A DNA stretch of 64,000 bases from an uncultured Gammaproteobacteria bacterium (GTDB lineage Bacteria > Patescibacteriota > Patescibacteriia > 2-12-FULL-57-11): positions 15,272 through 79,271 of the forward strand of contig CAZYLV010000002.1 of the NCBI GenBank assembly GCA_964648865.1. The letters are read 5' to 3'. Within the stretch, counting starts at the first letter, position 1. Each line of letters begins with the position of its first letter. Below are positions 1-64,000 of this stretch, one piece after another. A program made the translations under genes and the position numbers. Under the pieces are notes generated by a model, which saw only the letters and a list, made by a program, of their open reading frames with translations, was not told where the DNA came from and did not search any database.

Positions 1-1278
1 TTCACCCCGTCCACGGTGATCCGCATCACCGCCGGCGCGACCAAGGTCTTCAAGGTCACCGCGGACATCAAGTCCGGCGCGACCGCGACCGACGTCCAGG
101 GTGACGGCGTGGTCGACGTCGACAAGGTCTCCGCCACCGGCGTGACGACCGGCACCGACGTCTCGGACACGGACGGCAACGGCCCGACCGAGCTGCAGAA
201 CGCCTGGATCGCGACCAACGGCAACCTGTCGGTCTACCCCGACTCGGCCACGCCGGTCTCGACCACCCAGGTCCTCGGCTCGACGGCCAGCGAACTTGCC
301 CGCTTCAAGCTTGAAGCGACGGTCGAGGAGGACATCAACGTCACCAAGCTCGTCATCTCCGACGTGATGACGAACGGCGGTGCCACGGGCGCCACCGGTA
401 CGCTCAAGAACCTGAAGCTCATCGACGCCAGCACCGGTACCCAGTACGGTGGCGCGATCGCTTCGCTCGACAGCTCGAGCACGGGTTCGACGGTCACCCC
501 GGTCGCCATCTTCGACAACATCACGAACCTCCGGGTTCCGAAGAGCGGCTCCGTCACCATCAAGGTGGTGTCCGACCTCACGACCTACGTCGACGGCGGC
601 GTCTCCAGCTCGTCGCACAAGCTCGTCATCAAGCCTGACTTCGTCAACGCCGGCGGTGCGGAAGCGTCCAACCGCTCCATCGTCGCCACCGGCCAGGATT
701 CCGGCTTCTCGATCTCGAGCACGTCGCTGGACTACAACGCCAACTCGACGAACAGCAACACCGACGTCACGGTGAACACGAACGCGCACAACGCGTTCCG
801 CACCAAGATCACGATCGCCAAGCACTCGTCTGCCCCGTCCGGGACCACCACCGGTTCCGACGACCAGACGGTCGCCATCTTCGTGGTCTCGAACAGCGCG
901 AACGTCGGGAACTACTCGGCATCGCTCGAGCTCATGAACCTCGATATTGGTTCCACGATCTCCGCCACCACGGCGACCCGTGAGATCAAGATCTTCCATG
1001 ACTCGGTGCTGAGCGGTAACCAGCTGGCCTCGACCAACGCCCAGGTGAACGGCAACATCGCGAGCACCTCGTTCGCCGATGCGGACTTCACCAACAGCGA
1101 CATCTCGGCCGGCAGCTCGCGCAACTACTACGTGACGATCGACACCCAGGATGCCACGACGGACAAGCGCCTCACGGTGGGCCTTGCCACGGGTGACATC
1201 GAATGGGGCGACGGCGTGACGGCTTCCATCACGGTGGTCGACTCGCTGCCGGTCACGGGTAACACGCTGTCCTACTAA
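1..1278 (+). CDS. 5'-partial cell-surface protein, Thr/Ser/Asn/Asp/Gly-rich, low complexity (S-layer-like / glycoprotein substrate candidate)
   Basis: The ORF frame is open to base 1. Composition is dominated by T/S/G/N/D/V with several N-x-S/T sequons and no enzymatic motifs. A strong hairpin terminator follows immediately, implying a monocistronic, highly expressed gene. Confidence 0.5.
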   Translation, partial: FTPSTVIRITAGATKVFKVTADIKSGATATDVQGDGVVDVDKVSATGVTTGTDVSDTDGNGPTELQNAWIATNGNLSVYPDSATPVSTTQVLGSTASELARFKLEATVEEDINVTKLVISDVMTNGGATGATGTLKNLKLIDASTGTQYGGAIASLDSSSTGSTVTPVAIFDNITNLRVPKSGSVTIKVVSDLTTYVDGGVSSSSHKLVIKPDFVNAGGAEASNRSIVATGQDSGFSISSTSLDYNANSTNSNTDVTVNTNAHNAFRTKITIAKHSSAPSGTTTGSDDQTVAIFVVSNSANVGNYSASLELMNLDIGSTISATTATREIKIFHDSVLSGNQLASTNAQVNGNIASTSFADADFTNSDISAGSSRNYYVTIDTQDATTDKRLTVGLATGDIEWGDGVTASITVVDSLPVTGNTLSY

Positions 1279-1335
1279 TCCTAGGATCGCGTAAGGCCGG
1301 TCGTGTCGCCAAAGGGCGCGTCCCGCCGAACGACA

Positions 1336-1370
1336 AGACCCCCGGCCATGTGGCCGGGGGTCTTCGTATT
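1336..1370 (+). terminator. Rho-independent terminator after the surface-protein gene
   Basis: 13-bp perfect stem AAGACCCCCGGCC / GGCCGGGGGTCTT with a 4-nt loop, followed by a T-rich tail CGTATTT. Confidence 0.6.
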
Positions 1371-1407
1371 TACGGAGGGCCCTCGTTTTGGTACGGTGCG
1401 GCGGTCT

Positions 1408-3585
1408 ATGCGCGCCTCCGTCATCGCCCGTTGGCTCGGATACGTCTTGGCGACCGCTCCGGTCTGGTACGTCCCATGGACGTTGTTCCCCGCGGTCTTC
1501 GGCAAGATGCCGCTGGTGCTGCCGCTCATCGCGTTCTTCGGGATCCTCGCCTTGTCCGGACCGCGGCAGCCGCGGCAGCCGCGGCAGCCGCTCTCTTGGG
1601 CGATCCTGGCCTTCGGCGCCGCCGCGGCGCTCGCTGCCGCCCTCGGGGTCGACCCTGCGCAGAGCGCATGGGGGAGCGTCGCGCGCGGTACGGGACTCGT
1701 CGTGCTCGCGGCCTACGGCGTCTGGTATTGGGGTGCACGACGCGCGCTGGACGCGGAGGGTTGGCGCCGCTTCTTGGCCGTGGCCGTGGCTGCGGCCGTC
1801 GTGGAGGCGGCGATCGTGCTCGTCCAGGCCGCTACGGGCGCGGCGGCAGGGGAGGAGATCCGCGCCTCCGGACTTTTCGGCAATCCGACGTACGTCGCCG
1901 GGTACCTGGCGATCGCCGTCTTCCTGTGCGCGTCGGTCGCGACGGGAGGGAGCCGGATGCGCAAGACCATCGCTGCGCTGGCAGCCGCGACGATGGCCCT
2001 CGCGCTGGTGCTGACCGGCGCGCGCGGCGGCCTCGTGGCGTTGGTGGGCGGCGCGGCATGTGCCGTCGTGGCCTACGCCACGCTCGCCGGCGGCCGCACG
2101 CGGCGCTTCGCCCTCGGTGCATCGGGCGTCGGCCTGGCCGCGCTCGTGGCGCTTTCCCTCATCCCTCCGGATTCGTGGGCAGCGCTCGGCGCGCCCGCCG
2201 CCGTCGGCCGGACGCTCTATTGGCGCAACTACCTCGGGGACGTGCCCCGCCTCATCCAATGGGGAATCGCCTGGGAGGGGTTCCTGGAGCGCCCGTTCAC
2301 GGGTTGGGGACCGGAGACGTACCAGGCCGTGTTCGACGCCAAGTACAGCCCGGAGCTGCTGCGGTACTCCTTTTCCGAGACCGTCTCCGACAAGCCGCAC
2401 AACCTGCTCCTGGAGCTGCTCGTCGCCGGCGGTGCCGCGCTGGGCGCCGCCTTCGTCGCGGTGCTCGTCACGGCGCTGCTCGCGCTCCGCCGGGCGGCCC
2501 GCTCCGGAGCCGTGCGGCCGATGGAGGCCGCGGCGGCCGTCGGCGGGATGGCGGCCTTCGTCCTGCACGGCATGTTCCTCTTCGAGACCTTCCCCGCCGC
2601 GTTCCTCTTCGTCAGCATCCTGGCCTGGCTGGCGTCGCGGGCCTCGCAGGGGCTCACGGCCCCGGGACCTCGGCCGATCGCCGTCTGGGCGACGCGGATC
2701 GCACTCGCCGGATTCACCGTCCTCGCGTTCGTCGCGGGACCGCTCGCGGTGCGTGCCCAGTACGCCGCCCTGCTCACGCTCGAGGCCAAGACGACCCATG
2801 AATGGACCTCCCGTGCCCGGGCCGCGTTTTCCGCACCGACCGTCTATCATCGGGAGATCGTCAAACAGATCGCCCGCGACTTCCTCAACAAGAGCGCCGG
2901 GGCGCCGGAAGCGTTCGTGGTGGACACGCTGCCGCTGGTGCGCGATCAGGTGGTCGCCGCCGCCGCAGCCCATCCGCGCGATTTCACCTTGCGGTTCATG
3001 GAAGGGCAGCTCTGGGGGTTGAGCGGGAACCTCCAGCCGACGGCCGAAGAGATAGGGAAGGCCATGGACGCCCTTCGAAGCGCCGAAGCGCTCTCGCCAC
3101 GTCGGCAAGCGGTACGGTTCCAGATCGCCAAGACGCAGCTCCTGGCCGGGAACGCCGAGGAGGCCATCGCCACGCTGCGTGCCGTGGTGGCCGATGACGA
3201 CACGCTGCAGGAGCCGCACTGGTTCCTCGCGTTGGCGCTCGTCGCCGCCGGGCAGCGGGACGAGGGTGCGCAGGAGATCGCCCGCGCGCTCGAGCTCGGT
3301 CGGCTTGCGGCGATGGAATCCGTCCGTAACGTAAAGGAGATGCTCTACAGCATCGACGTCCTCGCGGCGGCCGGGCGGTTCGAGGCGATCGTGCCCGTCT
3401 ATCAGGCGCTCATCCGGATCGAACCCGACGACGCCGACTGGCATGCCCGACTCGCGGCGACCTACGAGCGGCTCGGCAGGCCCGAACTTGCGGCCATCGA
3501 GGCGCAGCGAGCCGCGGAGATCGAACCCTCCTTCCGCGATGCGGCCGACGCTTTCCTGCGTCGATTGGAGGACGCCGCCCCATGA
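1408..3585 (+). CDS. O-antigen ligase (Wzy_C)-domain polytopic membrane protein with C-terminal TPR repeats, paralog 1
   Basis: Multiple TM segments and a Wzy_C-like core (GLFGNPTYVAGYLA, WGPETYQAVFD, DKPHNLLLELL). The C-terminal ~250 aa are TPR-like repeats. The track ORF starts at 1303, but that lies inside the terminator, so the start was moved to the in-frame ATG at 1408. Confidence 0.7.
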   Translation: MRASVIARWLGYVLATAPVWYVPWTLFPAVFGKMPLVLPLIAFFGILALSGPRQPRQPRQPLSWAILAFGAAAALAAALGVDPAQSAWGSVARGTGLVVLAAYGVWYWGARRALDAEGWRRFLAVAVAAAVVEAAIVLVQAATGAAAGEEIRASGLFGNPTYVAGYLAIAVFLCASVATGGSRMRKTIAALAAATMALALVLTGARGGLVALVGGAACAVVAYATLAGGRTRRFALGASGVGLAALVALSLIPPDSWAALGAPAAVGRTLYWRNYLGDVPRLIQWGIAWEGFLERPFTGWGPETYQAVFDAKYSPELLRYSFSETVSDKPHNLLLELLVAGGAALGAAFVAVLVTALLALRRAARSGAVRPMEAAAAVGGMAAFVLHGMFLFETFPAAFLFVSILAWLASRASQGLTAPGPRPIAVWATRIALAGFTVLAFVAGPLAVRAQYAALLTLEAKTTHEWTSRARAAFSAPTVYHREIVKQIARDFLNKSAGAPEAFVVDTLPLVRDQVVAAAAAHPRDFTLRFMEGQLWGLSGNLQPTAEEIGKAMDALRSAEALSPRRQAVRFQIAKTQLLAGNAEEAIATLRAVVADDDTLQEPHWFLALALVAAGQRDEGAQEIARALELGRLAAMESVRNVKEMLYSIDVLAAAGRFEAIVPVYQALIRIEPDDADWHARLAATYERLGRPELAAIEAQRAAEIEPSFRDAADAFLRRLEDAAP

Positions 3586-5780
3586 TCCGTCGGTTCCGCG
3601 ACATCGCGCTTTTGGCGACGGCCTTCCTGCCGCTCGTCTTCGCCCGAGGGTTGGCGAACCCGTTCCTGACGCCACGTGAGATCGCCCTGCGTCTCATCCT
3701 GGCCGTCGCCTTGCCGCTCGCCGTAGCCGTCGCGCCGCAGCCGCGGCGGCCCGGGCCGCTCGGTGCCGCGGCGCTGGCGCTCCTTGCCGCGGCCGCAGCG
3801 GGGACCGTCTTTTCCGTCGACGTCGCCAACAGCACCTGGAGCAATCCTGAGCGGTTCACCGGTTTCCTTGATGTCGCGCTTGCCGTCGGGTATGGCGCCG
3901 CGCTCGCCCAGGCCTTCCGTGACACGCGGTTCCGGGCGCGCTTCCTGTGGCTGTGGATCGGCGTCTGGGCGGCGGTCTGCCTGTGGGCGCTCCTGGAGAA
4001 GGCCGTCCCCGGCTTCTGGGCGCAGTTCAACGGCGACGGTGCCCGCAGCGTGGCCACCATCGGCAACGCCATCTTCCTCGCCCACGGCATCATCCTCGCC
4101 ACGCCGCCCATCGTCGCGGCCCTCCGGATGCGTCCGGGCCGGGCGTGGCGCATCGCCTCCCGCGTGGCGTTGGGGCTGGCGGGAGCGGCTGTCCTCGCCA
4201 CCGGCACGCGCGGCGCGCTGCTCGGTGTCTTGGCTGGGGGCGCCGTCGCCGCGATGGCCTACGCCGCATGGTCCCGGCACCGTGCCGCCCGCGTCGCTGC
4301 CGTGGCCGTGCCGCTCGCCTGTCTGCTTGCCCTGGGCGGGATGTTCCTTGCGCGGGACGTGCCCGGTCTGCAGGAAGTGCCGGTCGTCGGCCGCGTGCTG
4401 GCCGTGTTCCAGCGCGACGCCAGCACCGTCCAACGCCTCCAGCTGTGGGGCGTGGCGCTCGAGGCGGTCCGCCAGAGGCCGCTTACGGGCTGGGGACCGG
4501 AGAACTTCGATACCGCCCTGGACCGCAACTACGACACGGCCCTCACGCGGTACGGGGTCAACCAATCGTTTTCGGACCGTGCCCACAACGGCCTGCTCGA
4601 CGTGGCCGCGGCGTACGGGCTCCTCGGCGTCGCCGCATACCTCGCGTTCCTCGGCGCGCTCGGTCGGACGGTGCTGCGTGCGCGTCAGTCCGGGGCCGCG
4701 CCGGCGCCTGTCGCGGCCGTGCTCCTCGGCGGGCTTGCGGCCTACCTTGTGACCTCGCTTACCGCCTTCGACTCCCAGATCACGCTTCTCGGCCTGGCGG
4801 TCTTCGCGGCCTTCGTCGCCGCACTCGGTCGGGAAACCCAGGCGGCGTCCCTCCCGTTCCAGGCGGGGGCGAAGCGGGCCATGCTCGCCGCGGCCGCGGC
4901 CGTCCCGATGGCCGTCGTCGCGTGGAGCGTGGTGCCGCTTGCGCGCGGCGCGCAGCTCGTCCATGTGGCCGTCGTCGCGCCGCAGGACGCCGCGCTGCAG
5001 GAGACCGCCGCGTCCCTCCTGACGTTCGCCAATCCATACCGAGCCATCCAGGGGCAGCGTATCGCCAACGAGATCTTCAAGCGCGTCGGCAACGCGCCGA
5101 CCTTCCTGCCGTCGCATGCGGACGGACTGCGCGCCGCTGAGGCGTTGCTGCGCGACGCCGTCGTCCGCCGCCCGGGGAACTTCAGCGCCCGATACACGCT
5201 CGCCAATGTCCTGCTGCTCCAGGCGGTCAACGGCATGCGTCCGCATGAGGATGCCCTGGCCGTCTTCGAGGAGGCGCGGGTCCTTGCGCCGCGACGCCAG
5301 ATGGTCGACCTCCAGATCGGCAACCTCCACCTCACCCGCGGCGACGGCGCGGCGGCGGAAGCGTCCTTCCGGGCGGCAGTGGCCCTGGACCCGACGGTTC
5401 CGGAGGTCCACTGGCATTGGGGGCGGGGGCTGGCGGTGATGGGCGATCTGGAGCGGGCTGCGCAGGAGTTCCGCGTCGCCTGGGAATCGGGTTTGCGGCA
5501 GGTGCGTCCCGAGCAGGAGTACGCCACGGCATATGCCGCGCTCCAGGCTGCCGGCGACCTGGCGACCATCCGCGACATCACGCGCTTCCGATCCGAGAAC
5601 GACACGCAGGACCCGGACCTTTTCGCGTCGCTCGCCGCGGTGCACGCGGCGCTCGGCGAGCGCGAGGAGGCCATCGCGGCGCTGCTGCGCGCCGTCGCCC
5701 TCGACCCTGCGCTGCGCGCGGAGGCGCTGCTGTTCCTGCGCCAGAACGGGTATCCTGAAGACGTCCTCCCACCCCTATGA
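3582..5780 (+). CDS. O-antigen ligase (Wzy_C)-domain membrane protein with C-terminal TPR repeats, paralog 2
   Basis: Same architecture as paralog 1 (WGPENFDTALDRNYD, DRAHNGLLDVAAAYG; TPR tail). ATGA overlap with the upstream gene. Confidence 0.7.
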   Translation: MIRRFRDIALLATAFLPLVFARGLANPFLTPREIALRLILAVALPLAVAVAPQPRRPGPLGAAALALLAAAAAGTVFSVDVANSTWSNPERFTGFLDVALAVGYGAALAQAFRDTRFRARFLWLWIGVWAAVCLWALLEKAVPGFWAQFNGDGARSVATIGNAIFLAHGIILATPPIVAALRMRPGRAWRIASRVALGLAGAAVLATGTRGALLGVLAGGAVAAMAYAAWSRHRAARVAAVAVPLACLLALGGMFLARDVPGLQEVPVVGRVLAVFQRDASTVQRLQLWGVALEAVRQRPLTGWGPENFDTALDRNYDTALTRYGVNQSFSDRAHNGLLDVAAAYGLLGVAAYLAFLGALGRTVLRARQSGAAPAPVAAVLLGGLAAYLVTSLTAFDSQITLLGLAVFAAFVAALGRETQAASLPFQAGAKRAMLAAAAAVPMAVVAWSVVPLARGAQLVHVAVVAPQDAALQETAASLLTFANPYRAIQGQRIANEIFKRVGNAPTFLPSHADGLRAAEALLRDAVVRRPGNFSARYTLANVLLLQAVNGMRPHEDALAVFEEARVLAPRRQMVDLQIGNLHLTRGDGAAAEASFRAAVALDPTVPEVHWHWGRGLAVMGDLERAAQEFRVAWESGLRQVRPEQEYATAYAALQAAGDLATIRDITRFRSENDTQDPDLFASLAAVHAALGEREEAIAALLRAVALDPALRAEALLFLRQNGYPEDVLPPL

Positions 5781-7981
5781 GCGAACGCCTGGAACGTCTC
5801 TGTCTCGTCGTCCTGCGCTACGGCTTGCCGTTGGCGTTCTTGACGCCCTTCCTCTACACCACCGACGTGACCTTCCCGTTCGTGGTCAGCAAGGTCTGGA
5901 GTTTCCGCGCGCTGGTCGAACTGCTCGTGCCCTTCTATGCGGTGCTGACGATCGTCTCGCCGCGCCACCGCCCGTGGCGCGAGCCGTTGCCGCTGGCCGT
6001 CGTGGCCTTCATGGCCGTCTTGCTGCTCTCCACGGCCTTCGGGGTCGATCCCGCGCGCAGCATCTGGTCCAACCACGAGCGCATGACCGGCGTCTACACG
6101 TTGCTGCACTACGCGGCGTTCTTCCTGATGGTGCGCGCCGCCTACACGACGGCGCGTCAGACAAAGGCCCTGCTTCTCTCGACGCTTGCCGCAAGCGTGG
6201 TCATGACGGGACTGGCGCTGTATGAGCGCAGCCATCCCGGCTTCCTGGCCAACACCGGGAACCGGCCGTGGGCCACGCTCGGCAACACCATCTACCTGGC
6301 CAACTACCTGCTGTTCCATCTCTTCTTCGCGGCGCTCGTGGCCTTCCGCCGCGACACGCGCCTGTGGTTGCGGGTCGCGCTCGGCGCCTTGGCGGCCGCG
6401 CAGACGCTCGTCATCCTCTACACGCAGACCCGCGGCACGCTCTTGGCCGTCCTCGTCACCGCGGCGGTCCTGGGGCTCTGGGCCGCGGCGCGCCAGAAGC
6501 GTCTGCGTCCGTGGGCGGCAGGCGCCTTCGTCGCCTTGGCGCTGGTCGGCGGCGTCCTCTACGTGAACCGCGGGCAGGACTGGGTCGGCGACATCCCCGG
6601 CGTCGGCAAGCTGGTGCGCACCACGCTCACCGAGGGTGGCGGCGTGCGCACGCGCATCATCGCCTGGGAAATCGCGCTCGAGGCGTTCGTCGAGCGGCCG
6701 TTGCTCGGGTGGGGGCCGGAGAACTTCTACTACGCCTTCAACCGTTTCTATAATCCGGAGTCGTATCGGTACGGCTCGTATGAGACGTGGTTCGACCGCT
6801 CGCACAACACGCTGCTCGACGTGCTTTCGATGACCGGGGCGCTGGGCATGTTGGCGTACCTGGCGGTGTTCGCCGTGGCCGTCTGGACGGTGGAGCGCCG
6901 CATCAAGGCCCGGGACATGCGCCGTTGGGAGGGGATGCTCTCGGTGGGCATGCTGCTCGCCTACGTCGTCCAGAACCTGACGGTCTTCGACGCGCACACG
7001 TCCTACCTCTACTTCTATCTGCTGCTCGCCCTCATCGCGGCCCGGCCGCTGCCCGAAGGCGGCGCGGCGACGGAGGGGCGCGTCCGGGCGGGGTTGGTGG
7101 CATTGCCGCTGCTGCTCGTCGGCGGGATCGTCCTGGCCATCGTCACCGACCTCCAGCCGTACGATGCCAACCGTCTGGCGTTGCGCGGCACGGCGGCGCT
7201 GCGCCTGCGCGGCGATGCGGCCGCCGCCATCGTACAGTACGACAAGGCCCTGGCGACGCCGACGCCGCACGACGTGGACCTGCGCGCCGACGGTGCGCGG
7301 GAGATCGCCGATGCCGTGGCCGGCGGGCGGCTGCCGCAGGCGCAGGTGCGGCCGTCCGTGGAGTGGGCCATCGCGCGCGTCGAGGAGAACCGCGCGGCGC
7401 GGTCGGACGTCTACGACGCCATCATCTACGCCGAACTGCTCCAGGACGCGGCGGCGTGGGATCCCACCGCCACGGCGCGCGCGCGGCAGGCGCTCGACGA
7501 GGCCTGGGCGCTCTCGCCGGACCGTCAACAGATCGTCTTCACCATGGCGCAGCTGGCCCTCTTCGACGGTCGGCCGCAGGACGCGTTGGACGTGCTTGAG
7601 GCGTCGTTGACCAAGGAAGAGCGCGTCCGCGACCTGCACTGGAACCTGGCGTTGGCCGCGCACGGCGTCGGCGATTACGGAAAGGCGGCCCGGGCCATCG
7701 CCCGGGCGCGCGAGCTGGGGTACGAATGGCGCAGCGCCTCGGACGTGACCTTCGCGGTCGACGTCTTCCGGAAGTCCGGACGCCTGGACGACGCGCTCGC
7801 CGGCGCGCAGCTGTTGGTGTCGGCGTTGCCCGACGAGCCGCGCGCCCATCTGCTGCTGGCGGAAGTCCACGTCGACAGGGGCGATGCCGACCAGGCCGAG
7901 GCGGCCATCGCACGCGCCGTGGCGCTCGATCCGAGCCTGGCGCCGCAAGCGGCGGTCCTGCGCGCCCGGCTCAGCCAGTGA
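5777..7981 (+). CDS. O-antigen ligase (Wzy_C)-domain membrane protein with C-terminal TPR repeats, paralog 3
   Basis: Same architecture (WGPENFYYAFNRFYNPESYRYGSYETWFDRSHNTLLDV; TPR tail). ATGA overlap with the upstream gene. Confidence 0.7.
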   Translation: MSERLERLCLVVLRYGLPLAFLTPFLYTTDVTFPFVVSKVWSFRALVELLVPFYAVLTIVSPRHRPWREPLPLAVVAFMAVLLLSTAFGVDPARSIWSNHERMTGVYTLLHYAAFFLMVRAAYTTARQTKALLLSTLAASVVMTGLALYERSHPGFLANTGNRPWATLGNTIYLANYLLFHLFFAALVAFRRDTRLWLRVALGALAAAQTLVILYTQTRGTLLAVLVTAAVLGLWAAARQKRLRPWAAGAFVALALVGGVLYVNRGQDWVGDIPGVGKLVRTTLTEGGGVRTRIIAWEIALEAFVERPLLGWGPENFYYAFNRFYNPESYRYGSYETWFDRSHNTLLDVLSMTGALGMLAYLAVFAVAVWTVERRIKARDMRRWEGMLSVGMLLAYVVQNLTVFDAHTSYLYFYLLLALIAARPLPEGGAATEGRVRAGLVALPLLLVGGIVLAIVTDLQPYDANRLALRGTAALRLRGDAAAAIVQYDKALATPTPHDVDLRADGAREIADAVAGGRLPQAQVRPSVEWAIARVEENRAARSDVYDAIIYAELLQDAAAWDPTATARARQALDEAWALSPDRQQIVFTMAQLALFDGRPQDALDVLEASLTKEERVRDLHWNLALAAHGVGDYGKAARAIARARELGYEWRSASDVTFAVDVFRKSGRLDDALAGAQLLVSALPDEPRAHLLLAEVHVDRGDADQAEAAIARAVALDPSLAPQAAVLRARLSQ

Positions 7982-9077
7982 GACGGCGGTAGAGGGCGAG
8001 GGTCTCGCGGAGCGCGCGCTGCTCGGTGAAGAGCGTGTGCACGGTCTCGGCGGCGGCCTTGCCGACGCGCGGCCAGGCGTCCCGCGCCGCGAAGGCGCGC
8101 CGCAGGCCGTCGTCGAGCGCGTCCGTCCGCGTCAGCCACCCGTTCATGCCGTCGGCGATGACGCTGGGGATGCCGCCGACCGACGTCGCCAGGCACGGCA
8201 GCCCGGCCTCCATGGCCTCCAGCAAAGCGAAGGGCAACCCTTCTTTCTTCGACGGCAGGACGAAGAGATCGAAGCCGTCCATGAGCCGGCGGGCATCGTC
8301 GCGCCCGCCGAGCAGGTGCACGCGGCTGCCCAGCGCCGCCGCGGCCTGCTCCACCGCGGGCCGCTGCTCGCCGTCACCGACGAGCACCAGATGCGCGTCC
8401 GCGGGAGCGGCTTCGGCGAAGGCCGCGACCAGCGCCGGGACGTTTTTCGTGGGGAAGAGATTGGCGACGCAGCCGATGCACGTCGCGTCCGTCGGGACGC
8501 CGGCCAGCGCCAGCGCCGCGCGGGCAGCGGCGCGATCGTGCGCGACGGGCGCCACGCCGTTGGGGATGACGTGCAGCCGGTCTGCGGGCGAGACCTTGGC
8601 CGCGAGTGCCGCGGCGCGCTCCTGCGGCGACAGGACGATCGTGGCGTCCCGCCCGAGCCCGGCGATCCGTTCCATCCAGCGGTACAACGGGCCTGGGCGA
8701 TCGGGCTCCAGGAAGACCCACCCATGGGCGGTGAAGACGTGCTTGGGAGCCAGGCCGACGAGCGCCAGCGTGGCCAACAGCCCCGCCTTGGAGGAATTGC
8801 CGTGGACCACGTCGGGACGCAGCTCGCGGACGAGGCGGCGCAGCTCCCGCGTGGCGTGCAGGTCGGCGAGCGGGCGCAGCGCGCGTACCAGCGAGGGCAA
8901 CGCGCGGTAGGAGATGCCGGCGGCGGCGCAGGAGGCCGCGAGCGGACCCGTGCCACCGGCGGCGACCGTCACCGTCCAGCCCTGCGCCGCCGCGGCGCGC
9001 GCCAGGGCGAGGACGTAGCGCTGCGCGCCCCCCAGGGAGGGGCTCGTCACGACCAGCAGCAGGGAGGGGGAGCGCAT
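7971..9077 (-). CDS. GT4-family glycosyltransferase
   Basis: GT-B / GT4 C-terminal motif FVLPSKKEGLPFALLEAMEAGLPCLATSVGGIPSVIADGMNGWL. Confidence 0.8.
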   Translation of the reverse strand: MRSPSLLLVVTSPSLGGAQRYVLALARAAAAQGWTVTVAAGGTGPLAASCAAAGISYRALPSLVRALRPLADLHATRELRRLVRELRPDVVHGNSSKAGLLATLALVGLAPKHVFTAHGWVFLEPDRPGPLYRWMERIAGLGRDATIVLSPQERAAALAAKVSPADRLHVIPNGVAPVAHDRAAARAALALAGVPTDATCIGCVANLFPTKNVPALVAAFAEAAPADAHLVLVGDGEQRPAVEQAAAALGSRVHLLGGRDDARRLMDGFDLFVLPSKKEGLPFALLEAMEAGLPCLATSVGGIPSVIADGMNGWLTRTDALDDGLRRAFAARDAWPRVGKAAAETVHTLFTEQRALRETLALYRRLTG

Positions 9078-9132
9078 TGACGGATGGCCAAGAATGCCCC
9101 ATCATACGCAGGAAATCGTCCTGCCGACAACG

Positions 9133-10119
9133 ATGCCTCATGTCCCGTACGGCAACCTCAAAGGGGCCACCGTCCTGGTGACCGGCGCCGCCGGTTTCAT
9201 CGGCTCCCATCTCGTCGATCGGCTCTTGGCCCTCGGCGCGTTCGTGGTGGGCGCGGACAACCTCTCGACCGGCCGCATGGAGAACCTGGCGGGCGCCCGC
9301 AAGGACGAGCGCTTCACCTTCGTCCGTGCCGACGTCAACCGCTTCGAGGAGGTCGCCCAGATCTTCTCCGCGCATCGCATCGACTACGTCTTCCACTACG
9401 CGGCGGTGGTCGGCGTGCAGAACGTCATCGAGCGGCCGCTCGAGGTGTTCAAGGACCTCGACGGCATCAAGTACCTGCTCGCCCTCTCGCACGCCCACCG
9501 CGTCAAGAAGTTCGTCTTCGCCTCGTCGTCGGAGGCCTACGGCGAGCCGGTGGAGCTGCCGGAACGCGAAGAGGGCATCCTCAACGTCAACGCCGACGAT
9601 CCCTACGGGCTGACCAAACTGGTGGGGGAGAACATGGTCCGCAACTACTGGCGCCGGTTCCGGCTGCCCGGCTGTTCGCTGCGGTTCTTCAACGTCTACG
9701 GCCCGCGGCAGAACGCCACGCCCTACGGTTTCGTCGTCGGCATCTTCATCACACGCGCCCTGGCGGGCGAGCCGCCGGTCATCTTCGGCGACGGCACGGC
9801 GACGCGTGACTTCGTCTACGTCGACGACAACGTCGAAGCGGCGATCCGCGCCCTGCTGCTCGAGACGACCAACGGACAGACGCTCAACGTCGGCAGCGGC
9901 AACCAGACCACCGTCGGCGAGCTCGCGGCGCAGGTGGTGACCTTGTCCGGCAAGGCGCTGCGCCCGATGCGCGAGCCGGAGCGCGCCATCGAGGTCAAGT
10001 ACCGCTGTCCGGACGTCACCAAGATGCGCGAGCTGCTCGATTTCGAGCCGCAGGTGCATCTCCAAGAGGGACTGCGGCGGACCTTCGACTGGTACCGGTC
10101 CGGTGCCCATGGCTCCTGA
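9133..10119 (+). CDS. NAD-dependent nucleotide-sugar epimerase/dehydratase (SDR family)
   Basis: VLVTGAAGFIGSHLVDRL Rossmann motif and a YxxxK catalytic region. An alternative start lies at 9094. Confidence 0.8.
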   Translation: MPHVPYGNLKGATVLVTGAAGFIGSHLVDRLLALGAFVVGADNLSTGRMENLAGARKDERFTFVRADVNRFEEVAQIFSAHRIDYVFHYAAVVGVQNVIERPLEVFKDLDGIKYLLALSHAHRVKKFVFASSSEAYGEPVELPEREEGILNVNADDPYGLTKLVGENMVRNYWRRFRLPGCSLRFFNVYGPRQNATPYGFVVGIFITRALAGEPPVIFGDGTATRDFVYVDDNVEAAIRALLLETTNGQTLNVGSGNQTTVGELAAQVVTLSGKALRPMREPERAIEVKYRCPDVTKMRELLDFEPQVHLQEGLRRTFDWYRSGAHGS

Positions 10120-12364
10120 ATCGACCATCATCCTTTTCTCCGCTTTCTACGACCCGTGGATGAGCGGCGCGGAACGGTGCGTGCAGGAAGTGGTAGGACG
10201 GCTCTCGGGCCGCTACCACTTCACGCTTTTTACGTGCCGTCTCTCCCGGACCGTCCCGGCGCGCGAGTCGCGGTCGGGGCATGAGATCGTCCGTCTCGGC
10301 GTCGGGCATCCGATCGACAAGTGGCTCTTCCCGCTCCTGGCGCCGCTGGCCGCCCTGCGCGTCCGCGCCGCGGTCGCCCACGCGGTCATGGAGTCCTACG
10401 CCGGCATCGCGCTGTGGGTCCTGTGCCTGCTGCGTCCGCGCATGCGCACCGTGCTCACCCTCCAGAGCGGCGACCTGGACAACGACGCCAAGCAGCGGCG
10501 CATCCCGGCCTGGCTGTGGCGGCGTATCCACCGCTCGCCCGACCGCGTGACGGCCATCAGCCGCTTCCTCGCCGACCGTGCGGTCCGTCTCGGCGCCGAT
10601 CCCGTGCGGGTCTCGGTCATCCCCAACGGCGTGGACCTTTCTCGCATCACCCCGCAGCGCCCTGCGGAGCGGGTGGCGCACCGCATCGTCTGCGTGGCGC
10701 GCCTCTCCTGGGAGAAGGGCCTGGGCGAGCTGCTCGAGGCCCTGGCGATCGTCCGTCGCGACGTGCCGGACGCGCACCTGGTGCTCGTCGGGGAGGGCAA
10801 GGAGCGCATCGCCCTCGAGGCCAAGGCGCGTGCGCTGGGCGTCGCGCCGGCGGTCGATTTCCGCGGCGCGTTGCCGAATGCCGAGGCGCTCGCCGTGCTG
10901 CGGACCGCGGACGTCTTCGCCTGCCCGTCGCGGGCCGAGGGGCTCGGCATCGTTTTCATCGAGGCGCAGGCCTGTGGCGTGCCGCCGGTCGGCACGCGCG
11001 TGGGCGGCATCCCCGACGTCATCCAAGACGGGAAGAACGGCCTGCTCGTGCCGCTCGAGGACGCCGAGGCGCTCGCCGCGGCATTGATGCGCGTCATGAA
11101 GGAATCCGGATTGCGGGAACGCCTGGTCGCCGGAGCACGGGAGACGCTGGCGCGTTTCGATTGGCAGGGGATCGTCGAGCACTACGCCGCGCTTTACGGC
11201 CGTCTCCTGCAGGGGCGTTCCGTGCTCATCGCCACCGGCATCTACCCGCCGGCGGTCGGCGGCCCGGCGACCTATACGTACACGCTCGCGCCGCGGCTCG
11301 TGGAGCGCGGCTGGCGCGTGCGCATCGTCACCTATGGCGACGCCGCGACGCGGAAGACCGGCCACGACGGCGCGGCGCTTCATGTGGTGTCGCGCGTCCT
11401 GCCGCCGGGCCTCCGGCATCTCGCCTATCTCCTTTCCGCGTTCCGCCGCGCGCGCGACGCCGATCTGGTATACGCCCAGGACCCCGTCTCCTCCGGCTTG
11501 CCTGCCTCCCTCGCGGCGTTCCTGCGGCGCCGACGGTTCGCCATCAAGGTCGTCGGCGATCATGCCTGGGAGCAGGGACAAGCGCGGTTCGGGGTGCGTG
11601 CGTTGCTCGATGATTTCCAGAAGCGGCGCTTCGGGTTCCGCGTCGAGCTGCTCCGCGCCGTCCAGCGCTTCGTCGTCCGCCGCGCGGCCCGCGTCATCAC
11701 GCCGAGCCGGTACCTTGCGGGCATCGTCGCGCAGTGGGGCGTTCCGGAAGCACGGGTGCGCGTGGTGGAGAACGCCGTGCATGCCATGGACGTCCCGACG
11801 CCGCCGGATGCCGAGGCGCTCGCGGCGCGCACGCCGGAGATCGTCAGCGCCGGACGCTTCCTGCCGTGGAAGGGGATGTGGGAACTCGTCGGCGCCCTGC
11901 CTGCCGTCCGTGCCCGGGTGCCCGGCGCGCGTTTGACCCTCATCGGCGACGGGCCCGAGCGCCCCCGCATCGAGGCCGAGGTCGCGCGGCTCGGACTCGG
12001 GGATGCGGTGACGTTCACCGGCCGCTTGCCGCAGCCGGAGGCGTTCGGCCGCGTCGCTGCCGGGCGCGTCTTCGTGCTCTACACGGGCTACGAAGGGTTC
12101 TCGCACCAGCTCGTCGAGGCCATGTCCAGCGGCGTGCCGGTCGTCGCCAGCGACGCCGGCGGGAACCCCGAGGTCGCGGCGCACGAGCGGAACGCGTTGG
12201 TCGTGCGCTGGGGCGATGCGGCCGCGCTCACCGCGGCCATCGTGCGGCTGCTTGAGGACGCGGCGCTCAGCGCGCGTCTCGCGGCCGAAGCGCGCAAGAC
12301 GGCGGCCCTGTATCCCGAAGAGCGCATGGTCTCCGGGACCGTGGATGCGCTGTCCGACTTTTGA
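10103..12364 (+). CDS. Tandem double GT4 glycosyltransferase (two complete GT4 domains in one 753-aa polypeptide)
   Basis: The first GT4 signature is CPSRAEGLGIVFIEAQACGVPPVGTRVGGIPDVIQDGKNGLLV. The second is YTGYEGFSHQLVEAMSSGVPVVASDAGGNPEV. The reading frame is continuous. Confidence 0.75.
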   Translation: MPMAPESTIILFSAFYDPWMSGAERCVQEVVGRLSGRYHFTLFTCRLSRTVPARESRSGHEIVRLGVGHPIDKWLFPLLAPLAALRVRAAVAHAVMESYAGIALWVLCLLRPRMRTVLTLQSGDLDNDAKQRRIPAWLWRRIHRSPDRVTAISRFLADRAVRLGADPVRVSVIPNGVDLSRITPQRPAERVAHRIVCVARLSWEKGLGELLEALAIVRRDVPDAHLVLVGEGKERIALEAKARALGVAPAVDFRGALPNAEALAVLRTADVFACPSRAEGLGIVFIEAQACGVPPVGTRVGGIPDVIQDGKNGLLVPLEDAEALAAALMRVMKESGLRERLVAGARETLARFDWQGIVEHYAALYGRLLQGRSVLIATGIYPPAVGGPATYTYTLAPRLVERGWRVRIVTYGDAATRKTGHDGAALHVVSRVLPPGLRHLAYLLSAFRRARDADLVYAQDPVSSGLPASLAAFLRRRRFAIKVVGDHAWEQGQARFGVRALLDDFQKRRFGFRVELLRAVQRFVVRRAARVITPSRYLAGIVAQWGVPEARVRVVENAVHAMDVPTPPDAEALAARTPEIVSAGRFLPWKGMWELVGALPAVRARVPGARLTLIGDGPERPRIEAEVARLGLGDAVTFTGRLPQPEAFGRVAAGRVFVLYTGYEGFSHQLVEAMSSGVPVVASDAGGNPEVAAHERNALVVRWGDAAALTAAIVRLLEDAALSARLAAEARKTAALYPEERMVSGTVDALSDF

Positions 12365-12365
12365 T

Positions 12366-13397
12366 ATGCCCGCGCGCGTCTTCATGATCAGCCGCGATCC
12401 GTCCGCCGAGCAGGCGAGCAGCGCCACGGCCGCCCGGCTCGATGCCTACCGTACCGCGGGCGCCGAGCTCGTGGTGCGCGCGCTGACTCCGCGAAGCCTG
12501 ATCCGCATCCTGCGCGACGGGCTGCGTACGGTCGGCCGCGGCTGGGTGGTCACGGCGCAGGACCCGTTCGAGGCCGGGCTCGTGGCGTGGTTCATCGCCT
12601 GGATGCGCGGCGCCAGGCTCGAGCTCCAGATGCATGGCGATTTCCTGAACCCGGCGTGGTGGCGCGAGGTCTGGCACCGGCCCATCCGTCTGGTCCTCGC
12701 GCGGGTGTTGCTGCGTCGCGCCGACGGCGTGCGTGTCCCCGGAGAGCGGGTGGCGCGGTCGCTCGCGGGGCTCGTCCCGGCGGAGCGCATCGTGAAGGTT
12801 CCGGTAGCGCCCACTCCTGGTGCCGTACGGGGCGAACCTGTCGAGTGGCAGCGTGTCCTCCTTGCCGCCCGTTTCAGTCCCGAGAAGGACATCCCGTTGC
12901 TGGTGCGCGCGTTCGCGTCCATCGCGTCGCGGTTCCCCCAAGCGGTCTTGGTGTTGCGCGGCGAGGGTCCGGAGATCGGCCGTATCCAAGCAGAGGTCCG
13001 CTCGGTGCGTGGCCTGTTGGTCCGGCAAGACCAGATCCAATTCCAGAGGCCCTTCACTCCAGATGACCCTTCCCCGGACACCGCCGGTGTCGTCGTCATC
13101 AGCTCGCGGCACGAATCCTGGAGCCGCATCGCTGTCGAGGCCGCGCTCGCCGGGCGCGCGGTCGTGATGACCGACGTCGGTTGTGCTGGTGAAGTCATCA
13201 TCGACGGCGAGAGCGGATGGGTCGTGCCGCCAGGAGACGAGGCCGCGTTCGCTGCAGCGCTTGCCGACGCGCTCGCGCGTCCGGATGAGGCACGTCGCCG
13301 CGGAGAGAACGCACGGAAGGCCGCGGAAGCGTTGCCGAGCGGCAGCGACGTCGCCCGCCGCATCGTCGCGGCGTGGTACAGGCTTGTAGGGGCGTAA
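12366..13397 (+). CDS. GT4-family glycosyltransferase
   Basis: VVISSRHESWSRIAVEAALAGRAVVMTDVGCAGEVIIDGESGWVV. Start placed at the ATG overlapping the upstream stop (TGATATG). Confidence 0.7.
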   Translation: MPARVFMISRDPSAEQASSATAARLDAYRTAGAELVVRALTPRSLIRILRDGLRTVGRGWVVTAQDPFEAGLVAWFIAWMRGARLELQMHGDFLNPAWWREVWHRPIRLVLARVLLRRADGVRVPGERVARSLAGLVPAERIVKVPVAPTPGAVRGEPVEWQRVLLAARFSPEKDIPLLVRAFASIASRFPQAVLVLRGEGPEIGRIQAEVRSVRGLLVRQDQIQFQRPFTPDDPSPDTAGVVVISSRHESWSRIAVEAALAGRAVVMTDVGCAGEVIIDGESGWVVPPGDEAAFAAALADALARPDEARRRGENARKAAEALPSGSDVARRIVAAWYRLVGA

Positions 13398-13419
13398 TGC
13401 ATTACGCCCCTACGCAGGT

Positions 13420-14139
13420 ATGACCTACTCCTTCATCATCCCCGCCTACAACGAGGAATCCGCCATCGCCGAAGCGATCGCGGCGGTCTTGGCGTACGCC
13501 GACCGGCTGGGCGACGCCGAGCTCGTCGTCGTCGACGACGGGTCGACGGACGCCACGGCGGCGCGCGTCGCGGCGGTCCGCGATCCGCGCCTGCGGCTCA
13601 TCCGCCTGCCGCAGAACCGCGGCAAGGGCGCGGCGGTGCGCGCCGGCATGCTCGCGGCCGCGGGGGAGTGGCGCATCTTCTTGGATGCCGACCTCTCGAC
13701 GCGCCCGGAGGAATTCGAGTCCTTCCGCCCGCATCTCGCTGCCGCCGACGTGCTGGTGGGGTCGCGCGCGGTGCCCGGTGCCCGCATCGCCGTGCGTCAG
13801 CCCTTTTGGCGCGAGCAGGGCGGCCGCGTCTTCAACCGCGCGGTCCAACTCCTGCTCGATCTCCCCATCCGCGATACCCAGTGCGGCTTCAAGTGCTTCT
13901 CGGCGCGCGCGGTGCCGGCCTTCGCCGAGACGCGCACCGACGGCTGGGCCTTCGACGCCGAGGTTCTGGTCCGCGCCCACCGCGGCGGTCTGCGCGTCCG
14001 GGAGCTGCCGGTGGCCTGGCGCCACGACCCGACGAGCCATGTGCGCCTCTCCGGCATCGCCCGGGCGGTCATCGACCTCCTGCGCATCCGCCGTTTGACC
14101 CGGGCCGCGAAACCGCCTATGGTGGAGGGTCCGCTATGA
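13420..14139 (+). CDS. GT2 glycosyltransferase, polyprenyl-phosphate sugar synthase-like (DPM1/Ppm1-like)
   Basis: IIPAYNEE...VVDDGSTDAT...NRGKGAAVRAG...LDADLS motifs. Confidence 0.8.
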   Translation: MTYSFIIPAYNEESAIAEAIAAVLAYADRLGDAELVVVDDGSTDATAARVAAVRDPRLRLIRLPQNRGKGAAVRAGMLAAAGEWRIFLDADLSTRPEEFESFRPHLAAADVLVGSRAVPGARIAVRQPFWREQGGRVFNRAVQLLLDLPIRDTQCGFKCFSARAVPAFAETRTDGWAFDAEVLVRAHRGGLRVRELPVAWRHDPTSHVRLSGIARAVIDLLRIRRLTRAAKPPMVEGPL

Positions 14140-15206
14140 AGCACATCGCCCTGGTGGCCGGCGCGCGGCCCAATTTCATGAAGGTGGCTCCGTTGCGCGA
14201 AGCCCTCGTGGCGCGCGGCGCCCGCGTGAGCCTCATCCATACCGGCCAGCATTACGATCCGCTGATGTCGGAGGTCTTTTTCCGCGACCTCGGCTTGCCC
14301 GCGCCGGACGTGCATCTCGGCGTCGGCCCCGGTGACCGTGTCACGCAGACCCGCGCCATCGTCGAGGCGCTCGTCCCGGCGCTGCGGGAACACGTGCCGG
14401 ACGTGCTGGTCGTGGTCGGCGACGTCACCTCGACGGCCGCCGCCGCCATCGCCGGCACGCTCGCCGGCATCCCGGTGGCGCACGTCGAAGCGGGCTTGCG
14501 CTCCTTCCACTGGCCGATGCCCGAGGAGCTCAACCGCATGATCGCCGACCACCATAGCCGATGGCTGTTCGTGACCGAGCCGTCCGGCGTCGCCAACCTG
14601 CGGGCCGAGCGCGCTCCGGCCGAGCGTATCCATCTCGTCGGCAACGTCATGATCGACACGCTGCGCCGCTTCGAGCCACGCGTCGCCGCAGCAGATGTCC
14701 GTGTCCGGCTGTCGCTCCCGGAGCGCTACGGCGTGCTCACCCTGCACCGTCCGGAGAACGTCGACGACCCGCAGGTGCTCTCGTCGCTGGCTGGCGCCAT
14801 CACCGAGGCGTCGACGCGGCTTCCTCTCATCTATCCGGTCCACCATCGCGTCCGCGACCGTCTCGTCGGTACGCCGCTCGCCGCCGCGCCGGGCGTCCGC
14901 ACCGTCGAACCGCTCGGCTACGTGGACATGCTCGCCCTGGTGCGCGGCGCCACCCTCGTGCTCACGGATTCCGGCGGCCTGCAGGAGGAGACCACGGCGC
15001 TCGGCATCCCGTGCATCACGGTGCGCGGCCAGACCGAGCGGCCGGTGACCGTCGAGGTCGGGACGAGCGAGATCGTCGGCCACGACCGCGACGCCATCCT
15101 TGACGCGGTCGACCGCGTCCTCGCCGGCGCATGGAAGAAGGGTCGCGTGCCCGACCTCTGGGACGGCCGTGCCGCCGAGCGCATCGCCGAGATCCTGCTT
15201 GCCTGA
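14136..15206 (+). CDS. UDP-N-acetylglucosamine 2-epimerase (non-hydrolysing, WecB-like), copy 1
   Basis: MKHIALVAGARPNFMKVAPL...HTGQHYD...VVVGDVTST...VAHVEAGLRS. Confidence 0.85.
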   Translation: MKHIALVAGARPNFMKVAPLREALVARGARVSLIHTGQHYDPLMSEVFFRDLGLPAPDVHLGVGPGDRVTQTRAIVEALVPALREHVPDVLVVVGDVTSTAAAAIAGTLAGIPVAHVEAGLRSFHWPMPEELNRMIADHHSRWLFVTEPSGVANLRAERAPAERIHLVGNVMIDTLRRFEPRVAAADVRVRLSLPERYGVLTLHRPENVDDPQVLSSLAGAITEASTRLPLIYPVHHRVRDRLVGTPLAAAPGVRTVEPLGYVDMLALVRGATLVLTDSGGLQEETTALGIPCITVRGQTERPVTVEVGTSEIVGHDRDAILDAVDRVLAGAWKKGRVPDLWDGRAAERIAEILLA

Positions 15207-16225
15207 TGCTTCGCCTCCTCTTTGTCACGCCCAAGATCCACGAACGCGACGATGATTTCGCGTTCACCTCGCTGTGGGCGCAGGCCTTTGCGCGCGCCGG
15301 CTTCGCCGTGACCGTGGTGGCGCTCGAAGTGCGCGAACATGCCCTGCCCTTCCCGGTGCGTTCGCTGGGGCGCGAACAGGGATGGCCGACGTGGCGTTCC
15401 TTCATGGAATTCCAGAAGGTCATCCTGACGACGCCGCATGACCGCGTCTTCGTGCACATGAATCCGCGGTGGCTCGCGGCCGGCGCCTGGTACTGGTGGC
15501 TGCGCCGCACGCCGACGTACCTATGGTACACGCACTACACGCGGCCGCTCTCGCTCAAGATCGGCGACAAGGTCGTGAAGCGCATGTTCGCGGCCACCAA
15601 GGACTGTCTCCCGCAGTACGAAGGGGACGCCCGCAAAGTCGTCACCGGGCACGGCATCGACACGGCCTTCTGGGACGTGCCTGAGGTGCCGGAGGCCGAG
15701 CGCGAACCGGCGACGCACCTGCTTGCCGTGCACCGCATCTCGCGCTCCAAGCGCATGGAGATCGCGCTCAAGGCGCTGGCGTTGCTGCCGCCGACGTACA
15801 CCTTGACCCACTACGGCCGGCCGCTCGACCCGCGCCAGGATCCGGAGTATGCCGAGGAGATCCGCGCGCTCGCCGAGAGCCCCGCGCTCAAGGGGCGCGT
15901 GCGCTTCATGGGCTCGCGGCCGATGCCCGAGCTCCGCGAGGTCTATCCGCGCTACCGCGTGGCCATCAACATGGTGCCGGACACCATCGACAAGACCGTG
16001 CTCGAGGCCATGCACTGCGGGCTGACGCCGGTCATCACGCGCGGGCACGCCGCGGCCATCGGGTGGCCGTCCGCGCCGGCCGACGATTCGCCCGAGGCGG
16101 TGGCCGCCTTCATCCGCGCGCTTGCCTCGGCGCCGCGCGAGGAGCTGCGCCGCGTCGTGCGCGAGGGGCATGGGCTGGATGCGCTGGTCGCGAAGCTCGC
16201 CGCCTACATCCGCCCCGGCACCTGA
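15206..16225 (+). CDS. Glycosyltransferase (GT-B fold, GT1/GT4-like)
   Basis: C-terminal LAVHRISRSKRMEIALKAL...VRFMGSRPMPELREVY...EAMHCGLTPVI resembles GT4 C-domains. TGATG overlap with the upstream gene. Confidence 0.55.
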   Translation: MLRLLFVTPKIHERDDDFAFTSLWAQAFARAGFAVTVVALEVREHALPFPVRSLGREQGWPTWRSFMEFQKVILTTPHDRVFVHMNPRWLAAGAWYWWLRRTPTYLWYTHYTRPLSLKIGDKVVKRMFAATKDCLPQYEGDARKVVTGHGIDTAFWDVPEVPEAEREPATHLLAVHRISRSKRMEIALKALALLPPTYTLTHYGRPLDPRQDPEYAEEIRALAESPALKGRVRFMGSRPMPELREVYPRYRVAINMVPDTIDKTVLEAMHCGLTPVITRGHAAAIGWPSAPADDSPEAVAAFIRALASAPREELRRVVREGHGLDALVAKLAAYIRPGT

Positions 16226-16226
16226 T

Positions 16227-18077
16227 ATGTGCGGCATCAACGGCTTCACGTTCTCCGATCCGGAGGCGTTGCGGCGGATGCATGCCGCCACCCGCCACCG
16301 TGGCCCGGACGACGAGGGCTTCCATGAACGGGACGGCGTCTCGTTGGGGCACAACCGGCTGTCCATCATCGACCTCTCGCCGCTCGGACGCCAACCGATG
16401 TCGACGCCCGACGGCCGCTTCACCGTCGTCTTCAACGGCGAGATCTACAATTACCGGGAGCTGCGCACGGAGCTCGAGGCCTCGGGTGTCCGCTTCCGCG
16501 GCGCGTCGGACACCGAGGTCCTGCTCGCGCTCTTCGCCCGCGACGGCGCGTCCTGCCTGGAACGCCTGAACGGCATCTTCGCGTTCGCCGTCTGGGAGCG
16601 CGACTCCCGGACGCTGACGCTCGCGCGCGACCACCTCGGCGTGAAACCGCTCTACTACCACTGGGACGGCGCTCGGCTGGCGTTCTCCTCGGAGATCAAG
16701 GCGCTGCTCACCTTGCCGCATGTCCGGCGCGAGGTCGATCCCGGGGCGCTCTCGCTGTACGTGCGGTTCCTGTACGTCCCCGGGCCGCGCACCATGCTCG
16801 CCGGCATCCGCAAGCTGCAGCCTGGCCACGTGCTCACCCTGCGTGACGCCGAGCTCGCGGTGCGTCCGTACTGGACGCTCGCGGAAGGGGAGCCGTTCGC
16901 GGACCGGGCCGCCGCACGCGCCGCGGTGCGCGAGGGCGTGCTGGCCGCGGTGCGCCGGCAGCTCGTCTCCGATCGACCGCTCGGCGTCTTCCTCTCCGGC
17001 GGGGTCGACTCCACGCTCGTCCTCGCCGCGATGCGCGCGGCGCACGCAGGCGCCATCAAGACCTTCTCCGTCGGCTACGAGGCCACGGACCAGGCCGACA
17101 AGTACAATGCCGACTTCGACGTGGCCGCGCGTACGGCCGCGCGCTTCGGCGCGGAGCATCATCCGATCCGCATCTCCGGCCGCGACGTCGCCGCCGTCTT
17201 CGAGGACGTCGTCCGGCACATGGACGAGCCGATCTCCAACCACGTCCAACCGTCGACCTACCTGCTCGCCAAGTTCGCCAAGCCGCAGATCACCGTGGCG
17301 CTCGGCGGCGACGGCGGCGACGAGCTTTTCGGCGGGTACGACCGCTACTGGTACCACCAGGCGCTCGGCAGGCTCGCGGCGCTGCCGGTGCCGCTGCGGC
17401 ATCCGCGCGTGCTCGCCGGAATCGGGCGGCTGGCGGGCGCACGGTCTCTCGCAGAGAAGGCCGCGACGGCGCCGGGCGTCGACCGCTTCCTGGCGTTCAT
17501 GGGCCAGAAGGACGGCCGCGCGGCGGGGCTGCTGCGCTCCGGCGTCGATCGGCCGGAGACCGTGCGCGCGACGTTCGCGCCGCATTTCGCCGTGCCTTGG
17601 CGCGACGCCGTGAACCAGGTCATGGCCGCGGACGCGCGCAGTTGGCTGCCGGACGAGTCGTTGATGCGCACGGACAAGATGACCATGGCGCACGCCCTCG
17701 AGCAGCGCGTGCCGCTCTTGGACCCGACGCTCGCGGCGCTCGCCTTCCGCATCCCATCGCGCTGGAAGCTCGGCGGCCGTACCTGGGGCAAGCGTATCCT
17801 GCGCGAGGCCTTCCGCGCCGAGCTGCCGGGGTTCGTCCTCGCGCAGAAGAAGCGCGGTTTCTTCTCTCCGGCATCGAAGTGGTTGCGCGGCGACCTGCTG
17901 CCGCTGGCGCGCGAGCTGCTCTCGGACGGCTACGCGGCCGGCAGCGGGGAGTGGCTGGACCTCGCCGCGGCGCGCCGCATCCTCGACGACCACGTGGAGA
18001 AGCGCGCCTACGGCCTCACCCAAGTCTGGGCCGCGATGACGTTCCAGGCGTGGTGGCGGTCGGCCATGGGCCGCTGA
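16227..18077 (+). CDS. Asparagine synthase (glutamine-hydrolysing) family amidotransferase (AsnB/WbpS-like)
   Basis: N-terminal MCGINGF Ntn-glutaminase start, HNRLSIIDLS, and an SGGVDST PP-loop. Confidence 0.85.
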   Translation: MCGINGFTFSDPEALRRMHAATRHRGPDDEGFHERDGVSLGHNRLSIIDLSPLGRQPMSTPDGRFTVVFNGEIYNYRELRTELEASGVRFRGASDTEVLLALFARDGASCLERLNGIFAFAVWERDSRTLTLARDHLGVKPLYYHWDGARLAFSSEIKALLTLPHVRREVDPGALSLYVRFLYVPGPRTMLAGIRKLQPGHVLTLRDAELAVRPYWTLAEGEPFADRAAARAAVREGVLAAVRRQLVSDRPLGVFLSGGVDSTLVLAAMRAAHAGAIKTFSVGYEATDQADKYNADFDVAARTAARFGAEHHPIRISGRDVAAVFEDVVRHMDEPISNHVQPSTYLLAKFAKPQITVALGGDGGDELFGGYDRYWYHQALGRLAALPVPLRHPRVLAGIGRLAGARSLAEKAATAPGVDRFLAFMGQKDGRAAGLLRSGVDRPETVRATFAPHFAVPWRDAVNQVMAADARSWLPDESLMRTDKMTMAHALEQRVPLLDPTLAALAFRIPSRWKLGGRTWGKRILREAFRAELPGFVLAQKKRGFFSPASKWLRGDLLPLARELLSDGYAAGSGEWLDLAAARRILDDHVEKRAYGLTQVWAAMTFQAWWRSAMGR

Positions 18078-18125
18078 GGTGACGCGTCCGCCCGTTTCCG
18101 ATACACTGCGACCCGACTCCAGGAT

Positions 18126-18857
18126 ATGCCCGCATCCGTCCCACCCGCCTTCTCCTATCTGCGCGGCAAAGCGCTGAGCAGCCGCGTCCTTCCGGAGTTC
18201 TTCTCCGTCGACGGGGCGCGCGTGCTCAATGCCGGGTTCGGTGACGGGCCGCAGGCGCTCGTCTATGCCGGCGCCTTCCGCTCGATGCTGGGCGTCGACG
18301 TCAATGCCGAGCGTCTGGAGCGCGCCCGACGCATGCTGGATGCGGCCGGCGTGACGGACGTCGAGCTCATCCAGGGCACGGTCGAGCGCATCCCGCGCCC
18401 GGACAGCAGCTTCGACGCCGTCTTGGCCATCGACATCATCGAGCACGTCGAACGCCCCGACGCCTTCCTGACGGAGATGCGGCGCCTCCTCGTGCCGGGC
18501 GGCCGCATGCTCGTCACCTTCCCCGCCATGCACGACCGCTTCGTGGACACGGTGTCGGCGGTCGGTCGGCTCTTGGGGCGCAAGGGGCACGCGCATCCCG
18601 AGGGGTGGCACCCCGACTACCACCAACGCGAGTTGCCCGTGCGCGTCTGGAGGAAGACGGTGGAGGACGCCGGGTTCCGCTGCACGCGCAGCGGCGCCAC
18701 GACGATGTTCCCGCCGCTCCACCTCTACGGAGTGCCTCGGTTCTGGTTCTCCAACACGATCATCCATGCCATCGACCGTCGGATCGCCGCGCTGCCCGGG
18801 ATCCGGCTGCTGGGACAGACGGTGATGGCGGAATGCGTCAACCAAAAACGGGCCTGA
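18126..18857 (+). CDS. Class I SAM-dependent methyltransferase
   Basis: VLNAGFGDGP motif I and DAVLAIDIIEHV. A decent AGGA upstream. Confidence 0.75.
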   Translation: MPASVPPAFSYLRGKALSSRVLPEFFSVDGARVLNAGFGDGPQALVYAGAFRSMLGVDVNAERLERARRMLDAAGVTDVELIQGTVERIPRPDSSFDAVLAIDIIEHVERPDAFLTEMRRLLVPGGRMLVTFPAMHDRFVDTVSAVGRLLGRKGHAHPEGWHPDYHQRELPVRVWRKTVEDAGFRCTRSGATTMFPPLHLYGVPRFWFSNTIIHAIDRRIAALPGIRLLGQTVMAECVNQKRA

Positions 18858-18877
18858 GCAGGCCCGTTCCCTTTTTG
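18843..18877. terminator. Bidirectional rho-independent terminator between convergent genes
   Basis: CAAAAACGGGCCTG-AG-CAGGCCCGTTCCCTTTTTG: a 9-10 bp stem with an A-run on one side and a T-run on the other. Confidence 0.6.
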
Positions 18878-18880
18878 CGT

Positions 18881-20245
18881 TCACTCGTAGTACTCGCGGC
18901 CGAGGTGCGTGATGAGCGTCTCCCCGCGCATCCAGCGCAGGGTATTCTTGAGTTTCATCGATTGGATGAAGAGGTCGTGCTCGGGATAGAGGTCTGGCGC
19001 GGTCATCGGGCTCTTGAAGAAGAGCGACAACCATTCCTGGATGCCGGACATGCCGGCACGCTTGCCCAGATCCAGGAAGCGGGCGATGTCGAGCAAGAGC
19101 GGCGCGGCGAGGATGGAGTCGCGGCACAGGAAGTTGACCTTGATCTGCATGGGGTACCCCATCCAGCCGACGATGTCGATGTTGTCCCAGCCTTCCTTCT
19201 CGTCGCCGCGCGGCGGGTAGTAGTTGATGCGGACGATGTGCGAGAGCTTGGCGTACAGCTCCGGGTAGAGGGTCGGTTGGAGGATGTAGTCGAGCACCGA
19301 GAGCTTGCTCTTCTCCTTGGTCTCGAAGGAGCCCGGATCGTCGAGCACCATGCCGTCGCGGTTGCCGAGGATGTTGGTGGAGAACCAGCCGCGGACGCCG
19401 AGCATGCGGGTCTTGAGCCCCGGGGCGATGACGGTCTTCATGAGCGTCTGGCCGGTCTTGAGGTCCTTGCCGGCGATCGGCGTGCCGGTCTTTCCGGCAA
19501 GCTCCTGGAGCGCCGGGATGTCGACCGTCAGGTTGGGCGCGCAGTTGGCGTAGGGGACGCCCATGGAGAGCGCGGCGTAGGCATAGACCATCGACGGCGC
19601 GATGTCCGGGTGGTTGTCGCGCAACCCCTGTTCGAAAGCGGCCAGCGTGGCATGCACGTCACCCGGAGCGATGTACGTCTCCGTCGAGCCGGTCCAGAGC
19701 ATCACGCTCCGCGTCGCGCCGGTCTCGGCCTGGACCTTGGCGATGTCGGCCTTGAGCGCCTCCGCGGCTTCCCAGTGCGTGGCGGCCTGTTTGACGTTGC
19801 TGCCGGAGATGTTCTTGACGAACCGCTGGGTGAAGACGGCGGGCATGGGCCGCAACGCGCGCAAGACGTCGGCGACGCCCTCGAGGTCCTGCTCCTTGAG
19901 CACGCCGGCCTTCTTGGCGGCGTCGTAGGCCGAGTCCGGGTAGATGTCCCAGGCGGCGAAGCGCAGGTCCTCGAGCCGCGCCAGCGGGACGAAGTCCTTG
20001 ATGCGCGGCGAACGGTTCTCCATGCGCTTCCCGAGACGCACCGTGCCCATCTCGGTCATCGAACCGATCGGCTGTGCTTGGCCCCGCTTGATCGCTTCGA
20101 CGCCGGCGACCAGCGTCGTGGCGATGGCGCCCAGCCCGACGAGGAAGACGGCGAGCGGACCCTCGGCCGGAGCGATGTTCACCGGCACCTGCGGCTGGGA
20201 CTCCTGGGTGGTCATAGGCTTGGCGATTCCCGCCAATACTCGCAC
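18881..20245 (-). CDS. ino1: myo-Inositol-1-phosphate synthase (MIPS)
   Basis: Conserved MIPS motifs are present: LWTGSTETY (LWTANTERY-like), NILGNRDG (SYNHLGNNDG-like), and a Rossmann GLGAIATT N-terminus. An alternative start lies at 20215. Confidence 0.8.
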   Translation of the reverse strand: MRVLAGIAKPMTTQESQPQVPVNIAPAEGPLAVFLVGLGAIATTLVAGVEAIKRGQAQPIGSMTEMGTVRLGKRMENRSPRIKDFVPLARLEDLRFAAWDIYPDSAYDAAKKAGVLKEQDLEGVADVLRALRPMPAVFTQRFVKNISGSNVKQAATHWEAAEALKADIAKVQAETGATRSVMLWTGSTETYIAPGDVHATLAAFEQGLRDNHPDIAPSMVYAYAALSMGVPYANCAPNLTVDIPALQELAGKTGTPIAGKDLKTGQTLMKTVIAPGLKTRMLGVRGWFSTNILGNRDGMVLDDPGSFETKEKSKLSVLDYILQPTLYPELYAKLSHIVRINYYPPRGDEKEGWDNIDIVGWMGYPMQIKVNFLCRDSILAAPLLLDIARFLDLGKRAGMSGIQEWLSLFFKSPMTAPDLYPEHDLFIQSMKLKNTLRWMRGETLITHLGREYYE

Positions 20246-20307
20246 ACCGCATGGCCGCCGTCAACGCTTGACAGCGGCCTTCCGCCGCGGGAAACTGCCT
20301 GCGTTTT

Positions 20308-21390
20308 ATGGCCACGAAGCGCATCCTGGTACCGGCGTGCGGCGGCAGTCCGGCGCTCAACTACATCCGTTCGCTCCAGGCCGCTCCGGAAGCCATCGAG
20401 ATCGTCGGTGTCGATTGCGACAAGTACGCGTTGGCGAGGTCCCCGCTGGGGGAGAAGCATCTGGTGCCGCCTGCGAAGGACCCCGCCTATCTCCCGGTGC
20501 TCCAGGACGTGATCCGCCAGACGGGCGCGCAGTTCATCCACCTGCAGAACGACACCGAGCTGGCATTCGTCTCGGAGCGGCGTGAGGAGCTGCCGGTCCG
20601 CCACTTCTTCCCGCCCAAGGAGACGGTCCGCGCGTGCATCGACAAGTTCGAGAGCTATCGCCGTTGGACGGCGGTCGGCATCCCCCAGCCGCGCACGCGT
20701 TTCCTCGAGACGCCGGAAGACCTCGATGCCGCGTTCGCGGAGTTCGGCGCGCCGCTGTGGGTCCGCGCGACGGTCGGGGCGGCGGGCAAGGGTTCGCTCA
20801 TGGTCCACGACGTGTCCACCGCGCGGTCGTGGATCGATTTCAACAAAGGCTGGGGGAGCTTCACCGCCGCGGAGTACCTCTCGCCGCAATCCGTCACCTG
20901 GCAGTCGATCTGGAAGGACGGTGCCCTCGTCGTCGCCCAAGGCCGCAAGCGGCTGTACTGGGAATTCGCCAACCGCGCGCCGTCGGGCATCACCGGGCTC
21001 ACCGGCACGGGCGTGACCATGAGCGATCCCACCATCGACGCCATCGCGCAGCGCGCCATCATGGCCATCGACCCCAAGCCGCACGGCATCTTCTCCGTCG
21101 ACCTGACGTACGACCGCGCGGGGGTCCCGAACCCGACCGAGATCAATATCGGCCGCTTCTTCACTACGCACGAGTTCTTCACCCGTGCAGGGCTCAACAT
21201 GCCGTACATCGCCCTGCGGATCGCCTTCGGCGAGGAGCCGACGCTGCCCGCCCAGCGCCTCAACCCGCTGCCGCCGGGCCTGGCCTGGGTGCGCGGTCTC
21301 GACTTCCTGCCGACGCTGACCGATGAGCGGCGCATCGACGCGGCAGAAGGGGAGCTCGCCGCGCGCGTCAAGAATCTCGGTCTCGCATGA
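20308..21390 (+). CDS. ATP-grasp family ligase
   Basis: Size and pattern (PLWVRATVGAAGKGSLMV, FSVDLTYD...NPTEINIGRF) are typical of ATP-grasp enzymes. The substrate is unknown. Confidence 0.45.
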   Translation: MATKRILVPACGGSPALNYIRSLQAAPEAIEIVGVDCDKYALARSPLGEKHLVPPAKDPAYLPVLQDVIRQTGAQFIHLQNDTELAFVSERREELPVRHFFPPKETVRACIDKFESYRRWTAVGIPQPRTRFLETPEDLDAAFAEFGAPLWVRATVGAAGKGSLMVHDVSTARSWIDFNKGWGSFTAAEYLSPQSVTWQSIWKDGALVVAQGRKRLYWEFANRAPSGITGLTGTGVTMSDPTIDAIAQRAIMAIDPKPHGIFSVDLTYDRAGVPNPTEINIGRFFTTHEFFTRAGLNMPYIALRIAFGEEPTLPAQRLNPLPPGLAWVRGLDFLPTLTDERRIDAAEGELAARVKNLGLA

Positions 21391-22940
21391 GTCGGCTTCC
21401 ACGCGACGGCACCGTCTTCCTGACGGGTGCCACGGGGCATCTCGGCCGGGCCGTGTTGCGTCGTTTGGCGCTGGCCGGGACGCCGGTCTGCGCGGTCGGG
21501 AGGCACCGGCCGCCGGCGCTGCCGGGCGTGCGCTTCCTCCAGGCCGACCTCTCTCGGCCGGCGGCGCATCGGCTGTCCGCCGCGTTGCGCGGCGCTTCCG
21601 TGGTCATCCATCTGGCGGCAGCCGTCCCGCAGGGTACGGATGCCGATCCGGATGCGCAGGCGCTTTTCACGACCAACGTCGGCGGTTCCGCGGCGTTGGC
21701 GTCCTCCGTGCCGCGCGGGGCGCACCTCGTCTTCGCCAGCACCATCGAGGTGTACGGCAGGCCGTCGGCGCGGGGGCCGTTGACGGCGACCTCTCCCGTG
21801 GCGCCGACCACGCCGTACGGGTCGTCGAAGCTGCTCGCGGAAGGGACGTTGGCCGCGGCGGCCCGCGCGCGCGGTTTCGGGCTGACCGTCCTGCGGTTGG
21901 CGAGCGTCTACGGACCGGGCGAGACCATCGATCGTGCCACGACGCGATTCCTCCGCGCGGCGGCGACCGGCGGACCGGTGGCGCTGCGCGGGTCGGGACG
22001 GGAGCGGCGCAATCCGCTGTACGTGGAGGACGCGGCACGGGCCGTCCTCGCCGCCGCCGAGCGTCGTCCCGGCGGCGTCGTCCCGGTGGCGGGTGCCGAG
22101 ACGGTGAGCGTGCGGGGACTGGCCGAGGCCGCCGCGCGCGCCGCGGGCCGCGACGCACGTGTCGTCCCCGGCTCCGCGGCCGCCGGCCACGATCTGGTGC
22201 TCGACACGTCCCGGGCCGAACGGCTGCTCGGTTTCCGTCCCGAGGTCGGGCTGGATGCCGGACTCTGGATGTCCGCGGTCGGCATGCGCCGCGCGCCCGT
22301 GGCCGTCTTGGACGTCGATGGCACGCTGTTCGACGTCTCGCCGCGCTACGTGGCGCTGCATCGCGACCTGGCGCGACGGCACGGCTTCCTCCCGCTCGGT
22401 GCGGCGGCCTACTGGAGATTGAAGCGGGCCCGCGTCCCGGAGGAGGCCATCCTGCGCCGGCTGACGCGCGATGCCGCGGCGCGCAAGCGGTACCTGCGTG
22501 ACCGTCAGGCGCATATCGAGGACCGCGCGTACCTCGCGCACGACCGGCCGCTCCCGGGAGCCGTCGCGGCGTTGCGACGGCTCTCCCGCGTCGCTCCGGT
22601 GGTCCTGCTCTCGCTGCGCAACGACGCGCGGGCCCTGCGCTGGCAGCTGCGCCGCAGCGGCATGTCGCCGTCCGTCGCCCGTACGCTCACCGCGCCCGCC
22701 GGCGCCGATCCCGTCTCCGCGAAGATCGCGCTGCTCCGCTCGTCGCCGGGTCCTGCCGCGCTCGTGGCAGGGGACACCGAGGTCGACGGCGGGCTCGCCG
22801 CGGCCTACGGCGTGCCGTTCTTCGCCGTCACCTCCGGCATCCGGGAGCGCGCCGCGCTGCTCGCGGCCCGGCCCGTCGCCGTCTCCCGGACCATCGACGC
22901 ATTGCCGCGCGGGATGCGGCTGCTCCGGCTCGCCCTATGA
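21387..22940 (+). CDS. Fusion protein: NAD-dependent epimerase/dehydratase (SDR) N-domain + HAD-family hydrolase C-domain
   Basis: N-terminal FLTGATGHLGRAVLRRL...YGSSKLLAE. C-terminal VAVLDVDGTLFD HAD motif I. Confidence 0.65.
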   Translation: MSRLPRDGTVFLTGATGHLGRAVLRRLALAGTPVCAVGRHRPPALPGVRFLQADLSRPAAHRLSAALRGASVVIHLAAAVPQGTDADPDAQALFTTNVGGSAALASSVPRGAHLVFASTIEVYGRPSARGPLTATSPVAPTTPYGSSKLLAEGTLAAAARARGFGLTVLRLASVYGPGETIDRATTRFLRAAATGGPVALRGSGRERRNPLYVEDAARAVLAAAERRPGGVVPVAGAETVSVRGLAEAAARAAGRDARVVPGSAAAGHDLVLDTSRAERLLGFRPEVGLDAGLWMSAVGMRRAPVAVLDVDGTLFDVSPRYVALHRDLARRHGFLPLGAAAYWRLKRARVPEEAILRRLTRDAAARKRYLRDRQAHIEDRAYLAHDRPLPGAVAALRRLSRVAPVVLLSLRNDARALRWQLRRSGMSPSVARTLTAPAGADPVSAKIALLRSSPGPAALVAGDTEVDGGLAAAYGVPFFAVTSGIRERAALLAARPVAVSRTIDALPRGMRLLRLAL

Positions 22941-23674
22941 GCGACGACCGCGCACAGGAGCGCCAGCGCCTGGAGGCCATCGCCGCGCACTTCCGCACCG
23001 GCCAGGGCTTCAACGGCCGGCTGGAGCCGTATCGTATCCGCGCTGTGGCCGAGCTGGCGCGCGGCACGCGCGTGCTCGACGTGGGCTGCGCCGAGGGGAT
23101 GCTGGCGGCCGGGCTTGCCGACCGCGGCTTCGCGGTCACGGCCGTGGACGGCTCGGCCGAGCTCATCGCCTACGCCCGTGCGCATCACGCCCGTCCCACG
23201 GTGACCTACCATCGATCCCTCTACGAGGATTTCCGTCCCGATGCGCCGTTCGATACGGTGGTGCTCGTCAACATCCTCGAGCACGTCGCCGACCCGGTGG
23301 ACCTGCTGCGCAAGGCGCGCGCCTGGACGGCGCCCGACGGCTGCGTCATCGTCCTCGTCCCCAACGCCTTTTCCCTGCACCGGCGCGTCGGCGTGGCCAT
23401 GGGTCTCATCGGCGACGTCCACGACCTCAACGACACCGATCGTCGCGTCGGACACAGGCGGGTCTATGACAAGGCCCTGCTCGAGACCGACATCCGCGCC
23501 GCCGGTCTCGCACCGACGCGGCACGTCGGGCTGTTCCTCAAGCCGTTGTCCGAGAGCCAGATGGAGGCCTGGGACGACGCGCTCGTCGACGCCTACCATG
23601 AGGTCGGCAAGCAGCTGCCCGAATGGTGCGCCGAACTGATCACCGTGGCCGAACCGTATGGTGCCCTTCCTTGA
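22937..23674 (+). CDS. Class I SAM-dependent methyltransferase
   Basis: VLDVGCAEGMLAAGLA motif I, FDTVVLVNILEHV. Confidence 0.8.
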   Translation: MSDDRAQERQRLEAIAAHFRTGQGFNGRLEPYRIRAVAELARGTRVLDVGCAEGMLAAGLADRGFAVTAVDGSAELIAYARAHHARPTVTYHRSLYEDFRPDAPFDTVVLVNILEHVADPVDLLRKARAWTAPDGCVIVLVPNAFSLHRRVGVAMGLIGDVHDLNDTDRRVGHRRVYDKALLETDIRAAGLAPTRHVGLFLKPLSESQMEAWDDALVDAYHEVGKQLPEWCAELITVAEPYGALP

Positions 23675-24767
23675 CCTCACGTCCCAGATCGCGACCATCC
23701 GCGCGGAGATCGACGCGGCCATCGACCGGGTCATCGACAGCGGCGCCTTCATCCAAGGGCCGGAGCTCTCGGCGTTCGAGGAACGCTTCGCCGCGTGGGT
23801 CGGCACCAAAGAGGCCGTCGGCGTCCAATCCGGGACCAGCGCGCTGTTCCTGGCGCTCACGGCGGCGGGCATCGGCCCGGGCGATGAGGTCATCACCGTG
23901 CCCAACTCCTTCATCGCCACGGCCGAGGCCATCTCGCACGTCGGCGCCACGCCGGTGTTCGTCGACGTCGACCCCCAGACGCTGCTCATGGATCCGAGGG
24001 GCCTCGACGCCGCGCGCACCGCGCGCACCAAAGCGGTCATCCCCGTGCATCTGTTCGGCACGCCGGTGCCCATGGAGCCGGTGCTCGACGTCGCCCGGCG
24101 CCACGGGCTGCTGGTGATCGAGGACGCCGCCCAGGCGCACGGGGCGCGGTGGCAGGGCAGGCGCGTCGGCATGTTCGGTCGGATGGCCTGCTACAGCTTC
24201 TACCCCGGCAAGAACCTCGGGGCCTTCGGCGAAGGCGGCGCCATCGTCACCGACGACGAGGCGCTCGCGACGCGCCTGCGGATGCTGCGTAACCACGGCT
24301 CGTCGGCCAAGTACCGCCACGAGACGATCGGCTGGAACATGCGCATGGAGGGGATGCAGGCCGCGGTGCTCGCCGTGAAGCTGGCGCACATCGACGGCTG
24401 GAACGAGCGGCGACGGACGCATGCGGCCGCCTACCGCACCGCGCTGCAGGACCTGCCGCTGACGTCCGTCGACGTCCCCGTCGGCGCGGAGCCGGTCTTC
24501 CACATCTTCGCCGTCCGCACGCCGCGGCGCGACGCCCTCCAGCGCTTCCTGGAGGAGCGCGGCATCGGGACCGGCGTGCATTACCCGACGCCCATCCATC
24601 TGCAGCCGGCGTATGCGCATCTCGGGCTTCCGCGTGGCGCGTTTCCGGTGGCCGAGCGCGCGGCGCAGGAGCTGCTCTCGCTGCCGATGTATCCGGAGCT
24701 GACCGATGCCCTCCGGAACGAAGTGGTGGCCGCGGTCCGCGCGTTTTTCGCCACGGAACAGGGTTGA
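23658..24767 (+). CDS. DegT/DnrJ/EryC1/StrS-family PLP-dependent sugar aminotransferase
   Basis: EVITVPNSFIATAEA, VIPVHLFG, IEDAAQAHGA, CYSFYPGKNLGAFGEGG. Confidence 0.85.
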   Translation: MVPFLDLTSQIATIRAEIDAAIDRVIDSGAFIQGPELSAFEERFAAWVGTKEAVGVQSGTSALFLALTAAGIGPGDEVITVPNSFIATAEAISHVGATPVFVDVDPQTLLMDPRGLDAARTARTKAVIPVHLFGTPVPMEPVLDVARRHGLLVIEDAAQAHGARWQGRRVGMFGRMACYSFYPGKNLGAFGEGGAIVTDDEALATRLRMLRNHGSSAKYRHETIGWNMRMEGMQAAVLAVKLAHIDGWNERRRTHAAAYRTALQDLPLTSVDVPVGAEPVFHIFAVRTPRRDALQRFLEERGIGTGVHYPTPIHLQPAYAHLGLPRGAFPVAERAAQELLSLPMYPELTDALRNEVVAAVRAFFATEQG

Positions 24768-24802
24768 CGGACCGCCTCTCCGGCCGTATCCTTCTTCGGA
24801 CT

Positions 24803-25822
24803 ATGGATACGGTCCCCGTCGCCCTCATCGGGTACGGCTACTGGGGGAAAGTCCTCGCGCGCGTCATCCGGTCCTCACCGGACGCGCGTCTCCTCGTCGT
24901 CGCCGAGACCGACCCGGAGCGGCGCGCGGCGGCGGCGCGCTTGCCCGGCGTCGAGACCGCGACCGACGCCGAGACCGCGATCCGCGATCCGCGCGTCGCC
25001 GCGGTCTTCGTCGCCACGCCCGTCTCCACCCACGCCGCGCTGGTGCGCGCGGCGCTCGGCGCGGGTAAGGACGTCTTCGTGGAGAAGCCCATGGCCGCGA
25101 CGCTCGCCGAAGCGGAGGAGCTTGCCCGCCTCGCGACGTCCGGCGGCCAGGTGCTGATGGTCGATCACCCCTTCCTGTTCACCGGCGCCGTCCGCAAGAT
25201 CCGGCAGCTCGTCGAGAAGGGCGAGCTCGGGCGTCTGCAGTACTTCGATTCCGAGCGCATCAACCTGGGTCTGCTGCGCTCGGACGTGAACGTGCTGTGG
25301 GATCTGGCGCCGCACGACCTCTCCATCCTGCAGTACCTGCTCGAGGAATCCCCGCGCGGAGTGCGCGCCGTGGCCTCCACGCACACCCCGCATCCGCGTC
25401 CGGAACCCGGCGGCGAGATCGCGCACCTCTTCCTCGACTACGCCAGCGGCGTGGCCGCACACGTCGCCGTGAGCTGGCTCTCGCCGGTCAAGATCCGCAA
25501 GCTCATCCTCGGCGGCGACCGCAAGATGGTGCTGTTCGACGACATCTCGCCCTCCGAGAAGGTCAAGGTCTATGACCACGGCGTGGACACCGATCCGGCG
25601 GCGGCCACGCCGTTCCGGCCGCTCTACCGCAGCGGCGACGTCCTCGTCCCCAAGGTCGATGACCGCGAGGCCATGCAGCTGGCCGTCGACCACTTCGTCT
25701 CCTGCGTGCGCACCCGCGCCACGCCGCTCACCGACGGCCGCTTCGGCGCCGCGGTCGTGCGCGTGCTCGAGGCCAGCGACCGCTCGCTGCGCGAGGGCGG
25801 CGCACGCATCGCCCTGCCATGA
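24803..25822 (+). CDS. Gfo/Idh/MocA-family NAD(P)-dependent oxidoreductase (WbpB-like sugar 3-dehydrogenase candidate)
   Basis: VALIGYGYWGK...VFVEKPMA. An alternative start lies at 24764. Confidence 0.75.
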   Translation: MDTVPVALIGYGYWGKVLARVIRSSPDARLLVVAETDPERRAAAARLPGVETATDAETAIRDPRVAAVFVATPVSTHAALVRAALGAGKDVFVEKPMAATLAEAEELARLATSGGQVLMVDHPFLFTGAVRKIRQLVEKGELGRLQYFDSERINLGLLRSDVNVLWDLAPHDLSILQYLLEESPRGVRAVASTHTPHPRPEPGGEIAHLFLDYASGVAAHVAVSWLSPVKIRKLILGGDRKMVLFDDISPSEKVKVYDHGVDTDPAAATPFRPLYRSGDVLVPKVDDREAMQLAVDHFVSCVRTRATPLTDGRFGAAVVRVLEASDRSLREGGARIALP

Positions 25823-26634
25823 AGATCCCGGCATCCGTCACCATCCTGACACGCAACTCGGCGGCCACGCTGGAGCGGTGCCTGGCGTCCGTCCAGGCCT
25901 TCGACGATATCGTCGTGCTCGACGGCAACAGCACGGACGGGACGCGTGCCATCGCCGAGCGGTATGGCGCACGCGTCCTGCCGCAGACGGACAGCGCGGA
26001 ACCGGCCGTGCGCATCACCGACTTCACCGAGGTCCGGCAGAAGTCCTTCGACGCCGCCAAGCACGACTGGGTGTACATGATCGATTCCGACGAGTGGGCC
26101 TCGCCGGAACAGGTCGAGGCGGTGCGGGGGCTCGTCGCGGCGGACCGCACGGACGAGGTCTACCTCTTCCGCAAGCTGGCCGTGCTGGGAGAGCGGGTCG
26201 TCCGGCACGCGTACTACTACCCGGACTACTCCCTGCGCATGCTCGCCAAGAGCGGCGGTGCCCACTGGGTCGCCGGCCGACGGGTCCACGAGCGGATCGT
26301 CTTCCCGGAGCGCGTCCGCCAGGTGCGCCGGGACGAGCCGGTCTACTCGCTGCAGCCGCCGTATCGGGACGCGCTGCGCAAGGACGAGTATTACCTGCGG
26401 CTCGCGCTCGACCGCTACCGAGGCGTGCCGCGACGGCGCATGGTGCGCAACGCGGCAATCAACGTCGCCAAGGGCTGCCTCATCCTCGGTCGCGTCGCCG
26501 CCGTGCATCTCCGGCACGGGTTCCGTGATACCATGCCCCCCATGCAGCACCTGCGCTATCCGCGTTACCATTGGCGTCTGGCCTGGCTGCTGGCGCGCCG
26601 CGCCCTTTCCATGCGACCGTATGCACACGCATGA
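25819..26634 (+). CDS. GT2-family glycosyltransferase
   Basis: VTILTRNSAATLERCL...VVLDGNSTDGT...DSDE. Confidence 0.7.
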   Translation: MKIPASVTILTRNSAATLERCLASVQAFDDIVVLDGNSTDGTRAIAERYGARVLPQTDSAEPAVRITDFTEVRQKSFDAAKHDWVYMIDSDEWASPEQVEAVRGLVAADRTDEVYLFRKLAVLGERVVRHAYYYPDYSLRMLAKSGGAHWVAGRRVHERIVFPERVRQVRRDEPVYSLQPPYRDALRKDEYYLRLALDRYRGVPRRRMVRNAAINVAKGCLILGRVAAVHLRHGFRDTMPPMQHLRYPRYHWRLAWLLARRALSMRPYAHA

Positions 26635-27280
26635 CCACGCCCATCCGGACATGGCTACCGTCTACGAGCAGGTGCCGCCGGATTACTGGGATACGTCCTA
26701 TCGGAACAACCTGATCCAGCGCGTCTACCACGACTGGCGTTTTTTCGTGTTGCGGCGCATGGTCCGGCGGTTGCCGCAGCGCGGTACGGTCCTCGACGTC
26801 GGCTGCGGCGGCGGGTTCTCGGTCGAGATGGCGGTGAAGGGTCGGCCGGACCTGGAGGTCCACGGCATCGACGTCACGGACGAGCTCGTGGCCTACGCCC
26901 GGAAGATGCGGCCGCGGTTCCACTTCCGCAAATCGCCCGGCGAGACCCTGCCGTACCCGGACGCGATGTTCGACGGCGTGCTCTACCTCGACGTCATCGA
27001 ACATCTCGTGGACCCGGCCGCCTCGCTCAAGGAAGCGCTGCGCGTCCTCAAGCCCGGCGGCTCGCTGGTCGTGCTCGTGGTGCAGGAGCATCATCCTGCC
27101 TTCCGCGGCATCTGGTGGCTGTGGCTGCGGCTCAAGGGGAAGGTCTGGCACGAGGCGCATCTCCACGTCTTCGACAGGAAATCCGTGGAGGCAACCATCC
27201 GCGATGCCGGATTCCGCATCGCCGAGACGAAGCCGGTGCACCTCGGTCTCTCGGTGGCGGTCCGTGCCGTGAAGCCATAA
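26621..27280 (+). CDS. Class I SAM-dependent methyltransferase
   Basis: VLDVGCGGGFS motif I, LYLDVIEHLVDP, LKPGGSLVV. An alternative start lies at 26651. Confidence 0.75.
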   Translation: MHTHDHAHPDMATVYEQVPPDYWDTSYRNNLIQRVYHDWRFFVLRRMVRRLPQRGTVLDVGCGGGFSVEMAVKGRPDLEVHGIDVTDELVAYARKMRPRFHFRKSPGETLPYPDAMFDGVLYLDVIEHLVDPAASLKEALRVLKPGGSLVVLVVQEHHPAFRGIWWLWLRLKGKVWHEAHLHVFDRKSVEATIRDAGFRIAETKPVHLGLSVAVRAVKP

Positions 27281-27290
27281 ACCGACAGAT

Positions 27291-27995
27291 ATGGAGCTGA
27301 CCGTCGCCGTCCCGTGCTACAACGAGGCCGAGAACGTCCCCCGCCTGGGCACGGAACTCCTGCCGGCGTTGCGCGCGCTGTCGCGTGACTTCGAGCTGCT
27401 CATCGTCGACGACGGCAGCGCGGACGGCACCGCCGAGGCATGCGAGCGGCTCGGCGCCCCGGAGGTCCGGGTCGTTCGGCACCCCAAGAACCAGGGGTTG
27501 GGCGCGGCCATCCGCACGGCCTTCGCCGAGGCGCGTGGCGACCTGCTCGTGACCCTCGACGCCGACCTGACTTTCGCGCCGGCGGACATCGGCAAGTTGC
27601 TCGCGCGCCACAAGGAGGGAGGCGTGGACTTCGTCATCGGTTCGCACGGCCTCGCCGGGTACGCCAGGGACATCCCGCGCTGGCGCGTGGCCATCAGCAA
27701 GGCGGCGAACCTCTTCTATTCGCTCCTGGCGGGGCGCCGCGTCCGGGGCGTGAGCTCGCTGTTCCGCCTGTACCGTACGGAGATCGTCCGCGGACTCCCG
27801 GTCCGGACCAGCGGTTTCGAGACGCCGGTGGAGATCTTCTTCCTTCTCGTGCACCGCGGACACCGCTTCGCCGAAGTGCCGACCCCGCTCGGGCAGCGCC
27901 GCTTCGGCGTCTCCAAGCTCAACTACTCCCGGGAGATCCGTCGGCATCTCCGTCTGGTCGGCGCCATCCTGCGGGGGAGGCTCCGTCCGGTATGA
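27291..27995 (+). CDS. GT2 glycosyltransferase, polyprenyl-phosphate sugar synthase-like (DPM1-like), copy 2
   Basis: VAVPCYNEAENV...LLIVDDGSADGT...NQGLGAAIRTA...LDADLT. Confidence 0.8.
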   Translation: MELTVAVPCYNEAENVPRLGTELLPALRALSRDFELLIVDDGSADGTAEACERLGAPEVRVVRHPKNQGLGAAIRTAFAEARGDLLVTLDADLTFAPADIGKLLARHKEGGVDFVIGSHGLAGYARDIPRWRVAISKAANLFYSLLAGRRVRGVSSLFRLYRTEIVRGLPVRTSGFETPVEIFFLLVHRGHRFAEVPTPLGQRRFGVSKLNYSREIRRHLRLVGAILRGRLRPV

Positions 27996-28957
27996 GCGTC
28001 TCGGGACGGCCCAAGGCCTGCATCAACATCAATTTCGATTCGCTGTTCTTCCCGCTGCCGGACGCCGCCCGGCGGACGCGCGACCCCTCCTACTTCTCGG
28101 TGGCGGACAGGTTCTTCGAGGCATCCGAGCGGCACGGCTTCCGCTACACGATGTTCGTCATCGGCCGCGACCTCGAGGATCCCGAGGTGGCTGCGCGCGT
28201 GCGCGAGTGGGCGGCAGCGGGGCATGAGATCGGCAACCACACCTGGAGCCACCATCCCAACTTCGGCGCCCTGCCGTCGGCGCGCGTCCAAGACGAGGTC
28301 CTGCGGTCGCATGAGATCATCGCCCGGGTGACGGGCAAGGAACCGCGCGGCTTCATCAGTCCGTCATGGAGCACCAGTCCGGAGGTCGCGTCGCTGCTTT
28401 CCCGCCAAGGGTACCTGTACGACACGTCGGTCTTCCCGTCGCCGCTGATCATCCCGGCCCTGCTCAAGCTGCAGCTCAATGCCCGCGATCATGGGTCCTT
28501 CGAGGCTGCGTGGATGCGTCGCCGCGACAAGAGCGTGCCATTCCGTGCGCCACGGACCCCCTACCGCATGGCCGAGGGTTCGCTGACGCGCGCGGCGCCC
28601 GAAGGCCTGTTGCAGTTGCCGCTCCCGACGGCGCCATTGCGCATCCCGTGTTGGCATACGATGGCCTTCTTCCTCGGCCCGCGCCTGCTGCGTCGCCTGA
28701 TCCGCTCTGCCGCACGCGGCACCGGGGCTTTCTACTATCTGGTGCACCCGGCCGACCTGGCGGATTGGGAGGGCGACCTTGCCCCGGACTTCCGGTCCGC
28801 CTACGGCAAGGAGTTGGCCGTCTTCGAGCGTCTGCGCGTGCCGCTGGCCCGTAAGCGCCTGCTTTTCGATGCCGCGCTCGCCGAGATCCGCTCCTTCGCC
28901 GACATCGTCACGCTCGAGGAGTTGGCCCGCGGCGTCCCGACCCTTCCTGCTCCATGA
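27992..28957 (+). CDS. Polysaccharide deacetylase (CE4 family)
   Basis: NINFDSL...RYTMFVIGRDLE...GHEIGNHTWSH, a CE4-like metal/catalytic motif arrangement. Confidence 0.7.
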   Translation: MSVSGRPKACININFDSLFFPLPDAARRTRDPSYFSVADRFFEASERHGFRYTMFVIGRDLEDPEVAARVREWAAAGHEIGNHTWSHHPNFGALPSARVQDEVLRSHEIIARVTGKEPRGFISPSWSTSPEVASLLSRQGYLYDTSVFPSPLIIPALLKLQLNARDHGSFEAAWMRRRDKSVPFRAPRTPYRMAEGSLTRAAPEGLLQLPLPTAPLRIPCWHTMAFFLGPRLLRRLIRSAARGTGAFYYLVHPADLADWEGDLAPDFRSAYGKELAVFERLRVPLARKRLLFDAALAEIRSFADIVTLEELARGVPTLPAP

Positions 28958-29703
28958 GGATCGCCGTCTTCACCACCGAGGACCACGTCTTCCTGCTCGA
29001 CGCCTGGCGGCGTCTGTTGCCGGATCTGGCGAGGGAACACGAAATCGTCGGCATCCGGACCTTCCCGGACGTGCTCAAGAACCTGCGGGGCGCGGCAATC
29101 CCGCTCTGGTACCTGCGGACCTTCGGTCCCATGACCGTGGCGCGCCTCGCCTGGCGTTCGGTGCGGGCGGGGCTTGCCGCGCGTGGCGGATACGGCGCGT
29201 TGGCCCGCACGCTCGGCGTCCCGCTTCTTCACGGCAAGGATCCGAACGACCCTGACGTCGTCTCTTGGGTCGAACGCGAGCGCGTCGACGTCGTGCTCAT
29301 CACCTTGGGGTACGTGCTCAAGGCGCCGCTGCTCAAAGCGGTCCGCGTCGCCGTGCTCAACAAGCACAGCGCGCTCCTGCCGGCGTACCGCGGCCTGCTG
29401 CCGGTGTTCTGGACGCTGTTGGACGGCACGGTGCCCGTCGGGGTGACCGTCCACCGCGTCGACGAGAAGATCGATCACGGCGAGCACCTCGTGCAGCGCG
29501 CCTATCCGGGGTTCCGCGGCAGCGTCTTCGACGCGTACGTCGCCATCTACCGCGACATGCCCGAACTCTTTGCCGAGGCCATAGCCGCGCTCGTGAGCGG
29601 CCGAAGGACCCTCGTTCCGCCGTCCGGCGTCTCGTGCTATAAGAGCCTTCCGACCCGGCCCGACGTACGCGCCTTCCGCGCCAAAGGACTCCGGTTCGTC
29701 TGA
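28954..29703 (+). CDS. Formyltransferase (Fmt/ArnA-N-like) family protein
   Basis: LNKHSALLPAYRGLLPVFWTLLDG...GVTVHRVDEKIDHGEHL is typical of the formyl_trans_N fold. Confidence 0.7.
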   Translation: MRIAVFTTEDHVFLLDAWRRLLPDLAREHEIVGIRTFPDVLKNLRGAAIPLWYLRTFGPMTVARLAWRSVRAGLAARGGYGALARTLGVPLLHGKDPNDPDVVSWVERERVDVVLITLGYVLKAPLLKAVRVAVLNKHSALLPAYRGLLPVFWTLLDGTVPVGVTVHRVDEKIDHGEHLVQRAYPGFRGSVFDAYVAIYRDMPELFAEAIAALVSGRRTLVPPSGVSCYKSLPTRPDVRAFRAKGLRFV

Positions 29704-29706
29704 GCC

Positions 29707-30348
29707 ATGTTCACGCCCACCGTCCAAGTGCAGAACGCCCATTACGGCGGCGCCTACGACCATAAGGCGCGGTGGTTGAATTACTGGTACCAGATCCGTG
29801 AGGTGCTGGCGGCCAAGCCGGCCACGGTGTTGGAGATCGGTCTCGGCGGCGGGCTGGTGGCGGCGTATCTGCGCGCACAGGGCATCACCGTGACGACGAT
29901 GGACATCGACCCGTCGCTCACGCCGGACGTCGTCGGCTCCATCACGGCCATCCCGCTGCCGGACGCCTCCTTCGACGTCGTCCTCGCCGCCGAGGTCATC
30001 GAGCACATCCCGTTCGAGGAGGTGACGACGGCGCTCACGGAGATGGCGCGCGTCTCCAAAAAGACGGTCGTCGTCTCGACGCCGGACAGCCGCAGGACGT
30101 TGCTGTCGTTCGATGCCAAGCTGCCGTTCCTGCCGGCGGTGCGGCTGTTCCTCAAGGTCCCGTCGCTGCGCCGCCACGCCTTCGACGGCCAGCACTATTG
30201 GGAGATGGGCAAGCGCGGCTATCCGTACCGCCGCTTGGCCGCGGCTGCGGCCGTCGCCGGGCTCGTGGTGGAACGCCATTTCGTCCCCCAGGATTGCCCC
30301 ACCAAACACGTCCTCCGTTTCCGCAAGACGGCCGCCGCCCATGCCTGA
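29707..30348 (+). CDS. Class I SAM-dependent methyltransferase
   Basis: VLEIGLGGGLVAAYL motif I, FDVVLAAEVIEHIP. Confidence 0.7.
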   Translation: MFTPTVQVQNAHYGGAYDHKARWLNYWYQIREVLAAKPATVLEIGLGGGLVAAYLRAQGITVTTMDIDPSLTPDVVGSITAIPLPDASFDVVLAAEVIEHIPFEEVTTALTEMARVSKKTVVVSTPDSRRTLLSFDAKLPFLPAVRLFLKVPSLRRHAFDGQHYWEMGKRGYPYRRLAAAAAVAGLVVERHFVPQDCPTKHVLRFRKTAAAHA

Positions 30349-31483
30349 GCTGCTCTACGTCGCCAACATGCGCCTGCCGTCCGAGAAGGCGCACAGCGTC
30401 CACGTCATGGAGATGTGCGCGGCTCTCGCCGACGAGGGGCTGACGGTGTCGCTGCTCGTGCCGACCCGCAGGACCGCCGTCATCGCCGAGGACGTCCACG
30501 GGCATTACGGCGTCCCCAAGAGTTTCGGCATCGTGCGGTGCCCGAGCCTCGATGCCTTCCGCGTGGCCTGGCTGCCGCGCCGCATCGCATTCGCGATCCA
30601 TGCCTGGACCTTCGCCCGCGCCGTGGCCGCGGAAGCCGCACGACATCCGAAGGACGCGCTCATCCTCTCGCGCGACGCCTACGTCGCCGCGCGGCTGGCG
30701 CGGCAGGGGAGGCGGGTGGCCTTCGAGGTGCACGACCTGCCCGGTCCGCGCGCCGCGCGTCTCCTGCGCACGATCCCGAAGATCGTGGTCACGAACGACC
30801 TCAAGCGGCAGCGGCTCGTCGCCGACGTCGGCATCCCCGCGGAGCGCATCCTCGTGGCGCCCAACGCCGTGGATGCCGCACGCTTCCGCGCGGATCCCGC
30901 GGCCGGTGCACGCTTCCGCGAGGAGCTCGGGATCGCCGTCGGGCGTCCGCTCGTGCTCTATACCGGACATCTCTACGCCTGGAAGGGCGTGGAGACCCTC
31001 GCTCGCGCCGCGGCCATGGTGCGCGCCGGACATCCGGACGCGAAGGTCGTCTTCGTCGGCGGAAGCCCGGGGGAGCAGGCGGCCTTCCGTGGCTTCCTGG
31101 AGCGCGAGGGCCTCGTGCCGCATGTGCGTCTCGTTCCGCACCGGCCGCACGCCGACATTCCGGGCATCCTGGCCGCTGCTGACGTCCTGGTGCTGCCGAC
31201 ATCCGGCCGGGAGCGCATGGGCGCCATCGAGACGTCGCCTCTCAAGGCCTTCGAGTACCTTGCCTCCGGCAAACCGATCGTCGCCTCTGATCTGCCCTCC
31301 TCGCACGAGGCGTTCGGGGAGGCCGGCCAGGTCGCGTATTTCGCATCTGACGATCCGCGGGACTGCGCCCGCGCCATCGGTGCGGCGATCGCGGCGTCTC
31401 CGTCGACAGCCGCACCTGAACCTGCTCCCCAGTGGACATGGCGGCGCCGTGCGCATACAATCGTCGCGTTCCTCCGGCTATGA
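30341..31483 (+). CDS. GT4-family glycosyltransferase
   Basis: VLVLPTSGRERMGAIETSPLKAFEYLASGKPIVASDLP C-terminal GT4 motif. Confidence 0.8.
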   Translation: MPELLYVANMRLPSEKAHSVHVMEMCAALADEGLTVSLLVPTRRTAVIAEDVHGHYGVPKSFGIVRCPSLDAFRVAWLPRRIAFAIHAWTFARAVAAEAARHPKDALILSRDAYVAARLARQGRRVAFEVHDLPGPRAARLLRTIPKIVVTNDLKRQRLVADVGIPAERILVAPNAVDAARFRADPAAGARFREELGIAVGRPLVLYTGHLYAWKGVETLARAAAMVRAGHPDAKVVFVGGSPGEQAAFRGFLEREGLVPHVRLVPHRPHADIPGILAAADVLVLPTSGRERMGAIETSPLKAFEYLASGKPIVASDLPSSHEAFGEAGQVAYFASDDPRDCARAIGAAIAASPSTAAPEPAPQWTWRRRAHTIVAFLRL

Positions 31484-32451
31484 ACGCATCCATGGAGCGC
31501 GTCCGGTGCGCCGTCTGCGACGTCGACGATACCGCCGTCGTCGCCACCAAAGGCGACCTCACCGCCGACATGACCAACGTCGTCTGCCGCCGATGCGGTT
31601 TGGTGTACCTCAATCCGCGTCCGACCGAGGCCGCGTACGACGCCTTCCACGTCGAGGACTTCCTGGTGCAGCGCCACGGCATCAGTTCCACGGCGGACGT
31701 CGCCTACAAGGTGAAGGGGAGCGAGTTGACGATGAAGTCCGCGGTCCGCGATTTCCTGCGGCCGTCGTTCCGGCCGGGCATGCGCGTGCTCGACGTGGGA
31801 TGCGGCATCGGCACGCTGCTGCACCTCATCCGGCAGGAGGTGCCGGATGCCACGGTCCAAGGCATCGAGCTTGCGACGGTCGATGTCGAAGCCGCCAAGT
31901 CCTTCTACGGCCTGGATCTCTTCACCGGGAGCCTGGAGCAGTATGCCGCCGCGCATCCCGAGGACCGGTTCGATCTCATCATCCTCCACCACACCTTCGA
32001 GCATCTCCCGGCGCCGCGCGCCGCGCTGCGCACCATGGAGCGGCTGCTGGCGCCGCGCGGGGAGCTGTTCATCGCCGTGCCGAACGTCATGAACATCCGC
32101 AAACGACCGGAGATCTTCTTCCAGATCGCGCATCCCTACAGCTACTCCCCGGCCACGTTGCGGAAACTCCTGGCGCTCGAAGGGTTCGCTCCGGTGCGCT
32201 ACAACCGGCGCGGTGCCTACCCCGGCGGCATGGAAGTGCTTTCCCGCCGCACCGCCGAGGCCGAGCGGCCGTTGCCGCCCGAGGCCATGCGTGAGGGCGA
32301 CACCGCGGCCGCGGTGCTGCGCCACGTGCGCCTGTCGCGCGTCCGCTTCGCGGCGCTCCGCACCTTGCGCGACGTCTCGCTGTTCCTGTTGCCCAAGCGG
32401 CTGCGCTACAAGGTCGGCACGGCCGTGAGCACGAAGCTCAAGCGCCTATGA
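31480..32451 (+). CDS. Zn-ribbon + class I SAM-dependent methyltransferase (paralog family A, member 1)
   Basis: N-terminal C-x2-C...C-x2-C (RCAVCD...CRRCGL) then VLDVGCGIGTL...LILHHTFEHLP. Paralogous to 43765-44691. Confidence 0.75.
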   Translation: MNASMERVRCAVCDVDDTAVVATKGDLTADMTNVVCRRCGLVYLNPRPTEAAYDAFHVEDFLVQRHGISSTADVAYKVKGSELTMKSAVRDFLRPSFRPGMRVLDVGCGIGTLLHLIRQEVPDATVQGIELATVDVEAAKSFYGLDLFTGSLEQYAAAHPEDRFDLIILHHTFEHLPAPRAALRTMERLLAPRGELFIAVPNVMNIRKRPEIFFQIAHPYSYSPATLRKLLALEGFAPVRYNRRGAYPGGMEVLSRRTAEAERPLPPEAMREGDTAAAVLRHVRLSRVRFAALRTLRDVSLFLLPKRLRYKVGTAVSTKLKRL

Positions 32452-34271
32452 AGATGCCGTGGTGGGTCGTCGCGCTCGGCGCCGTCGCCGCGACCATGCT
32501 CTTCAACCTCACCCAGATCCTGGTGCTCATCGAGGTGCTGCGGCAGGGCGGGGCCTACAACTACTTCACGTTCCTGGGGCCGGACGCGATGGTCAACCTC
32601 GCGCCGATGCTGCGCGACGTGCTTGATGGCCATCTGCGCATCGCCGACGGCCGCGTCCTCGAGCATGTGCACCTGCCGAGCCTGTGGTCGAACGTGACCC
32701 CGTACCTCGTGGCCCCGTTCATCCTCGCCGCGCGCTCGGTGCCCTACGGATTGTTCGTCGGCCGCATCGTGGTGGTCCTGGTCTCCTTCCCGCTGGCGTA
32801 CCTCATCGCCCGGCGGCTGGTCGGCGACGCACGTTGGGCGATGGCGTACGCGTTGCTCTTCTTCGGGCCGACCTTCCTGGGGCTCTACGCGTTCCCTGTC
32901 TCGCGCGAGGGGATCGGGATCCTCTTCCATGCGATCGTGCCGTTCGTCGAGCCGGCGCATGGGGTGCTGCTGAGCAAGTACAACAGCTTCTCCGTCCTGC
33001 CGACGCTCCCGATCTTCCTCGCCGTGACGCTCTTCCTGCTCGTCTGGCTCCAGGAGAAGAAGCGTTGGGCCGCGGCCGCCGCCGGACTCTCCCTCGGGCT
33101 CCTGCTTTCGACCTACGCCACGAGCGCCATCTATCTCGGTGCGGCGATCGGCATGCTCTTCGTCGGCGCGCTCGTCCGGCGTGCCTGGCGGGACGTACGG
33201 CACCTGCTGCTCCTCGGTCTGGCCGCGTTGCCGACCGGCGCCTACTTCATCGTCAACTACTTCACCATCCGCGCGCTGCCGCACGCCGCGGAGTTCTACG
33301 ATCGGCTGAGCGGCGACATCACGCATGCCTTCCGCTGGAGCGCCTGGCCGGAATACGCGGTGTACGCCGCGCTGGCCGCGGCGGTCGTCTGGGCCGCGCG
33401 GCGCGCGAAGGCGGTCGAGGCAGGGCGGCTCGTCGCGGCGCTGCTCCTCTCCGGCATCGTGGTCTGGAACATCCAGGTCCTGACCGGCTACAACCCGGCG
33501 CCGCCGGTCTGGCGCATCCACCAGATCTTCTTCGGGATGGGCCTGGCGGCGTTCTTCCTCGCGCATCGCCTGGTGGCGGAACTGCGGCAGCGGCGGGCGG
33601 CATGGGGGAAGGCCGCTGTCGCGGTCCTGCTGCTCATCGCCACGAGCGCCACCGTCCAGGTGGTCCGCGCGGAGGTCTCGCTGGCGCGCGACCAGGCGCC
33701 GCGTGCGGCCGTCCCGTCGGCGCTCGAGGCCTCGTTCGTCTGGATCGACGGGCACGCGCCGCGCGACGCCGTCTTCGCCAGCCCCTCGCTCGTCTCCGAC
33801 GCCCTCCTGCCGATGCGCACCCACGCCCGCGTGGTCATGCCGCGGGCCATCACCTCGCCCGCCCCGCAGGAGGAGATCCTGGACCGCTGGCTCGCCACGT
33901 ACGCGCTGTTCGACGCGCCCGTGGAGCGGTTCGAGGCGGCCCTGCGCGGCGATGTCGAGGCGGACGACCCGTACGCCTTCAACGCGGAGAACGGGTTGCC
34001 GATCCAGCTCTACGAGTACGCCTTTTTCCCGCACGACCTGGATTACTTCCGCACGCCGCGCAAGAAGGCCATCCCCGAGGACGTCATCCGGACGTTGCTC
34101 GAACGGTATCGGGCGTATCCCCGCGACCTTTCCGCCATCGCCGGGAAGTACCGGCTCGACTACCTCTACGTCGGTCCGTACGAGGAGCGTTTCGCCGGAC
34201 GCGACTTCGACGCCGAGCCGGGCCTGACCAAGGTCTATGATGCGGACGGCGTGCGCATCTACGGCCTATGA
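32448..34271 (+). CDS. Large polytopic membrane protein, putative GT-C-type glycosyltransferase / polymerase
   Basis: About 10 predicted TM helices in the first ~380 aa, then a ~200-aa soluble C-domain. No named motif recognised. Context: two DPM1-like lipid-sugar synthases in the locus. Confidence 0.4.
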   Translation: MKMPWWVVALGAVAATMLFNLTQILVLIEVLRQGGAYNYFTFLGPDAMVNLAPMLRDVLDGHLRIADGRVLEHVHLPSLWSNVTPYLVAPFILAARSVPYGLFVGRIVVVLVSFPLAYLIARRLVGDARWAMAYALLFFGPTFLGLYAFPVSREGIGILFHAIVPFVEPAHGVLLSKYNSFSVLPTLPIFLAVTLFLLVWLQEKKRWAAAAAGLSLGLLLSTYATSAIYLGAAIGMLFVGALVRRAWRDVRHLLLLGLAALPTGAYFIVNYFTIRALPHAAEFYDRLSGDITHAFRWSAWPEYAVYAALAAAVVWAARRAKAVEAGRLVAALLLSGIVVWNIQVLTGYNPAPPVWRIHQIFFGMGLAAFFLAHRLVAELRQRRAAWGKAAVAVLLLIATSATVQVVRAEVSLARDQAPRAAVPSALEASFVWIDGHAPRDAVFASPSLVSDALLPMRTHARVVMPRAITSPAPQEEILDRWLATYALFDAPVERFEAALRGDVEADDPYAFNAENGLPIQLYEYAFFPHDLDYFRTPRKKAIPEDVIRTLLERYRAYPRDLSAIAGKYRLDYLYVGPYEERFAGRDFDAEPGLTKVYDADGVRIYGL

Positions 34272-35788
34272 CGCCCCGCCTGCTGGTCTTCTTCGTGGAT
34301 GGCGGGACATGGACGCTGCTCAAGCCCTGGATGGAGCAGGGGAAGCTTCCGGCGTTCGCGCGTCTCGCGCGGGACGGGGCGACGGCGACGCTCGAGAGCG
34401 TCATCCCCACCGAGACGAGCTATGCGACGGCGGCCTTCGCGCTCGGCAAGCATCCGGCGGCGCTCGGCGCCTTCGCCCCGGGGTCGCGCGGCTTGATCCC
34501 GGCGACCTCCGAGGGTTTCTCGGGCACACGTCTCTGGGAGGCGCTCGGCGAGGCCGGTCACCGCACGCTCGTCATGGACTTCCCGGGCACCTGGCCGCCG
34601 CGAACGGTGAACGGCGTCTTGTTCACCGGCTTCTTCACTCCCGAGGACGCCGAGGACCACATCGTCCCGCCGGAGATCCGTGCGCGGTATCCCGACTATC
34701 CGCGCGGGGGGAGCGAACTCGTCCGCATGCTCGACCAAGGGAAGGATGCGTTGCGTGACAAGGTCTTCGAGGTCACGCGTCGGCGCTTCGCCGCGTTCCG
34801 GGATGCCTGCCGGCGGGAGCCGTACGCCTTCGCCTGCTTCTACGTGAAGGGGACGGACCTGCTCCAGCACTATTTCTGGGACGATCCGGCGACGCTGCTG
34901 GATTACTGGACGGCCGTCGACGGCATGCTGGCTGAGGCGCTAGCGGACGGCTGGACGCACGTCCTGGTGGCCTCGGACCACGGCTTCGACGCGGCCCCCC
35001 GCACGACGTTCTCCACCAACCGCTGGTTGGCCGACGAGGGCTTCCTGCGCCTCACGGCGCGCTCCGGCGCGGGCGGCGCGGTCCGGCGGTTCCTTGCCGC
35101 GCATCCCGGTCTGGCGCGTGCCTACTACCAAGCCCGGCATCGCCTGGTCGGGTCGCGTCCGGCCGCGCGGACCGCCGTGGCCGCCGACCATCTGGTGGAG
35201 AAGGCCGAAGGCAGCGGCACGGTCAGCAAGGACGTCGACGTCGCCAAGAGCGCGGCCTACGCGCCCGGCGGCGCCCTCAACGGCAAGGGCATCTATCTCA
35301 ACCGCACGGCCACGCCACCCGGGTCGTCGGCGTACGACGAGCTGCGGGAGCGCATCATGGCACGCCTGGCCGCGGTGCGTCTCGGCGATGCTCCGGCGTT
35401 CCGCGCCGTGCTGCGCGGCGAAGATGCCTATCCGGGCACCGAGCCGGCCGCCATCCCGGATATCGTGCTGCAGCCGGTACCCGGACTGTTCGTCGAGGCG
35501 CGGGTCGGTCGGGCGGCCATCGGTCCGCGGGAGACCCGCAGTCGGGCGCTCGGTCATCACCTCGCGTCGCCGGACGGGATCCTCATCTGCCGCGGGCCCG
35601 ACATCGCTCCGGGGGAGCGGGGGACCGTCTCCATCCTCGATATGTACCCGACCGTCCTGGCCTGGTACGGTGTCGGCGGACCTGCCGATCTCTCCGGCGC
35701 GGCCGTGCCCTCGCTGCTCGGGCGTGCTCACGTGTCCGCGGCCGATGACGCCGCCGCGCGTCGGGCGATCGGCGAACTGGACCTCTGA
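34268..35788 (+). CDS. Alkaline-phosphatase superfamily protein (type I phosphodiesterase/nucleotide pyrophosphatase / sulfatase-like), paralog 1
   Basis: LLVFFVDGGTW N-terminal metal-site motif and VLVASDHGFD (SDHG). Confidence 0.65.
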   Translation: MTPRLLVFFVDGGTWTLLKPWMEQGKLPAFARLARDGATATLESVIPTETSYATAAFALGKHPAALGAFAPGSRGLIPATSEGFSGTRLWEALGEAGHRTLVMDFPGTWPPRTVNGVLFTGFFTPEDAEDHIVPPEIRARYPDYPRGGSELVRMLDQGKDALRDKVFEVTRRRFAAFRDACRREPYAFACFYVKGTDLLQHYFWDDPATLLDYWTAVDGMLAEALADGWTHVLVASDHGFDAAPRTTFSTNRWLADEGFLRLTARSGAGGAVRRFLAAHPGLARAYYQARHRLVGSRPAARTAVAADHLVEKAEGSGTVSKDVDVAKSAAYAPGGALNGKGIYLNRTATPPGSSAYDELRERIMARLAAVRLGDAPAFRAVLRGEDAYPGTEPAAIPDIVLQPVPGLFVEARVGRAAIGPRETRSRALGHHLASPDGILICRGPDIAPGERGTVSILDMYPTVLAWYGVGGPADLSGAAVPSLLGRAHVSAADDAAARRAIGELDL

Positions 35789-35789
35789 T

Positions 35790-37181
35790 ATGCCCCGTGT
35801 CTTTTTCTTCGGCGTCGACGGCATGCCTCCGCAATGGGTGCTCGACCGCTGGCTGCCGGAGCTCCCGACCTTCAAGCGCCTGGCCGACGCCGGATGCAGC
35901 GGCCGCATCATGAGCACCGTGCCGCCGACGTCCATCGCCGCCTGGACGTCGATCTTCTCCGGCTGCGACCCGGGGCGCCACGGCATCACCGGCTACGTGC
36001 GGCGTCCGCATCCGCCGTCGGTCGAGATGGGGCTCGTCGACGCCACCGACGTGCGCGTGCCGCGGCTCTGGGACGTGCTCACCGCCCAGGGCAAGCGGTC
36101 CATCGTGCTCAACGTGCCGATGACCTATCCCGTGAGGCCGTTCGAAGGCGTGATGGTCAGCGACTTCCTGACACCCGGCTTCGACGGCCCGAGCGTGCAT
36201 CCCGAGTCCTTCAAGAAGGACATCGTGGACCTGCTGGGACACCCGTACAGCTTCGACGTCTCGGAGTTCGGCGGCTACCGGCGCCTGACCAGCGAGGAGC
36301 TCGTGGAGCGCGTCTTCGCCATGACCGATGAGCATGTGCGTCTGGCAGAGCGGCTGCTCGACGGGCCATGGGACCTTTTCGTCTGGGCGACGCTCGGCAG
36401 CGATCGCCTGCACCACACGCTCTGGCGCTACCTGGATCCGAGCCATCCCCAGCACGAGCGGCACCCGGTCTTCTCCTCGGCCATCCTCGACTACTACAAG
36501 AAGCTCGATGGCGTGCTTGCGCGGATGCTCGAACGCCTGACGCCGGAGACCACGGTCATCATCTCTTCCGACCACGGCATGGCCACGATGCACGGCCGCG
36601 TCAACCTCAACGACTGGCTGTTGCGCGAGGGGTACCTCGTGCTCAAGGACGACTTCGCCGCCGAGGTGCGCGAGGGGCCGAAGAAGCTCGCCCTCTCCCG
36701 GGTCGATTGGGACCGCACCCGGGCCTTCGGGTTGGGCGCGTATGAGGCGCTCCTCTATCTGCATCCGGAGAAGAAGGACCAGGACCCCGCGGCCTACGAC
36801 GCGCTGTTCGCCGAGATCGCCGAGGGGATCGCCGCCATCCCCGGTCCGGACGGGCGCAGGTTGGAGACGGTGGTGCATCGGCTCGACCGCCTCTACGGCG
36901 ACGCCGCGCTTGCCGAGGCGCCGGACGGCGTGGTCTACTTCGATGGGCTGGCCATGGGAGCCAATTGCGACGTCGGCAACAACGGGCTCCACTCCTGGGC
37001 CAATACGGTCGGGCCGGACGACGGCCTGCATGCGCCGGAGGGGACCCTCATCATGAGCGGTCGCGGCGTGCCGCAGCGCGACGGCGTGCGTTGCTCCGTG
37101 ACCGACCTGGCACCGACCATCCTCCGGCTGCTCGATTGTCCCGTGCCAGAGCATATGACCGGCAAGGACATCCTGGTATGA
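35790..37181 (+). CDS. Alkaline-phosphatase superfamily protein (type I phosphodiesterase-like), paralog 2
   Basis: VFFFGVDGMPPQW, TVIISSDHGMA. Paralogous to 34268-35788. Confidence 0.65.
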   Translation: MPRVFFFGVDGMPPQWVLDRWLPELPTFKRLADAGCSGRIMSTVPPTSIAAWTSIFSGCDPGRHGITGYVRRPHPPSVEMGLVDATDVRVPRLWDVLTAQGKRSIVLNVPMTYPVRPFEGVMVSDFLTPGFDGPSVHPESFKKDIVDLLGHPYSFDVSEFGGYRRLTSEELVERVFAMTDEHVRLAERLLDGPWDLFVWATLGSDRLHHTLWRYLDPSHPQHERHPVFSSAILDYYKKLDGVLARMLERLTPETTVIISSDHGMATMHGRVNLNDWLLREGYLVLKDDFAAEVREGPKKLALSRVDWDRTRAFGLGAYEALLYLHPEKKDQDPAAYDALFAEIAEGIAAIPGPDGRRLETVVHRLDRLYGDAALAEAPDGVVYFDGLAMGANCDVGNNGLHSWANTVGPDDGLHAPEGTLIMSGRGVPQRDGVRCSVTDLAPTILRLLDCPVPEHMTGKDILV

Positions 37182-37402
37182 CCGACAAAGCCAAACGCAA
37201 GTTCACCTCGGTCTCCATCCCGACGTTCCTCTTCGAGAAGATCAAGGAGCGGATGGGGAGGAGCGGCTTCCCGTCGGTCTCGAGCTACGTGGCCTACGTG
37301 TTGCGGGAAGTGCTCACCGACTCCCAGCCGGACGCCGCTTTGACTCGGGACAATGCAGAAAAAGTCAAGGAGCGGCTACGCTCCTTGGGCTATATCGACT
37401 AG
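37178..37402 (+). CDS. Small ribbon-helix-helix (CopG/Arc-like) DNA-binding protein, paralog 1
   Basis: 74 aa. KFTSVSIPTFLFEKIKERMGRSGFPSVSSYVAYVLREVL fits a beta-strand + two helices RHH pattern. The C-terminal tail ...KERLRSLGYID is shared with 43493-43708. Confidence 0.55.
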   Translation: MTDKAKRKFTSVSIPTFLFEKIKERMGRSGFPSVSSYVAYVLREVLTDSQPDAALTRDNAEKVKERLRSLGYID

Positions 37403-37417
37403 TTTTCCACAGAGAGG

Positions 37418-37446
37418 AGACCCTGCCGCTTGGCAGGGTCTTTTGG
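37418..37446 (+). terminator. Rho-independent terminator
   Basis: AGACCCTGCC-GCTT-GGCAGGGTCT stem-loop followed by TTTTGG. Confidence 0.6.
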
Positions 37447-37450
37447 CTAT

Positions 37451-37488
37451 GTCATCATATGTAATGATTAGTAATTACGGGTAATGAG
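37451..37488 (+). promoter_or_regulatory. AT-rich island with three GTAAT repeats at 10-bp phasing (candidate operator/promoter of the phosphonate module)
   Basis: GTCATCATAT GTAATGATTA GTAATTACGG GTAATGAG directly abuts the start codon at 37489. The local AT content is far above the ~70% GC background. Confidence 0.35.
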
Positions 37489-38256
37489 ATGACTCCTCGG
37501 ACTGCCATTATCGTCGCTGCGGGCATGGGGAACCGCCTGCGGCCGCTGACGGAGGATCGTCCCAAGTGCCTGATTGAAGTCGGCGGTCAGACCATGCTGG
37601 AGCGCGCCGTCCGCATCCTGCGTGGCGTCGGCGTTCCAGAATTGGCCATCATCCGCGGCTATCGCGGCGGGCAGATCGCGGTCGACGGCGCGCGGTACTT
37701 CGAGAACCCTGAGTACGCGCACAACAACATCCTCCATTCTGCCTTCTGCGCCGAAGAGGCCATGGCCGGAGGCTTCCTGCTGTCCTACAGCGACATCGTC
37801 TACCGGCCCTCTGTGGCAGAAGCGGCGTGCGCGACGGACGAAGACATCGCCGTGGTCGTCGATCGCGATTGGAAGCGCGCCTACGAGGGGCGTGACCTGC
37901 GCATGGAGGATGAAGCCGAGGTGGTCCTCGACGCCGATGGGGCGATCAGGAAGATCGGCAAGGGGGCGGTCTCGCCGGAGGAGGCGACCGGCGAGTTCAT
38001 CGGCATGGCGACGTTCTCCGGGCGCGGCGCGGACGTCCTGCGCGCGGAGTTCCATCGCCTGCTCGAGGCCTACCGCGGCCGCTTCGATGAGCCGTTCCAG
38101 CGGGCCGCGTCCTTCCGTAAGGCATACCTGACGGACATGCTCCAGGAACTCGTCGACCGCGGGGTGCGCGTCGGCGTGGTCCCTATCCACGGCGGTTGGC
38201 GGGAAATCGACACGCCGCAGGACCTGGAGCGCGCCAGCCGATTGTTCGCTTCATGA
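37489..38256 (+). CDS. MobA-like/LicC-like nucleotidyltransferase (sugar-/alcohol-phosphate cytidylyltransferase candidate)
   Basis: AIIVAAGMGNRLRPLTEDRPKCLIEVGG N-terminal NTP-transferase signature. About 255 aa. Confidence 0.7.
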   Translation: MTPRTAIIVAAGMGNRLRPLTEDRPKCLIEVGGQTMLERAVRILRGVGVPELAIIRGYRGGQIAVDGARYFENPEYAHNNILHSAFCAEEAMAGGFLLSYSDIVYRPSVAEAACATDEDIAVVVDRDWKRAYEGRDLRMEDEAEVVLDADGAIRKIGKGAVSPEEATGEFIGMATFSGRGADVLRAEFHRLLEAYRGRFDEPFQRAASFRKAYLTDMLQELVDRGVRVGVVPIHGGWREIDTPQDLERASRLFAS

Positions 38257-38260
38257 CCGT

Positions 38261-39610
38261 ATGACGGACCTCCGCAGGAAACGGGAAGGTGCGCTGCTGC
38301 TCGCCGTCCTCAACGACCTCAAGCGCAACGACGAGGTCGCGGCGCAGGAGCTCGGCGTCCCGCTCGAGGAGCTGCGTTCGTGGCTGCGCGGCGATGCCGA
38401 GATGCCCCGCGCGGCGAAGGAACGCGCCGCCGCCATCTGGCCGGTCAACATCCGGGACCTCGAGGTGGTCGAGGATGACGCGCCCGACGGGGTCCGCATC
38501 ATGCGCGCCGCGGAGTCGGAGGCGAGCGAGCGCATCCTCTCGCGCGCCGGCACGCCCTACTACGCCTATCGCGACACGGCCATGTCACGTACCGCGGCGT
38601 TCCGTCCCGAGTGGATCGCGGAGCTGGTCTCCGTCGACGGCGCCGACGCGGACGACCCGGCCGTCCAGTGGAACAACGGCCATCTCCTGCACCAGTTCAC
38701 CTACTTCATCGGTCCCGTCAATTTCTATTATGTCGAGGACGGGCAACGACGCGTCGCCGCCATGGAGACCGGCGATACCATGTACATCACGCCGTTCGTG
38801 CCGCATTCCTTCACGACGCGTAGGACCCCCGAAGGGACACGCGGGCTGATCCTGGCGCTGACCTTCGGCGGGCGGCTCATCGGCGACGCCCATCAGGAGC
38901 TCTCCGTGCTCGGCGAGCGACGCGCCCGGGCGTTGCGCCTGGGGGATGCCGTGGGCGACCAAGGGACGGCCGAGCTGCTGCGGCGCCGCATGCGCGACGC
39001 GCTCCACGCGCAGGATTCCTTGGCGGCCGCGAGCGGCGTGCCGCAGGACCGCCTCGCCGCTCTCCTCTCCGGGGCGCGCGCCTCGCCGGACGAGTTGCGG
39101 TCGCTGGCGGCGGCGCTGGGCGTCAATGTCCGCGACCTCCTGGGGCACGATGCCTCGGAGCCTGCCGTCATCATCGAGAGGCGCGACGCCGGGGAGGAGC
39201 GGGGATCCTCCACGGCCACGGTCCGCCCCCTGGCCGGTACCAGTCGGATGCCGGACATGCGGGCCTTCGAGCTGACGCTCCCGCCCGGCGATGGGACGCA
39301 CGGCCTCGAGACGGACCTGCACCAGTACGGCTACGTGCTCGCCGGGAAGGTCGCCCTGACCTGGGACGCCGACGGCACGGAGCGGCGCGAGGTGTTGGCG
39401 CAGGATGACTCCTTCACCATGAAGCCCGGTACGCCGCATCGCCTCATGGCCACGGACGGGCCGGCGCGGCTCCTGCTCCTGCGCATCGGCGGGGCGCTCT
39501 CCGGTGATGCGCGGCTCGAACTCTCGGCCATCGACGCCGGCGGCATCGGTCGGGCCGTCTCGGAATCGACGCAGTGGTACACGCCGTCCGGTTCGCGCGG
39601 CGTCTCATGA
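38261..39610 (+). CDS. Bicupin non-heme-iron oxygenase of the HEPD/MPnS/HppE family (tandem HTH-like + cupin repeats); MPnS-like candidate
   Basis: 449 aa with two repeats of a helix-turn-helix-like segment plus a cupin barrel. The first cupin has a putative metal site H141-x3-Q145...H182. It sits inside the Ppm-Ppd-ADH phosphonate module. Confidence 0.55.
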   Translation: MTDLRRKREGALLLAVLNDLKRNDEVAAQELGVPLEELRSWLRGDAEMPRAAKERAAAIWPVNIRDLEVVEDDAPDGVRIMRAAESEASERILSRAGTPYYAYRDTAMSRTAAFRPEWIAELVSVDGADADDPAVQWNNGHLLHQFTYFIGPVNFYYVEDGQRRVAAMETGDTMYITPFVPHSFTTRRTPEGTRGLILALTFGGRLIGDAHQELSVLGERRARALRLGDAVGDQGTAELLRRRMRDALHAQDSLAAASGVPQDRLAALLSGARASPDELRSLAAALGVNVRDLLGHDASEPAVIIERRDAGEERGSSTATVRPLAGTSRMPDMRAFELTLPPGDGTHGLETDLHQYGYVLAGKVALTWDADGTERREVLAQDDSFTMKPGTPHRLMATDGPARLLLLRIGGALSGDARLELSAIDAGGIGRAVSESTQWYTPSGSRGVS

Positions 39611-39629
39611 ACCGACCTGATCCAACCAT

Positions 39630-41273
39630 ATGACCAAAGCCAAGAAGCTCCGTGCGCTCCTCGCCGATCCCGCAAAGACCATCGTCATCGCCGGCGCCCA
39701 TAACGGCCTGTCCGCCAAGCTGGTGGAGGAGGCCGGCTTCGAGGGCGTCTGGGCGAGCGGCTTCGAGATCGCCACCTCCCACGCCGTGCCCGACGCCAAC
39801 ATCCTGACGATGGACGACACGCTGCGCGCCGCCAAGGACATGAACGACGCCGTCGGCATCCCGGTCATCGCCGACTGCGACAACGGTTTCGGCAACGCCA
39901 TCAACGTCATCCGCACCGTGCAGGAGTTCGAGCGTGCCGGCATCGCCGCGATCTGCATCGAAGATAACCAGTTCCCCAAACGCTGCAGCTTCTATTCCGG
40001 CGTGAAGCGCGAGCTGGAATCCGTGGAGGAGTTCGCCGGCAAGATCCGCGCCGCCACGCAGGCCCGCAAGGACCCGGACTTCGTGGTCATCGCCCGCACC
40101 GAGGCCATCATCGCCGGCTGGGGCGTGGAGGAGGCGCTGACCCGCGCCAACGCCTACGCCGACGCCGGCGCGGACATGGTGGTCATCCACTCCAAGTCGC
40201 CGGATCCGGGCGAGATCGCCGAGTTCGCGCGCCGCTGGCAGCGCCCGGTGCCGCTCATCGCCATCCCGACCATCTACAAGGACACCTCGGTCGACGATCT
40301 GGCCAAGATGGGCTTCAAGCTCGTCATCTTCGCCAACCACGCCATGCGCTCGTCGATCAAGGCCATGCGCGAGACGCTGCAGACGCTCCGCACGAGCAAC
40401 GTCGCCGCCTCGGTCGAGGACCGCGTGGTGCCGCTCACCGACGTCTACCAGATCGTCAGCCTGTCCACGATGAAGGAACAGGAAGCGGCGTTCCTGCCCA
40501 AGTCGCCGCCGCCCACCAAGGCGCTCATCCTCGCGGCGGGCGCGCCGCACAACGGACTCGAGGCCGAGGGCAAGCCTGTCTGCCTGCTGGAGGTGAAAGG
40601 CAAGACCATCCTGGACCGTCAGCGCGAGCTCTTCGAGTCCATGGGCATCGGCTCCGTGGCATTGGTGCGCGGCTTCGGTGCCGACCGCATCAGCGCGTCC
40701 GGGATCCGCACCTACGACAATGCCGCGTTCGACAGCACGCTGAACGCGGCCTCGCTGCTCGCGGCCGCCGACGAGCTCGACGGTCCGATCGTCATCTCCT
40801 ACGGCGACGTCATCTTCAACCGCGAACTCCTGCAGCAGCTGCTCGAACGTCGTGCCGACGTGACCGTGGCCGTCGATCACTCCTGGCGCGAGCGCTATGC
40901 CGCCAACAAGCAGGTCCGCCCCGGCACCGAGCTCGTGGTCACGGAACGCACGCCGGCCGTGACCAACGGGTATCTGGTGGACGTCGGTCCGAACCACGTG
41001 AAGGCGGTCGGTGCGGCCGTCGACCCGGCTGCCGCCAATGCCGAGTTCATCGGCCTGGCACGGTGCACGGAACGCGGTGCGACGCTGCTCGCCGAGACGC
41101 TCAAGGAGCTCAAGGCGCGCGACGCCGCGCGCTTCGCCAAACTGCGCCTGGCCGACGTCCTGGCCGAACTCGTCGCGCGCGGCGTCGCCGTGGAGACGCT
41201 CGACGTCTACAAGGGCTGGATCGACGTCGACACGCTGCTCGACTACCGCGCGGCGCTCGCCGAGGTCGCCTGA
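39630..41273 (+). CDS. Fusion: PEP mutase-like (ICL/PEPM superfamily) N-domain + LicC/PntC-like cytidylyltransferase C-domain
   Basis: N-terminal PEP-mutase fold (AGAHNGLSAKLVEEAGF, IADCDNGFGN, ICIEDNQFPKRCSF). C-terminal NTP transferase (LILAAGAPHNGLEAEGKPVCLLEVKGKTIL). The EDKx5NS motif is altered to EDNx5CS. Confidence 0.7.
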   Translation: MTKAKKLRALLADPAKTIVIAGAHNGLSAKLVEEAGFEGVWASGFEIATSHAVPDANILTMDDTLRAAKDMNDAVGIPVIADCDNGFGNAINVIRTVQEFERAGIAAICIEDNQFPKRCSFYSGVKRELESVEEFAGKIRAATQARKDPDFVVIARTEAIIAGWGVEEALTRANAYADAGADMVVIHSKSPDPGEIAEFARRWQRPVPLIAIPTIYKDTSVDDLAKMGFKLVIFANHAMRSSIKAMRETLQTLRTSNVAASVEDRVVPLTDVYQIVSLSTMKEQEAAFLPKSPPPTKALILAAGAPHNGLEAEGKPVCLLEVKGKTILDRQRELFESMGIGSVALVRGFGADRISASGIRTYDNAAFDSTLNAASLLAAADELDGPIVISYGDVIFNRELLQQLLERRADVTVAVDHSWRERYAANKQVRPGTELVVTERTPAVTNGYLVDVGPNHVKAVGAAVDPAAANAEFIGLARCTERGATLLAETLKELKARDAARFAKLRLADVLAELVARGVAVETLDVYKGWIDVDTLLDYRAALAEVA

Positions 41274-41274
41274 T

Positions 41275-42384
41275 ATGGTGGACGCACGCGCATTCGTCTC
41301 GGCGCTCGGCGCGGAAGGGTACCGGCTCGCCAGCGGCGTCCCATGTTCGCTGCTGGACACCTTCCTCGAGGCGCTCGATGGCCAGCAGGAGATCGCCCAC
41401 GTCCGGGCGGCCAACGAGGGAGACGCCCTGGCGATCGCCGGCGGCGCCGTCATGGGCGGGACGCCGGCGGTCGTCTATCTGCAGAATTCGGGACTCGGCA
41501 ACCTCATGAATCCGCTGACATCGATGACCGAGATGTACCGGTTGCCGACGCTCATGATCGTCACCTGGCGCGGCAACCCCGCGCGCAGCAAACCGGACGC
41601 ACCCGAGCACGCGTTGATGGGGGAGAAGACCCCGGCCTTCCTGGAGCTGTTCGGCATCCCGCACCGCATCATGCCGGACGACGACGCCGGCGCGCGCCAG
41701 GCGCTTGCCGAGATGTCCGCCGCCGCCCGTGCGCGTCGCGGCACCGCGGCGCTCATCGTCCCGGAAGGGCTGTTCGCCGCGGCGCATGCGCATGAGGCGC
41801 ATCCCGGCTTCACCCGGCAGGACGCCATCCGTGCCCTCCTCGGCCGCGCCCGTCCGGACGATCTCTTCGTGGCGACGACCGGCTTCACGGCGCGCGACCT
41901 CCAGGCCGTCCGCAAGGAGCGCGGCGAGACGAGCGACCGTGATTTCTCGATGATCGGCTCGATGGGGTGCGCCGCACCGATCGGCCTCGGCTTGGCCCAA
42001 GCCTCGGGCAAGCGCGTGGTGGTGCTCGACGGCGACGGCGCGCTCCTGATGCGCATGGGTGTCCTCTCGACGATCGGCTCCCTCCGCCCGCGGAACCTCG
42101 TGCACGTCGTCTTCGACAACGCCGCATACGAGAGCACCGGCGGCCAGGCCACGACCAGCCCGACCACGGACTTCGCCGCCGCCGCGCGCGCCTGCGGCTA
42201 CCCCGAGGCCGTCGTCGCGACGGATGCCGTGGCTGCGGCGCAGGCCTTCTCCGATGCGCCTGGCCTGCGCATGATCGTCTGCAGGGTCCCCGGCAGCACC
42301 GGCGCACCGGCCCCGCGCATCGCCGCCGAACCGGCGGACATCGCCCAAGACATCCGGCGCAGCGTGGGCGCTCCCCCCTTGTGA
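41275..42384 (+). CDS. ppd: Phosphonopyruvate decarboxylase (ThDP-dependent; sulfopyruvate decarboxylase-like family)
   Basis: Single-chain alpha+beta ThDP enzyme, 369 aa. GDGALLMRMG ThDP-binding motif. Adjacent to the PEP mutase-like gene. Confidence 0.7.
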   Translation: MVDARAFVSALGAEGYRLASGVPCSLLDTFLEALDGQQEIAHVRAANEGDALAIAGGAVMGGTPAVVYLQNSGLGNLMNPLTSMTEMYRLPTLMIVTWRGNPARSKPDAPEHALMGEKTPAFLELFGIPHRIMPDDDAGARQALAEMSAAARARRGTAALIVPEGLFAAAHAHEAHPGFTRQDAIRALLGRARPDDLFVATTGFTARDLQAVRKERGETSDRDFSMIGSMGCAAPIGLGLAQASGKRVVVLDGDGALLMRMGVLSTIGSLRPRNLVHVVFDNAAYESTGGQATTSPTTDFAAAARACGYPEAVVATDAVAAAQAFSDAPGLRMIVCRVPGSTGAPAPRIAAEPADIAQDIRRSVGAPPL

Positions 42385-43496
42385 CCTCCTTCCGCTTCCG
42401 CAACGCGTCGGTGACGAGCGGCGCAGGCGCGCTCGAGGTCCTGCGCACGTCGGCGCTGGACACGCGCGTCTTCGTCGTCTCCGGCCGGCATGTCGTCTCC
42501 GATCAGGTCCTGCATCGGCGCGTCACGTCGGCGCTCGGCGAGCGCCTCGTCGGTTGGGAAGCCGTCACGCCGCTTCCGTCCGAGGAGGGGGTCGGCCGCG
42601 TCGCGGCGCGGGCACGCGCGTCGGCCGCCGACACCGTCGTGGCCATCGGCGGCGGCTCGGTCATCGACACCGCCAAGACGGTCTCCGTGTTGGCCGCCAA
42701 CGCGATGGACGTGCGCGACGCGCTCGCCGGCGCCCTGGCCGACGCCACCGTGAAGCTGCGGACCGTCGCCGTGCCGACGCTGTGCGGCAGCGGGAGCGAA
42801 GTGACCCCGTTTTCCGTCCTGTACGCCGACGCGAGGAAGCACTCGCTCGAGTCGCCCCTGCTCCAGCCGGATATCGTGCTGGCGGATCCCGACGTGGTGC
42901 TCGCGCCGCCGGCGCCGCCCGCCAGCGCCGCCTTCCTGGATGCCGTCGCTCAAGCCGCGGAATCCTTGTGGGCCGTGCGTGCGGATGCCGAAAGCGAGGG
43001 GCACGCCGGGCGCTGCCTCGCGGCGGCCGCGGCGTTCCTCCAGCAGGACGATCCCGCGCTGCGCCGGGCCTCGCTCGGCGCGCTGTCGCTTGCCGGCGGC
43101 ATGGCCATCGCCATCTCCCGCACCACTGCGGCGCACGCCTTGTCCTACCCGTTGACCATCCTCCACGGCGTCCCGCACGGCGTCGCCTGTGTCGCGACGC
43201 TCCCGGCGGTGCTCGCCTGGAACGCCGACGTGCAGGAGGAGGACTGTCTCCATCCCCGCGGATCGGCCTTCGTGCGGGAGCGGGTGGCCGAGATCGCGGC
43301 ACTGCTGGACACGCTGGGCGGCGTGACGGGCGTCGCGGAGCGGTTGCGGGTGCCGGTGCGGTTGGGGGAGTGGGGCATCGGCGAGCGCGACCTGGATGCC
43401 TTGGTGGCGGCTTGCGCCAACCCGGAGCGCATGAACAACAACCCCCGCAGGATCACCGCGGAGGCCGTCCGTGCGCTGTACGCGCAGGCGCTCTAA
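42381..43496 (+). CDS. Iron-containing (group III) alcohol dehydrogenase, phosphonoacetaldehyde reductase candidate (PhpC/FomC/Pdh-like)
   Basis: VAIGGGSVIDTAK, GSGSEVT motifs. GTG start overlapping the upstream stop (GTGA). Confidence 0.7.
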   Translation: MTSFRFRNASVTSGAGALEVLRTSALDTRVFVVSGRHVVSDQVLHRRVTSALGERLVGWEAVTPLPSEEGVGRVAARARASAADTVVAIGGGSVIDTAKTVSVLAANAMDVRDALAGALADATVKLRTVAVPTLCGSGSEVTPFSVLYADARKHSLESPLLQPDIVLADPDVVLAPPAPPASAAFLDAVAQAAESLWAVRADAESEGHAGRCLAAAAAFLQQDDPALRRASLGALSLAGGMAIAISRTTAAHALSYPLTILHGVPHGVACVATLPAVLAWNADVQEEDCLHPRGSAFVRERVAEIAALLDTLGGVTGVAERLRVPVRLGEWGIGERDLDALVAACANPERMNNNPRRITAEAVRALYAQAL

Positions 43497-43708
43497 TCGA
43501 TGTATCCGAGGCTGCGGAGCCGATCGCGGACCGTGGCCTCCTGCTCGGCCGTATAGCGCTGCGTCGGCGTCTCCAGCCGGTCGCCGATCTTGTCCGCCAT
43601 CTGCCGCAACGCCCAGGCGAGATAGGCCTCGACCGAGGCGTATCCCTTCTCTGCGGCGCGTTTGGCGAAGCGGTCGTAGAGGTCTTGAGGGATTTCGATA
43701 TTCGGCAT
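43493..43708 (-). CDS. Small ribbon-helix-helix DNA-binding protein, paralog 2
   Basis: 71 aa. NIEIPQDLYDRFAKRAAEKGYASVEAYLAWALRQM plus the C-terminal ...RDRLRSLGYID. Convergent with the phosphonate module. Confidence 0.55.
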   Translation of the reverse strand: MPNIEIPQDLYDRFAKRAAEKGYASVEAYLAWALRQMADKIGDRLETPTQRYTAEQEATVRDRLRSLGYID

Positions 43709-43764
43709 AGACTGGGGGCAACTCACGGGCGATGATAGCACCGTCCCAGGACGGTGTCGATGGT

Positions 43765-44691
43765 ATGGAACACGTGCGATGCGCAATCTGCGGGACCGCC
43801 GACGCGGCGGTCGTGGCCACGCGCGGCTCGCTCGAAAAGGGCGGACCGACGCTCGCGATGCGCAACGTGATGTGCCGCCGGTGCGGCCTCGTGTACATGG
43901 ATCCACGGCCGACCGCCGAGGAATACGCCGAGCAGTATCGGCGGTTCGAGAAGCACCGCTACGGCATCGACAGCCAGGAGGGGGCCGACGCCTTCGTCGC
44001 CGAGCGCGGCGCGCGCTTCGATAAGGCGGACCTGATCCGTTTCGTCGCCTCGCATGTCGCGGTGCCTCCGGGGTCGATCCGTGCGCTCGACGTGGGCTGC
44101 GCCCATGGCCTCTTCTCGGAGCAGCTCAAGCGCACGCTCGGCTGCGCGGTGCAGGGCGTCGAACCCTCGGAGCGCCTGGCTGCCGCGGCCCGCAAGCGGG
44201 CGGAGATGGACGTCTTCGTCGGCACTCTCGATGCGTTCCTGAAGGCGCACCCGGATGCGGGCGGCTTCCACCTCATCGTGCTGAGCCATGTCTTCGAGCA
44301 CTTCCCGGATCCGCACGCCGCGCTCGAGGGCCTGCGTCGGCTGCTCGCGCCCGAGGGCGTGGTCTACGTCGAGGTCCCGGATGTCTCCCATTTCAAGAAG
44401 ACCATGGACCGGTTCTTCGACCTCTTCCACCCCTACTCCTACAGTCCGGCGACGCTCTCGCGGCTGTTGGAGCGCAACGGATGGAAGGCCATCGGCCGCG
44501 CCGACACCAAGAAGTACCGCCTCCAGGCCATCATCGCTCCGGAACGCCATCCGATGCCCGCGACCCGTTGGACCGAGGGAGGCGACCCGCGCGCGCTGAT
44601 GGCCGCGCTGCGCGCCAAGCGGCGTTGGGACGCCCTGCGGCGCGTGGCTGCGCCGATCGCGCGTCTGGTCCCGCGCCGACCCGTCGCATGA
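43765..44691 (+). CDS. Zn-ribbon + class I SAM-dependent methyltransferase (paralog family A, member 2)
   Basis: MEHVRCAICG...CRRCGLVYMDPRPT, then LDVGCAHG motif I. Clear paralog of 31480-32451. An alternative start lies at 43732. Confidence 0.75.
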   Translation: MEHVRCAICGTADAAVVATRGSLEKGGPTLAMRNVMCRRCGLVYMDPRPTAEEYAEQYRRFEKHRYGIDSQEGADAFVAERGARFDKADLIRFVASHVAVPPGSIRALDVGCAHGLFSEQLKRTLGCAVQGVEPSERLAAAARKRAEMDVFVGTLDAFLKAHPDAGGFHLIVLSHVFEHFPDPHAALEGLRRLLAPEGVVYVEVPDVSHFKKTMDRFFDLFHPYSYSPATLSRLLERNGWKAIGRADTKKYRLQAIIAPERHPMPATRWTEGGDPRALMAALRAKRRWDALRRVAAPIARLVPRRPVA

Positions 44692-46052
44692 CCCTCTCAC
44701 GCACCGTCCTCTCCGGCGTCTCGACGCTCGGCGGAGCCAACGTGGCCACGCGGCTGCTGTCCTTCGTCTCCGTCCTGCTCATCACCCGCGGCCTCTCGCT
44801 CGAGGGCTACGGCATGTTCCAGCTCGCGTTGGCCACCGTCGCCCCCGCGGCCACCTTGACCGCATGGGGGCTCGAGGCCGTGGTGCTCTCCGAAATCAGC
44901 CGCGCCGTCGGCACGCAAGCGTTCGGCCGCGCCAAGCGGCTCATGCTGAGCTTCGCGCGCAACAAGATCCTGCTCTCGGTGGCGCTCGTCGCCCTCGCCT
45001 GGCTCTTCCGGCCGCTGGTCGTCGCCCGCTTCGGCGGGTTCCTCAACGAGTACTTCGTCATCCTCAGCGTCTGGGTCGTCGCCAACGAGGCGTTGGCTGC
45101 CGTCGCGCTCCTGCTCCATGCGCACACGCGGTTCAAGGCCATGGCGGCCATGACCGTGGCCGAGCCGATCTTCCGTTTCGCGGCGGTCCTGGTGCTCTGG
45201 CAGCTCAAGGGCTTCACGCCGGTCACCGTCATCGGCGCGTACCTCGTGGGCAAGGCCGGCAGCGCGCTGATCGGCCTGCCGGCCATGGCGCGCGTGCTCG
45301 CGGGCTACCGAGGCGTCGCCGCCGACCCCGAGCGGACGTTCTGGCAGATGGTCCGCGGCCACGGCAAGTGGGGGGCCGTCTCCCAGGCCATCATCCCGCA
45401 GATCGACAGCACGCTGCGTCCGTGGATCACCAATCTCATGCTCGGCACCCAGGCCGTGGCCTTGGTCTCCGTCTCGACGACGGTCTTCTCGGCGCTGACC
45501 AGCCTCCTGCCGGTGCAGAAGGTGCTCATGCCCATCGTGGCGCGTGAGAGCGCTGACCGCCGCAAGGCCGCGCTCATCGCCCAGAAGGCGTCCAAGTACA
45601 GCCTCCTTGCGTACCTGGCGTTCGGCGCCGTGGCGGCGCTCGCGGTCGGGCCGTTCGTGCGGTTCTTCTTCCCCTACTACGGGGATTCGATCCTGCTCAT
45701 CCTCATCACGCTCCTGCGTTTGCCGTTCACCGCCGTCACGCCCGCCCATGACGCGCTCTTCAACGCCTATCGTCTGCAGAAGGGCTTGGCGGGCCACACT
45801 TTCCTCAAGCTGGTGTCGGACGTCACGCTGCTGCCGCTATCCATCCTGGCGTTCGGCATCGCCGGCATGTATTGGGAGCGCCTGCTCAACGTCGCGCTGA
45901 CGACGGTCCTGCGCGAGCGCTACCTGCGGTCACGGGCCCATCTCGCGGCCATCTCGTTGCGGAACCTCGTCGTTTTTGATAATACCGACGTCATGCTGCT
46001 GAAGATGGTGACCTCGCGGTTGCCCTTCTTCCGGCCACGTCCTTCCTCGTGA
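44688..46052 (+). CDS. Wzx-like polysaccharide/oligosaccharide flippase (MOP superfamily)
   Basis: About 12 predicted TM helices, the 'polysaccharide biosynthesis protein' family pattern. ATGA overlap. Confidence 0.65.
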   Translation: MTLSRTVLSGVSTLGGANVATRLLSFVSVLLITRGLSLEGYGMFQLALATVAPAATLTAWGLEAVVLSEISRAVGTQAFGRAKRLMLSFARNKILLSVALVALAWLFRPLVVARFGGFLNEYFVILSVWVVANEALAAVALLLHAHTRFKAMAAMTVAEPIFRFAAVLVLWQLKGFTPVTVIGAYLVGKAGSALIGLPAMARVLAGYRGVAADPERTFWQMVRGHGKWGAVSQAIIPQIDSTLRPWITNLMLGTQAVALVSVSTTVFSALTSLLPVQKVLMPIVARESADRRKAALIAQKASKYSLLAYLAFGAVAALAVGPFVRFFFPYYGDSILLILITLLRLPFTAVTPAHDALFNAYRLQKGLAGHTFLKLVSDVTLLPLSILAFGIAGMYWERLLNVALTTVLRERYLRSRAHLAAISLRNLVVFDNTDVMLLKMVTSRLPFFRPRPSS

Positions 46053-46056
46053 TCCC

Positions 46057-47463
46057 ATGCGCACCATCCTGATCATGCTCTCCCGCGGGATCGTCGCCCG
46101 GAACATCCTCCGGACGGGCGTCTTGGACATCCTGCTCTCCGATCCGGACGTCCGCCTCGTCGTGCTCGTACCGCCGAACATCCCGGACTATTTCCGGAAG
46201 GACTTCGACCATCCACGCGTCATCCTCGAGGAATCCGAGGAGGTCCGCTACGGGCTGTTCCATCGGAAGGTCTTCGCGCCGGTCTACCAGAAGCTGGTCT
46301 ACACCGAGACGGCCAAGTTCTTCATGCGCTACGGCGGCCGCATCCCCAAGGGCAACAAGAGCCCCGTCGCGGCGTTCTTCGGCCACATCGGCGCCAGCAT
46401 CATCTCGCGGATGCCCTTCCTCAAGCCGATCTTCCGGGAGCTCGAGTTCCACCTCTTCCCGTACCACGGCTTCGACCGCTTCTTCGAGAAGTACAAGCCG
46501 GACCTGGTCGTCTCGACCATCGTCAAATCAAAACGGGACATCGCCATCCTCAAGGCGGCCAAGCGCTTCGGCGTGCCGCACATCAGCATGGCCCGGAGCT
46601 GGGACAACCTCGACCGTATCCTCATCGCCGTGCGGCCGCAGAAGATCATCGTCCAGAACGAGGTCATGCGCGAGCTGGCCGAGACGCTCCACGGTATCCC
46701 AAAGGAAGACGCCTTCGTCTCCGGTTTCCCGCAGTTCGACCTCTATAACGACCGTTCGCTGCTCATGTCGCGCGCCGACTTCCTCGCGTCGCTCGGGCTG
46801 GACCCCGCGCGCAAGGTCATCTTCTTCGCCTCCGAGGGCGTGTGGGCGCCGCACGGGGACCATGTGGTCGCGGCCCTCATCGCGCGCATGCGCGGCGGCG
46901 GGTTCGCCGAGCCGGTCTCGCTCATCGTCCGTCCGCACTATTCCGACCGCGCCGACGACGGTTCGAGCCGCTACGACCGCTTCGTGGGCGAGCCCGACGT
47001 CTTCGTGGACCGCAACCAGCGCATGCTCCGGTTCTTCGTCGACAAGTGGGACGCCTCACGCACGGAGATGGTGCACCTCATGAACGAGCTTGCGCATGCC
47101 TCCGTGCTCGTGACATACGCCACGACGATGGCCATCGAGGCGGCCATCTTCGACACGCCCGTCGTCAACGTCGCCTTCCGTTTGCCTGGGGAACCCAAGG
47201 ACGGGCCGTTCTTCGGCATGTTCTACGGCTCGTCGCACTACTCGAACGTCGTGAGGACCGGCGGCGTCCGCCTGGCAACGTCCGAGGAAGAGCTGGTGCG
47301 GTACGTGGATGAGGCGCTGCTGCACCCGGAGACGTTGCGCGCCGAGCGCCGCGTCATCGTGGAGCGCTTGGCGTACGGCAACGACGGGAAGTCCGGTGAG
47401 CGCGTCGGCCGTTTCATCCTCACATGCCTGCGGGAGCTGCCCTTCCGCCGCGTCATCGCCTGA
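46057..47463 (+). CDS. Putative GT-B-fold transferase, TagF/CDP-alcohol glycerophosphotransferase-like (uncertain), paralog 1
   Basis: 468 aa soluble protein with two Rossmann-like halves. Paralogous to 51006-52391 (shared MxxxxxxSRGxxARNxLxT N-terminus and PVVNVAF). Family assignment by weak resemblance only. Confidence 0.35.
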   Translation: MRTILIMLSRGIVARNILRTGVLDILLSDPDVRLVVLVPPNIPDYFRKDFDHPRVILEESEEVRYGLFHRKVFAPVYQKLVYTETAKFFMRYGGRIPKGNKSPVAAFFGHIGASIISRMPFLKPIFRELEFHLFPYHGFDRFFEKYKPDLVVSTIVKSKRDIAILKAAKRFGVPHISMARSWDNLDRILIAVRPQKIIVQNEVMRELAETLHGIPKEDAFVSGFPQFDLYNDRSLLMSRADFLASLGLDPARKVIFFASEGVWAPHGDHVVAALIARMRGGGFAEPVSLIVRPHYSDRADDGSSRYDRFVGEPDVFVDRNQRMLRFFVDKWDASRTEMVHLMNELAHASVLVTYATTMAIEAAIFDTPVVNVAFRLPGEPKDGPFFGMFYGSSHYSNVVRTGGVRLATSEEELVRYVDEALLHPETLRAERRVIVERLAYGNDGKSGERVGRFILTCLRELPFRRVIA

Positions 47464-47466
47464 CCT

Positions 47467-48936
47467 ATGCCGACCATCAAGGAATTGCGGGAGGTCTGCC
47501 AGAACTCCACGCAGGCGCCCTCTTGGGCCAGCCAGACCGTCTTCGGCAAGCTCAACCGTCGTTGGGCGATCTACCTGACATGGATCTTCGTGCACCTGCC
47601 GTTCACGCCCAACCAGGTGACCGCGGCGGGTACTGTCGTGTACCTGCTGGGCGCGGCCTGCTTCCTCGGCGGGACGCGCGGGTGGAATTTGGCGGGCGTC
47701 GGTCTGATCATCTTCTCCTTCATGCTGGACGCCGTGGACGGCGAGCTGGCGCGCTGGCGGGCGCATGTCAGCGGGCAGAAGGGCAAGCGCTTCGACATGG
47801 GCGGCGTCTTCGTGGAGCCTGTCTCGCACGATGTCCAGTACGGCTGGTTCTTCCTGCCGATCACGCTCGGGGTGTTCTGGCGGACGGGTTCCGATTGGGC
47901 CATCGTCGCAGGCATGGCCGCCACGGCCGGCAAGCTGCTCTTCCGGTTGCTCGAGTTCCGCACCGACGCTTTCCGCCGCTACGCCGACGAGACCCGCGGG
48001 ACCGTCTACGGCTGGGCCACCAAAAAGAGCACGCCCAAGACCGCGGCCTACGGCATCTACCGCAACCTGTTCGTGGGCACGGGCATGATCCCGCCGTTGC
48101 TCGTGGCGAGCGTCGTCGACCGCGTGGACGTCTTCCTGTACGCCTACGGCGTCCTGTTCTTCGCGGCCTGGGCGGCGCTGATGGTCCGCAACAGCCGCCG
48201 GGTGCTGGACGCCAGCAAGCGGCACGGCGCCGGACGCGTCCGCGCGCTGTTCCGTCCCAAGACCATCGTCTTCGACTTCGATGGGACGCTGGTCGACACG
48301 ATGGGGGAATACGCCGACATCGCCGCGGCGGTGATGGTCGAGTACTACGGCGCCGACCGCTCCTGGGCGCGGGAGAAGTACATGGAGACATCCGGCGTCC
48401 CGTTCCTGCAGCAGCTGGGCGTCATCTATCCGGGCGATGACCGCAACCCGCAGGCCTCGGAGGCCTTCGAGCACCGCAAGAACGTCTTCTTCGAGACGTT
48501 CCACGTGCCGGACGGGACGCGGCGGCTTGTCGCCGACCTCCGGGCGCGCGGCTACGCCGTCGGGGTGTCTTCCAACAACTTCCAGGCCAGCCTGGACCGC
48601 TTCGTGGAGCGGGAGCGGCTCTCCTTCAGCCTGGTGATGGGCTTCCGCGAGGGCTTCCGCAAGGGCGAGCAGCACCTGCGCCACGCCATGGAGAAGACCG
48701 GCTGCGCCATGGAGGAGATCCTCCTGGTGGGCGATTCCTTCCATGACGCCGCCGTGGCCGCGGGCAACGGCATCGGCTTCGTGGCCCGTGTCGGGACCTT
48801 CAGCGTCGAGGCATGGAAGGACAAGTACCCGCACGTCGTGGCCATCGGCGACCTCCAGGAACTGCCGCCGCTGCTCGAAGCGGCGGGTACGGAGGATGCG
48901 CCGTCTGCCCCGCCTGCACCGGAGACCTACGCCTGA
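47467..48936 (+). CDS. Fusion: CDP-alcohol phosphotransferase N-domain (membrane) + HAD-like phosphatase C-domain
   Basis: DAVDGELARW...G...D matches the CDP-OH_P_transf motif, within about 6 TM helices. The C-terminal IVFDFDGTLVDT and LLVGDSFHD are HAD motifs I and IV. Confidence 0.65.
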   Translation: MPTIKELREVCQNSTQAPSWASQTVFGKLNRRWAIYLTWIFVHLPFTPNQVTAAGTVVYLLGAACFLGGTRGWNLAGVGLIIFSFMLDAVDGELARWRAHVSGQKGKRFDMGGVFVEPVSHDVQYGWFFLPITLGVFWRTGSDWAIVAGMAATAGKLLFRLLEFRTDAFRRYADETRGTVYGWATKKSTPKTAAYGIYRNLFVGTGMIPPLLVASVVDRVDVFLYAYGVLFFAAWAALMVRNSRRVLDASKRHGAGRVRALFRPKTIVFDFDGTLVDTMGEYADIAAAVMVEYYGADRSWAREKYMETSGVPFLQQLGVIYPGDDRNPQASEAFEHRKNVFFETFHVPDGTRRLVADLRARGYAVGVSSNNFQASLDRFVERERLSFSLVMGFREGFRKGEQHLRHAMEKTGCAMEEILLVGDSFHDAAVAAGNGIGFVARVGTFSVEAWKDKYPHVVAIGDLQELPPLLEAAGTEDAPSAPPAPETYA

Positions 48937-48939
48937 AGC

Positions 48940-48968
48940 TTGACAGGACCCCGCGGACCCGCGAGAAT
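48940..48968 (+). promoter_or_regulatory. Sigma70-like promoter candidate (TTGACA-N17-GAGAAT)
   Basis: Perfect -35 hexamer and a 4/6 -10 hexamer at 17-bp spacing, about 27 nt upstream of the ATG at 48996, in a 58-bp intergenic gap. Confidence 0.35.
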
Positions 48969-48995
48969 ACCGCACGATTTCCGTAACGCCTTCCT

Positions 48996-49919
48996 ATGAA
49001 CATCCTGGTCACCGGCGGGACCGGCTTCCAAGGCAGCCACCTGGTGGAGGCGCTCGCCGCGCGCGGCCATGCCGTCACCGTGCTCAACACGCTGACGCCG
49101 CATTCCGAGGAGAACAAGAAGCATCTCGCCGGCAAAGCCGAGATCATCTGGGGGTCGATCACCGACGCCGAGGTCACCGAGAAGGCCATGCGCGGCAAGG
49201 AACTGGTCTTCCATCTCGGCGCGCGCATCAACGTCGACGAATCCATCGACGACCCATGGGGGACGATCGACGTCAACGTCCGCGGGACCTTCAACGTGCT
49301 CGAGGCCGCCCGCAAGGCCGGCTGCCGGATGATCCACACCTCGACGTGCGAGGTCTACGGCAAACCGGAGTCCGTGCCGATCAAGGAGAACGCCGACCTC
49401 CGGCCGCACAGCCCGTATGCCGCCTCCAAGGCGGCCGCCGACCGGTTGTGCTACGCGTACGTGCAGACCTTCAAGACGCCCATCATCATCCCGCGTTTCT
49501 TCAACATCTTCGGCGAGCGTCAGAAGGAAGGGAAGTACGGCGCGGTCATCCCGATCTTCGTCGGGCAGGCCATGCGCGGCGAGCCGTTGCGCGTCTTCGG
49601 CACCGGCGAGCAGACGCGGGACTACGTCTACATCTCGGACGTCATCGACGGGTACCTTAAGCTGCTTGACCATCCGGAACTGGTCGGCGAGACCATCAAC
49701 TTCGGCACCGGGGTAGGCACCAGCATCCGCGACATCGCCGAGCACGTCGCCAAGCGTCTCGACGCCCGCGTGGAGTACGTGCAGGCGCGGCCGGGGGAGG
49801 CCACGCACATGATCGCCGACGCCAGCAAAGCCAAGACGCTCCTCGGCTGGGAGCCCAAGGTGGGGGTCTTCGAGGGCATCGACCGCTACATCGCCTGGCG
49901 CACCGGCTCCGCATCCTGA
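48996..49919 (+). CDS. NAD-dependent nucleotide-sugar epimerase/dehydratase (UDP-glucose 4-epimerase / 4,6-dehydratase-like SDR)
   Basis: ILVTGGTGFQGSHLVEAL, YAASKAAAD (YxxxK). Confidence 0.85.
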   Translation: MNILVTGGTGFQGSHLVEALAARGHAVTVLNTLTPHSEENKKHLAGKAEIIWGSITDAEVTEKAMRGKELVFHLGARINVDESIDDPWGTIDVNVRGTFNVLEAARKAGCRMIHTSTCEVYGKPESVPIKENADLRPHSPYAASKAAADRLCYAYVQTFKTPIIIPRFFNIFGERQKEGKYGAVIPIFVGQAMRGEPLRVFGTGEQTRDYVYISDVIDGYLKLLDHPELVGETINFGTGVGTSIRDIAEHVAKRLDARVEYVQARPGEATHMIADASKAKTLLGWEPKVGVFEGIDRYIAWRTGSAS

Positions 49920-49923
49920 CGGT

Positions 49924-51009
49924 ATGGCGAAACGCCTGGCCATCCTCTTCGGCACGCGCCCCGAGATCATCAAGATGGCGCCGTTCATCAAGGCCGCGCT
50001 CGCCAGGCGCGCGGACTTCTTCGTCATCCACACCGGGCAGCACTACTCGGAGATCATGGACAAGGTCTTCTGGAGGAACCTCGAGCTGCCGGACCCGAAA
50101 TACAACCTGGGCGTCGGCTCCGGCTCGCACGCCGAGCAGGTCGGGAAGATGATGATGGGCATCGAGAAGGTCCTCGTCGAGGAGCGTCCGGACCTGGTGT
50201 GCGTCTACGCCGACCTCAACACGTCCATCGCCGGCGCGCTCGCGGCGGCCAAGCTCGGCATCCCCATCCTCCAGCTGGAGGCGGGACTGCGCTCCTTCGA
50301 CCGGGCGATGCCGGAGGAGATCAACCGTCTGGTCGTCGACCGGCTGGCCACGCATTACTTCGCACCCACCGAGCTGCAGCGCGAGCACCTGCGCCGCGAG
50401 GGCATCGTCGAACGGGTCCACGTGACCGGCAACCTCATCGCCGACGCCGTAGCCGGCGCGCTGCCGACGGCGCTCGCCACGAGCGACGTGCTTGCGCGCC
50501 TCGGACTCCGCCCCAAGGGCTACGCGCTCGCCACCGTCCACCGCGCCGGCGCGGTGGACAGCAAGGGGACCTTCGGACGCCTGCTCGAGGGCCTCGGGCG
50601 CGTCGCGGCCGAGAACGGCCTGCCGGTGCTCTATCCCGTCCACCCGCGCTCGCGCAAGAACCTCGAGGCCTTCGCCTTGCCCGTGCCTGACGGCGTCCGG
50701 CTGACCGAACCGGTGGACTACTTCGACTTCCTGACGCTCGAGGCCAACGCCCGACTCATCCTTTCCGACTCCGGCGGCATCCAGGAGGAGGCGGCCATCC
50801 TGGGCGTCCCGCTCGTTACCTTGCGCGAGAACACCGAACGCCAGGAGACCGTGACGCTCGGCTCCAACGTCATCGCCGGCTACGATCCGGCGCGCATCGC
50901 CGCCGCGGCCAAGGACATGCTGGCGCGGCCCGCCGCTTGGCGGCATCCCTACGGCGAACGGGTGGCCGAGCGGATGTGGGACATCATGGAACGCGACATC
51001 GTGCGATGA
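49924..51009 (+). CDS. UDP-N-acetylglucosamine 2-epimerase (non-hydrolysing, WecB-like), copy 2
   Basis: LAILFGTRPEIIKMAPF...HTGQHYS...ILQLEAGLRS. Confidence 0.85.
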   Translation: MAKRLAILFGTRPEIIKMAPFIKAALARRADFFVIHTGQHYSEIMDKVFWRNLELPDPKYNLGVGSGSHAEQVGKMMMGIEKVLVEERPDLVCVYADLNTSIAGALAAAKLGIPILQLEAGLRSFDRAMPEEINRLVVDRLATHYFAPTELQREHLRREGIVERVHVTGNLIADAVAGALPTALATSDVLARLGLRPKGYALATVHRAGAVDSKGTFGRLLEGLGRVAAENGLPVLYPVHPRSRKNLEAFALPVPDGVRLTEPVDYFDFLTLEANARLILSDSGGIQEEAAILGVPLVTLRENTERQETVTLGSNVIAGYDPARIAAAAKDMLARPAAWRHPYGERVAERMWDIMERDIVR

Positions 51010-52391
51010 CCGTCTTCGTCACCGTCTCGCGCGGGGCCATCGCCCGCAACCTGCTGCACACGGCCTTCCTCGGCCGGCTGGCCGCCGCAGGCGTCGAGGT
51101 GGTGCTGCTGACCTCGGCCGCCGCGGACCAAGAGTTCCAGGCGGCCTTCTGCCGCCCGGGCGTCGCCTGTGCACCGCTCCTGCCGCATCGCTGGAGCCGG
51201 CTGGACTATGCCCTCGCCGGCCTGCACAAGGGGCTGGTCTATAACGAGACGCGCGAGCTCGTCGACCGCTACGGGATTTACGGCATCGAGATGCACGAGC
51301 GCGGCGGCGCGCCGCGGTTCCGGCATCTCCTCAAGAAGGCGGTCTTCAAGCCGTTGTCGCGCTCGCGGTCCCTCAAGCGCGCCGCGCGGCGTCTGGACGC
51401 GCTCTTGGTGCGTCCGCACGCCTACGATGCGCTGTTCGACCGGCACCGGCCCGCGGCGGTCTTCGCCACCAACCCTTTCGAGGATGCCGACACCGACGTG
51501 CTCAAGACCGCCCACGCCCGGGGGATCCCGACGGTCATCTTCCCCAAGAGCTGGGATAACCTCTCCAAGATGAACCTGCGCGTCGCGCCGGACCTGCTGC
51601 TCCTGTGGGGGCCGACGCTCGTCCGGGATGCCCGACGGTTCCACCTTCTCGACGGGGAGAGGATCCGCGTCGTCGGCGTGCCCCAGTACGACATCTATGA
51701 GGAGCAGGGCACGATCCAGCCGCGGGAGGCGTTCTTCCGGAGCATCGGTGCCGATCCGGCACGCCCGCTCGTGGTCTTCGGCTCCGAGGGCAAGATCAGC
51801 CCCGACGACGGCGACGTGGCGGCGATGCTGCACGCGCTCTTCCAGGCCCAGCCGACGGGACGCCGCCCGCAGCTCTTCGTCCGGCCGTACTACGCCCTGC
51901 CGGGCGAGGAGGAGAAGTTCGCCGCGCTCGTCGGCGCGCCGGACGTCATCATCGACCGGGCCTTCCGTCCCCGGCCGCAGTTCCGCGACCGTTGGGACTG
52001 GTCGCGCGAGCATGCCGTGCACTTCGCGAACCTCATGACGCACATGGATGCCATGGTCTGCGGCGCCTCGACGCTCACGCTGGACGCCGCGTATCGCGAC
52101 AAACCTGTCGTCAACGTGGCCTTCGACGGCAAGCGCGAGCTCCCGTACGGCCAGTCGGTGCGCCGTTGGTACGATTCCACGCATTTCAAGGCCATCCTCT
52201 CGCACGGCGGCACCGATGTCGTGCGCAGCGAGCAGGAGTTGGCGGAAGCGACGCTGACGGCGCTCCGCGAGCCGGGCCGCCGCGCGGCTGGACGCGCCGC
52301 ATTGCGGGCGGCATACTGCCCGCACATCCCGGGCGGGAGCGGGGCGGCCATCGCCCAGGCCGTGCTCGACGTGGCTGCCCGGAAGGGATAA
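51006..52391 (+). CDS. Putative GT-B-fold transferase, TagF-like (uncertain), paralog 2
   Basis: Paralog of 46057-47463. ATGA overlap with the upstream gene. Confidence 0.35.
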   Translation: MTVFVTVSRGAIARNLLHTAFLGRLAAAGVEVVLLTSAAADQEFQAAFCRPGVACAPLLPHRWSRLDYALAGLHKGLVYNETRELVDRYGIYGIEMHERGGAPRFRHLLKKAVFKPLSRSRSLKRAARRLDALLVRPHAYDALFDRHRPAAVFATNPFEDADTDVLKTAHARGIPTVIFPKSWDNLSKMNLRVAPDLLLLWGPTLVRDARRFHLLDGERIRVVGVPQYDIYEEQGTIQPREAFFRSIGADPARPLVVFGSEGKISPDDGDVAAMLHALFQAQPTGRRPQLFVRPYYALPGEEEKFAALVGAPDVIIDRAFRPRPQFRDRWDWSREHAVHFANLMTHMDAMVCGASTLTLDAAYRDKPVVNVAFDGKRELPYGQSVRRWYDSTHFKAILSHGGTDVVRSEQELAEATLTALREPGRRAAGRAALRAAYCPHIPGGSGAAIAQAVLDVAARKG

Positions 52392-52408
52392 GGTCTTCAC
52401 GCGCTTCC

Positions 52409-53107
52409 ATGGGCACGCCGTATTACCCGTCCGCGCACATCCCGAGCCGACGTGAGGAATTGCGTCGGCATTTGGGGAAGGCGAGCTGGATCGTCCAGAG
52501 GGAGCGTGCCGAGGGCGTGCTCTCCCGGCATATCCTGGAGCGCCACGGCACCGGCGCGCGCATCTGCGAGCTGGGGACCGCGCACGGCGCCGTGCTGCAG
52601 TCCCTCCTGGAGCGGGGCTTCCGCGACGTGATCGGCGTGGACGTCGACGATTACCTGACGTCCGACGCCTTGCGCCCGCATCTGCGGATCGCCGACCTCA
52701 ACACGCAACCCATCCCTGCGGCGGATGGATCGCTCGATTGCGTGTTGGCCCTGGAGACGTTCGAGCATCTCGAGAACCCGTGGCACTTCGCCCGCGAGTG
52801 CGTGCGCATGCTGCGGCCAGGCGGCACGCTCATCCTGTCCACGCCCTGGGGACACACCGTCTGGGACAAGCTCCGCTTCGCGCTGCGCGGCAACCTCGTC
52901 AATTTCCATCTCAAGAACAACCACATCACCTTCCTGACGCGCGACAACTTCCGGCGCGCCTTCGGCAAGGATTTCACCCTCGACCGCCGGATCTTCCAGC
53001 ACGGGTTCGCGCCGTTCGTCCCGCGACGGCTGCGTCGGTTCCTTCCGCCGCATCCGCTCTGGAGCCTCAAGGCCTGTTTCTTCTTCACCCGCGTCGGCAC
53101 CTCGTGA
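52409..53107 (+). CDS. Class I SAM-dependent methyltransferase
   Basis: ICELGTAHGAVLQSL motif I region, LDCVLALETFEHLENP, LRPGGTLIL. Confidence 0.7.
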   Translation: MGTPYYPSAHIPSRREELRRHLGKASWIVQRERAEGVLSRHILERHGTGARICELGTAHGAVLQSLLERGFRDVIGVDVDDYLTSDALRPHLRIADLNTQPIPAADGSLDCVLALETFEHLENPWHFARECVRMLRPGGTLILSTPWGHTVWDKLRFALRGNLVNFHLKNNHITFLTRDNFRRAFGKDFTLDRRIFQHGFAPFVPRRLRRFLPPHPLWSLKACFFFTRVGTS

Positions 53108-53111
53108 GCAT

Positions 53112-54110
53112 ATGGCCAACGGAACGACCTTCGAACAGCGTACCCTCCGGGACGAGTACGACGCCGCGCGGCGCGAGGAGATCGCCCGGCTCATGGATCC
53201 GGCCACCGGGACGCTCGACCGCCGCTTCGCCAAGGACGTCGCCTGCCTGGTGTGCGGCTCCCGTGACGCCCGCCCCCTCTTCACCAAGCAGGGGATGGGC
53301 TTCGTGCGCTGCGCGTCCTGCTCCTTCATGTACGTCAACCCGCAGGTCGACGAAGCCGTGCTCGAGGAGGCCTACAAGCAGAGCCGCTCCAACGACATCT
53401 GGTTCGAGATCCTCAAGACGCCGGATCAGCAGAAGTACAACGTGGAGAAGTACGGCTGGTTCCTGGACCGGATCGGGGAGATCGCGCCGCCGCCGGCGCG
53501 GCTGCTCGACGTCGGCTGCTCGCTCGGGCATTTCCTGGCCATGGCGCGTGACCGTGGGCACGAGACCCTCGGGCTTGAGCTCGGGGAGAAGGCCGCTGCC
53601 TACGCGCGCGAGACCTACGGCCTGGACGTCCGCGAGACGCGCGTCGAGCGTCTCGAGGAGCCGGACGGCTCCTTCGGCGCCGTGACGCTCTTCGGCGTGC
53701 TCGAGCACCTCTCCGATCCTGTCGGCATCCTCAAGGTCCTGCGCCGGCTGGTGAAGCCGGACGGGGTGCTGGCCATGCTCGTGCCCAACAACCACAGCCT
53801 GGTGGCGCGCATGCTGCATGGCGAGGCCTTCGGTTTCGATGGCCGCAACCACCTCGGCTACTACACCAAGGAGACGCTGGCGCTGGCGCTCGATACGGCA
53901 GGCTTCGTCCCCGTGTCCATGACCACGCACGTCAGCTGCATCAACCCCATCCTCAACTGGCTGCACTACGACGATCCGTACTTCCCCAAGGAGGCGGGCA
54001 ACCTCGAGACCGAGTTCTCCCGCGTCGCCAAGCCGGCGCTGCTGAAGCTCATCGAGGAGCACGACCTCGGTCACCATCTCTACTGCATCGCCCGACCCAA
54101 GACCGCATGA
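53112..54110 (+). CDS. Zn-ribbon + class I SAM-dependent methyltransferase (paralog family A, member 3)
   Basis: CLVCGS...CASCSF Zn-ribbon, then LLDVGCSLGHFL motif I, LFGVLEHLSDP, LVKPDGVLAM. Confidence 0.75.
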   Translation: MANGTTFEQRTLRDEYDAARREEIARLMDPATGTLDRRFAKDVACLVCGSRDARPLFTKQGMGFVRCASCSFMYVNPQVDEAVLEEAYKQSRSNDIWFEILKTPDQQKYNVEKYGWFLDRIGEIAPPPARLLDVGCSLGHFLAMARDRGHETLGLELGEKAAAYARETYGLDVRETRVERLEEPDGSFGAVTLFGVLEHLSDPVGILKVLRRLVKPDGVLAMLVPNNHSLVARMLHGEAFGFDGRNHLGYYTKETLALALDTAGFVPVSMTTHVSCINPILNWLHYDDPYFPKEAGNLETEFSRVAKPALLKLIEEHDLGHHLYCIARPKTA

Positions 54111-55174
54111 GCGCCCCCGCATACATCCTGACGTCCGCGCCGCAGGGCATGCCCGACGCCCGTACGTTCCTGTTGGCCGGCACCTCCTTGCGCGAACGCG
54201 CCGAACGGCTCGCCACCGATGCGGGGCTCACCGTCGCGGGTGAGGCCGCGCGTCCGGGGGAGAAAGGCGAGGGTATCTACCTCGACCCGTTCCGGCCGCT
54301 CGTGACGCCCGCGACGCTCCGCGCGCAGGCGGCCGGCCGCCCGGCGGGGGAGGCCGCGCTCGCGGGCGACGCGTGCGCCGGCGTCGAGGGCCTGCGGCTC
54401 GTCGACACGGAGTCCGTGCGCGCGGCCGAGGCCGTGCTCGCGGAACGCATGCCGCCTGCGGAACGCGGCTACTACCGCGCCCTGCCCGTGACCGTGGAGG
54501 AGAAGGACGACTGGGCCGTGCCCAAGACCGACCCGGACGGCGTGCTGCGCGACCCGCTGCAGGAGCGCGAGCGCTACATCGAGGACGCCAAGCCGCAGCT
54601 GGCCTTCATCAACGGCCTGCCGCCGGGGCGCATCCTGGACGTCGGCTGTGGGCCGGGCCACATCCTTTCGGCCGTGGCCGCGGGCTGGGACAAGCACGGC
54701 GTGGAGATCTCGCCGACCGCCGCGGCCGCCGCCCGGGCGCACGCGACGGTCTTCCAAGGTCCGCTCGAGGAGTCGCCGTACGCCGACGGCAGCTTCGACG
54801 TGGTGCTGATGCGCAGCGTCATCGAGCATCTGACCGACCCGGTGGGCGTGGTGCGCCGCATCCACCGCATCCTCAAGCCGCTCGGACACTTCATCGTCAG
54901 CACGCCGAACTTCGACAGCGCCGCGGCGCGGCGCTTCGGCAAGAACTACCGACTGCTCCATCCGTTGCACATCGCCATGTTCAGCGACCGCTCGCTCATC
55001 CGCATGCTCGAGGATCTGGGCTTCACGGTCGACCGCGTCGAGTACCCGTATTTCGAGACGCGCTACTTCACCAAGGAGAACCTGGAGCGGCTCTTCGACG
55101 CGTCCAAGACCTCCCCGCCGTTCTACGGCAACCACGTCATCCTCTTCGCCCGCAAGACCGGATCCCGCCCATAA
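54107..55174 (+). CDS. SAM-dependent methyltransferase with an N-terminal ~130-aa domain of unknown function
   Basis: C-terminal ILDVGCGPGHIL, VLMRSVIEHLTDP, LKPLGHFIV. Confidence 0.7.
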   Translation: MSAPAYILTSAPQGMPDARTFLLAGTSLRERAERLATDAGLTVAGEAARPGEKGEGIYLDPFRPLVTPATLRAQAAGRPAGEAALAGDACAGVEGLRLVDTESVRAAEAVLAERMPPAERGYYRALPVTVEEKDDWAVPKTDPDGVLRDPLQERERYIEDAKPQLAFINGLPPGRILDVGCGPGHILSAVAAGWDKHGVEISPTAAAAARAHATVFQGPLEESPYADGSFDVVLMRSVIEHLTDPVGVVRRIHRILKPLGHFIVSTPNFDSAAARRFGKNYRLLHPLHIAMFSDRSLIRMLEDLGFTVDRVEYPYFETRYFTKENLERLFDASKTSPPFYGNHVILFARKTGSRP

Positions 55175-55203
55175 GCAAAGCCCCGCCATCGGCGGGGCTT
55201 TGC
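55175..55203. terminator. Bidirectional rho-independent terminator between convergent operons
   Basis: Perfect 13-bp stem GCAAAGCCCCGCC-ATC-GGCGGGGCTTTGC immediately after the TAA stop and before the minus-strand neuB stop. Confidence 0.7.
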
Positions 55204-55212
55204 TTGGCGCGT

Positions 55213-56271
55213 TCATGCCAGGTGCTCCGGAAGGATGTGCTCGTCCATGGGTACGGCGGCGATCAGGCGCTTGCCGATGACCTCGGCCGAGCGGTTCGGG
55301 GGCAGGCCGCCCTTGCCCGGGCGCTTGAAGGCGATGTCCGTCTTGGCGACCACCTCGCCGGGGACGAGATCCCGCAGCGCGACGATGGCCGAGCCGGCCC
55401 AGGCGCGGCCTGCCGCGACGCTCTCGAGACGCTCGGTCTCGCTCTTGCCGCGCAACGCCGCCTCGAGCTCGCGGACCTGCGCGACCATGGCGGTGAGCTC
55501 CTCCGGCAGGAGCGCTCCCGGATTGTCCACGGAGCGCGGGTCCGCCTTGTCGAAGGTCAGGTGCTTCTCGACCATGCACGCGCCGAGGGCCACGGCCGCG
55601 AGCGGCAGGTGGAAGCCGCGCGAGTGGTCCGAGATGCCTACCGGCAGGCCGGTCAGCTCGCGCAGCTGCCCGATGCGCGGCAGGTTGACGTTCTCCGGTT
55701 CCGTCGGGTACTGGCTCACGCAATGGAAGATCCCGATGTCGCGCGCGCCGGCGTCGCGCAGCGTGGCGATGGCGTCGAGCACCTCCTGGTCGCTCTGCAG
55801 GCCGAAGGAGATGAGCACCGGTTTGCCGCGGCTGCCCACGTCGCGCAGGAAATCGGGATTGTTGGATTCGCCCGAGCCGACCTTGAAGTAGGGGACGTCC
55901 AGCGTCTTATCGAGGAACTCGATGGCCCAGTGGTCGTGCGGCGTGGCGAACCAGGCGATCCCTTTTGCGTCGGCCTCGTCGCGCAGCGCGCGCAGCTCGT
56001 CGTCGGTGAACTCCTTGTACTTGAGGCGCTCGAACCAATCGTAGCCGAGCTCGTCCTTGAGTCGGGCGCTGACGCGCTTGCTCACCAGGTTCTCCGTCTT
56101 CCAAGCCTGGTACTTCACCGCGTCGACCTTGGCCGTGACGGCCGCCTCGAGCTGGCCGCGCGCCAGGGCCATCTCACCGTAGTTGGTGACGCCGGCCTCG
56201 CAGATGATGAAGACGGGGTGCCCGTCGCCGACGGGCCGTCCGCCGAGGCTGATGGGTGAGACGGGCCTCAT
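55213..56271 (-). CDS. neuB: N-acetylneuraminate (nonulosonic acid) synthase, NeuB/LegI/PseI family with C-terminal SAF domain
   Basis: HPVFIICEAGVTNYGE...VDAVKYQ...KVGSGE...ISDHS, then an antifreeze-like SAF C-domain. Confidence 0.85.
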   Translation of the reverse strand: MRPVSPISLGGRPVGDGHPVFIICEAGVTNYGEMALARGQLEAAVTAKVDAVKYQAWKTENLVSKRVSARLKDELGYDWFERLKYKEFTDDELRALRDEADAKGIAWFATPHDHWAIEFLDKTLDVPYFKVGSGESNNPDFLRDVGSRGKPVLISFGLQSDQEVLDAIATLRDAGARDIGIFHCVSQYPTEPENVNLPRIGQLRELTGLPVGISDHSRGFHLPLAAVALGACMVEKHLTFDKADPRSVDNPGALLPEELTAMVAQVRELEAALRGKSETERLESVAAGRAWAGSAIVALRDLVPGEVVAKTDIAFKRPGKGGLPPNRSAEVIGKRLIAAVPMDEHILPEHLA

Positions 56272-56978
56272 GCGTTGGGGAACAGCACGGGGACGAGCGC
56301 CTGCGCGGTGCGCAGGTCCTCGGGGCCGTCGACGTCGAAGGTCGAAAGGCCGCTGATGACGAGCGGCAGGCAGCGGTCGCCGATGGGGATCTGCTTCTCA
56401 CGGATGACCTCAGGGCGGAACAGCCAGAGGTTGCCCATGGCGTAGAAGACCGGCTTGGACTGCCGCGTGTTGTATTTGGCGCGTTCCTCCGGGTTCGCGA
56501 AGCGCAGGCAGCCGTCCTCCTCGATGCGCCTGAGGTTCACGGGATGGAAATGGTTGGGGACCTCCTGCACGGACGTCACCGAGTCGGCCTCGGGGTGCGC
56601 GGCGAGCAGGGCGATGGCATCGGCGATCTCCTGGGTGCGGACGAAGGGCGAAGTCGGCTGCAGGAGCAGCACGGCGTCCGGCCCGTAGCCCTCGTTGGCC
56701 TTGAGCCACTCGAGCGCATGGCGCAGCACCGGCATCGTCGGCGACGTGTCCGTCGCGAGTTCCGCCGGCCGCACGTACGGGGTCTCGGCGCCGTGGGCTC
56801 GGGCCACGGCGGCGATCTCGGCGTCGTCCGTGTCGACGACGATGCGGGAGACGGCCGGGCAGGCGCGGGCGGCGGCGATGCCATAGGCAAGCATCGGCTT
56901 GCCGCCGAGGTCCGCGATGTTCTTCTTGGGGATGGACTTGGACCCGCCGCGCGCGGGAAGGATCGCCAGGACCTTCAT
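56268..56978 (-). CDS. neuA: Acylneuraminate cytidylyltransferase (CMP-nonulosonic acid synthetase)
   Basis: ILPARGGSKSIPKKNI...GKPML (CTP_transf_3 signature). Confidence 0.85.
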   Translation of the reverse strand: MKVLAILPARGGSKSIPKKNIADLGGKPMLAYGIAAARACPAVSRIVVDTDDAEIAAVARAHGAETPYVRPAELATDTSPTMPVLRHALEWLKANEGYGPDAVLLLQPTSPFVRTQEIADAIALLAAHPEADSVTSVQEVPNHFHPVNLRRIEEDGCLRFANPEERAKYNTRQSKPVFYAMGNLWLFRPEVIREKQIPIGDRCLPLVISGLSTFDVDGPEDLRTAQALVPVLFPNA

Positions 56979-57011
56979 ATCTGGGCTCCATCCTGGCCCA
57001 TCCGGGCAGCC

Positions 57012-57040
57012 TTGTCAAAGCCCCGGCGGGTCGGTACGAT
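57012..57040 (+). promoter_or_regulatory. Sigma70-like promoter candidate in the neuA/neuC divergent region (TTGTCA-N17-TACGAT)
   Basis: 5/6 -35 and 4/6 -10 at 17-bp spacing, about 20 nt upstream of the neuC start. Confidence 0.3.
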
Positions 57041-57060
57041 CGCGCGGAACCCCTGTGGAC

Positions 57061-58272
57061 ATGCCCCTCACGCGCATCGCCATCTTTTCCGGGAAGCGCG
57101 GCGGGCTCGGTGCCTATCTGCCGCTCGTCCGGCTCATCGAGGCCGACCCGTCCCTCTCCGCGCATCTGGTGCTCGGGGACATGCACGCCTCTCCTTTTTT
57201 CGGGATGACCGAAGGCGAGGCGCGCGCGCTCTTTCCGGGCACCGACATCCGGGTCGTCGACATGGCCACCGGCGGCGACGATTCCGTCGCGGCGCGCCTG
57301 CGTGGCCTGGGGACGCTGCTCAGGGAGTCGGTGGCCGCGCTCGCCGATGTCCGGCCGGACGTGCTGTTCGTGCACGGCGACCGCGCCGAGCATCTGCTCA
57401 TGGCGCTGGCCGCCTCGACCAGCGGCATCCTCGTGGCGCACACTCAGGGCGGCGACGTCTCAGGCAACATCGACGAGCACCAGCGGCACGCCATCACCAA
57501 GCTGGCGCACCTCCACTTCCCGGAGACGGCCGAGGCCGCGGCGCGTCTCGCCTTGCTCGGCGAGGAAACATGGCGCATCCATCCGGTGGGATCCCTGTAC
57601 GTGGACCGCATCGTGGCGCGGATGTTCCCGCCGGCCGCCGACGTCCGCCAGCGCTACGGTCTGGGCCCGGCGGGCGACTATGCCGTGGTGCTGCTCCATC
57701 CGGAGACCTGGAAGTCGCGTGCCGAGAACCAGGCCATGGCCGAGAGCGTCCTCACGGCGGTGGCGGCCTCCGGCATGCGCGCGTTGCTGGTCTACCCGTG
57801 CTCCGATCCCGGCTTCGGCGGCATCGTCGATGCCATCGAAGCGCGGCGCGGAGCACCCGGCGTGGCCATCGAGAAGAACGTGCCCAACATGGATTTCCTG
57901 AGCCTCCTCTCCGGCGCGGCCGTGCTGGTGGGGAATTCCAGCGCCGCATTGGTCGAGGCGCCGTATCTGGGCGTGCCGGCCGTCAATGTCGGCGAGCGCC
58001 AGCGCGGCCGACGGCGCGACGCCAACGTCATCGACGTCCCGGAACCGAGCGTCGCGGGGGTCGCTGCGGCCCTCACGCGCGCCCGCGAGGACGTCGCCTT
58101 CCGCGCCGGTCTGGCCGCCGCGGGCGGCAGGCTCGGCGACGGCACCGCCTCGCGCCGCATCCTCGAGGTGCTGCGCGGGCTCGACCCTGCGGCGACCGGC
58201 GCGCTCCAGAAGCGCCTGACGTACGCCGCCGCGGACATCGACGCCGCGGGATTGCTAAGGAAAAAGGGGTGA
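57061..58272 (+). CDS. neuC: UDP-N-acetylglucosamine 2-epimerase (hydrolysing, NeuC/LegG-like)
   Basis: IAIFSGKRGGLG N-terminus, HGDRAEHL and HTQGGDVSG motifs. A third, distinct 2-epimerase type in the window. Confidence 0.75.
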   Translation: MPLTRIAIFSGKRGGLGAYLPLVRLIEADPSLSAHLVLGDMHASPFFGMTEGEARALFPGTDIRVVDMATGGDDSVAARLRGLGTLLRESVAALADVRPDVLFVHGDRAEHLLMALAASTSGILVAHTQGGDVSGNIDEHQRHAITKLAHLHFPETAEAAARLALLGEETWRIHPVGSLYVDRIVARMFPPAADVRQRYGLGPAGDYAVVLLHPETWKSRAENQAMAESVLTAVAASGMRALLVYPCSDPGFGGIVDAIEARRGAPGVAIEKNVPNMDFLSLLSGAAVLVGNSSAALVEAPYLGVPAVNVGERQRGRRRDANVIDVPEPSVAGVAAALTRAREDVAFRAGLAAAGGRLGDGTASRRILEVLRGLDPAATGALQKRLTYAAADIDAAGLLRKKG

Positions 58273-58273
58273 T

Positions 58274-58282
58274 GGTATAGTC
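58274..58282 (+). promoter_or_regulatory. Extended -10 promoter candidate (TGgTATAGT) upstream of sqdB
   Basis: TG-n-TATAGT in a locally AT-richer 40-bp gap, about 30 nt upstream of the ATG at 58313. Confidence 0.3.
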
Positions 58283-58312
58283 CTGCCGCTAGTTTTCCTG
58301 TCGCCACGACCT

Positions 58313-59473
58313 ATGCGTGTCCTGATCCTCGGAGCTGACGGTTACCTCGGTTGGCCCACCGCGATGCACTTCGCCGCGCGTGGCGACGAGGTGGCGGTCC
58401 TCGATAACATGGCCAAACGCGTCTGGGAGGCCGAGGTCGGCGCGCAGCCCCTCTGGGCCATCCCGACCCTGCAACGCCGTCTCCAGCTCTGGAAGGAGAA
58501 GACCGGCAAGCCGATGAAGCTGTACGTCGGCGACATCGCCGAGAACCACCGCTTCGTCTACCACGTCTTCGAGCAGTTCCGGCCCGAGGCCATCATCCAT
58601 TACGCGGAGCAGCCCTCGGCGCCCTATTCGATGATTTCGCGGGAGAGCGCCGTCTCCACCCAGCGCAACAACGTGCTCGGGACGCTCAACGTGCTCTTCG
58701 CCATGAAGAAGTACGTGCCGGACGCGCATCTCATCAAGCTCGGCACGATGGGCGAGTACGGCACGCCGAACATCGACATCGAGGAGGGCTACATCACCAT
58801 CGAGCACAACGGACGCTCGGACCGTCTGCCCTTCCCCAAGATGGCCGGCTCCTTCTATCACTGGAGCAAGGTCCACGACAGCGGCAACATCATGTTCGCC
58901 GCCAAGATCTGGGACCTGCGCGCCACGGACCTCAACCAGGGCGTGGTCTACGGGATCGACACGCCGGAGACGCTCTTGCACCCCGACCTGCGCACCAGCT
59001 TCCACTACGACGGCGTCTTCGGCACGGCGCTCAACCGCTTCTGCGTGCAGGCCGTGGCCGGGATCCCGCTCACGCTCTACGGCACTGGCGGCCAGAAGCG
59101 CGGCTTCCTCAACATCAACGATACGCTGCAGTGCGTGGCGATCGCCGCGGACAACCCCGCCGAACGCGGGGAGTTCCGCGTCTTCAACCAATTCACGGAG
59201 GTCTTCACCGTGGCCGAGCTGGCCGAACGCGTCGTCTCGGCGGCGGGCGCCGTGGGGATCCAGGCCACGACGCGGCGCCTGGAGAACCCGCGCATCGAGA
59301 AGGAAGACCATTACTACAACCCCAAGAACGACGCGCTCCTCAAGCTCGGGCTCAAGCCCCGGCTGCTTTCCCAGGAGCTCGTCGACAGCATGCTCAAGAG
59401 GATCAGGGAGGCGCAGGCCCAGGTCGACCTGGACACCATCTTGCCTGCGGTGCAATGGAAGCAGCGCACATGA
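58313..59473 (+). CDS. sqdB: UDP-sulfoquinovose synthase (SQD1/SqdB/Agl3 family)
   Basis: Near-collinear identity with plant SQD1 signature blocks: LGTMGEYGTPNIDIEEGYITI, RATDLNQGVVYG, GTALNRFCVQA, GEFRVFNQFTE, HYYN.K. Confidence 0.9.
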   Translation: MRVLILGADGYLGWPTAMHFAARGDEVAVLDNMAKRVWEAEVGAQPLWAIPTLQRRLQLWKEKTGKPMKLYVGDIAENHRFVYHVFEQFRPEAIIHYAEQPSAPYSMISRESAVSTQRNNVLGTLNVLFAMKKYVPDAHLIKLGTMGEYGTPNIDIEEGYITIEHNGRSDRLPFPKMAGSFYHWSKVHDSGNIMFAAKIWDLRATDLNQGVVYGIDTPETLLHPDLRTSFHYDGVFGTALNRFCVQAVAGIPLTLYGTGGQKRGFLNINDTLQCVAIAADNPAERGEFRVFNQFTEVFTVAELAERVVSAAGAVGIQATTRRLENPRIEKEDHYYNPKNDALLKLGLKPRLLSQELVDSMLKRIREAQAQVDLDTILPAVQWKQRT

Positions 59474-60216
59474 TGCCGCCTATGGACGCGACAGGCATCA
59501 TCCTGTCCGCGGGCATCGGCCAGCGGATGGGCGAGCCAACCAAGGACCGGCCGAAAGGCATGCTCGACCTCGGCGGCCGGCCGCTCTTGGCGTACGGCAT
59601 CCGCTTCCTGCGGTCCGTGGGCGTGTCCCGTGTCGTCGTCGTCGCCGGGCACCATGCCGCCACCGTCCATGACTTCGTCCGGGGTTTCGATCCGGCGGTC
59701 GAGGTCGTCGACAACCCCGACTACCTCAAGGGCAACCTCTACTCGGTGTTGACGGCGTTGCGCGTCGTGCCCGGCGCCTTCCTGTTGGCCAATGCCGACC
59801 ACATCTACTCGCGGCAGATCGCCGCGACGGTGGCCGCCGCCGCGCGCGGCATCACCGCCTACTGCGACACCGACCGCGCCTTGGGCGACGACGACATGAA
59901 GGTCAAGCTGGACGCCGCGGGCATGCTCGCAGGCATCTCCAAGCGGCTCGTCGACTTCGACCGCGGCTACGTGGGCCTGACGTACTGCGACGCGGCCTCG
60001 CGTCCGCTCTACGACGCCGCCTGCGCGCGCGTCGTGGCACGCCTGGGCGACAAGGCCGTGGCCGAACAGGTGCTCCAGGAACTGGCCGACGGCGGCGCCG
60101 CGGTCGGCATCGGCGACATCTCCGGCCATGGCTGGCTGGAGGTCGATTTTCCGGAGGAATTCGTCCGCGCGAAGGCCGCGGTAGCCAAGGACGTGGCGCG
60201 GTACTGGACCGCCTGA
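59470..60216 (+). CDS. MobA-like nucleotidyltransferase (NTP_transf_3), second stand-alone copy
   Basis: GIILSAGIGQRMGEPTKDRPKGMLDLGG. ATGATG overlap with sqdB. Confidence 0.65.
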   Translation: MMPPMDATGIILSAGIGQRMGEPTKDRPKGMLDLGGRPLLAYGIRFLRSVGVSRVVVVAGHHAATVHDFVRGFDPAVEVVDNPDYLKGNLYSVLTALRVVPGAFLLANADHIYSRQIAATVAAAARGITAYCDTDRALGDDDMKVKLDAAGMLAGISKRLVDFDRGYVGLTYCDAASRPLYDAACARVVARLGDKAVAEQVLQELADGGAAVGIGDISGHGWLEVDFPEEFVRAKAAVAKDVARYWTA

Positions 60217-60228
60217 GCGCGGTCGCGT

Positions 60229-61134
60229 ATGCGGCAGGGCGCCTGCGGCCATCTCGACCGGCTCGAAGCCGAGAGCATCCACGTCTTCCGCGAGGCCGTG
60301 GCCGAGTTCCGGAATCCGGTCATGCTCTACTCCATCGGCAAGGATTCCAGCGTCCTGCTGCGGTTGGCGCAGAAGGCCTTCGCGCCCGGGCCGATGCCCT
60401 TCCCGCTGCTGCATGTCGACACCAAGTACAAGTTCCGGGAGATGATCGAGTTCCGCGACGCCGTCGCCCGGGACAACGGGCTGCGGCTGATCGTCCACAG
60501 CAACGAGGAACCGGCCGCCCAGCAGATGAAGCCCGAGGAGGCGCACACCGAGACCTACATCTACTACAAGAAGACCAAGCCGCTGCTCGAGGCCATGCGC
60601 ATCCACGGCTTCGATGCGGCCTTCGGCGGGGCACGTCGTGAGGAGGAGAAGTCCCGCGCCAAGGAGCGCATCTTTTCCGTGCGCAACGAACATGGGGTCT
60701 GGGACCCCAAGCGCCAACGGCCCGAGGTCTGGGACCTCTACAACTGCAAGCTCAACGCCGGGGAGACGATGCGCGTCTTCCCGCTGTCCGACTGGACGGA
60801 AGCCGACGTCTGGGCGTACATCGCGCGCGAACGCATCCCGGTGGTGCCGCTCTACTTCGCCGCGACGCGTCGCGTGGTCCGGCGCAACGGCGTCCTGCTG
60901 CGGCTCGACGAGCACGTGCGGGCCCGGCCCGACGAGGAGGTCATGGAGCTTTCCTGCCGCTACCGGACGCTGGGCTGTTCGCCGTCCACCGGCGCGGTGC
61001 CGTCGACCGCCGCGACCGTAGAGGAGATCCTGGCCGAGGTGGTCTCCGCGCGCAATTCGGAACGCGAGACGCGGGCCATCGACCACGCCGGCGAGAACGC
61101 CATGGAGGAGAAGAAACGGGAAGGGTATTTCTGA
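60229..61134 (+). CDS. cysD: Sulfate adenylyltransferase subunit 2
   Basis: PAPS-reductase-fold ATP sulfurylase small subunit: [27 protein letters not shown]. Confidence 0.9.
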
Positions 61135-61135
61135 T

Positions 61136-62398
61136 ATGGACGCATCCGCCTACGCCTTCGGGCTGCGCCGCGTCGCCGCCATCGGCAGCGTCGACGACGG
61201 CAAGTCCACGCTCATCGGACGCCTGCTCTACGACACCGGCAACGTCTACGACGACCAGCTCGCCGCCGTCGAGAAGAGCAGCCGCCGCAAGGGCAAGGAG
61301 GGCATCGACCTCTCCTTCATCACCGACGGCCTGGCCGCCGAGCGCGAGCAAGGCATCACCATCGACGTGGCCTACCGCTACGTCACGACGCCGACCCATC
61401 GGTTCATCCTCGCGGACGCGCCGGGCCATGAGGAGTACACGCGCAACATGGTGACCGCCGCCGCCGGCGCCGACACCGCGGTGGTGCTGACGGACGTCGC
61501 CGCGGGCCCGACGCTGCAGACCGTCCGCCACCTGTACCTGGCGCATCTCTTCGGCGTCCGGCAGCTCATCGTGGCGGTCAACAAGATGGACCAGGTAGGC
61601 TACGCGCAGGACGGCTTCGGGCGCATCCGCGATGCGGTGGCCGCCTCGCTGGAGCGGATGGGCGTCCAGGGTGTGGCCTTCATCCCGGTCTCCGCGCTCG
61701 CGGGCGACATGGTGGCGCACCGCGGTGAGCGCCTGCCCTGGTACGGCGGACCGACCCTGCTCGAGGCCATCTCGCGCGACCCGGCCACGGCCGCGCAGCT
61801 CGACGCGCCGTTCCGGATGTGCGTGCAGACGGCGGTGCGCGCCGGCACGGACTTCCGTGGGTACGCCGGAACGGTCGCCGCGGGGCGCCTGCGCGTCGGC
61901 GACGCGGTCGTCGTCTTGCCGAGCGGCCGCACCTCCGCCGTGACGCGCATCCTGCTCGACCCGCACGGACTCCCGGAGGCGCGCTGGCCGCAGGCCGTGG
62001 TCGTGACGCTTGCCGACGACGTCGGGGTGAGCCGCGGCGACGTGTTGGTGCGCGGCGACGAATCCGCCCGTCCCCGGATCGGGGATGCGCTGGCGGCGGA
62101 CGTCTGCTGGATGTCCGAGCATCCGCTCGCGCCCGGCGCCACGTACCTCATCAAGCACGGCACCCGCACCACCAAAGCGACGGTCACGGCCATCGACCAC
62201 CGCATCGACATGCGGACCGTCTCGCCCGTGCCGGCGGAGTCCCTGACGCTCAACGACGTCGGCGCACTGCGCATGGCCGCGCACGAGCCGCTCGTGTACG
62301 ATGCTTATCGCGACAACAGGACCACCGGCGCCATCCTCATGATCGACCCCCTCTCCAAGGCGACGGTCGGCGTCGGCCTCATCAGGCACGCCCCATGA
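61136..62398 (+). CDS. cysN: Sulfate adenylyltransferase subunit 1 (GTPase), without an APS-kinase domain
   Basis: GSVDDGKSTLIGRLL (G1), DAPGHEEY (G3), NKMD (G4). 420 aa, so no fused CysC. Confidence 0.9.
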   Translation: MDASAYAFGLRRVAAIGSVDDGKSTLIGRLLYDTGNVYDDQLAAVEKSSRRKGKEGIDLSFITDGLAAEREQGITIDVAYRYVTTPTHRFILADAPGHEEYTRNMVTAAAGADTAVVLTDVAAGPTLQTVRHLYLAHLFGVRQLIVAVNKMDQVGYAQDGFGRIRDAVAASLERMGVQGVAFIPVSALAGDMVAHRGERLPWYGGPTLLEAISRDPATAAQLDAPFRMCVQTAVRAGTDFRGYAGTVAAGRLRVGDAVVVLPSGRTSAVTRILLDPHGLPEARWPQAVVVTLADDVGVSRGDVLVRGDESARPRIGDALAADVCWMSEHPLAPGATYLIKHGTRTTKATVTAIDHRIDMRTVSPVPAESLTLNDVGALRMAAHEPLVYDAYRDNRTTGAILMIDPLSKATVGVGLIRHAP

Positions 62399-63114
62399 GC
62401 CCTCGACCCGTCGACGCGTCCGCCGTGCCCGCGCTCGCTGCGCGCTTCCGCGAGGCCTCCGCCGAAGACCTCATCCGCTGGGCGGGCGAGACGTTCGGTG
62501 ACGGCTTGGCGATCGCCTCGAGCTTCAGCGCCGAGGACGTCGTCCTCATCGACCTGGCCGTGCGCCTGGCACCGCGCACGACGGTCTTCACGTTGGATAC
62601 CGGCCGGCTGCCGGAGGAGACGCACGCCGTCATCGACGCCGTCCGCCGCAGGTACGGGCTGGCGGTGGAGGTCCATATGCCTGATGCGGGGAAGGCGGAA
62701 GCGTTGGTGCGCGAGAAGGGGATGTACTCCTTCCGGCAGGGCCTTGAGGAACGGCGTTCTTGCTGCTTCGTGCGCAAGGTGGAGCCGCTGCGCCGCGCGC
62801 TCCAGGGCAAGGGAGCCTGGATGACCGGGCTGCGCAACGGCCAGGCGGCCACGCGCCATGAGGTGGATCGGATCGCGTGGGACGGGCTCAACGGCGGGCT
62901 CGTGAAGATCAACCCGCTGGCGTCATGGACGTCCGAGCGCATCTGGGAGCATGTCCGCGCCAACGGCCTGCCGTACAACGCGCTCTACGACAAGGGCTAC
63001 ACCTCGATCGGCTGCGCGCCATGCACCCGTCCGGTGCAGCCGGGCGAGGACGAACGCGCCGGTCGCTGGTGGTGGGAGGATCCCGACAAGAAGGAATGCG
63101 GCCTGCACCGCTGA
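62395..63114 (+). CDS. cysH: Adenylyl-sulfate (APS) reductase, 4Fe-4S type
   Basis: PAPS/APS-reductase fold with the cluster cysteines CC (RRSCCF) and CxxC (SIGCAPCT) characteristic of APS-specific enzymes, plus catalytic KECGLH. Confidence 0.8.
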   Translation: MSPRPVDASAVPALAARFREASAEDLIRWAGETFGDGLAIASSFSAEDVVLIDLAVRLAPRTTVFTLDTGRLPEETHAVIDAVRRRYGLAVEVHMPDAGKAEALVREKGMYSFRQGLEERRSCCFVRKVEPLRRALQGKGAWMTGLRNGQAATRHEVDRIAWDGLNGGLVKINPLASWTSERIWEHVRANGLPYNALYDKGYTSIGCAPCTRPVQPGEDERAGRWWWEDPDKKECGLHR

Positions 63115-63117
63115 GCG

Positions 63118-63960
63118 CTAGAGCGCAAGCAACGCGGCGCCGAGCACCATGAGCGCTCCCGCGGCCACCCTCTCCGGGTGGCCGCGTTCCTTGAGCATCG
63201 GTCCGGACAGCAGGATGACGAAGAGGATCGACGTCCGGCGCAGGGCGGAGGAGTAGCTGGCCGGACCGAGGGTCAGCGCCATGTTGAAGAGGACGATGAC
63301 GCCCGTGTAGATGACGGGCGAGAGCAGCAGCATACCGAGCTGGCGGGGGGTGAGCCGTCGGGGCAGATGCTCGCGACGCAGCGTCGTCGCGACGATGAGT
63401 CCGACGAAGCCGAGCACGGCCATCGGCGCGAAGGTGGCCGAAGTCCGGGCCACGGCGAGCTTGTCGAAATTGATGGAGATGCTGGCCGCGAGCGCGCCGA
63501 GGAAGGCGATGCGCACGCCTGCGTCGGAGCGCAACAGCCGCCACGGGAGCAGGAAGTCGCGTGCCGTGTGGAGATGCCGCCGCCAGCCGGGCGGGCCGCC
63601 GTCCGCGGCGCCGGGATTGCCGCGCGAGAGCACGTAGAGACCGAGCGAGAGCAGCGGGACGCCGGCCCAGCCCGCCGGTCCGGGGATCTCTCCGAGGATG
63701 AGGATGCCGGTGAACAGGGCGAAGAGCGGCGCCGTGGCGGAGATGGGCGCGACGAGCGAGGCGTCGGTGCGCGCCAGCGCGAAGAGCTCCCCGCCGATGA
63801 TGGCGATGTTGAGCACGGCGGTCGCGGCCAGCGGCCAGAAGGCGCCTGTGGGGGAGTACCAGTCGATGTCCGGCGGCGGGCGCGACCAGACGGCGGTGAG
63901 GACGGCGAGCAGCACGCTGCCCATGAGCATGTTCACCGTCGTCACGAAGCGCGCGGGCAA
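63118..63960 (-). CDS. EamA/DMT-family transporter
   Basis: 10 predicted TM helices in two 5-TM repeats. The upstream end lies close to the window edge, so the start is uncertain. Confidence 0.6.
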   Translation of the reverse strand: MPARFVTTVNMLMGSVLLAVLTAVWSRPPPDIDWYSPTGAFWPLAATAVLNIAIIGGELFALARTDASLVAPISATAPLFALFTGILILGEIPGPAGWAGVPLLSLGLYVLSRGNPGAADGGPPGWRRHLHTARDFLLPWRLLRSDAGVRIAFLGALAASISINFDKLAVARTSATFAPMAVLGFVGLIVATTLRREHLPRRLTPRQLGMLLLSPVIYTGVIVLFNMALTLGPASYSSALRRTSILFVILLSGPMLKERGHPERVAAGALMVLGAALLAL

Positions 63961-64000
63961 CTCGCGCAGGACCCGCTTGCTGTTGACGACGTAGAAGGCG

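What the first reader, a model, noticed from the sequence alone, without database searches (positions are those of the whole stretch)
1..7981. Thr/Ser-rich surface protein followed by three tandem Wzy_C-TPR paralogs: candidate protein O-glycosylation system
The 5' gene encodes a low-complexity T/S/N/D-rich secreted protein with its own strong terminator, which looks S-layer- or adhesin-like. Three consecutive ~730-aa paralogs follow, each combining an O-antigen-ligase/Wzy_C polytopic domain with a C-terminal TPR array; TPR arrays are protein-recognition modules.

Wzy_C is the catalytic domain of bacterial O-oligosaccharyltransferases (PglL/PilO, S-layer WsaB). TPR-fused, triplicated versions next to a candidate glycoprotein, two DPM1-like lipid-sugar synthases and a GT-C-like membrane protein point to en-bloc or stepwise O-glycosylation of the surface protein rather than LPS O-antigen ligation. 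Three paralogs could have different glycan or acceptor specificities.
Basis: inference. Interest (0 to 1): 0.65.

Follow-up and report, generated by a model that had tools for sequence, protein, structure and literature searches.

The report
Surface protein plus three glycan ligases
In an uncultivated ultra-small (Patescibacteria) bacterium, the gene for a large sugar-acceptor-like surface protein is followed by three related membrane enzymes that probably attach lipid-carried sugar chains to it; this arrangement is conserved across the phylum but the acceptor is not yet proven.

Summary
Window 1-1278 encodes the last 425 residues of a 1,244-aa secreted, acidic protein with 25% Ser+Thr. It is predicted to fold into beta-sandwich domains, so it is not low-complexity. 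A conserved intrinsic terminator follows it. Three translationally coupled paralogs come next (1408-3585, 3582-5780, 5777-7981), each a Wzy_C domain plus TPR repeats.

The organism is a ~70% GC Patescibacterium, a phylum generally described as lacking LPS (my knowledge, not tested). The paralog-3 model (pLDDT 94) has a WaaL-like core, a 13th transmembrane helix and seven TPR pairs placed outside the cell. Family-invariant R219/R293/H343 align with E. coli WaaL R215/R288/H338, so these look like ligase/oligosaccharyltransferase-type enzymes.

The order ECF sigma, DUF5667, surface protein, Wzy_C-TPR recurs in relatives from 39 to 70% GC. Tandem Wzy_C arrays sit directly after the surface-protein gene in 10 of 11 cases, against 1 of 40 for solitary copies. 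Other lineages carry a stand-alone membrane-anchored TPR protein at that position.

This supports functional coupling with the surface protein, much like the Firmicute S-layer enzymes WsfB and WsaA/WsaB. The protein acceptor itself is unproven. PglL-specific domains are absent, and a wall-glycopolymer ligase or polymerase role remains possible.

The parts
1..1278 (+). 3' third (residues 820-1244) of the gene for a 1,244-aa secreted, acidic, Thr/Ser-rich, all-beta surface protein. It belongs to a Patescibacteria-specific family with no Pfam domain and is a candidate S-layer or adhesin protein and candidate glycan acceptor.
   Evidence: 100% identical to P0122 residues 820-1244. More than 338 homologs, all from Patescibacteria, about 1,150-1,350 aa, unnamed. 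No Pfam or NCBIfam hit. Composition. AlphaFold pLDDT 80.6, all-beta. Foldseek finds tandem Ig-like adhesin domains.
1335..1371 (+). Intrinsic terminator: 13-bp stem AAGACCCCCGGCC / GGCCGGGGGUCUU, loop AUGU, tail CGUAUUU.
   Evidence: Read from the sequence. Fold of the intergenic region gives -66.8 kcal/mol, z = -3.4. Equivalent hairpin plus U-tract at the same position in L001, L004, L006, L008, L014 and L031, with different sequences.
1408..3585 (+). Paralog 1 (725 aa): WaaL-fold Wzy_C membrane domain plus C-terminal TPR domain. A lineage-specific extra copy.
   Evidence: Pfam Wzy_C E 4.5e-14, plus TPR_19 and TPR_11. Catalytic residues retained. Orthologs in the same position in L001, L004 and L006 (46-70% identity).
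3582..5780 (+). Paralog 2 (732 aa): Wzy_C plus TPR. Its start overlaps the stop of paralog 1 (ATGA).
   Evidence: Pfam Wzy_C E 8.6e-21, plus TPR_2. Overlap read. Orthologs at 50-67% identity in L001, L004 and L006.
5777..7981 (+). Paralog 3 (734 aa): the conserved 'canonical' Wzy_C-TPR of Patescibacteria. It has 13 TM helices, a catalytic outer loop at about 266-345 (R293, P308, G311, G313, D340, H343) and seven TPR pairs at 481-733.
   Evidence: Pfam. AlphaFold pLDDT 94.2, pTM 0.91. Best PDB match is WaaL 7tpg, E 3.2e-7, TM 0.69. Invariant residues. Alignment to E. coli WaaL R215/R288/H338. All 67 Wzy_C-TPR genes outside the listed arrays best match this paralog.
7971..9077 (-). Convergent GT4 glycosyltransferase, a conserved neighbour of the last Wzy_C-TPR gene.
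   Evidence: Pfam GT4. Same gene in the same position in L001, L004, L006, L007, L008, L009, L010, L014-16, L031 and L037. Best NCBIfam match TIGR03088, below cut-off.
9094..12364 (+). NAD-dependent sugar epimerase/dehydratase (9094-10119) and a double-GT4 protein (10103-12364). This is the start of a glycan-assembly cluster of about 55 kb that is syntenic in relatives.
   Evidence: Pfam. Same order in L004, L006 and L007.
13420..14139 (+).
   Evidence: Pfam Glycos_transf_2. Best NCBIfam matches are PgfS, AglJ, Dol-P-hexose transferase, ArnC and PpgS, all below cut-off.
27273..27995 (+). Second GT2 of 240 aa resembling polyprenol-phosphate sugar synthases.
   Evidence: Best NCBIfam matches are ArnC (E 6.6e-23), PpgS, AglJ and Dol-P-hexose transferase, below cut-off.
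32448..34271 (+). The assignment is unverified.
   Evidence: No Pfam or NCBIfam hit. Only one homolog in 5.8 billion proteins. Sequence. At least 7 hydrophobic segments.
44700..46052 (+). Wzx-type (Polysacc_synt) flippase candidate for the lipid-linked glycan.
   Evidence: Pfam PF01943 E 1.1e-10. 8 hydrophobic segments.

Best explanation
The window opens inside the gene for a conserved Patescibacterial cell-surface protein. It is 1,244 aa, has a Sec signal peptide, is acidic and 25% Ser+Thr, and is built of tandem beta-sandwich domains. In relatives this gene is preceded by an ECF sigma factor and a DUF5667 membrane protein, and it ends in a conserved intrinsic terminator.

Three translationally coupled enzymes follow. 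Each has a WaaL-type 12-helix core and a 13th transmembrane helix that carries a seven-repeat TPR domain to the outer face of the single membrane.

Proposed mechanism:
1. Glycans are built on a polyprenol pyrophosphate carrier by the adjacent ~55-kb cluster. That cluster holds GT4 and GT2 enzymes and pathways for nonulosonic acid, phosphonate, inositol phosphate, methyl and sulfate groups.
2. The glycans are flipped by the Wzx-like protein.
3. The Wzy_C domain transfers them en bloc. The invariant Arg219 and Arg293 hold the pyrophosphate, and His343 serves the acceptor hydroxyl.
4. The most likely acceptor is Ser, Thr or Tyr on the neighbouring surface protein, which the TPR domain captures as the protein leaves the Sec channel.

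Paralog 3 is the phylum-wide enzyme. Paralogs 1 and 2 are lineage-specific additions that probably handle different glycans or sites.

What is shown: domain architecture, fold, conserved residues, predicted topology and conserved gene linkage. What is inferred: the donor, the acceptor and the role of the TPR domain.
For: - Architecture: Wzy_C plus TPR in all three paralogs.
- Fold: model pLDDT 94.2 with 13 TM helices and 14 TPR helices. The best PDB match is the WaaL ligase 7tpg.
- Catalytic residues: invariant R219/R293/H343 align with E. coli WaaL R215/R288/H338, which equal PglL R224/R298/H349. The spacing R293-P308-G311-G313 equals the published PglL R298-P313-G316-G318. Those glycines are reported as conserved in PglL but not WaaL. 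This comparison is by residue number, not by alignment.
- Polymerases: no alignment to the E. coli polymerases WzyE or WbbH.
- Topology: positive-inside charge distribution puts the TPR domain outside.
- Taxonomy: every homolog that carries a source name is from Patescibacteria; that this phylum lacks LPS is my own knowledge, not tested here.
- Synteny: sigma, DUF5667, surface protein, Wzy_C-TPR, GT4 recur in L001-L006, L008, L014, L016, L031, L037, L094 and L097, at 39-70% GC and about 29% identity.
- Arrays: 10 of 11 arrays lie next to the surface-protein gene, against 1 of 40 solitary genes, Fisher p = 9e-9.
- Stand-alone, membrane-anchored TPR proteins sit directly after the surface-protein gene in L094, L095 and L096.
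- Precedents: WsfB (Wzy_C + TPR) and WsaA (TPR) + WsaB (Wzy_C) in S-layer glycosylation; TfpW next to pilA; substrates encoded beside TfpO, TfpM and PglS.
- Acceptor composition is S-layer-like.
Against: - There is no experimental or proteomic evidence of glycosylation.
- The PglL_A and Wzy_C_2 domains are absent, and Wzy_C alone cannot separate oligosaccharyltransferases from ligases.
- The hhalign probability against WaaL is low (3.6%, single-sequence template).
- A strong conserved terminator separates the surface-protein gene from the enzymes.
- Most paralog-3-like genes are solitary, beside a flippase at the end of a glycan cluster and far from any surface-protein gene.
- L095 and L096 have the surface-protein gene but no Wzy_C within 9 kb.
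- The surface protein lacks the flexible Ser/Ala/Pro-rich segments typical of PglL targets. The Bacteroidetes D-S/T-hydrophobic motif is not enriched (10 observed against 10.6 expected).
- No initiating phosphoglycosyltransferase was found in the window.
- The synteny counts are not phylogenetically independent.
Confidence: 0.45

Rival explanations
1. Wall-glycopolymer machinery. The Wzy_C-TPR proteins polymerise a lipid-linked repeat unit, or ligate it to a non-protein acceptor such as a membrane glycolipid or peptidoglycan. The product would be a secondary-cell-wall-polymer-like glycan. The surface protein is encoded next door because it binds that polymer non-covalently through its duplicated N-terminal domain, as S-layer proteins bind wall polymers in Firmicutes.
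For: - Solitary paralog-3-like genes sit directly after a Wzx or ABC flippase at the end of glycan clusters, which is the classic Wzx/Wzy arrangement.
- A Wzx-like gene is present in the window.
- The Pfam Wzy_C family also contains polymerases.
- No other polymerase and no LCP ligase was seen in the window.
- The surface protein has a duplicated N-terminal ~100-aa module that recurs in another surface protein, L096 526 aa, as expected of a wall-binding domain.
- TPR domains also act as polysaccharide-export scaffolds (reference cited).
Against: - The catalytic residues and the best structural match are ligase-type (WaaL), not polymerase-type.
- No Wzz-like chain-length regulator is present in the window.
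- This model does not explain why extra paralogs appear almost only next to the surface-protein gene.
- It does not explain why a bare TPR protein occupies that position in other lineages.
Confidence: 0.3
2. Division of labour or a general glycosylation system. Paralog 3 would be a broad-spectrum oligosaccharyltransferase or ligase serving many envelope targets, pilins included. Paralogs 1 and 2 would have other roles, for example one polymerase-like and one dedicated to the surface protein. The TPR domains would act mainly as chaperone or scaffold for export and assembly of the surface protein rather than for acceptor selection.
For: - Paralog 3 orthologs are near-universal and usually unlinked to the surface-protein gene.
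- Paralogs 1 and 2 are only 31-33% identical to paralog 3, and their orthologs are confined to close relatives.
- L007 has pilin and prepilin-peptidase genes about 5 kb upstream of its Wzy_C-TPR, and L084 has pilin-motif ORFs directly downstream.
- Stand-alone TPR proteins occur without a Wzy_C domain.
Against: - All three paralogs keep every invariant catalytic residue, so none looks like a non-enzymatic scaffold.
- Pilin motifs are rare near the 80 loci examined.
Confidence: 0.2
3. Conventional O-antigen ligases or polymerases acting on lipid A-core, as the database name 'O-antigen ligase family protein' suggests.
For: Pfam Wzy_C hit and WaaL-like fold. Source annotations read 'O-antigen ligase family protein'.
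Against: - All relatives are Patescibacteria, a phylum generally described as having no outer membrane or LPS pathway (my own knowledge, not tested here).
- No lipid A or core genes occur in the 64-kb window.
- The extra TM helix and TPR domain are absent from WaaL.
Confidence: 0.03

Closest known systems
WsfB of Paenibacillus alvei and WsaA/WsaB of Geobacillus stearothermophilus (S-layer protein O-oligosaccharyltransferases of monoderm Firmicutes)
   Same: - WsfB is a Wzy_C membrane domain with a C-terminal TPR.
- In G. stearothermophilus the TPR is a separate small protein (WsaA) next to Wzy_C (WsaB). This mirrors the fused and split forms seen here after the surface-protein gene.
- The genes lie in a glycan cluster next to the structural surface-protein gene.
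- The P. alvei cluster also has an asparagine-synthase homolog and a glycerophosphotransferase-like gene, as this window does.
   Different: - The acceptor here belongs to an unrelated, uncharacterised protein family with no SLH or other known anchor domain.
- There are three tandem paralogs instead of one.
- Glycosylation is not demonstrated.
PglL/PglS, TfpO (PilO) and TfpM O-oligosaccharyltransferases of Gram-negative bacteria
   Same: - Wzy_C / WaaL-like core.
- Conserved Arg/Arg/His.
- The Pro-x-x-Gly-x-Gly spacing reported for PglL.
- The substrate gene is often adjacent.
   Different: - No PglL_A or Wzy_C_2 domain.
- A 13th TM helix plus a ~250-aa TPR domain.
- The phylum is generally described as monoderm (my knowledge, not tested here).
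- The putative substrate is a giant beta-rich protein rather than a pilin.
WaaL O-antigen ligase (PDB 7tpg; E. coli WaaL)
   Same: Best structural match (TM 0.69 on WaaL). R215/R288/H338 align with the invariant R219/R293/H343.
   Different: - By general knowledge (not tested here), the phylum has no lipid A-core acceptor.
- Extra TM helix and TPR domain.
- Only 22% identity, and the sequence profile does not find WaaL in the PDB.
TPR-bearing GT-C protein glycosyltransferases (P. aeruginosa TfpW; human TMTC1-4) and OGT
   Same: The design logic is the same: a glycosyltransferase fused to a TPR domain on the side where the protein acceptor is met. tfpW lies directly downstream of its substrate gene pilA. 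The TPR domain here resembles the OGT TPR in Foldseek.
   Different: The catalytic fold differs (GT-C or GT-B against WaaL-type), and so does the donor chemistry.
PEP-CTERM/exosortase-associated EPS loci (NCBIfam TIGR03097 PEP_O_lig_1, TIGR02917 PrsT, TIGR03088, TIGR03108)
   Same: The Wzy_C domain, the TPR, the convergent GT4 and the AsnB-like amidotransferase each find their best or near-best NCBIfam match in this set.
   Different: All scores are far below the curated cut-offs. No exosortase or PEP-CTERM signal was seen. The resemblance is a lead only.

Membership tests
Wzy_C / WaaL-like superfamily (Pfam PF04932) | Significant match to the Wzy_C model | tested here: met
   52.9, 74.7 and 65.2 bits against a gathering score of 31.7.
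Wzy_C / WaaL-like superfamily (Pfam PF04932) | WaaL-type polytopic fold with a large outer loop between TM9 and TM10 | tested here: met
   AlphaFold model pLDDT 94.2. Foldseek top hit is 7tpg_B WaaL, E 3.2e-7, TM(target) 0.69.
Wzy_C / WaaL-like superfamily (Pfam PF04932) | Arg/Arg/His residues essential in WaaL (R215, R288, H338) and conserved in PglL | tested here: met
   R219, R293 and H343 are invariant in 40 family members and in all nine sequences in A3 (the three window paralogs and their orthologs in L001 and L004). They align to the WaaL residues. The hhalign probability is low.
WaaL (LPS O-antigen ligase) | The organism makes lipid A-core as acceptor | not testable with these tools
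   Only 64 kb of the genome is available. No lpx or waa genes occur in the window. Homologs are all from Patescibacteria, which established knowledge describes as lacking LPS.
WaaL (LPS O-antigen ligase) | 12-TM protein without an extra domain | tested here: not met
   13 TM helices plus a TPR domain of about 250 aa.
PglL/PglS-class O-oligosaccharyltransferases | PglL_A (PF15864) and Wzy_C_2 domains flanking Wzy_C | tested here: not met
   Neither is listed at E <= 0.01 in the Pfam scan. They are named as the defining domains.
PglL/PglS-class O-oligosaccharyltransferases | PglL-conserved P313, G316 and G318 after R298 | tested here: inconclusive
   The spacing R293-P308-G311-G313 is identical (against the residue numbers). 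It was compared by numbering only, not by an alignment to PglL.
PglL/PglS-class O-oligosaccharyltransferases | Transfers glycan to Ser/Thr of a protein | not testable with these tools
   Needs glycoproteomics or a reconstituted assay.
S-layer O-oligosaccharyltransferases (WsfB / WsaB type) | Wzy_C domain with a C-terminal or adjacent TPR module | tested here: met
   Stand-alone TPR variants in L094-L096. The feature is described.
S-layer O-oligosaccharyltransferases (WsfB / WsaB type) | Encoded in a glycan cluster beside the structural surface-layer protein gene | tested here: inconclusive
   Adjacency to a conserved surface protein is shown. That this protein forms an S-layer is not shown.
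S-layer O-oligosaccharyltransferases (WsfB / WsaB type) | Sequence homology to WsfB or WsaB | not tested
Wzy O-antigen/ECA polymerases | Similarity to characterised polymerases | tested here: not met
   No meaningful hhalign alignment to E. coli WzyE or WbbH. This is a limited test, because polymerases are very diverse.
Wzy O-antigen/ECA polymerases | Wzx flippase and Wzz co-polymerase partners | tested here: inconclusive
   A Wzx-like gene is present. No Wzz-like gene is in the window.
Known S-layer protein families (for the 5' gene) | SLH, CWB2 or another recognised anchor or lattice domain | tested here: not met
   No Pfam or NCBIfam hit even at E <= 1. No PDB relative by profile search.

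The most novel reading that the evidence does not exclude
The ~1,250-aa protein family would be the long-sought main surface-layer protein of Parcubacteria-type Patescibacteria. The outward-facing TPR module, fused to Wzy_C or free-standing, would be its dedicated receptor and would hand the nascent protein to WaaL-fold oligosaccharyltransferases. In this lineage three paralogs would each attach a chemically different glycan made by the 55-kb cluster (for example nonulosonic-acid-, phosphonate- or inositol-phosphate-bearing). The result would be a combinatorially glycosylated coat controlled by a dedicated ECF sigma / DUF5667 pair.
Probability: 0.2. Interest if true: 0.8.

Novelty: new variant of a known kind. 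Interest (0 to 1): 0.6.

Why it matters
Patescibacteria make up a large share of bacterial diversity, are almost entirely uncultivated, and live attached to other cells. Their surface is therefore central to their biology, yet its main components are not identified.

This analysis nominates a conserved gene module: ECF sigma, DUF5667, a ~1,250-aa surface protein, and a TPR or Wzy_C-TPR protein. It is a candidate for the major surface protein together with its modification machinery.

It also explains why a phylum generally regarded as lacking LPS carries so many 'O-antigen ligase' genes. If protein O-glycosylation is confirmed, it would extend the WsfB/PglL type of en-bloc O-glycosylation to this phylum. 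It would also add TPR-guided enzymes to the toolbox for glyco-engineering.

I found no description of this module in the searchable literature.

Tried and rejected
- Contig look-up of the window's own protein P0001: not on record. I worked from relatives instead.
- Profile searches against PDB sequences. With the full-length family only TPR proteins came up. With the membrane domain alone nothing significant came up. The WaaL relationship appeared only through fold comparison and a targeted hhalign.
- The search for related loci with two alignments of the surface protein failed, because no stretch was conserved enough. The reverse synteny test was done with four contig look-ups instead.
- The Bacteroidetes O-glycosylation motif D-(S/T)-(A/I/L/V/M/T) is not enriched in the surface protein.
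- Pilin association: pilin-like N-terminal motifs are rare near the 80 loci. A dedicated pilin-glycosylation reading was therefore not adopted.
- The GT-C claim for the 607-aa membrane protein gave no family hit and only one homolog.
- LPS O-antigen ligase reading: rejected on taxonomy and architecture.
- The long minus-strand ORFs in 1-7981 (for example 4742-7948) were rejected as high-GC shadow ORFs by codon-position GC.
- Rfam and tRNA scans of the window found nothing.
- Literature searches for DUF5667, for WsfB, and for Parcubacteria or CPR with O-antigen ligase found nothing relevant beyond the S-layer glycome review.
- The profile search of the surface protein against the PDB found nothing.

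Full report
**What is in the sequence**

The window is about 70% GC, and nearly all genes lie on the + strand.

Positions 1-1278 encode the last 425 residues of a protein that runs off the 5' end. The sequence is identical to residues 820-1244 of P0122, a 1,244-aa protein from the same 150-kb NCBI contig as the window's paralog 3.

P0122 begins with a typical Sec signal peptide. It has 25.4% Ser+Thr, against 9.2% in 21 other window genes. It is acidic (117 D+E against 73 K+R) and has two cysteines. It has no long Ser/Thr runs.

AlphaFold models the window part as folded all-beta domains (pLDDT 80.6). These resemble the tandem Ig-like domains of Gram-positive surface adhesins such as BspA, AspA, SpaP and PrgB.

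The gene is followed by a 13-bp GC-rich hairpin with a tetraloop and a U-rich tail at 1335-1371. An equivalent hairpin plus U-tract follows the orthologous gene in six relatives whose sequences and GC content differ. This is a conserved intrinsic terminator.

**The three paralogs**

The genes are 1408-3585 (725 aa), 3582-5780 (732 aa) and 5777-7981 (734 aa). For paralog 1, the start at 1408 fits the 725-aa ortholog in L001 better than GTG 1303.

Each matches Pfam Wzy_C above threshold and carries C-terminal TPRs. They are 31-33% identical to each other. Their frames overlap by ATGA, which implies translational coupling.

A 40-sequence family alignment has ten invariant positions: R102, G105, N170, R219, R293, P308, G311, G313, D340 and H343, in paralog-3 numbering. 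All are kept in the three paralogs and their orthologs.

The AlphaFold model of paralog 3 is very confident (pLDDT 94.2, pTM 0.91). It shows 13 transmembrane helices. The last one continues as a long stalk into 14 helices, which form seven TPR pairs.

Its best match among solved structures is the WaaL O-antigen ligase 7tpg (E 3.2e-7, TM 0.69 on WaaL). TPR proteins, including the OGT TPR domain, follow.

A profile of the membrane domain aligns 142 columns with E. coli K-12 WaaL. This places R219, R293 and H343 on WaaL R215, R288 and H338 (the probability is low because the template is a single sequence). Those are the residues essential in WaaL and conserved in PglL as R224, R298 and H349.

The spacing R293-P308-G311-G313 equals the published PglL spacing R298-P313-G316-G318, and those glycines are reported as PglL-specific. 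This is a comparison by numbering only.

The same profile does not align with the E. coli polymerases WzyE or WbbH. The PglL_A and Wzy_C_2 domains that mark PglL/PglS enzymes are absent.

Charge distribution follows the positive-inside rule for an N-in topology. The catalytic loop at 266-345 lies outside, and the 13th helix takes the TPR domain outside as well.

**Organism**

All homologs of paralog 3 and of the surface protein come from Patescibacteria. The named groups include Uhr-, Magasanik-, Kaiser-, Giovannoni-, Falkow- and Komeilibacteria and Paceibacterota.

By established knowledge, these bacteria have no outer membrane and no LPS. The database name 'O-antigen ligase' therefore cannot describe the real function.

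**Gene neighbourhood**

In close relatives (L001/2, L004/5, L006; 55-81% identity) the order is ECF sigma, DUF5667 protein, ~1,270-aa surface protein, three Wzy_C-TPR genes, convergent GT4, epimerase, double GT4.

In L008 the enzyme is 29% identical and the surface protein is 29% identical over 1,173 columns (E 2e-78). The same sigma, DUF5667 and surface-protein unit is there, followed by a peptidase, a single Wzy_C-TPR and the same convergent GT4.

I scanned 80 loci from GTDB species representatives with my own HMMs:
- Tandem arrays of 2-4 Wzy_C genes lie directly downstream of a surface-protein homolog in 10 of the 11 arrays that have enough upstream sequence.
- Solitary genes do so in 1 of 40 cases.
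- Fisher p = 9e-9, although the loci are not phylogenetically independent.

All 67 Wzy_C-TPR genes outside the arrays I listed best match paralog 3. In arrays, the last gene, next to GT4, is the paralog-3-like one. Paralog 3 is therefore the phylum-wide enzyme, and paralogs 1 and 2 are additions found beside the surface-protein gene.

Solitary copies sit at the end of glycan clusters, immediately after a Wzx or ABC flippase.

I also started from four distant surface-protein homologs. All four have an ECF sigma factor upstream, and three (L094-L096) also have HTH_17(-) and a DUF5667-annotated protein; in L097 the genes at those two positions carry no Pfam hit. Downstream they differ:
- Wzy_C-TPR plus a stand-alone TPR protein (L094).
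- A stand-alone TPR protein only (L095, L096).
- Wzy_C-TPR 3 kb away, followed within about 2 kb by a phosphoglycosyltransferase gene (L097).

The stand-alone TPR proteins of L094 and L096 have an N-terminal membrane anchor (the L095 gene call starts with no such segment), and all three match the TPR part of the family HMM. The element most consistently found after the surface-protein gene is thus an outward-facing TPR module, fused to Wzy_C or not.

The module persists from 39% to 70% GC.

**Rest of the window**

The following ~55 kb is one large glycan cluster. It contains:
- many GT4 and GT2 enzymes;
- two ~240-aa GT2s whose best matches are polyprenol-phosphate sugar synthases, below cut-off;
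- a Wzx-like flippase;
- an AsnB-like amidotransferase;
- genes for nonulosonic-acid, phosphonate, inositol-phosphate and sulfate-activation pathways;
- many methyltransferases.

No initiating phosphoglycosyltransferase, Wzz or LCP gene was found in the window.

**Interpretation**

Four things are shown: a WaaL-fold enzyme with the ligase/oligosaccharyltransferase catalytic residues, an extracytoplasmic TPR domain, a phylum generally regarded as lacking the classical acceptor (from my own knowledge, not tested here), and conserved genetic coupling to a surface-protein family.

The closest precedent is S-layer O-glycosylation in Firmicutes. WsfB is Wzy_C plus TPR. WsaB is Wzy_C with a separate TPR protein, WsaA, encoded next to it. 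Both lie in glycan clusters beside the S-layer gene. Substrate genes are also commonly adjacent to TfpO, TfpM, PglS and TfpW.

I therefore favour en-bloc O-glycosylation of the neighbouring surface protein, with the TPR domain as the acceptor-binding module and the paralogs differing in glycan or site (confidence about 0.45).

The main rival (about 0.3) is that the enzymes polymerise or ligate a wall glycopolymer that the surface protein binds through its duplicated N-terminal domain. The flippase-adjacent position of solitary copies fits that model. The array-to-surface-protein linkage and the stand-alone TPR proteins fit it less well.

A mixed or general-glycosylation model is also open (about 0.2). 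A conventional LPS role is effectively excluded.

**Novelty**

Wzy_C plus TPR enzymes acting on surface proteins are known, so this is a variant of a known kind. New elements are the phylum, the uncharacterised acceptor family, the sigma/DUF5667 control unit, the fused or split TPR pattern, and the tandem expansion.

I found no description of this module in the searchable literature. All functional steps beyond architecture, fold, conserved residues, topology and synteny are inference and need the experiments listed above.

Noticed in passing
window 39621-43496: A phosphonate biosynthesis set sits inside the glycan cluster. It comprises PEP mutase fused to a nucleotidyltransferase domain (39621-41273), phosphonopyruvate decarboxylase (ending 42384; TIGR03297 346 bits, above the cut-off of 312.5) and an Fe-dependent alcohol dehydrogenase (ending 43496). 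This suggests a phosphonate-decorated surface glycan, which would be unusual for Patescibacteria.
   Followed up: partly
window 18881-20260 (-) and 47464-48936 (+): A myo-inositol-1-phosphate synthase occurs together with a fusion of a CDP-alcohol phosphatidyltransferase domain and a HAD phosphatase, plus several MobA-like nucleotidyltransferases. This points to inositol-phosphate (CDP-inositol-type) chemistry in the same cluster.
   Followed up: no
window 55213-58272: Nonulosonic-acid genes: a NeuB-like synthase (-), a CMP-sugar cytidylyltransferase (-) and a hydrolysing UDP-GlcNAc 2-epimerase-like gene (+). A similar NeuB set lies next to the solitary Wzy_C-TPR gene in L089.
   Followed up: partly
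window 60217-63114: Sulfate-activation genes (a CysD-like PAPS_reduct domain, a CysN-like GTPase and a second PAPS_reduct-domain ORF) lie at the end of the cluster. The distant relative L008 has sulfotransferases in its cluster. Sulfated glycans are therefore possible.
   Followed up: no
whole window; L001, L004, L006: About 70% GC is very high for Patescibacteria. The closest relatives are 65-70% GC, while the same gene module occurs in genomes of 39-58% GC. The proteome here is correspondingly rich in Ala and Arg.
   Followed up: partly
window 1219-1275 (C-terminus of the surface protein): A conserved C-terminal tail, (V/I)(D/N)SLPxxGxTL(S/T)Y-COOH, is present in the closer half of the family. 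In this protein it reads LPVTG, like a sortase motif, but no membrane anchor follows. It may be a sorting, assembly or recognition signal.
   Followed up: partly
outside the window: L001 1-1624, L004, L006, L008, L014, L016, L031, L037, L094-L097: The surface-protein gene is always preceded by an ECF sigma factor and usually by a ~400-aa DUF5667 protein (no Pfam hit on the 282-aa gene at that position in L097). Often a divergent HTH_17 gene is present too. This looks like a dedicated sigma/anti-sigma-like control unit. No paper in the library mentions DUF5667.
   Followed up: partly
L094 15203-15901, L095 13288-14022, L096 12794-13477: Stand-alone TPR proteins of about 230-245 aa lie directly downstream of the surface-protein gene in lineages where no Wzy_C is fused; those of L094 and L096 have an N-terminal membrane anchor. 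They resemble the TM13 plus TPR part of the enzymes.
   Followed up: partly
P0122 residues ~33-230 (outside the window); L096 13497-15077: The surface protein starts with two copies of a ~100-aa module (AGDLIK..VYY..DGKRYVFPN..TY.SWY.DF). The same module occurs at the C-terminus of an unrelated 526-aa secreted protein in L096. It may be a Patescibacterial cell-wall-binding domain, and it has no Pfam model.
   Followed up: no
window 32448-34271: A 607-aa polytopic membrane protein with a soluble C-terminal domain has only one homolog in 5.8 billion proteins and no family hit.
   Followed up: partly
window 18078-18857, 29704-30348, 31420-32451, 43711-44691, ~52400-55171: At least seven SAM-dependent methyltransferase genes are scattered through the cluster, along with a formyltransferase and a polysaccharide deacetylase. 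This implies a heavily tailored glycan.
   Followed up: no

What the first reader, a model, noticed from the sequence alone, without database searches (positions are those of the whole stretch)
18881..20245. Inositol-phosphate branch: MIPS inside a glycan locus plus CDP-alcohol phosphotransferase::HAD fusion (47467-48936) and spare cytidylyltransferases
A myo-inositol-1-phosphate synthase is encoded antisense to the surrounding operon, with its own bidirectional terminator and divergent promoter region. Elsewhere in the locus are stand-alone MobA-like NTP transferases (37489-38256; 59470-60216) and a membrane CDP-alcohol phosphotransferase fused to a HAD phosphatase. These are the same three activities (IPCT, DIPPS, DIPP phosphatase) that make di-myo-inositol phosphate, or, in actinobacteria, phosphatidylinositol via a PI-phosphate intermediate. 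In a glycan locus this suggests inositol-phosphate, or another CDP-activated alcohol or phosphonate, is transferred onto a lipid or glycan acceptor and then dephosphorylated by the fused HAD domain.
Basis: inference. Interest (0 to 1): 0.6.

Follow-up and report, generated by a model that had tools for sequence, protein, structure and literature searches.

The report
Inositol synthase in a glycan locus
A large cell-surface sugar-polymer locus really does encode an inositol-phosphate synthase and a rare membrane enzyme fused to a phosphatase, but nothing shows that these parts work together as one inositol-phosphate pathway.

Summary
All four genes exist as described. 18881-20215(-) is a genuine myo-inositol-phosphate synthase, closest to the crystallised Bacteroides enzyme. 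It ends at a bidirectional terminator hairpin. A relative (74% identical MIPS) keeps it inside the same glycosyltransferase block, whereas 0 of 80 other loci with this MIPS type carry homologues of this window's genes. A locus-specific role is therefore supported.

47467-48936 is a CDP-alcohol phosphotransferase fused to a cytoplasmic HAD domain. It belongs to a small uncharacterised clade with an altered catalytic motif (GxxxExxxH instead of GxxxDxxxD).

Gene fusions and neighbourhoods tie this membrane domain, the HAD domain and the cytidylyltransferase at 59470-60216 into one functional unit. The other cytidylyltransferase (37489-38256) belongs to a phosphonate cassette.

The clade's nearest characterised relatives use inositol phosphate, and a published but unconfirmed Bacteroidetes inositol cluster has the same four parts. 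However, the clade's constant neighbours are two TagF-like transferases and nonulosonic-acid genes, never MIPS within 10 kb.

Coupling to inositol is plausible (about 0.4) but unproven. I class it as a new variant of a known kind, of moderate interest.

The parts
18881..20215 (-). myo-inositol-3-phosphate synthase (MIPS), 444 aa.
   Evidence: PF07994 300.8 bits and PF01658 111.3 bits. PDB 7nwr, the Bacteroides thetaiotaomicron MIPS, E 1.3e-155 over residues 23-443. Equivalents of the four classical MIPS motifs are present: AWDI, LWTGSTETY, NCAPNLTVDIPAL, STNILGNRDG. The database copy P0011 is 100% identical and 444 aa.
18847..18868 (.). bidirectional intrinsic-terminator-like hairpin between the convergent methyltransferase gene and MIPS
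   Evidence: 9-bp stem with 6 G-C pairs, A5 tract upstream and T5 tract downstream.
20216..20307 (.). 92-bp divergent intergenic region between MIPS and the ATP-grasp gene
   Evidence: Read directly. It contains TTGACA at 20269-20274. No full sigma-70 match was found.
47467..48228 (+). membrane CDP-alcohol phosphotransferase domain (aa 1-254) of the fusion, with the variant motif D88xxD91GxxAR96 ... G113xxxE117xxxH121D122
   Evidence: PF01066 27.8 bits. Motif seen. The model shows a juxtamembrane helix plus six long helices. The best structural match for this half is AF2299 (4o6n).
48250..48936 (+). C-terminal HAD-IA (C1-capped) phosphatase-type domain of the fusion
   Evidence: HAD_2 64.5 bits. 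Motifs: FDFDGTL 269-275, SSNN 368-371, K399, GDSFHD 422-427. Foldseek finds phosphoglycolate phosphatase, AlnB and beta-phosphoglucomutase folds.
59470..60216 (+). NTP2: an IPCT/PntC/LicC-type cytidylyltransferase, the conserved partner of the HAD and membrane domains
   Evidence: NF041135 IPCT domain 86.2 bits over the whole domain. PDB 2xme 50 bits, 4mnd 49, PntC 6pd1 48. Homologues lie next to or fused with fusion-type HAD domains in L005, L013-L019, L077 and L017, and directly follow the fusion gene in L001. Its ATG overlaps the upstream stop codon as ATGA.
37489..38256 (+). NTP1: a LicC-like nucleotidyltransferase of the phosphonate cassette
   Evidence: PF12804 50.3 bits. PDB LicC 1jyk 52 bits. 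A 48% identical homologue sits between the phosphodiesterase-family pair and the Fe-ADH gene in L001.
46057..47463 (+). TagF-like (Glyphos_transf) transferase immediately upstream of the fusion. It is a constant neighbour of the clade.
   Evidence: PF04464 26.4 bits and BFO_1060 family 48.7 bits. Homologues (32-57% identity) lie beside the membrane gene in L001, L002, L005, L012, L091 and L093.
50937..52391 (+). second TagF-like paralogue
   Evidence: It matches the same region of the loci as 46057-47463. It is conserved in L001, L002, L012, L020, L091 and L093.
16122..18077 (+). asparagine-synthase-type amidotransferase, a conserved neighbour of MIPS
   Evidence: PF00733 275.9 bits. A 54% identical homologue lies downstream of MIPS in L008.
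25819..26634 (+). GT2 glycosyltransferase, a conserved neighbour of MIPS
   Evidence: PF00535 57.2 bits. A 48% identical homologue starts 4 nt after MIPS in L008.
21387..22940 (+). SDR::HAD fusion in the operon divergent from MIPS. It is an alternative candidate for an inositol-phosphate phosphatase.
   Evidence: Epimerase 133.2 bits plus Hydrolase (HAD) 31.6 bits at aa 306-467. The function is not tested.
38261..43496 (+). phosphonate core: a methylphosphonate-synthase-like gene, PEP mutase fused to an NTP transferase, phosphonopyruvate decarboxylase and Fe-ADH. It is a possible alternative source of a CMP-activated donor.

Best explanation
The window is a composite Wzx/Wzy-type surface-glycan locus built from at least three conserved cassettes.

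The cassettes:
- Cassette A (about 7971-26634) is a glycosyltransferase block that carries its own MIPS. MIPS makes L-myo-inositol-1-phosphate from glucose-6-phosphate for use in this locus.
- A phosphonate cassette (about 32448-43496) most likely makes methylphosphonate.
- Cassette B (about 43732-60216) holds the flippase, methyltransferases, two TagF-like transferases, nonulosonic-acid genes, the CDP-alcohol phosphotransferase::HAD fusion and NTP2.

The proposed module: NTP2, the membrane domain and the HAD domain form one three-part module working at the cytoplasmic face of the membrane.
1. NTP2 activates a small phospho-alcohol with CTP.
2. The six-helix membrane domain transfers a phospho-head-group from the CDP-activated donor to an alcohol, releasing CMP.
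3. The tethered HAD domain handles a phosphomonoester of the same pathway.

My preferred reading for this organism is that inositol phosphate from MIPS is a substrate of the module. It could enter as CDP-inositol made by NTP2. Alternatively it could be the phosphorylated acceptor, whose remaining phosphate the HAD domain then removes, as in the DIPP, PIP and PGP pathways. Either way an inositol-phosphate phosphodiester would end up on the glycan or on its lipid primer.

Shown here: the identity of the genes, the conserved position of MIPS, the functional linkage of the three parts, the variant motif and the topology.

Inferred only: the substrate, the order of the HAD step and the coupling to MIPS.
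For: MIPS identity: E 1.3e-155 to the crystallised Bacteroides MIPS.

MIPS position: in L008 a 74% identical MIPS lies in one operon with homologues of 7971-13397, the GT2 at 25819-26634 and the amidotransferase at 16122-18077. None of 80 other loci with this MIPS type from metagenomes holds homologues of the window's genes, apart from one weak GT2 match.

Linkage of the three parts:
- Membrane::HAD fusions in 7 protein clusters of the clade, plus further fusions with a canonical motif.
- NTP::HAD fusions (P0202, P0313, L017).
- A membrane::NTP fusion (P0262).
- HAD, NTP2-like and CDP-alcohol-transferase genes in one operon in Myxococcota MAGs.
- An NTP2-like domain encoded directly after the fusion gene in L001.

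Hints towards inositol:
- The best NCBIfam matches of the membrane domain are archaetidylinositol-P synthase (34.9 bits), PIP synthase (27.1) and IPCT/DIPPS. The best structure is AF2299.
- In 18 of the 80 genome loci kept in the scan with the fusion profile, the CDP-alcohol-transferase match directly precedes a MIPS gene.
- NTP2 matches the IPCT domain over its full length (86 bits; 2xme and 4mnd).
- MIPS is the only dedicated polyol-phosphate-forming enzyme recognised in the window.
- The published Bacteroidetes cluster MIPS + NTP + CDP-alcohol transferase + HAD, with the last two fused in Prevotella veroralis (PMC9246714).

Topology: the model gives a juxtamembrane helix, six helices and a basic cytoplasmic loop. 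This places the HAD domain in the cytoplasm beside the active site.
Against: - MIPS and the fusion are 27 kb apart, in cassettes that occur separately elsewhere. L008 shows MIPS without the module in 13 kb. L001, L002, L005, L011, L012, L020, L091 and L093 show the clade without MIPS within 10 kb.
- No MIPS among the best 120 homologues sits on the 43.9-kb contig of the closest long relative. This rests on comparing contig lengths.
- The constant neighbours of the clade are two TagF-like genes and a CTP_transf_3 gene, often with NeuB or NeuC. These are not inositol genes.
- Stand-alone members of the clade lack HAD and NTP_transf_3 within 10 kb.
- All matches to inositol-specific families are far below the curated cut-offs (34.9 against 180; 27.1 against 170; 86 against 580). 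For the membrane domain they cover only the N-terminal motif region.
- NTP2 scores the same against the phosphonate cytidylyltransferase PntC (48 bits). CpgD, whose best structural match is IPCT, uses phosphoglycerate.
- In the window NTP2 is translationally coupled to a UDP-sulfoquinovose-synthase-like gene and is followed by CysDN.
- The HAD fold is also that of beta-phosphoglucomutases. An APH-kinase::membrane fusion exists (P0245). The HAD domain could therefore act before, not after, the transfer.
- The catalytic aspartate D4 is replaced by histidine, so the chemistry may differ from that of characterised family members.
Confidence: 0.4

Rival explanations
1. There are two independent modules. 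MIPS serves only cassette A: inositol or inositol phosphate is used by the neighbouring glycosyltransferases, for example as a glycosyl acceptor in the manner of MshA, with a separate phosphatase such as the HAD half of 21387-22940. The NTP2 + phosphotransferase::HAD unit belongs to the TagF-like/nonulosonic-acid cassette B and works on another phospho-alcohol or sugar phosphate. Examples would be glycerol phosphate or another polyol phosphate for a teichoic- or teichulosonic-acid-like polymer, or a lipid primer for it.
For: - Cassette A with MIPS occurs without the module in L008.
- Cassette B occurs without MIPS within 10 kb in eight loci.
- TagF-like pairs and CTP_transf_3 are the invariant neighbours of the clade.
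- L001 fuses the NTP2-like domain to a NeuC-type 2-epimerase.
- The window has no TagD- or TarI-type enzyme to supply the TagF-like proteins, other than NTP1 and NTP2.
- Myxococcota operons of HAD, NTP and CDP-alcohol transferase lack MIPS nearby.
Against: - The flanks examined (10 kb) are shorter than the 27 kb that separates MIPS from the fusion in the window itself. Absence nearby is therefore weak evidence.
- No glycosyltransferase in the window resembles MshA more than it resembles generic GT4 families.
- The only known way to put a polyol phosphate into a glycan is through a CDP-polyol. The only IPCT-like enzyme in the locus is NTP2.
Confidence: 0.35
2. The fusion is the phosphonate head-group transferase. 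One of the LicC/PntC-type cytidylyltransferases makes a CMP-phosphonate, either CMP-methylphosphonate or CMP-2-hydroxyethylphosphonate. The membrane domain transfers the phosphonyl group to a phosphorylated polyol (glycerol-3-phosphate or inositol phosphate) or to a lipid or glycan hydroxyl. The HAD domain then removes the remaining phosphate.
For: - PEP mutase, phosphonopyruvate decarboxylase, Fe-ADH and a methylphosphonate-synthase-like gene lie 4-9 kb upstream.
- The two closest long relatives of the fusion (L001, L002) also sit beside phosphonate genes.
- NTP2 matches PntC (6pd1) at 48 bits.
- CDP-OH transferases are a recognised partner of phosphonate genes in the 'Burkholderiales_CDP-OH' phosphonolipid group (PMC8942020).
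Against: - Members of the clade in L005, L091 and L093 have no phosphonate genes within 10 kb.
- The phosphonate cassette carries its own conserved candidates for transfer: a 607-aa protein of unknown function plus two phosphodiesterase-family proteins and NTP1, conserved as a block in L001 and L002.
Confidence: 0.15
3. MIPS is simply the organism's general inositol supply, for lipids or solutes, and happens to lie inside the glycan locus.
For: - This MIPS type is the common one in Acidobacteriota, Gemmatimonadota, Bacteroidota and others, with more than 8000 homologues at E<1e-100.
- A 70% identical homologue sits in an unrelated, housekeeping-like context.
- The gene is a separate transcription unit with its own terminator.
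Against: - Its position inside the same glycosyltransferase block is conserved in L008, there co-directional and 4 nt from the next gene.
- 0 of 80 other loci with this MIPS type carry homologues of this window's genes.
- Where this MIPS type has a recognisable partner, it is an adjacent CDP-alcohol transferase: 8 of 80 metagenome loci and 18 genome loci. That partner is missing next to it here.
Confidence: 0.08
4. There is an aminocyclitol branch. MIPS, the HAD half of 21387-22940, the GFO/IDH/MocA oxidoreductase (24764-25822), the DegT aminotransferase (23658-24767), the ATP-grasp ligase (20308-21390) and a methyltransferase would together make an N-acylated scyllo-inosamine-type residue.
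For: These genes form the operon divergent from MIPS. The oxidoreductase matches inositol 2-dehydrogenase IolG at 103.7 bits.
Against: - The same oxidoreductase matches UDP-GlcNAc 3-dehydrogenase better (125.7 bits). The aminotransferase matches nucleotide-sugar aminotransferases such as PseC at 276.7 bits. This is the ordinary sugar pair.
- L008 keeps MIPS but lacks these genes between MIPS and the GT2.
Confidence: 0.05

Closest known systems
Di-myo-inositol-phosphate pathway of hyperthermophiles (IPCT, DIPPS and a DIPP phosphatase; Archaeoglobus, Thermotoga)
   Same: It has the same three enzyme types and the same logic: a cytidylyltransferase, a six-helix CDP-alcohol phosphotransferase, then dephosphorylation. 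NTP2's best family and structure matches are IPCT. The membrane domain's best structure is AF2299. Pairwise gene fusions occur in both systems.
   Different: - Here the phosphatase, not the cytidylyltransferase, is fused to the membrane domain.
- The signature is GxxxExxxH, not GxxxDxxxD.
- Scores are far below the equivalog cut-offs.
- The genes sit in a glycan locus with a flippase and TagF-like transferases, not in a solute pathway. MIPS is 27 kb away.
Putative 'Bacteroides vulgatus-like' alternative inositol-lipid cluster (Heaver et al. 2022, PMC9246714)
   Same: It has the same four parts: MIPS, an NTP transferase, a CDP-alcohol phosphatidyltransferase and a HAD hydrolase. The last two are fused in Prevotella veroralis. 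The window MIPS is very close to the Bacteroides MIPS structure 7nwr. Canonical-motif fusions that are 31-37% identical to the window protein over both domains lie next to an NTP transferase and an LPG_synthase_TM gene, an accessory also noted in that paper.
   Different: - That cluster is compact and adjacent to MIPS. Here the parts are dispersed over 40 kb of a glycan locus.
- The Bacteroides enzyme was found with the canonical pattern DX2DGX2AR...GX3DX3D, which the window protein does not satisfy.
- That pathway is itself functionally unconfirmed.
- Orthology to the BVU proteins could not be tested.
Bacterial phosphatidylinositol-phosphate route (PIP synthase PgsA1/BT_1523 plus PIP phosphatase BT_1525)
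   Same: A CDP-alcohol phosphotransferase uses inositol phosphate as acceptor and is followed by an obligatory phosphatase step. That logic explains a transferase::phosphatase fusion.
   Different: - The PIP synthase model scores 27.1 bits against a cut-off of 170.
- PIPS-like genes next to this MIPS type carry the motif DxxDGxVAR..FGAFYDSTLDR, unlike the window clade.
- The known PIP phosphatase is PgpA-like, not HAD.
CDP-polyol pathways of teichoic acids and capsules (TagD/TarI-type cytidylyltransferase plus TagF/TagB-type transferases)
   Same: Two TagF-like genes flank the fusion and are invariant neighbours of the clade. A WecB-type UDP-GlcNAc 2-epimerase is present (328.5 bits against a cut-off of 210). 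A cytidylyltransferase supplies a CDP- or CMP-activated donor.
   Different: There is no TagD or TarI orthologue. The TagF-like matches are weak (26.4 bits). An integral CDP-alcohol phosphotransferase is not part of the classical pathway as I know it (my own knowledge, not tested here).
Phosphonate tailoring (PntC cytidylyltransferases; 'CDP-OH' phosphonolipid clusters; PMC6697681, PMC8942020)
   Same: LicC/PntC-type nucleotidyltransferases lie next to, or are fused to, PEP mutase. A CDP-OH transferase is a known partner of phosphonate genes.
   Different: The described group uses aminoethylphosphonate and makes lipids. Here there is no AEP transaminase. Instead there is an Fe-ADH and a methylphosphonate-synthase-like enzyme, in a glycan context.

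Membership tests
myo-inositol-1-phosphate synthase (EC 5.5.1.4) | Both Pfam domains (NAD_binding_5 and Inos-1-P_synth) above the gathering score | tested here: met
   300.8 bits (cut-off 25) and 111.3 bits (cut-off 27).
myo-inositol-1-phosphate synthase (EC 5.5.1.4) | Full-length close similarity to an experimentally characterised MIPS | tested here: met
   PDB 7nwr (B. thetaiotaomicron MIPS, genetically and structurally characterised) E 1.3e-155 over residues 23-443. Yeast 1jkf E 5.5e-49.
myo-inositol-1-phosphate synthase (EC 5.5.1.4) | The four conserved MIPS sequence blocks (GWDI, LWTANTERY, NGSPQNTFVPGL, SYNHLGNNDG in the eukaryotic enzyme; recalled from the literature) | tested here: met
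   The equivalents AWDI (88), LWTGSTETY (173), NCAPNLTVDIPAL (224) and STNILGNRDG (279) align with the yeast blocks.
Actinobacterial housekeeping Ino1 (mycothiol/PI type, TIGR03450) | Score above the equivalog cut-off | tested here: not met
   29.3 bits against 638. M. tuberculosis 1gr0 gives only E 6.2e-5.
CDP-alcohol phosphotransferase (PF01066) | Pfam model above the gathering score | tested here: met
   27.8 bits against 22, aa 47-110 only.
CDP-alcohol phosphotransferase (PF01066) | First half of the signature, DxxDGxxAR | tested here: met
   D88-A-V-D91-G-E-L-A-R96, invariant in the clade.
CDP-alcohol phosphotransferase (PF01066) | Second half of the signature, GxxxDxxxD (D3 binds the metal, D4 is the catalytic base) | tested here: not met
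   G113-VFV-E117-PVS-H121-D122, so D3 is Glu and D4 is His. This holds in every clade member whose motif was retrieved; the distant P0010 has Asp at D3 and keeps the His. Relatives outside the clade keep GxxxDxxxD.
CDP-alcohol phosphotransferase (PF01066) | Six transmembrane helices after a juxtamembrane helix, with the active site at the cytoplasmic face | tested here: met
   The model (pLDDT 89) has helices at 25-41, 48-68, 71-101, 111-140, 143-176, 193-216 and 220-254, with basic loops on the motif side. Foldseek matches AF2299, 4o6n. The topology is inferred from the model and is not experimental.
Inositol-phosphate-specific CDP-alcohol phosphotransferases (AIP synthase NF040950, PIP synthase NF045883, IPCT/DIPPS NF041135) | Score above the equivalog cut-off | tested here: not met
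   34.9 against 180, 27.1 against 170 and 18.6 against 580. The matches cover only aa 28-106. They are nevertheless the best-scoring membrane families.
Inositol-phosphate-specific CDP-alcohol phosphotransferases (AIP synthase NF040950, PIP synthase NF045883, IPCT/DIPPS NF041135) | Genomic adjacency to MIPS | tested here: not met
   MIPS is 27 kb away in the window. No MIPS lies within 10 kb in eight other loci of the clade. In 18 of the 80 genome loci kept in the scan, the canonical-motif relative is adjacent to MIPS.
CTP:inositol-1-phosphate cytidylyltransferase (IPCT), for NTP2 | Specific similarity to IPCT above that to other cytidylyltransferases | tested here: inconclusive
   The IPCT domain of NF041135 is the best NCBIfam match (86.2 bits, but the cut-off of 580 is for the bifunctional protein). 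In the PDB, IPCT 2xme (50.4 bits) is about equal to PntC 6pd1 (47.9), and both exceed LicC (36.9).
CTP:inositol-1-phosphate cytidylyltransferase (IPCT), for NTP2 | Activity with CTP and inositol-1-phosphate | not testable with these tools
   This needs an enzyme assay. CpgD shows that IPCT-like folds can use other substrates.
HAD phosphatase superfamily | Four catalytic motifs (DxDxT, S/T, K, GDxxxD) and a Rossmannoid core with a cap | tested here: met
   FDFDGTL 269-275, SSNN 368-371, K399 and GDSFHD 422-427. C1-capped HAD-IA fold, TM-score (normalised to the target) up to 0.78 to phosphatases and beta-phosphoglucomutase.
B. vulgatus-like alternative inositol cluster (Heaver 2022) | MIPS, NTP transferase, CDP-alcohol transferase and HAD clustered together | tested here: inconclusive
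   All four are present in the window but dispersed: 18881, 47467 (both transferase and HAD) and 59470. They lie in different conserved cassettes.
B. vulgatus-like alternative inositol cluster (Heaver 2022) | Orthology to BVU_RS13095, BVU_RS13105 and BVU_RS13115 | not testable with these tools
   Those sequences could not be fetched. The published search pattern requires GX3DX3D, which the window protein lacks.

The most novel reading that the evidence does not exclude
The variant CDP-alcohol phosphotransferases (DGELAR...G-x3-E-P-x-S-H-D) are a new functional class of membrane phosphotransferase dedicated to surface glycans. In this organism the HAD-fused member would install an inositol-phosphate phosphodiester, fed by the locus-encoded MIPS. 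Alternatively it would couple inositol phosphate to a CMP-activated methylphosphonate. The acceptor would be a lipid-linked glycan or a new lipid primer for the TagF-like enzymes. As far as I know (not checked against the literature), no bacterial Wzx/Wzy glycan carrying both inositol phosphate and a C-P compound has been described.
Probability: 0.15. Interest if true: 0.75.

Novelty: new variant of a known kind. Interest (0 to 1): 0.5.

Why it matters
Inositol phosphate is a rare building block in bacteria. Known uses are membrane lipids, mycothiol and heat-protective solutes. A MIPS kept inside a glycosyltransferase operon points to an inositol-containing surface polymer.

The phosphotransferase clade next to TagF-like enzymes is uncharacterised and has lost the canonical catalytic aspartate. 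Working out its donor and acceptor would fill a gap in how non-sugar head-groups (polyol phosphates, phosphonates) are attached to glycans.

It would also test the still unconfirmed 'alternative' inositol pathway proposed for gut Bacteroidetes.

If the two modules turn out to be unrelated, the finding reduces to an ordinary though very large glycan locus with a well-annotated MIPS.

Tried and rejected
1. Actinobacterial reading. I first assumed a Glycomyces/Stackebrandtia-type phosphonoglycan locus. Yu et al. 2014 could not be read. No named actinobacterial homologue of the fusion was found. The best matches of the glycosyltransferases and the amidotransferase are PEP-CTERM/XrtA-type families. 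The host taxon therefore stays unknown, and I make no actinobacterial argument.

2. Source organism. The cluster look-up gave no names. The genome scan did not find the source genome; the best hit was a 46% identical Gammaproteobacteria MAG.

3. Co-occurrence by sample. The closest MIPS (P0012) and the closest fusion (P0002) come from different samples on 1.5-2 kb contigs, which is uninformative.

4. Metagenome scan with MIPS. I used them as a comparison set rather than as close relatives.

5. MshA-like glycosyltransferases. The GT4 proteins match MshA no better than they match generic GT4 families.

6. The named Gemmatimonadaceae hit P0014. It is a 64% identical sequence with a duplicated C-terminal segment and gives no taxonomic clue.

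7. Pneumococcal CDP-2-glycerol genes (Gtp2/Gtp3) as a precedent for a HAD + NTP pair. The paper available did not give the protein families, so I do not use it.

8. Relative orientation of the two domains in the model. pTM is 0.62 and the linker (254-260) has low confidence, so I draw no conclusion about active-site proximity.

Full report
**What is in the window**

The sequence is about 70% G+C. Nearly all genes are on the plus strand. Domain scans of about 50 genes show one very large surface-glycan locus. It contains:
- three tandem Wzy_C-TPR proteins;
- many GT4 and GT2 glycosyltransferases;
- at least nine SAM methyltransferases;
- a Wzx-type flippase;
- sugar-nucleotide enzymes (SDR dehydratases and epimerases, a DegT aminotransferase, a formyltransferase, three UDP-GlcNAc 2-epimerases);
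- NeuB and CTP_transf_3;
- a UDP-sulfoquinovose-synthase-like gene followed by CysDN;
- a complete early phosphonate pathway: PEP mutase fused to a nucleotidyltransferase, phosphonopyruvate decarboxylase, Fe-ADH and a methylphosphonate-synthase-like dioxygenase.

The host taxon could not be established. The best family matches of several glycosyltransferases and of the amidotransferase are PEP-CTERM/XrtA-type. This argues for caution about an actinobacterial origin.

- MIPS. The ORF 18881-20245(-) is a MIPS (PF07994 300.8 bits, PF01658 111.3 bits). The identical database protein is 444 aa, so the start is most likely the ATG at 20215.
- Terminator. Between its stop codon and the stop of the convergent methyltransferase lies a 9-bp G+C-rich hairpin (18847-18868) with an A5 tract before it and a T5 tract after it. 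This is a plausible bidirectional terminator. On the other side, 92 bp separate MIPS from a divergent ATP-grasp gene.
- Fusion. The ORF 47467-48936 combines a CDP-alcohol phosphotransferase domain with a HAD domain.
- NTP transferases. 37489-38256 (NTP1) and 59470-60216 (NTP2) are MobA-like/LicC-like nucleotidyltransferases.

**The MIPS**

It aligns over its whole length with the crystallised Bacteroides thetaiotaomicron MIPS (7nwr, E 1.3e-155). It also aligns with the yeast and Archaeoglobus enzymes, with the classical conserved blocks in place. It is not the actinobacterial Ino1 type (TIGR03450 29 bits against a cut-off of 638). It belongs to a very large and highly conserved bacterial family, with more than 8000 proteins at E<1e-100. 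Taken alone, it could therefore be an organism's general MIPS.

Two results argue for a locus-specific role.

1. In a metagenomic relative (L008, MIPS 74% identical) the gene lies co-directionally in one tight operon with homologues of window genes. Upstream are the GT4, the SDR (67% identical), the double GT4 (55%) and further GT4 domains. Downstream are the GT2 of 25819-26634 (48%, starting 4 nt after MIPS) and the amidotransferase of 16122-18077 (54%).
2. I used 80 other loci with this MIPS type from metagenomes as a comparison set. None contains homologues of the window's genes apart from one weak GT2 match. Eight have a PIP-synthase-like CDP-alcohol transferase directly upstream. A 70% identical MIPS sits in an unrelated context.

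A MIPS inside this glycosyltransferase block is thus unusual and conserved.

**The fusion protein**

A word-indexed search of 5.8 billion proteins found only ten relatives. A profile search extended this to about 45 clusters. Seven are fused proteins of 462-491 aa and the rest are stand-alone membrane proteins of about 250 aa. Beyond them the score drops sharply to generic family members. An exhaustive HMMER search added a few more fusions and showed that most other hits match only the HAD half.

The clade has an invariant first half of the family signature (D88xxD91GxxAR96). The second half reads G113-x3-E117-x3-H121-D122. The third aspartate is glutamate, and the fourth, which is the catalytic base in characterised enzymes, is histidine. 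Relatives outside the clade keep GxxxDxxxD.

The AlphaFold model is confident (mean pLDDT 89). It shows a juxtamembrane helix, six long helices and a C1-capped HAD-IA domain. The basic loops place the HAD domain in the cytoplasm on the same side as the signature. By structure, the membrane half is closest to AF2299. The HAD half is closest to phosphoglycolate-phosphatase-like enzymes and beta-phosphoglucomutase.

By sequence, the best-scoring curated families for the membrane half are archaetidylinositol-phosphate synthase, PIP synthase and IPCT/DIPPS. All are far below their cut-offs and match only the N-terminal motif region.

**The three parts form one unit**

Fusions are found in several pairings among relatives:
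- membrane::HAD (the clade itself, plus canonical-motif proteins P0186, P0187, P0191 and P0209);
- NTP::HAD (P0202 and P0313; also a 512-aa ORF in L017);
- membrane::NTP (P0262);
- an APH-type kinase fused to the membrane domain (P0245).

Neighbourhoods agree:
- NTP2 homologues (38-46% identical) lie directly after fusion-type HAD genes in L005, L013-L019 and L077. In the Myxococcota loci a canonical CDP-alcohol transferase follows.
- In L001 the gene after the fusion begins with an NTP2-like domain.
- Canonical-motif fusions sit next to an NTP transferase and an LPG_synthase_TM gene.

NTP1 is different. Its homologue in L001 lies between the two phosphodiesterase-family genes and the Fe-ADH gene, so it belongs to the phosphonate cassette.

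**Is the unit an inositol-phosphate branch?**

In favour:
- the weak but consistent family matches to inositol-phosphate enzymes;
- in 18 of the 80 genome loci kept in the scan with the fusion profile, the CDP-alcohol-transferase match directly precedes a MIPS of the window's type;
- the published, still unconfirmed Bacteroidetes cluster of MIPS + NTP transferase + CDP-alcohol transferase + HAD, with the last two fused in Prevotella veroralis (PMC9246714);
- MIPS is the only dedicated polyol-phosphate-forming enzyme recognised in the locus, and a CDP-polyol is the only known route for putting a polyol phosphate into a glycan.

Against:
- The conserved neighbourhood of the clade is a cassette of methyltransferase, flippase, two TagF-like transferases, the membrane protein and a CTP_transf_3 gene. 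NeuC, NeuB, NTP2-like and HAD genes are variably present. This cassette was seen in eight independent loci, none with MIPS within 10 kb. Two of the loci, like the window, adjoin phosphonate genes.
- The cassette with MIPS occurs on its own in L008.
- NTP2 is as similar to the phosphonate cytidylyltransferase PntC as it is to IPCT. CpgD, an enzyme whose best structural match is IPCT, uses phosphoglycerate (PMC12275187).
- In the window NTP2 overlaps the stop codon of a sulfoquinovose-synthase-like gene.
- The HAD fold and the kinase-fused variant allow a reading in which the HAD domain prepares the phospho-alcohol before activation, rather than dephosphorylating the product.

One caveat weakens the negative evidence. 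The 10-kb flanks are shorter than the 27 kb that separates MIPS from the fusion in the window itself.

**Verdict**

The transferase is not a housekeeping PgsA or PIP synthase, and the MIPS is not merely a mycothiol/PI gene.
- The positive claim, that MIPS, a cytidylyltransferase and the fusion form one inositol-phosphate branch, is not demonstrated.
- I commit to a CDP-alcohol (Kennedy/DIP-type) head-group module, with inositol phosphate as the leading candidate substrate in this organism, at a confidence of about 0.4.
- Close behind, at 0.35, is the reading that the MIPS-bearing glycosyltransferase cassette and the TagF-like/nonulosonic-acid cassette work independently.
- The variant active-site motif and the strict association with TagF-like enzymes make the phosphotransferase clade a new variant of a known enzyme kind. 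It is worth an enzyme assay.

Noticed in passing
window 38261-39610 (+): This HTH-cupin dioxygenase is closer to methylphosphonate synthase (6b9s, 342 bits) than to hydroxyethylphosphonate dioxygenase (6b9r, 298 bits). It has GHLLHQ, VNFYY and YITPFVPH at the positions I recall as MPnS markers (the Gln ligand, Phe162 and Ile184). The locus may therefore make methylphosphonate esters in a high-G+C bacterium.
   Followed up: partly
window 32448-37181 (+); L001 1240-5931; L002 2904-7524: A 607-aa protein with no Pfam match plus two type I phosphodiesterase-family proteins form a block that is conserved next to phosphonate genes in two relatives. They are candidates for attaching the phosphonate to the glycan.
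   Followed up: partly
window 58313-62398 (+): A UDP-sulfoquinovose-synthase-like gene (464 bits against a cut-off of 575, full length) is followed by NTP2 and then CysD/CysN (sulfate adenylyltransferase). This suggests a sulfo-sugar or sulfation branch in the same glycan locus.
   Followed up: partly
window 1303-7981 (+): Three tandem paralogues of about 730-760 aa, each an O-antigen-ligase/polymerase-like Wzy_C domain followed by TPR repeats.
   Followed up: no
window about 14136-15206 (+) and about 52400-53107 (+): Two genes lie in apparent gaps. One is a third UDP-GlcNAc 2-epimerase-like gene (MKHIALVAGARPNFMK...), hidden inside the long ORF 13668-15206. The other is an additional class I methyltransferase-like ORF.
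   Followed up: partly
L017 3333-16304 (deltaproteobacterial MAG): This locus has three CDP-alcohol phosphotransferases, a stand-alone NTP_transf_3, an ORF whose N-terminal half matches the fusion's HAD domain (tblastn, 38% identity; no Pfam HAD hit) fused to NTP_transf_3, a class V aminotransferase, a flippase and an AsnB-like amidotransferase. It appears to encode several head-group modules in one polysaccharide locus.
   Followed up: partly
L016 8655-12496 (Myxococcales MAG): A compact operon of GFO/IDH/MocA oxidoreductase, HAD, NTP_transf_3 and CDP-alcohol phosphotransferase lies outside any glycan locus. A GFO/IDH/MocA gene also directly follows the stand-alone clade members in L091 and L093.
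   Followed up: no
P0245, P0262: Clade relatives fused to other partners: an APH-type kinase N-terminal to the membrane domain (P0245) and an NTP transferase C-terminal to it (P0262).
   Followed up: partly
L091 15723-20771; L093 14739-19933: Downstream of the TagF-like/CDP-alcohol-transferase cassette lies a conserved run of NeuB, CYTH, CotH, VTC and DUF4956 genes. This is an unusual pairing of polyphosphate-related and CotH-kinase genes with a glycan cassette. CotH genes also follow the cassette in L005.
   Followed up: no
window 63118-63960 (-): An EamA-like membrane protein. Its only NCBIfam match is 'phosphonate utilization associated putative membrane protein' (45.6 bits, below the cut-off of 288).
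   Followed up: no
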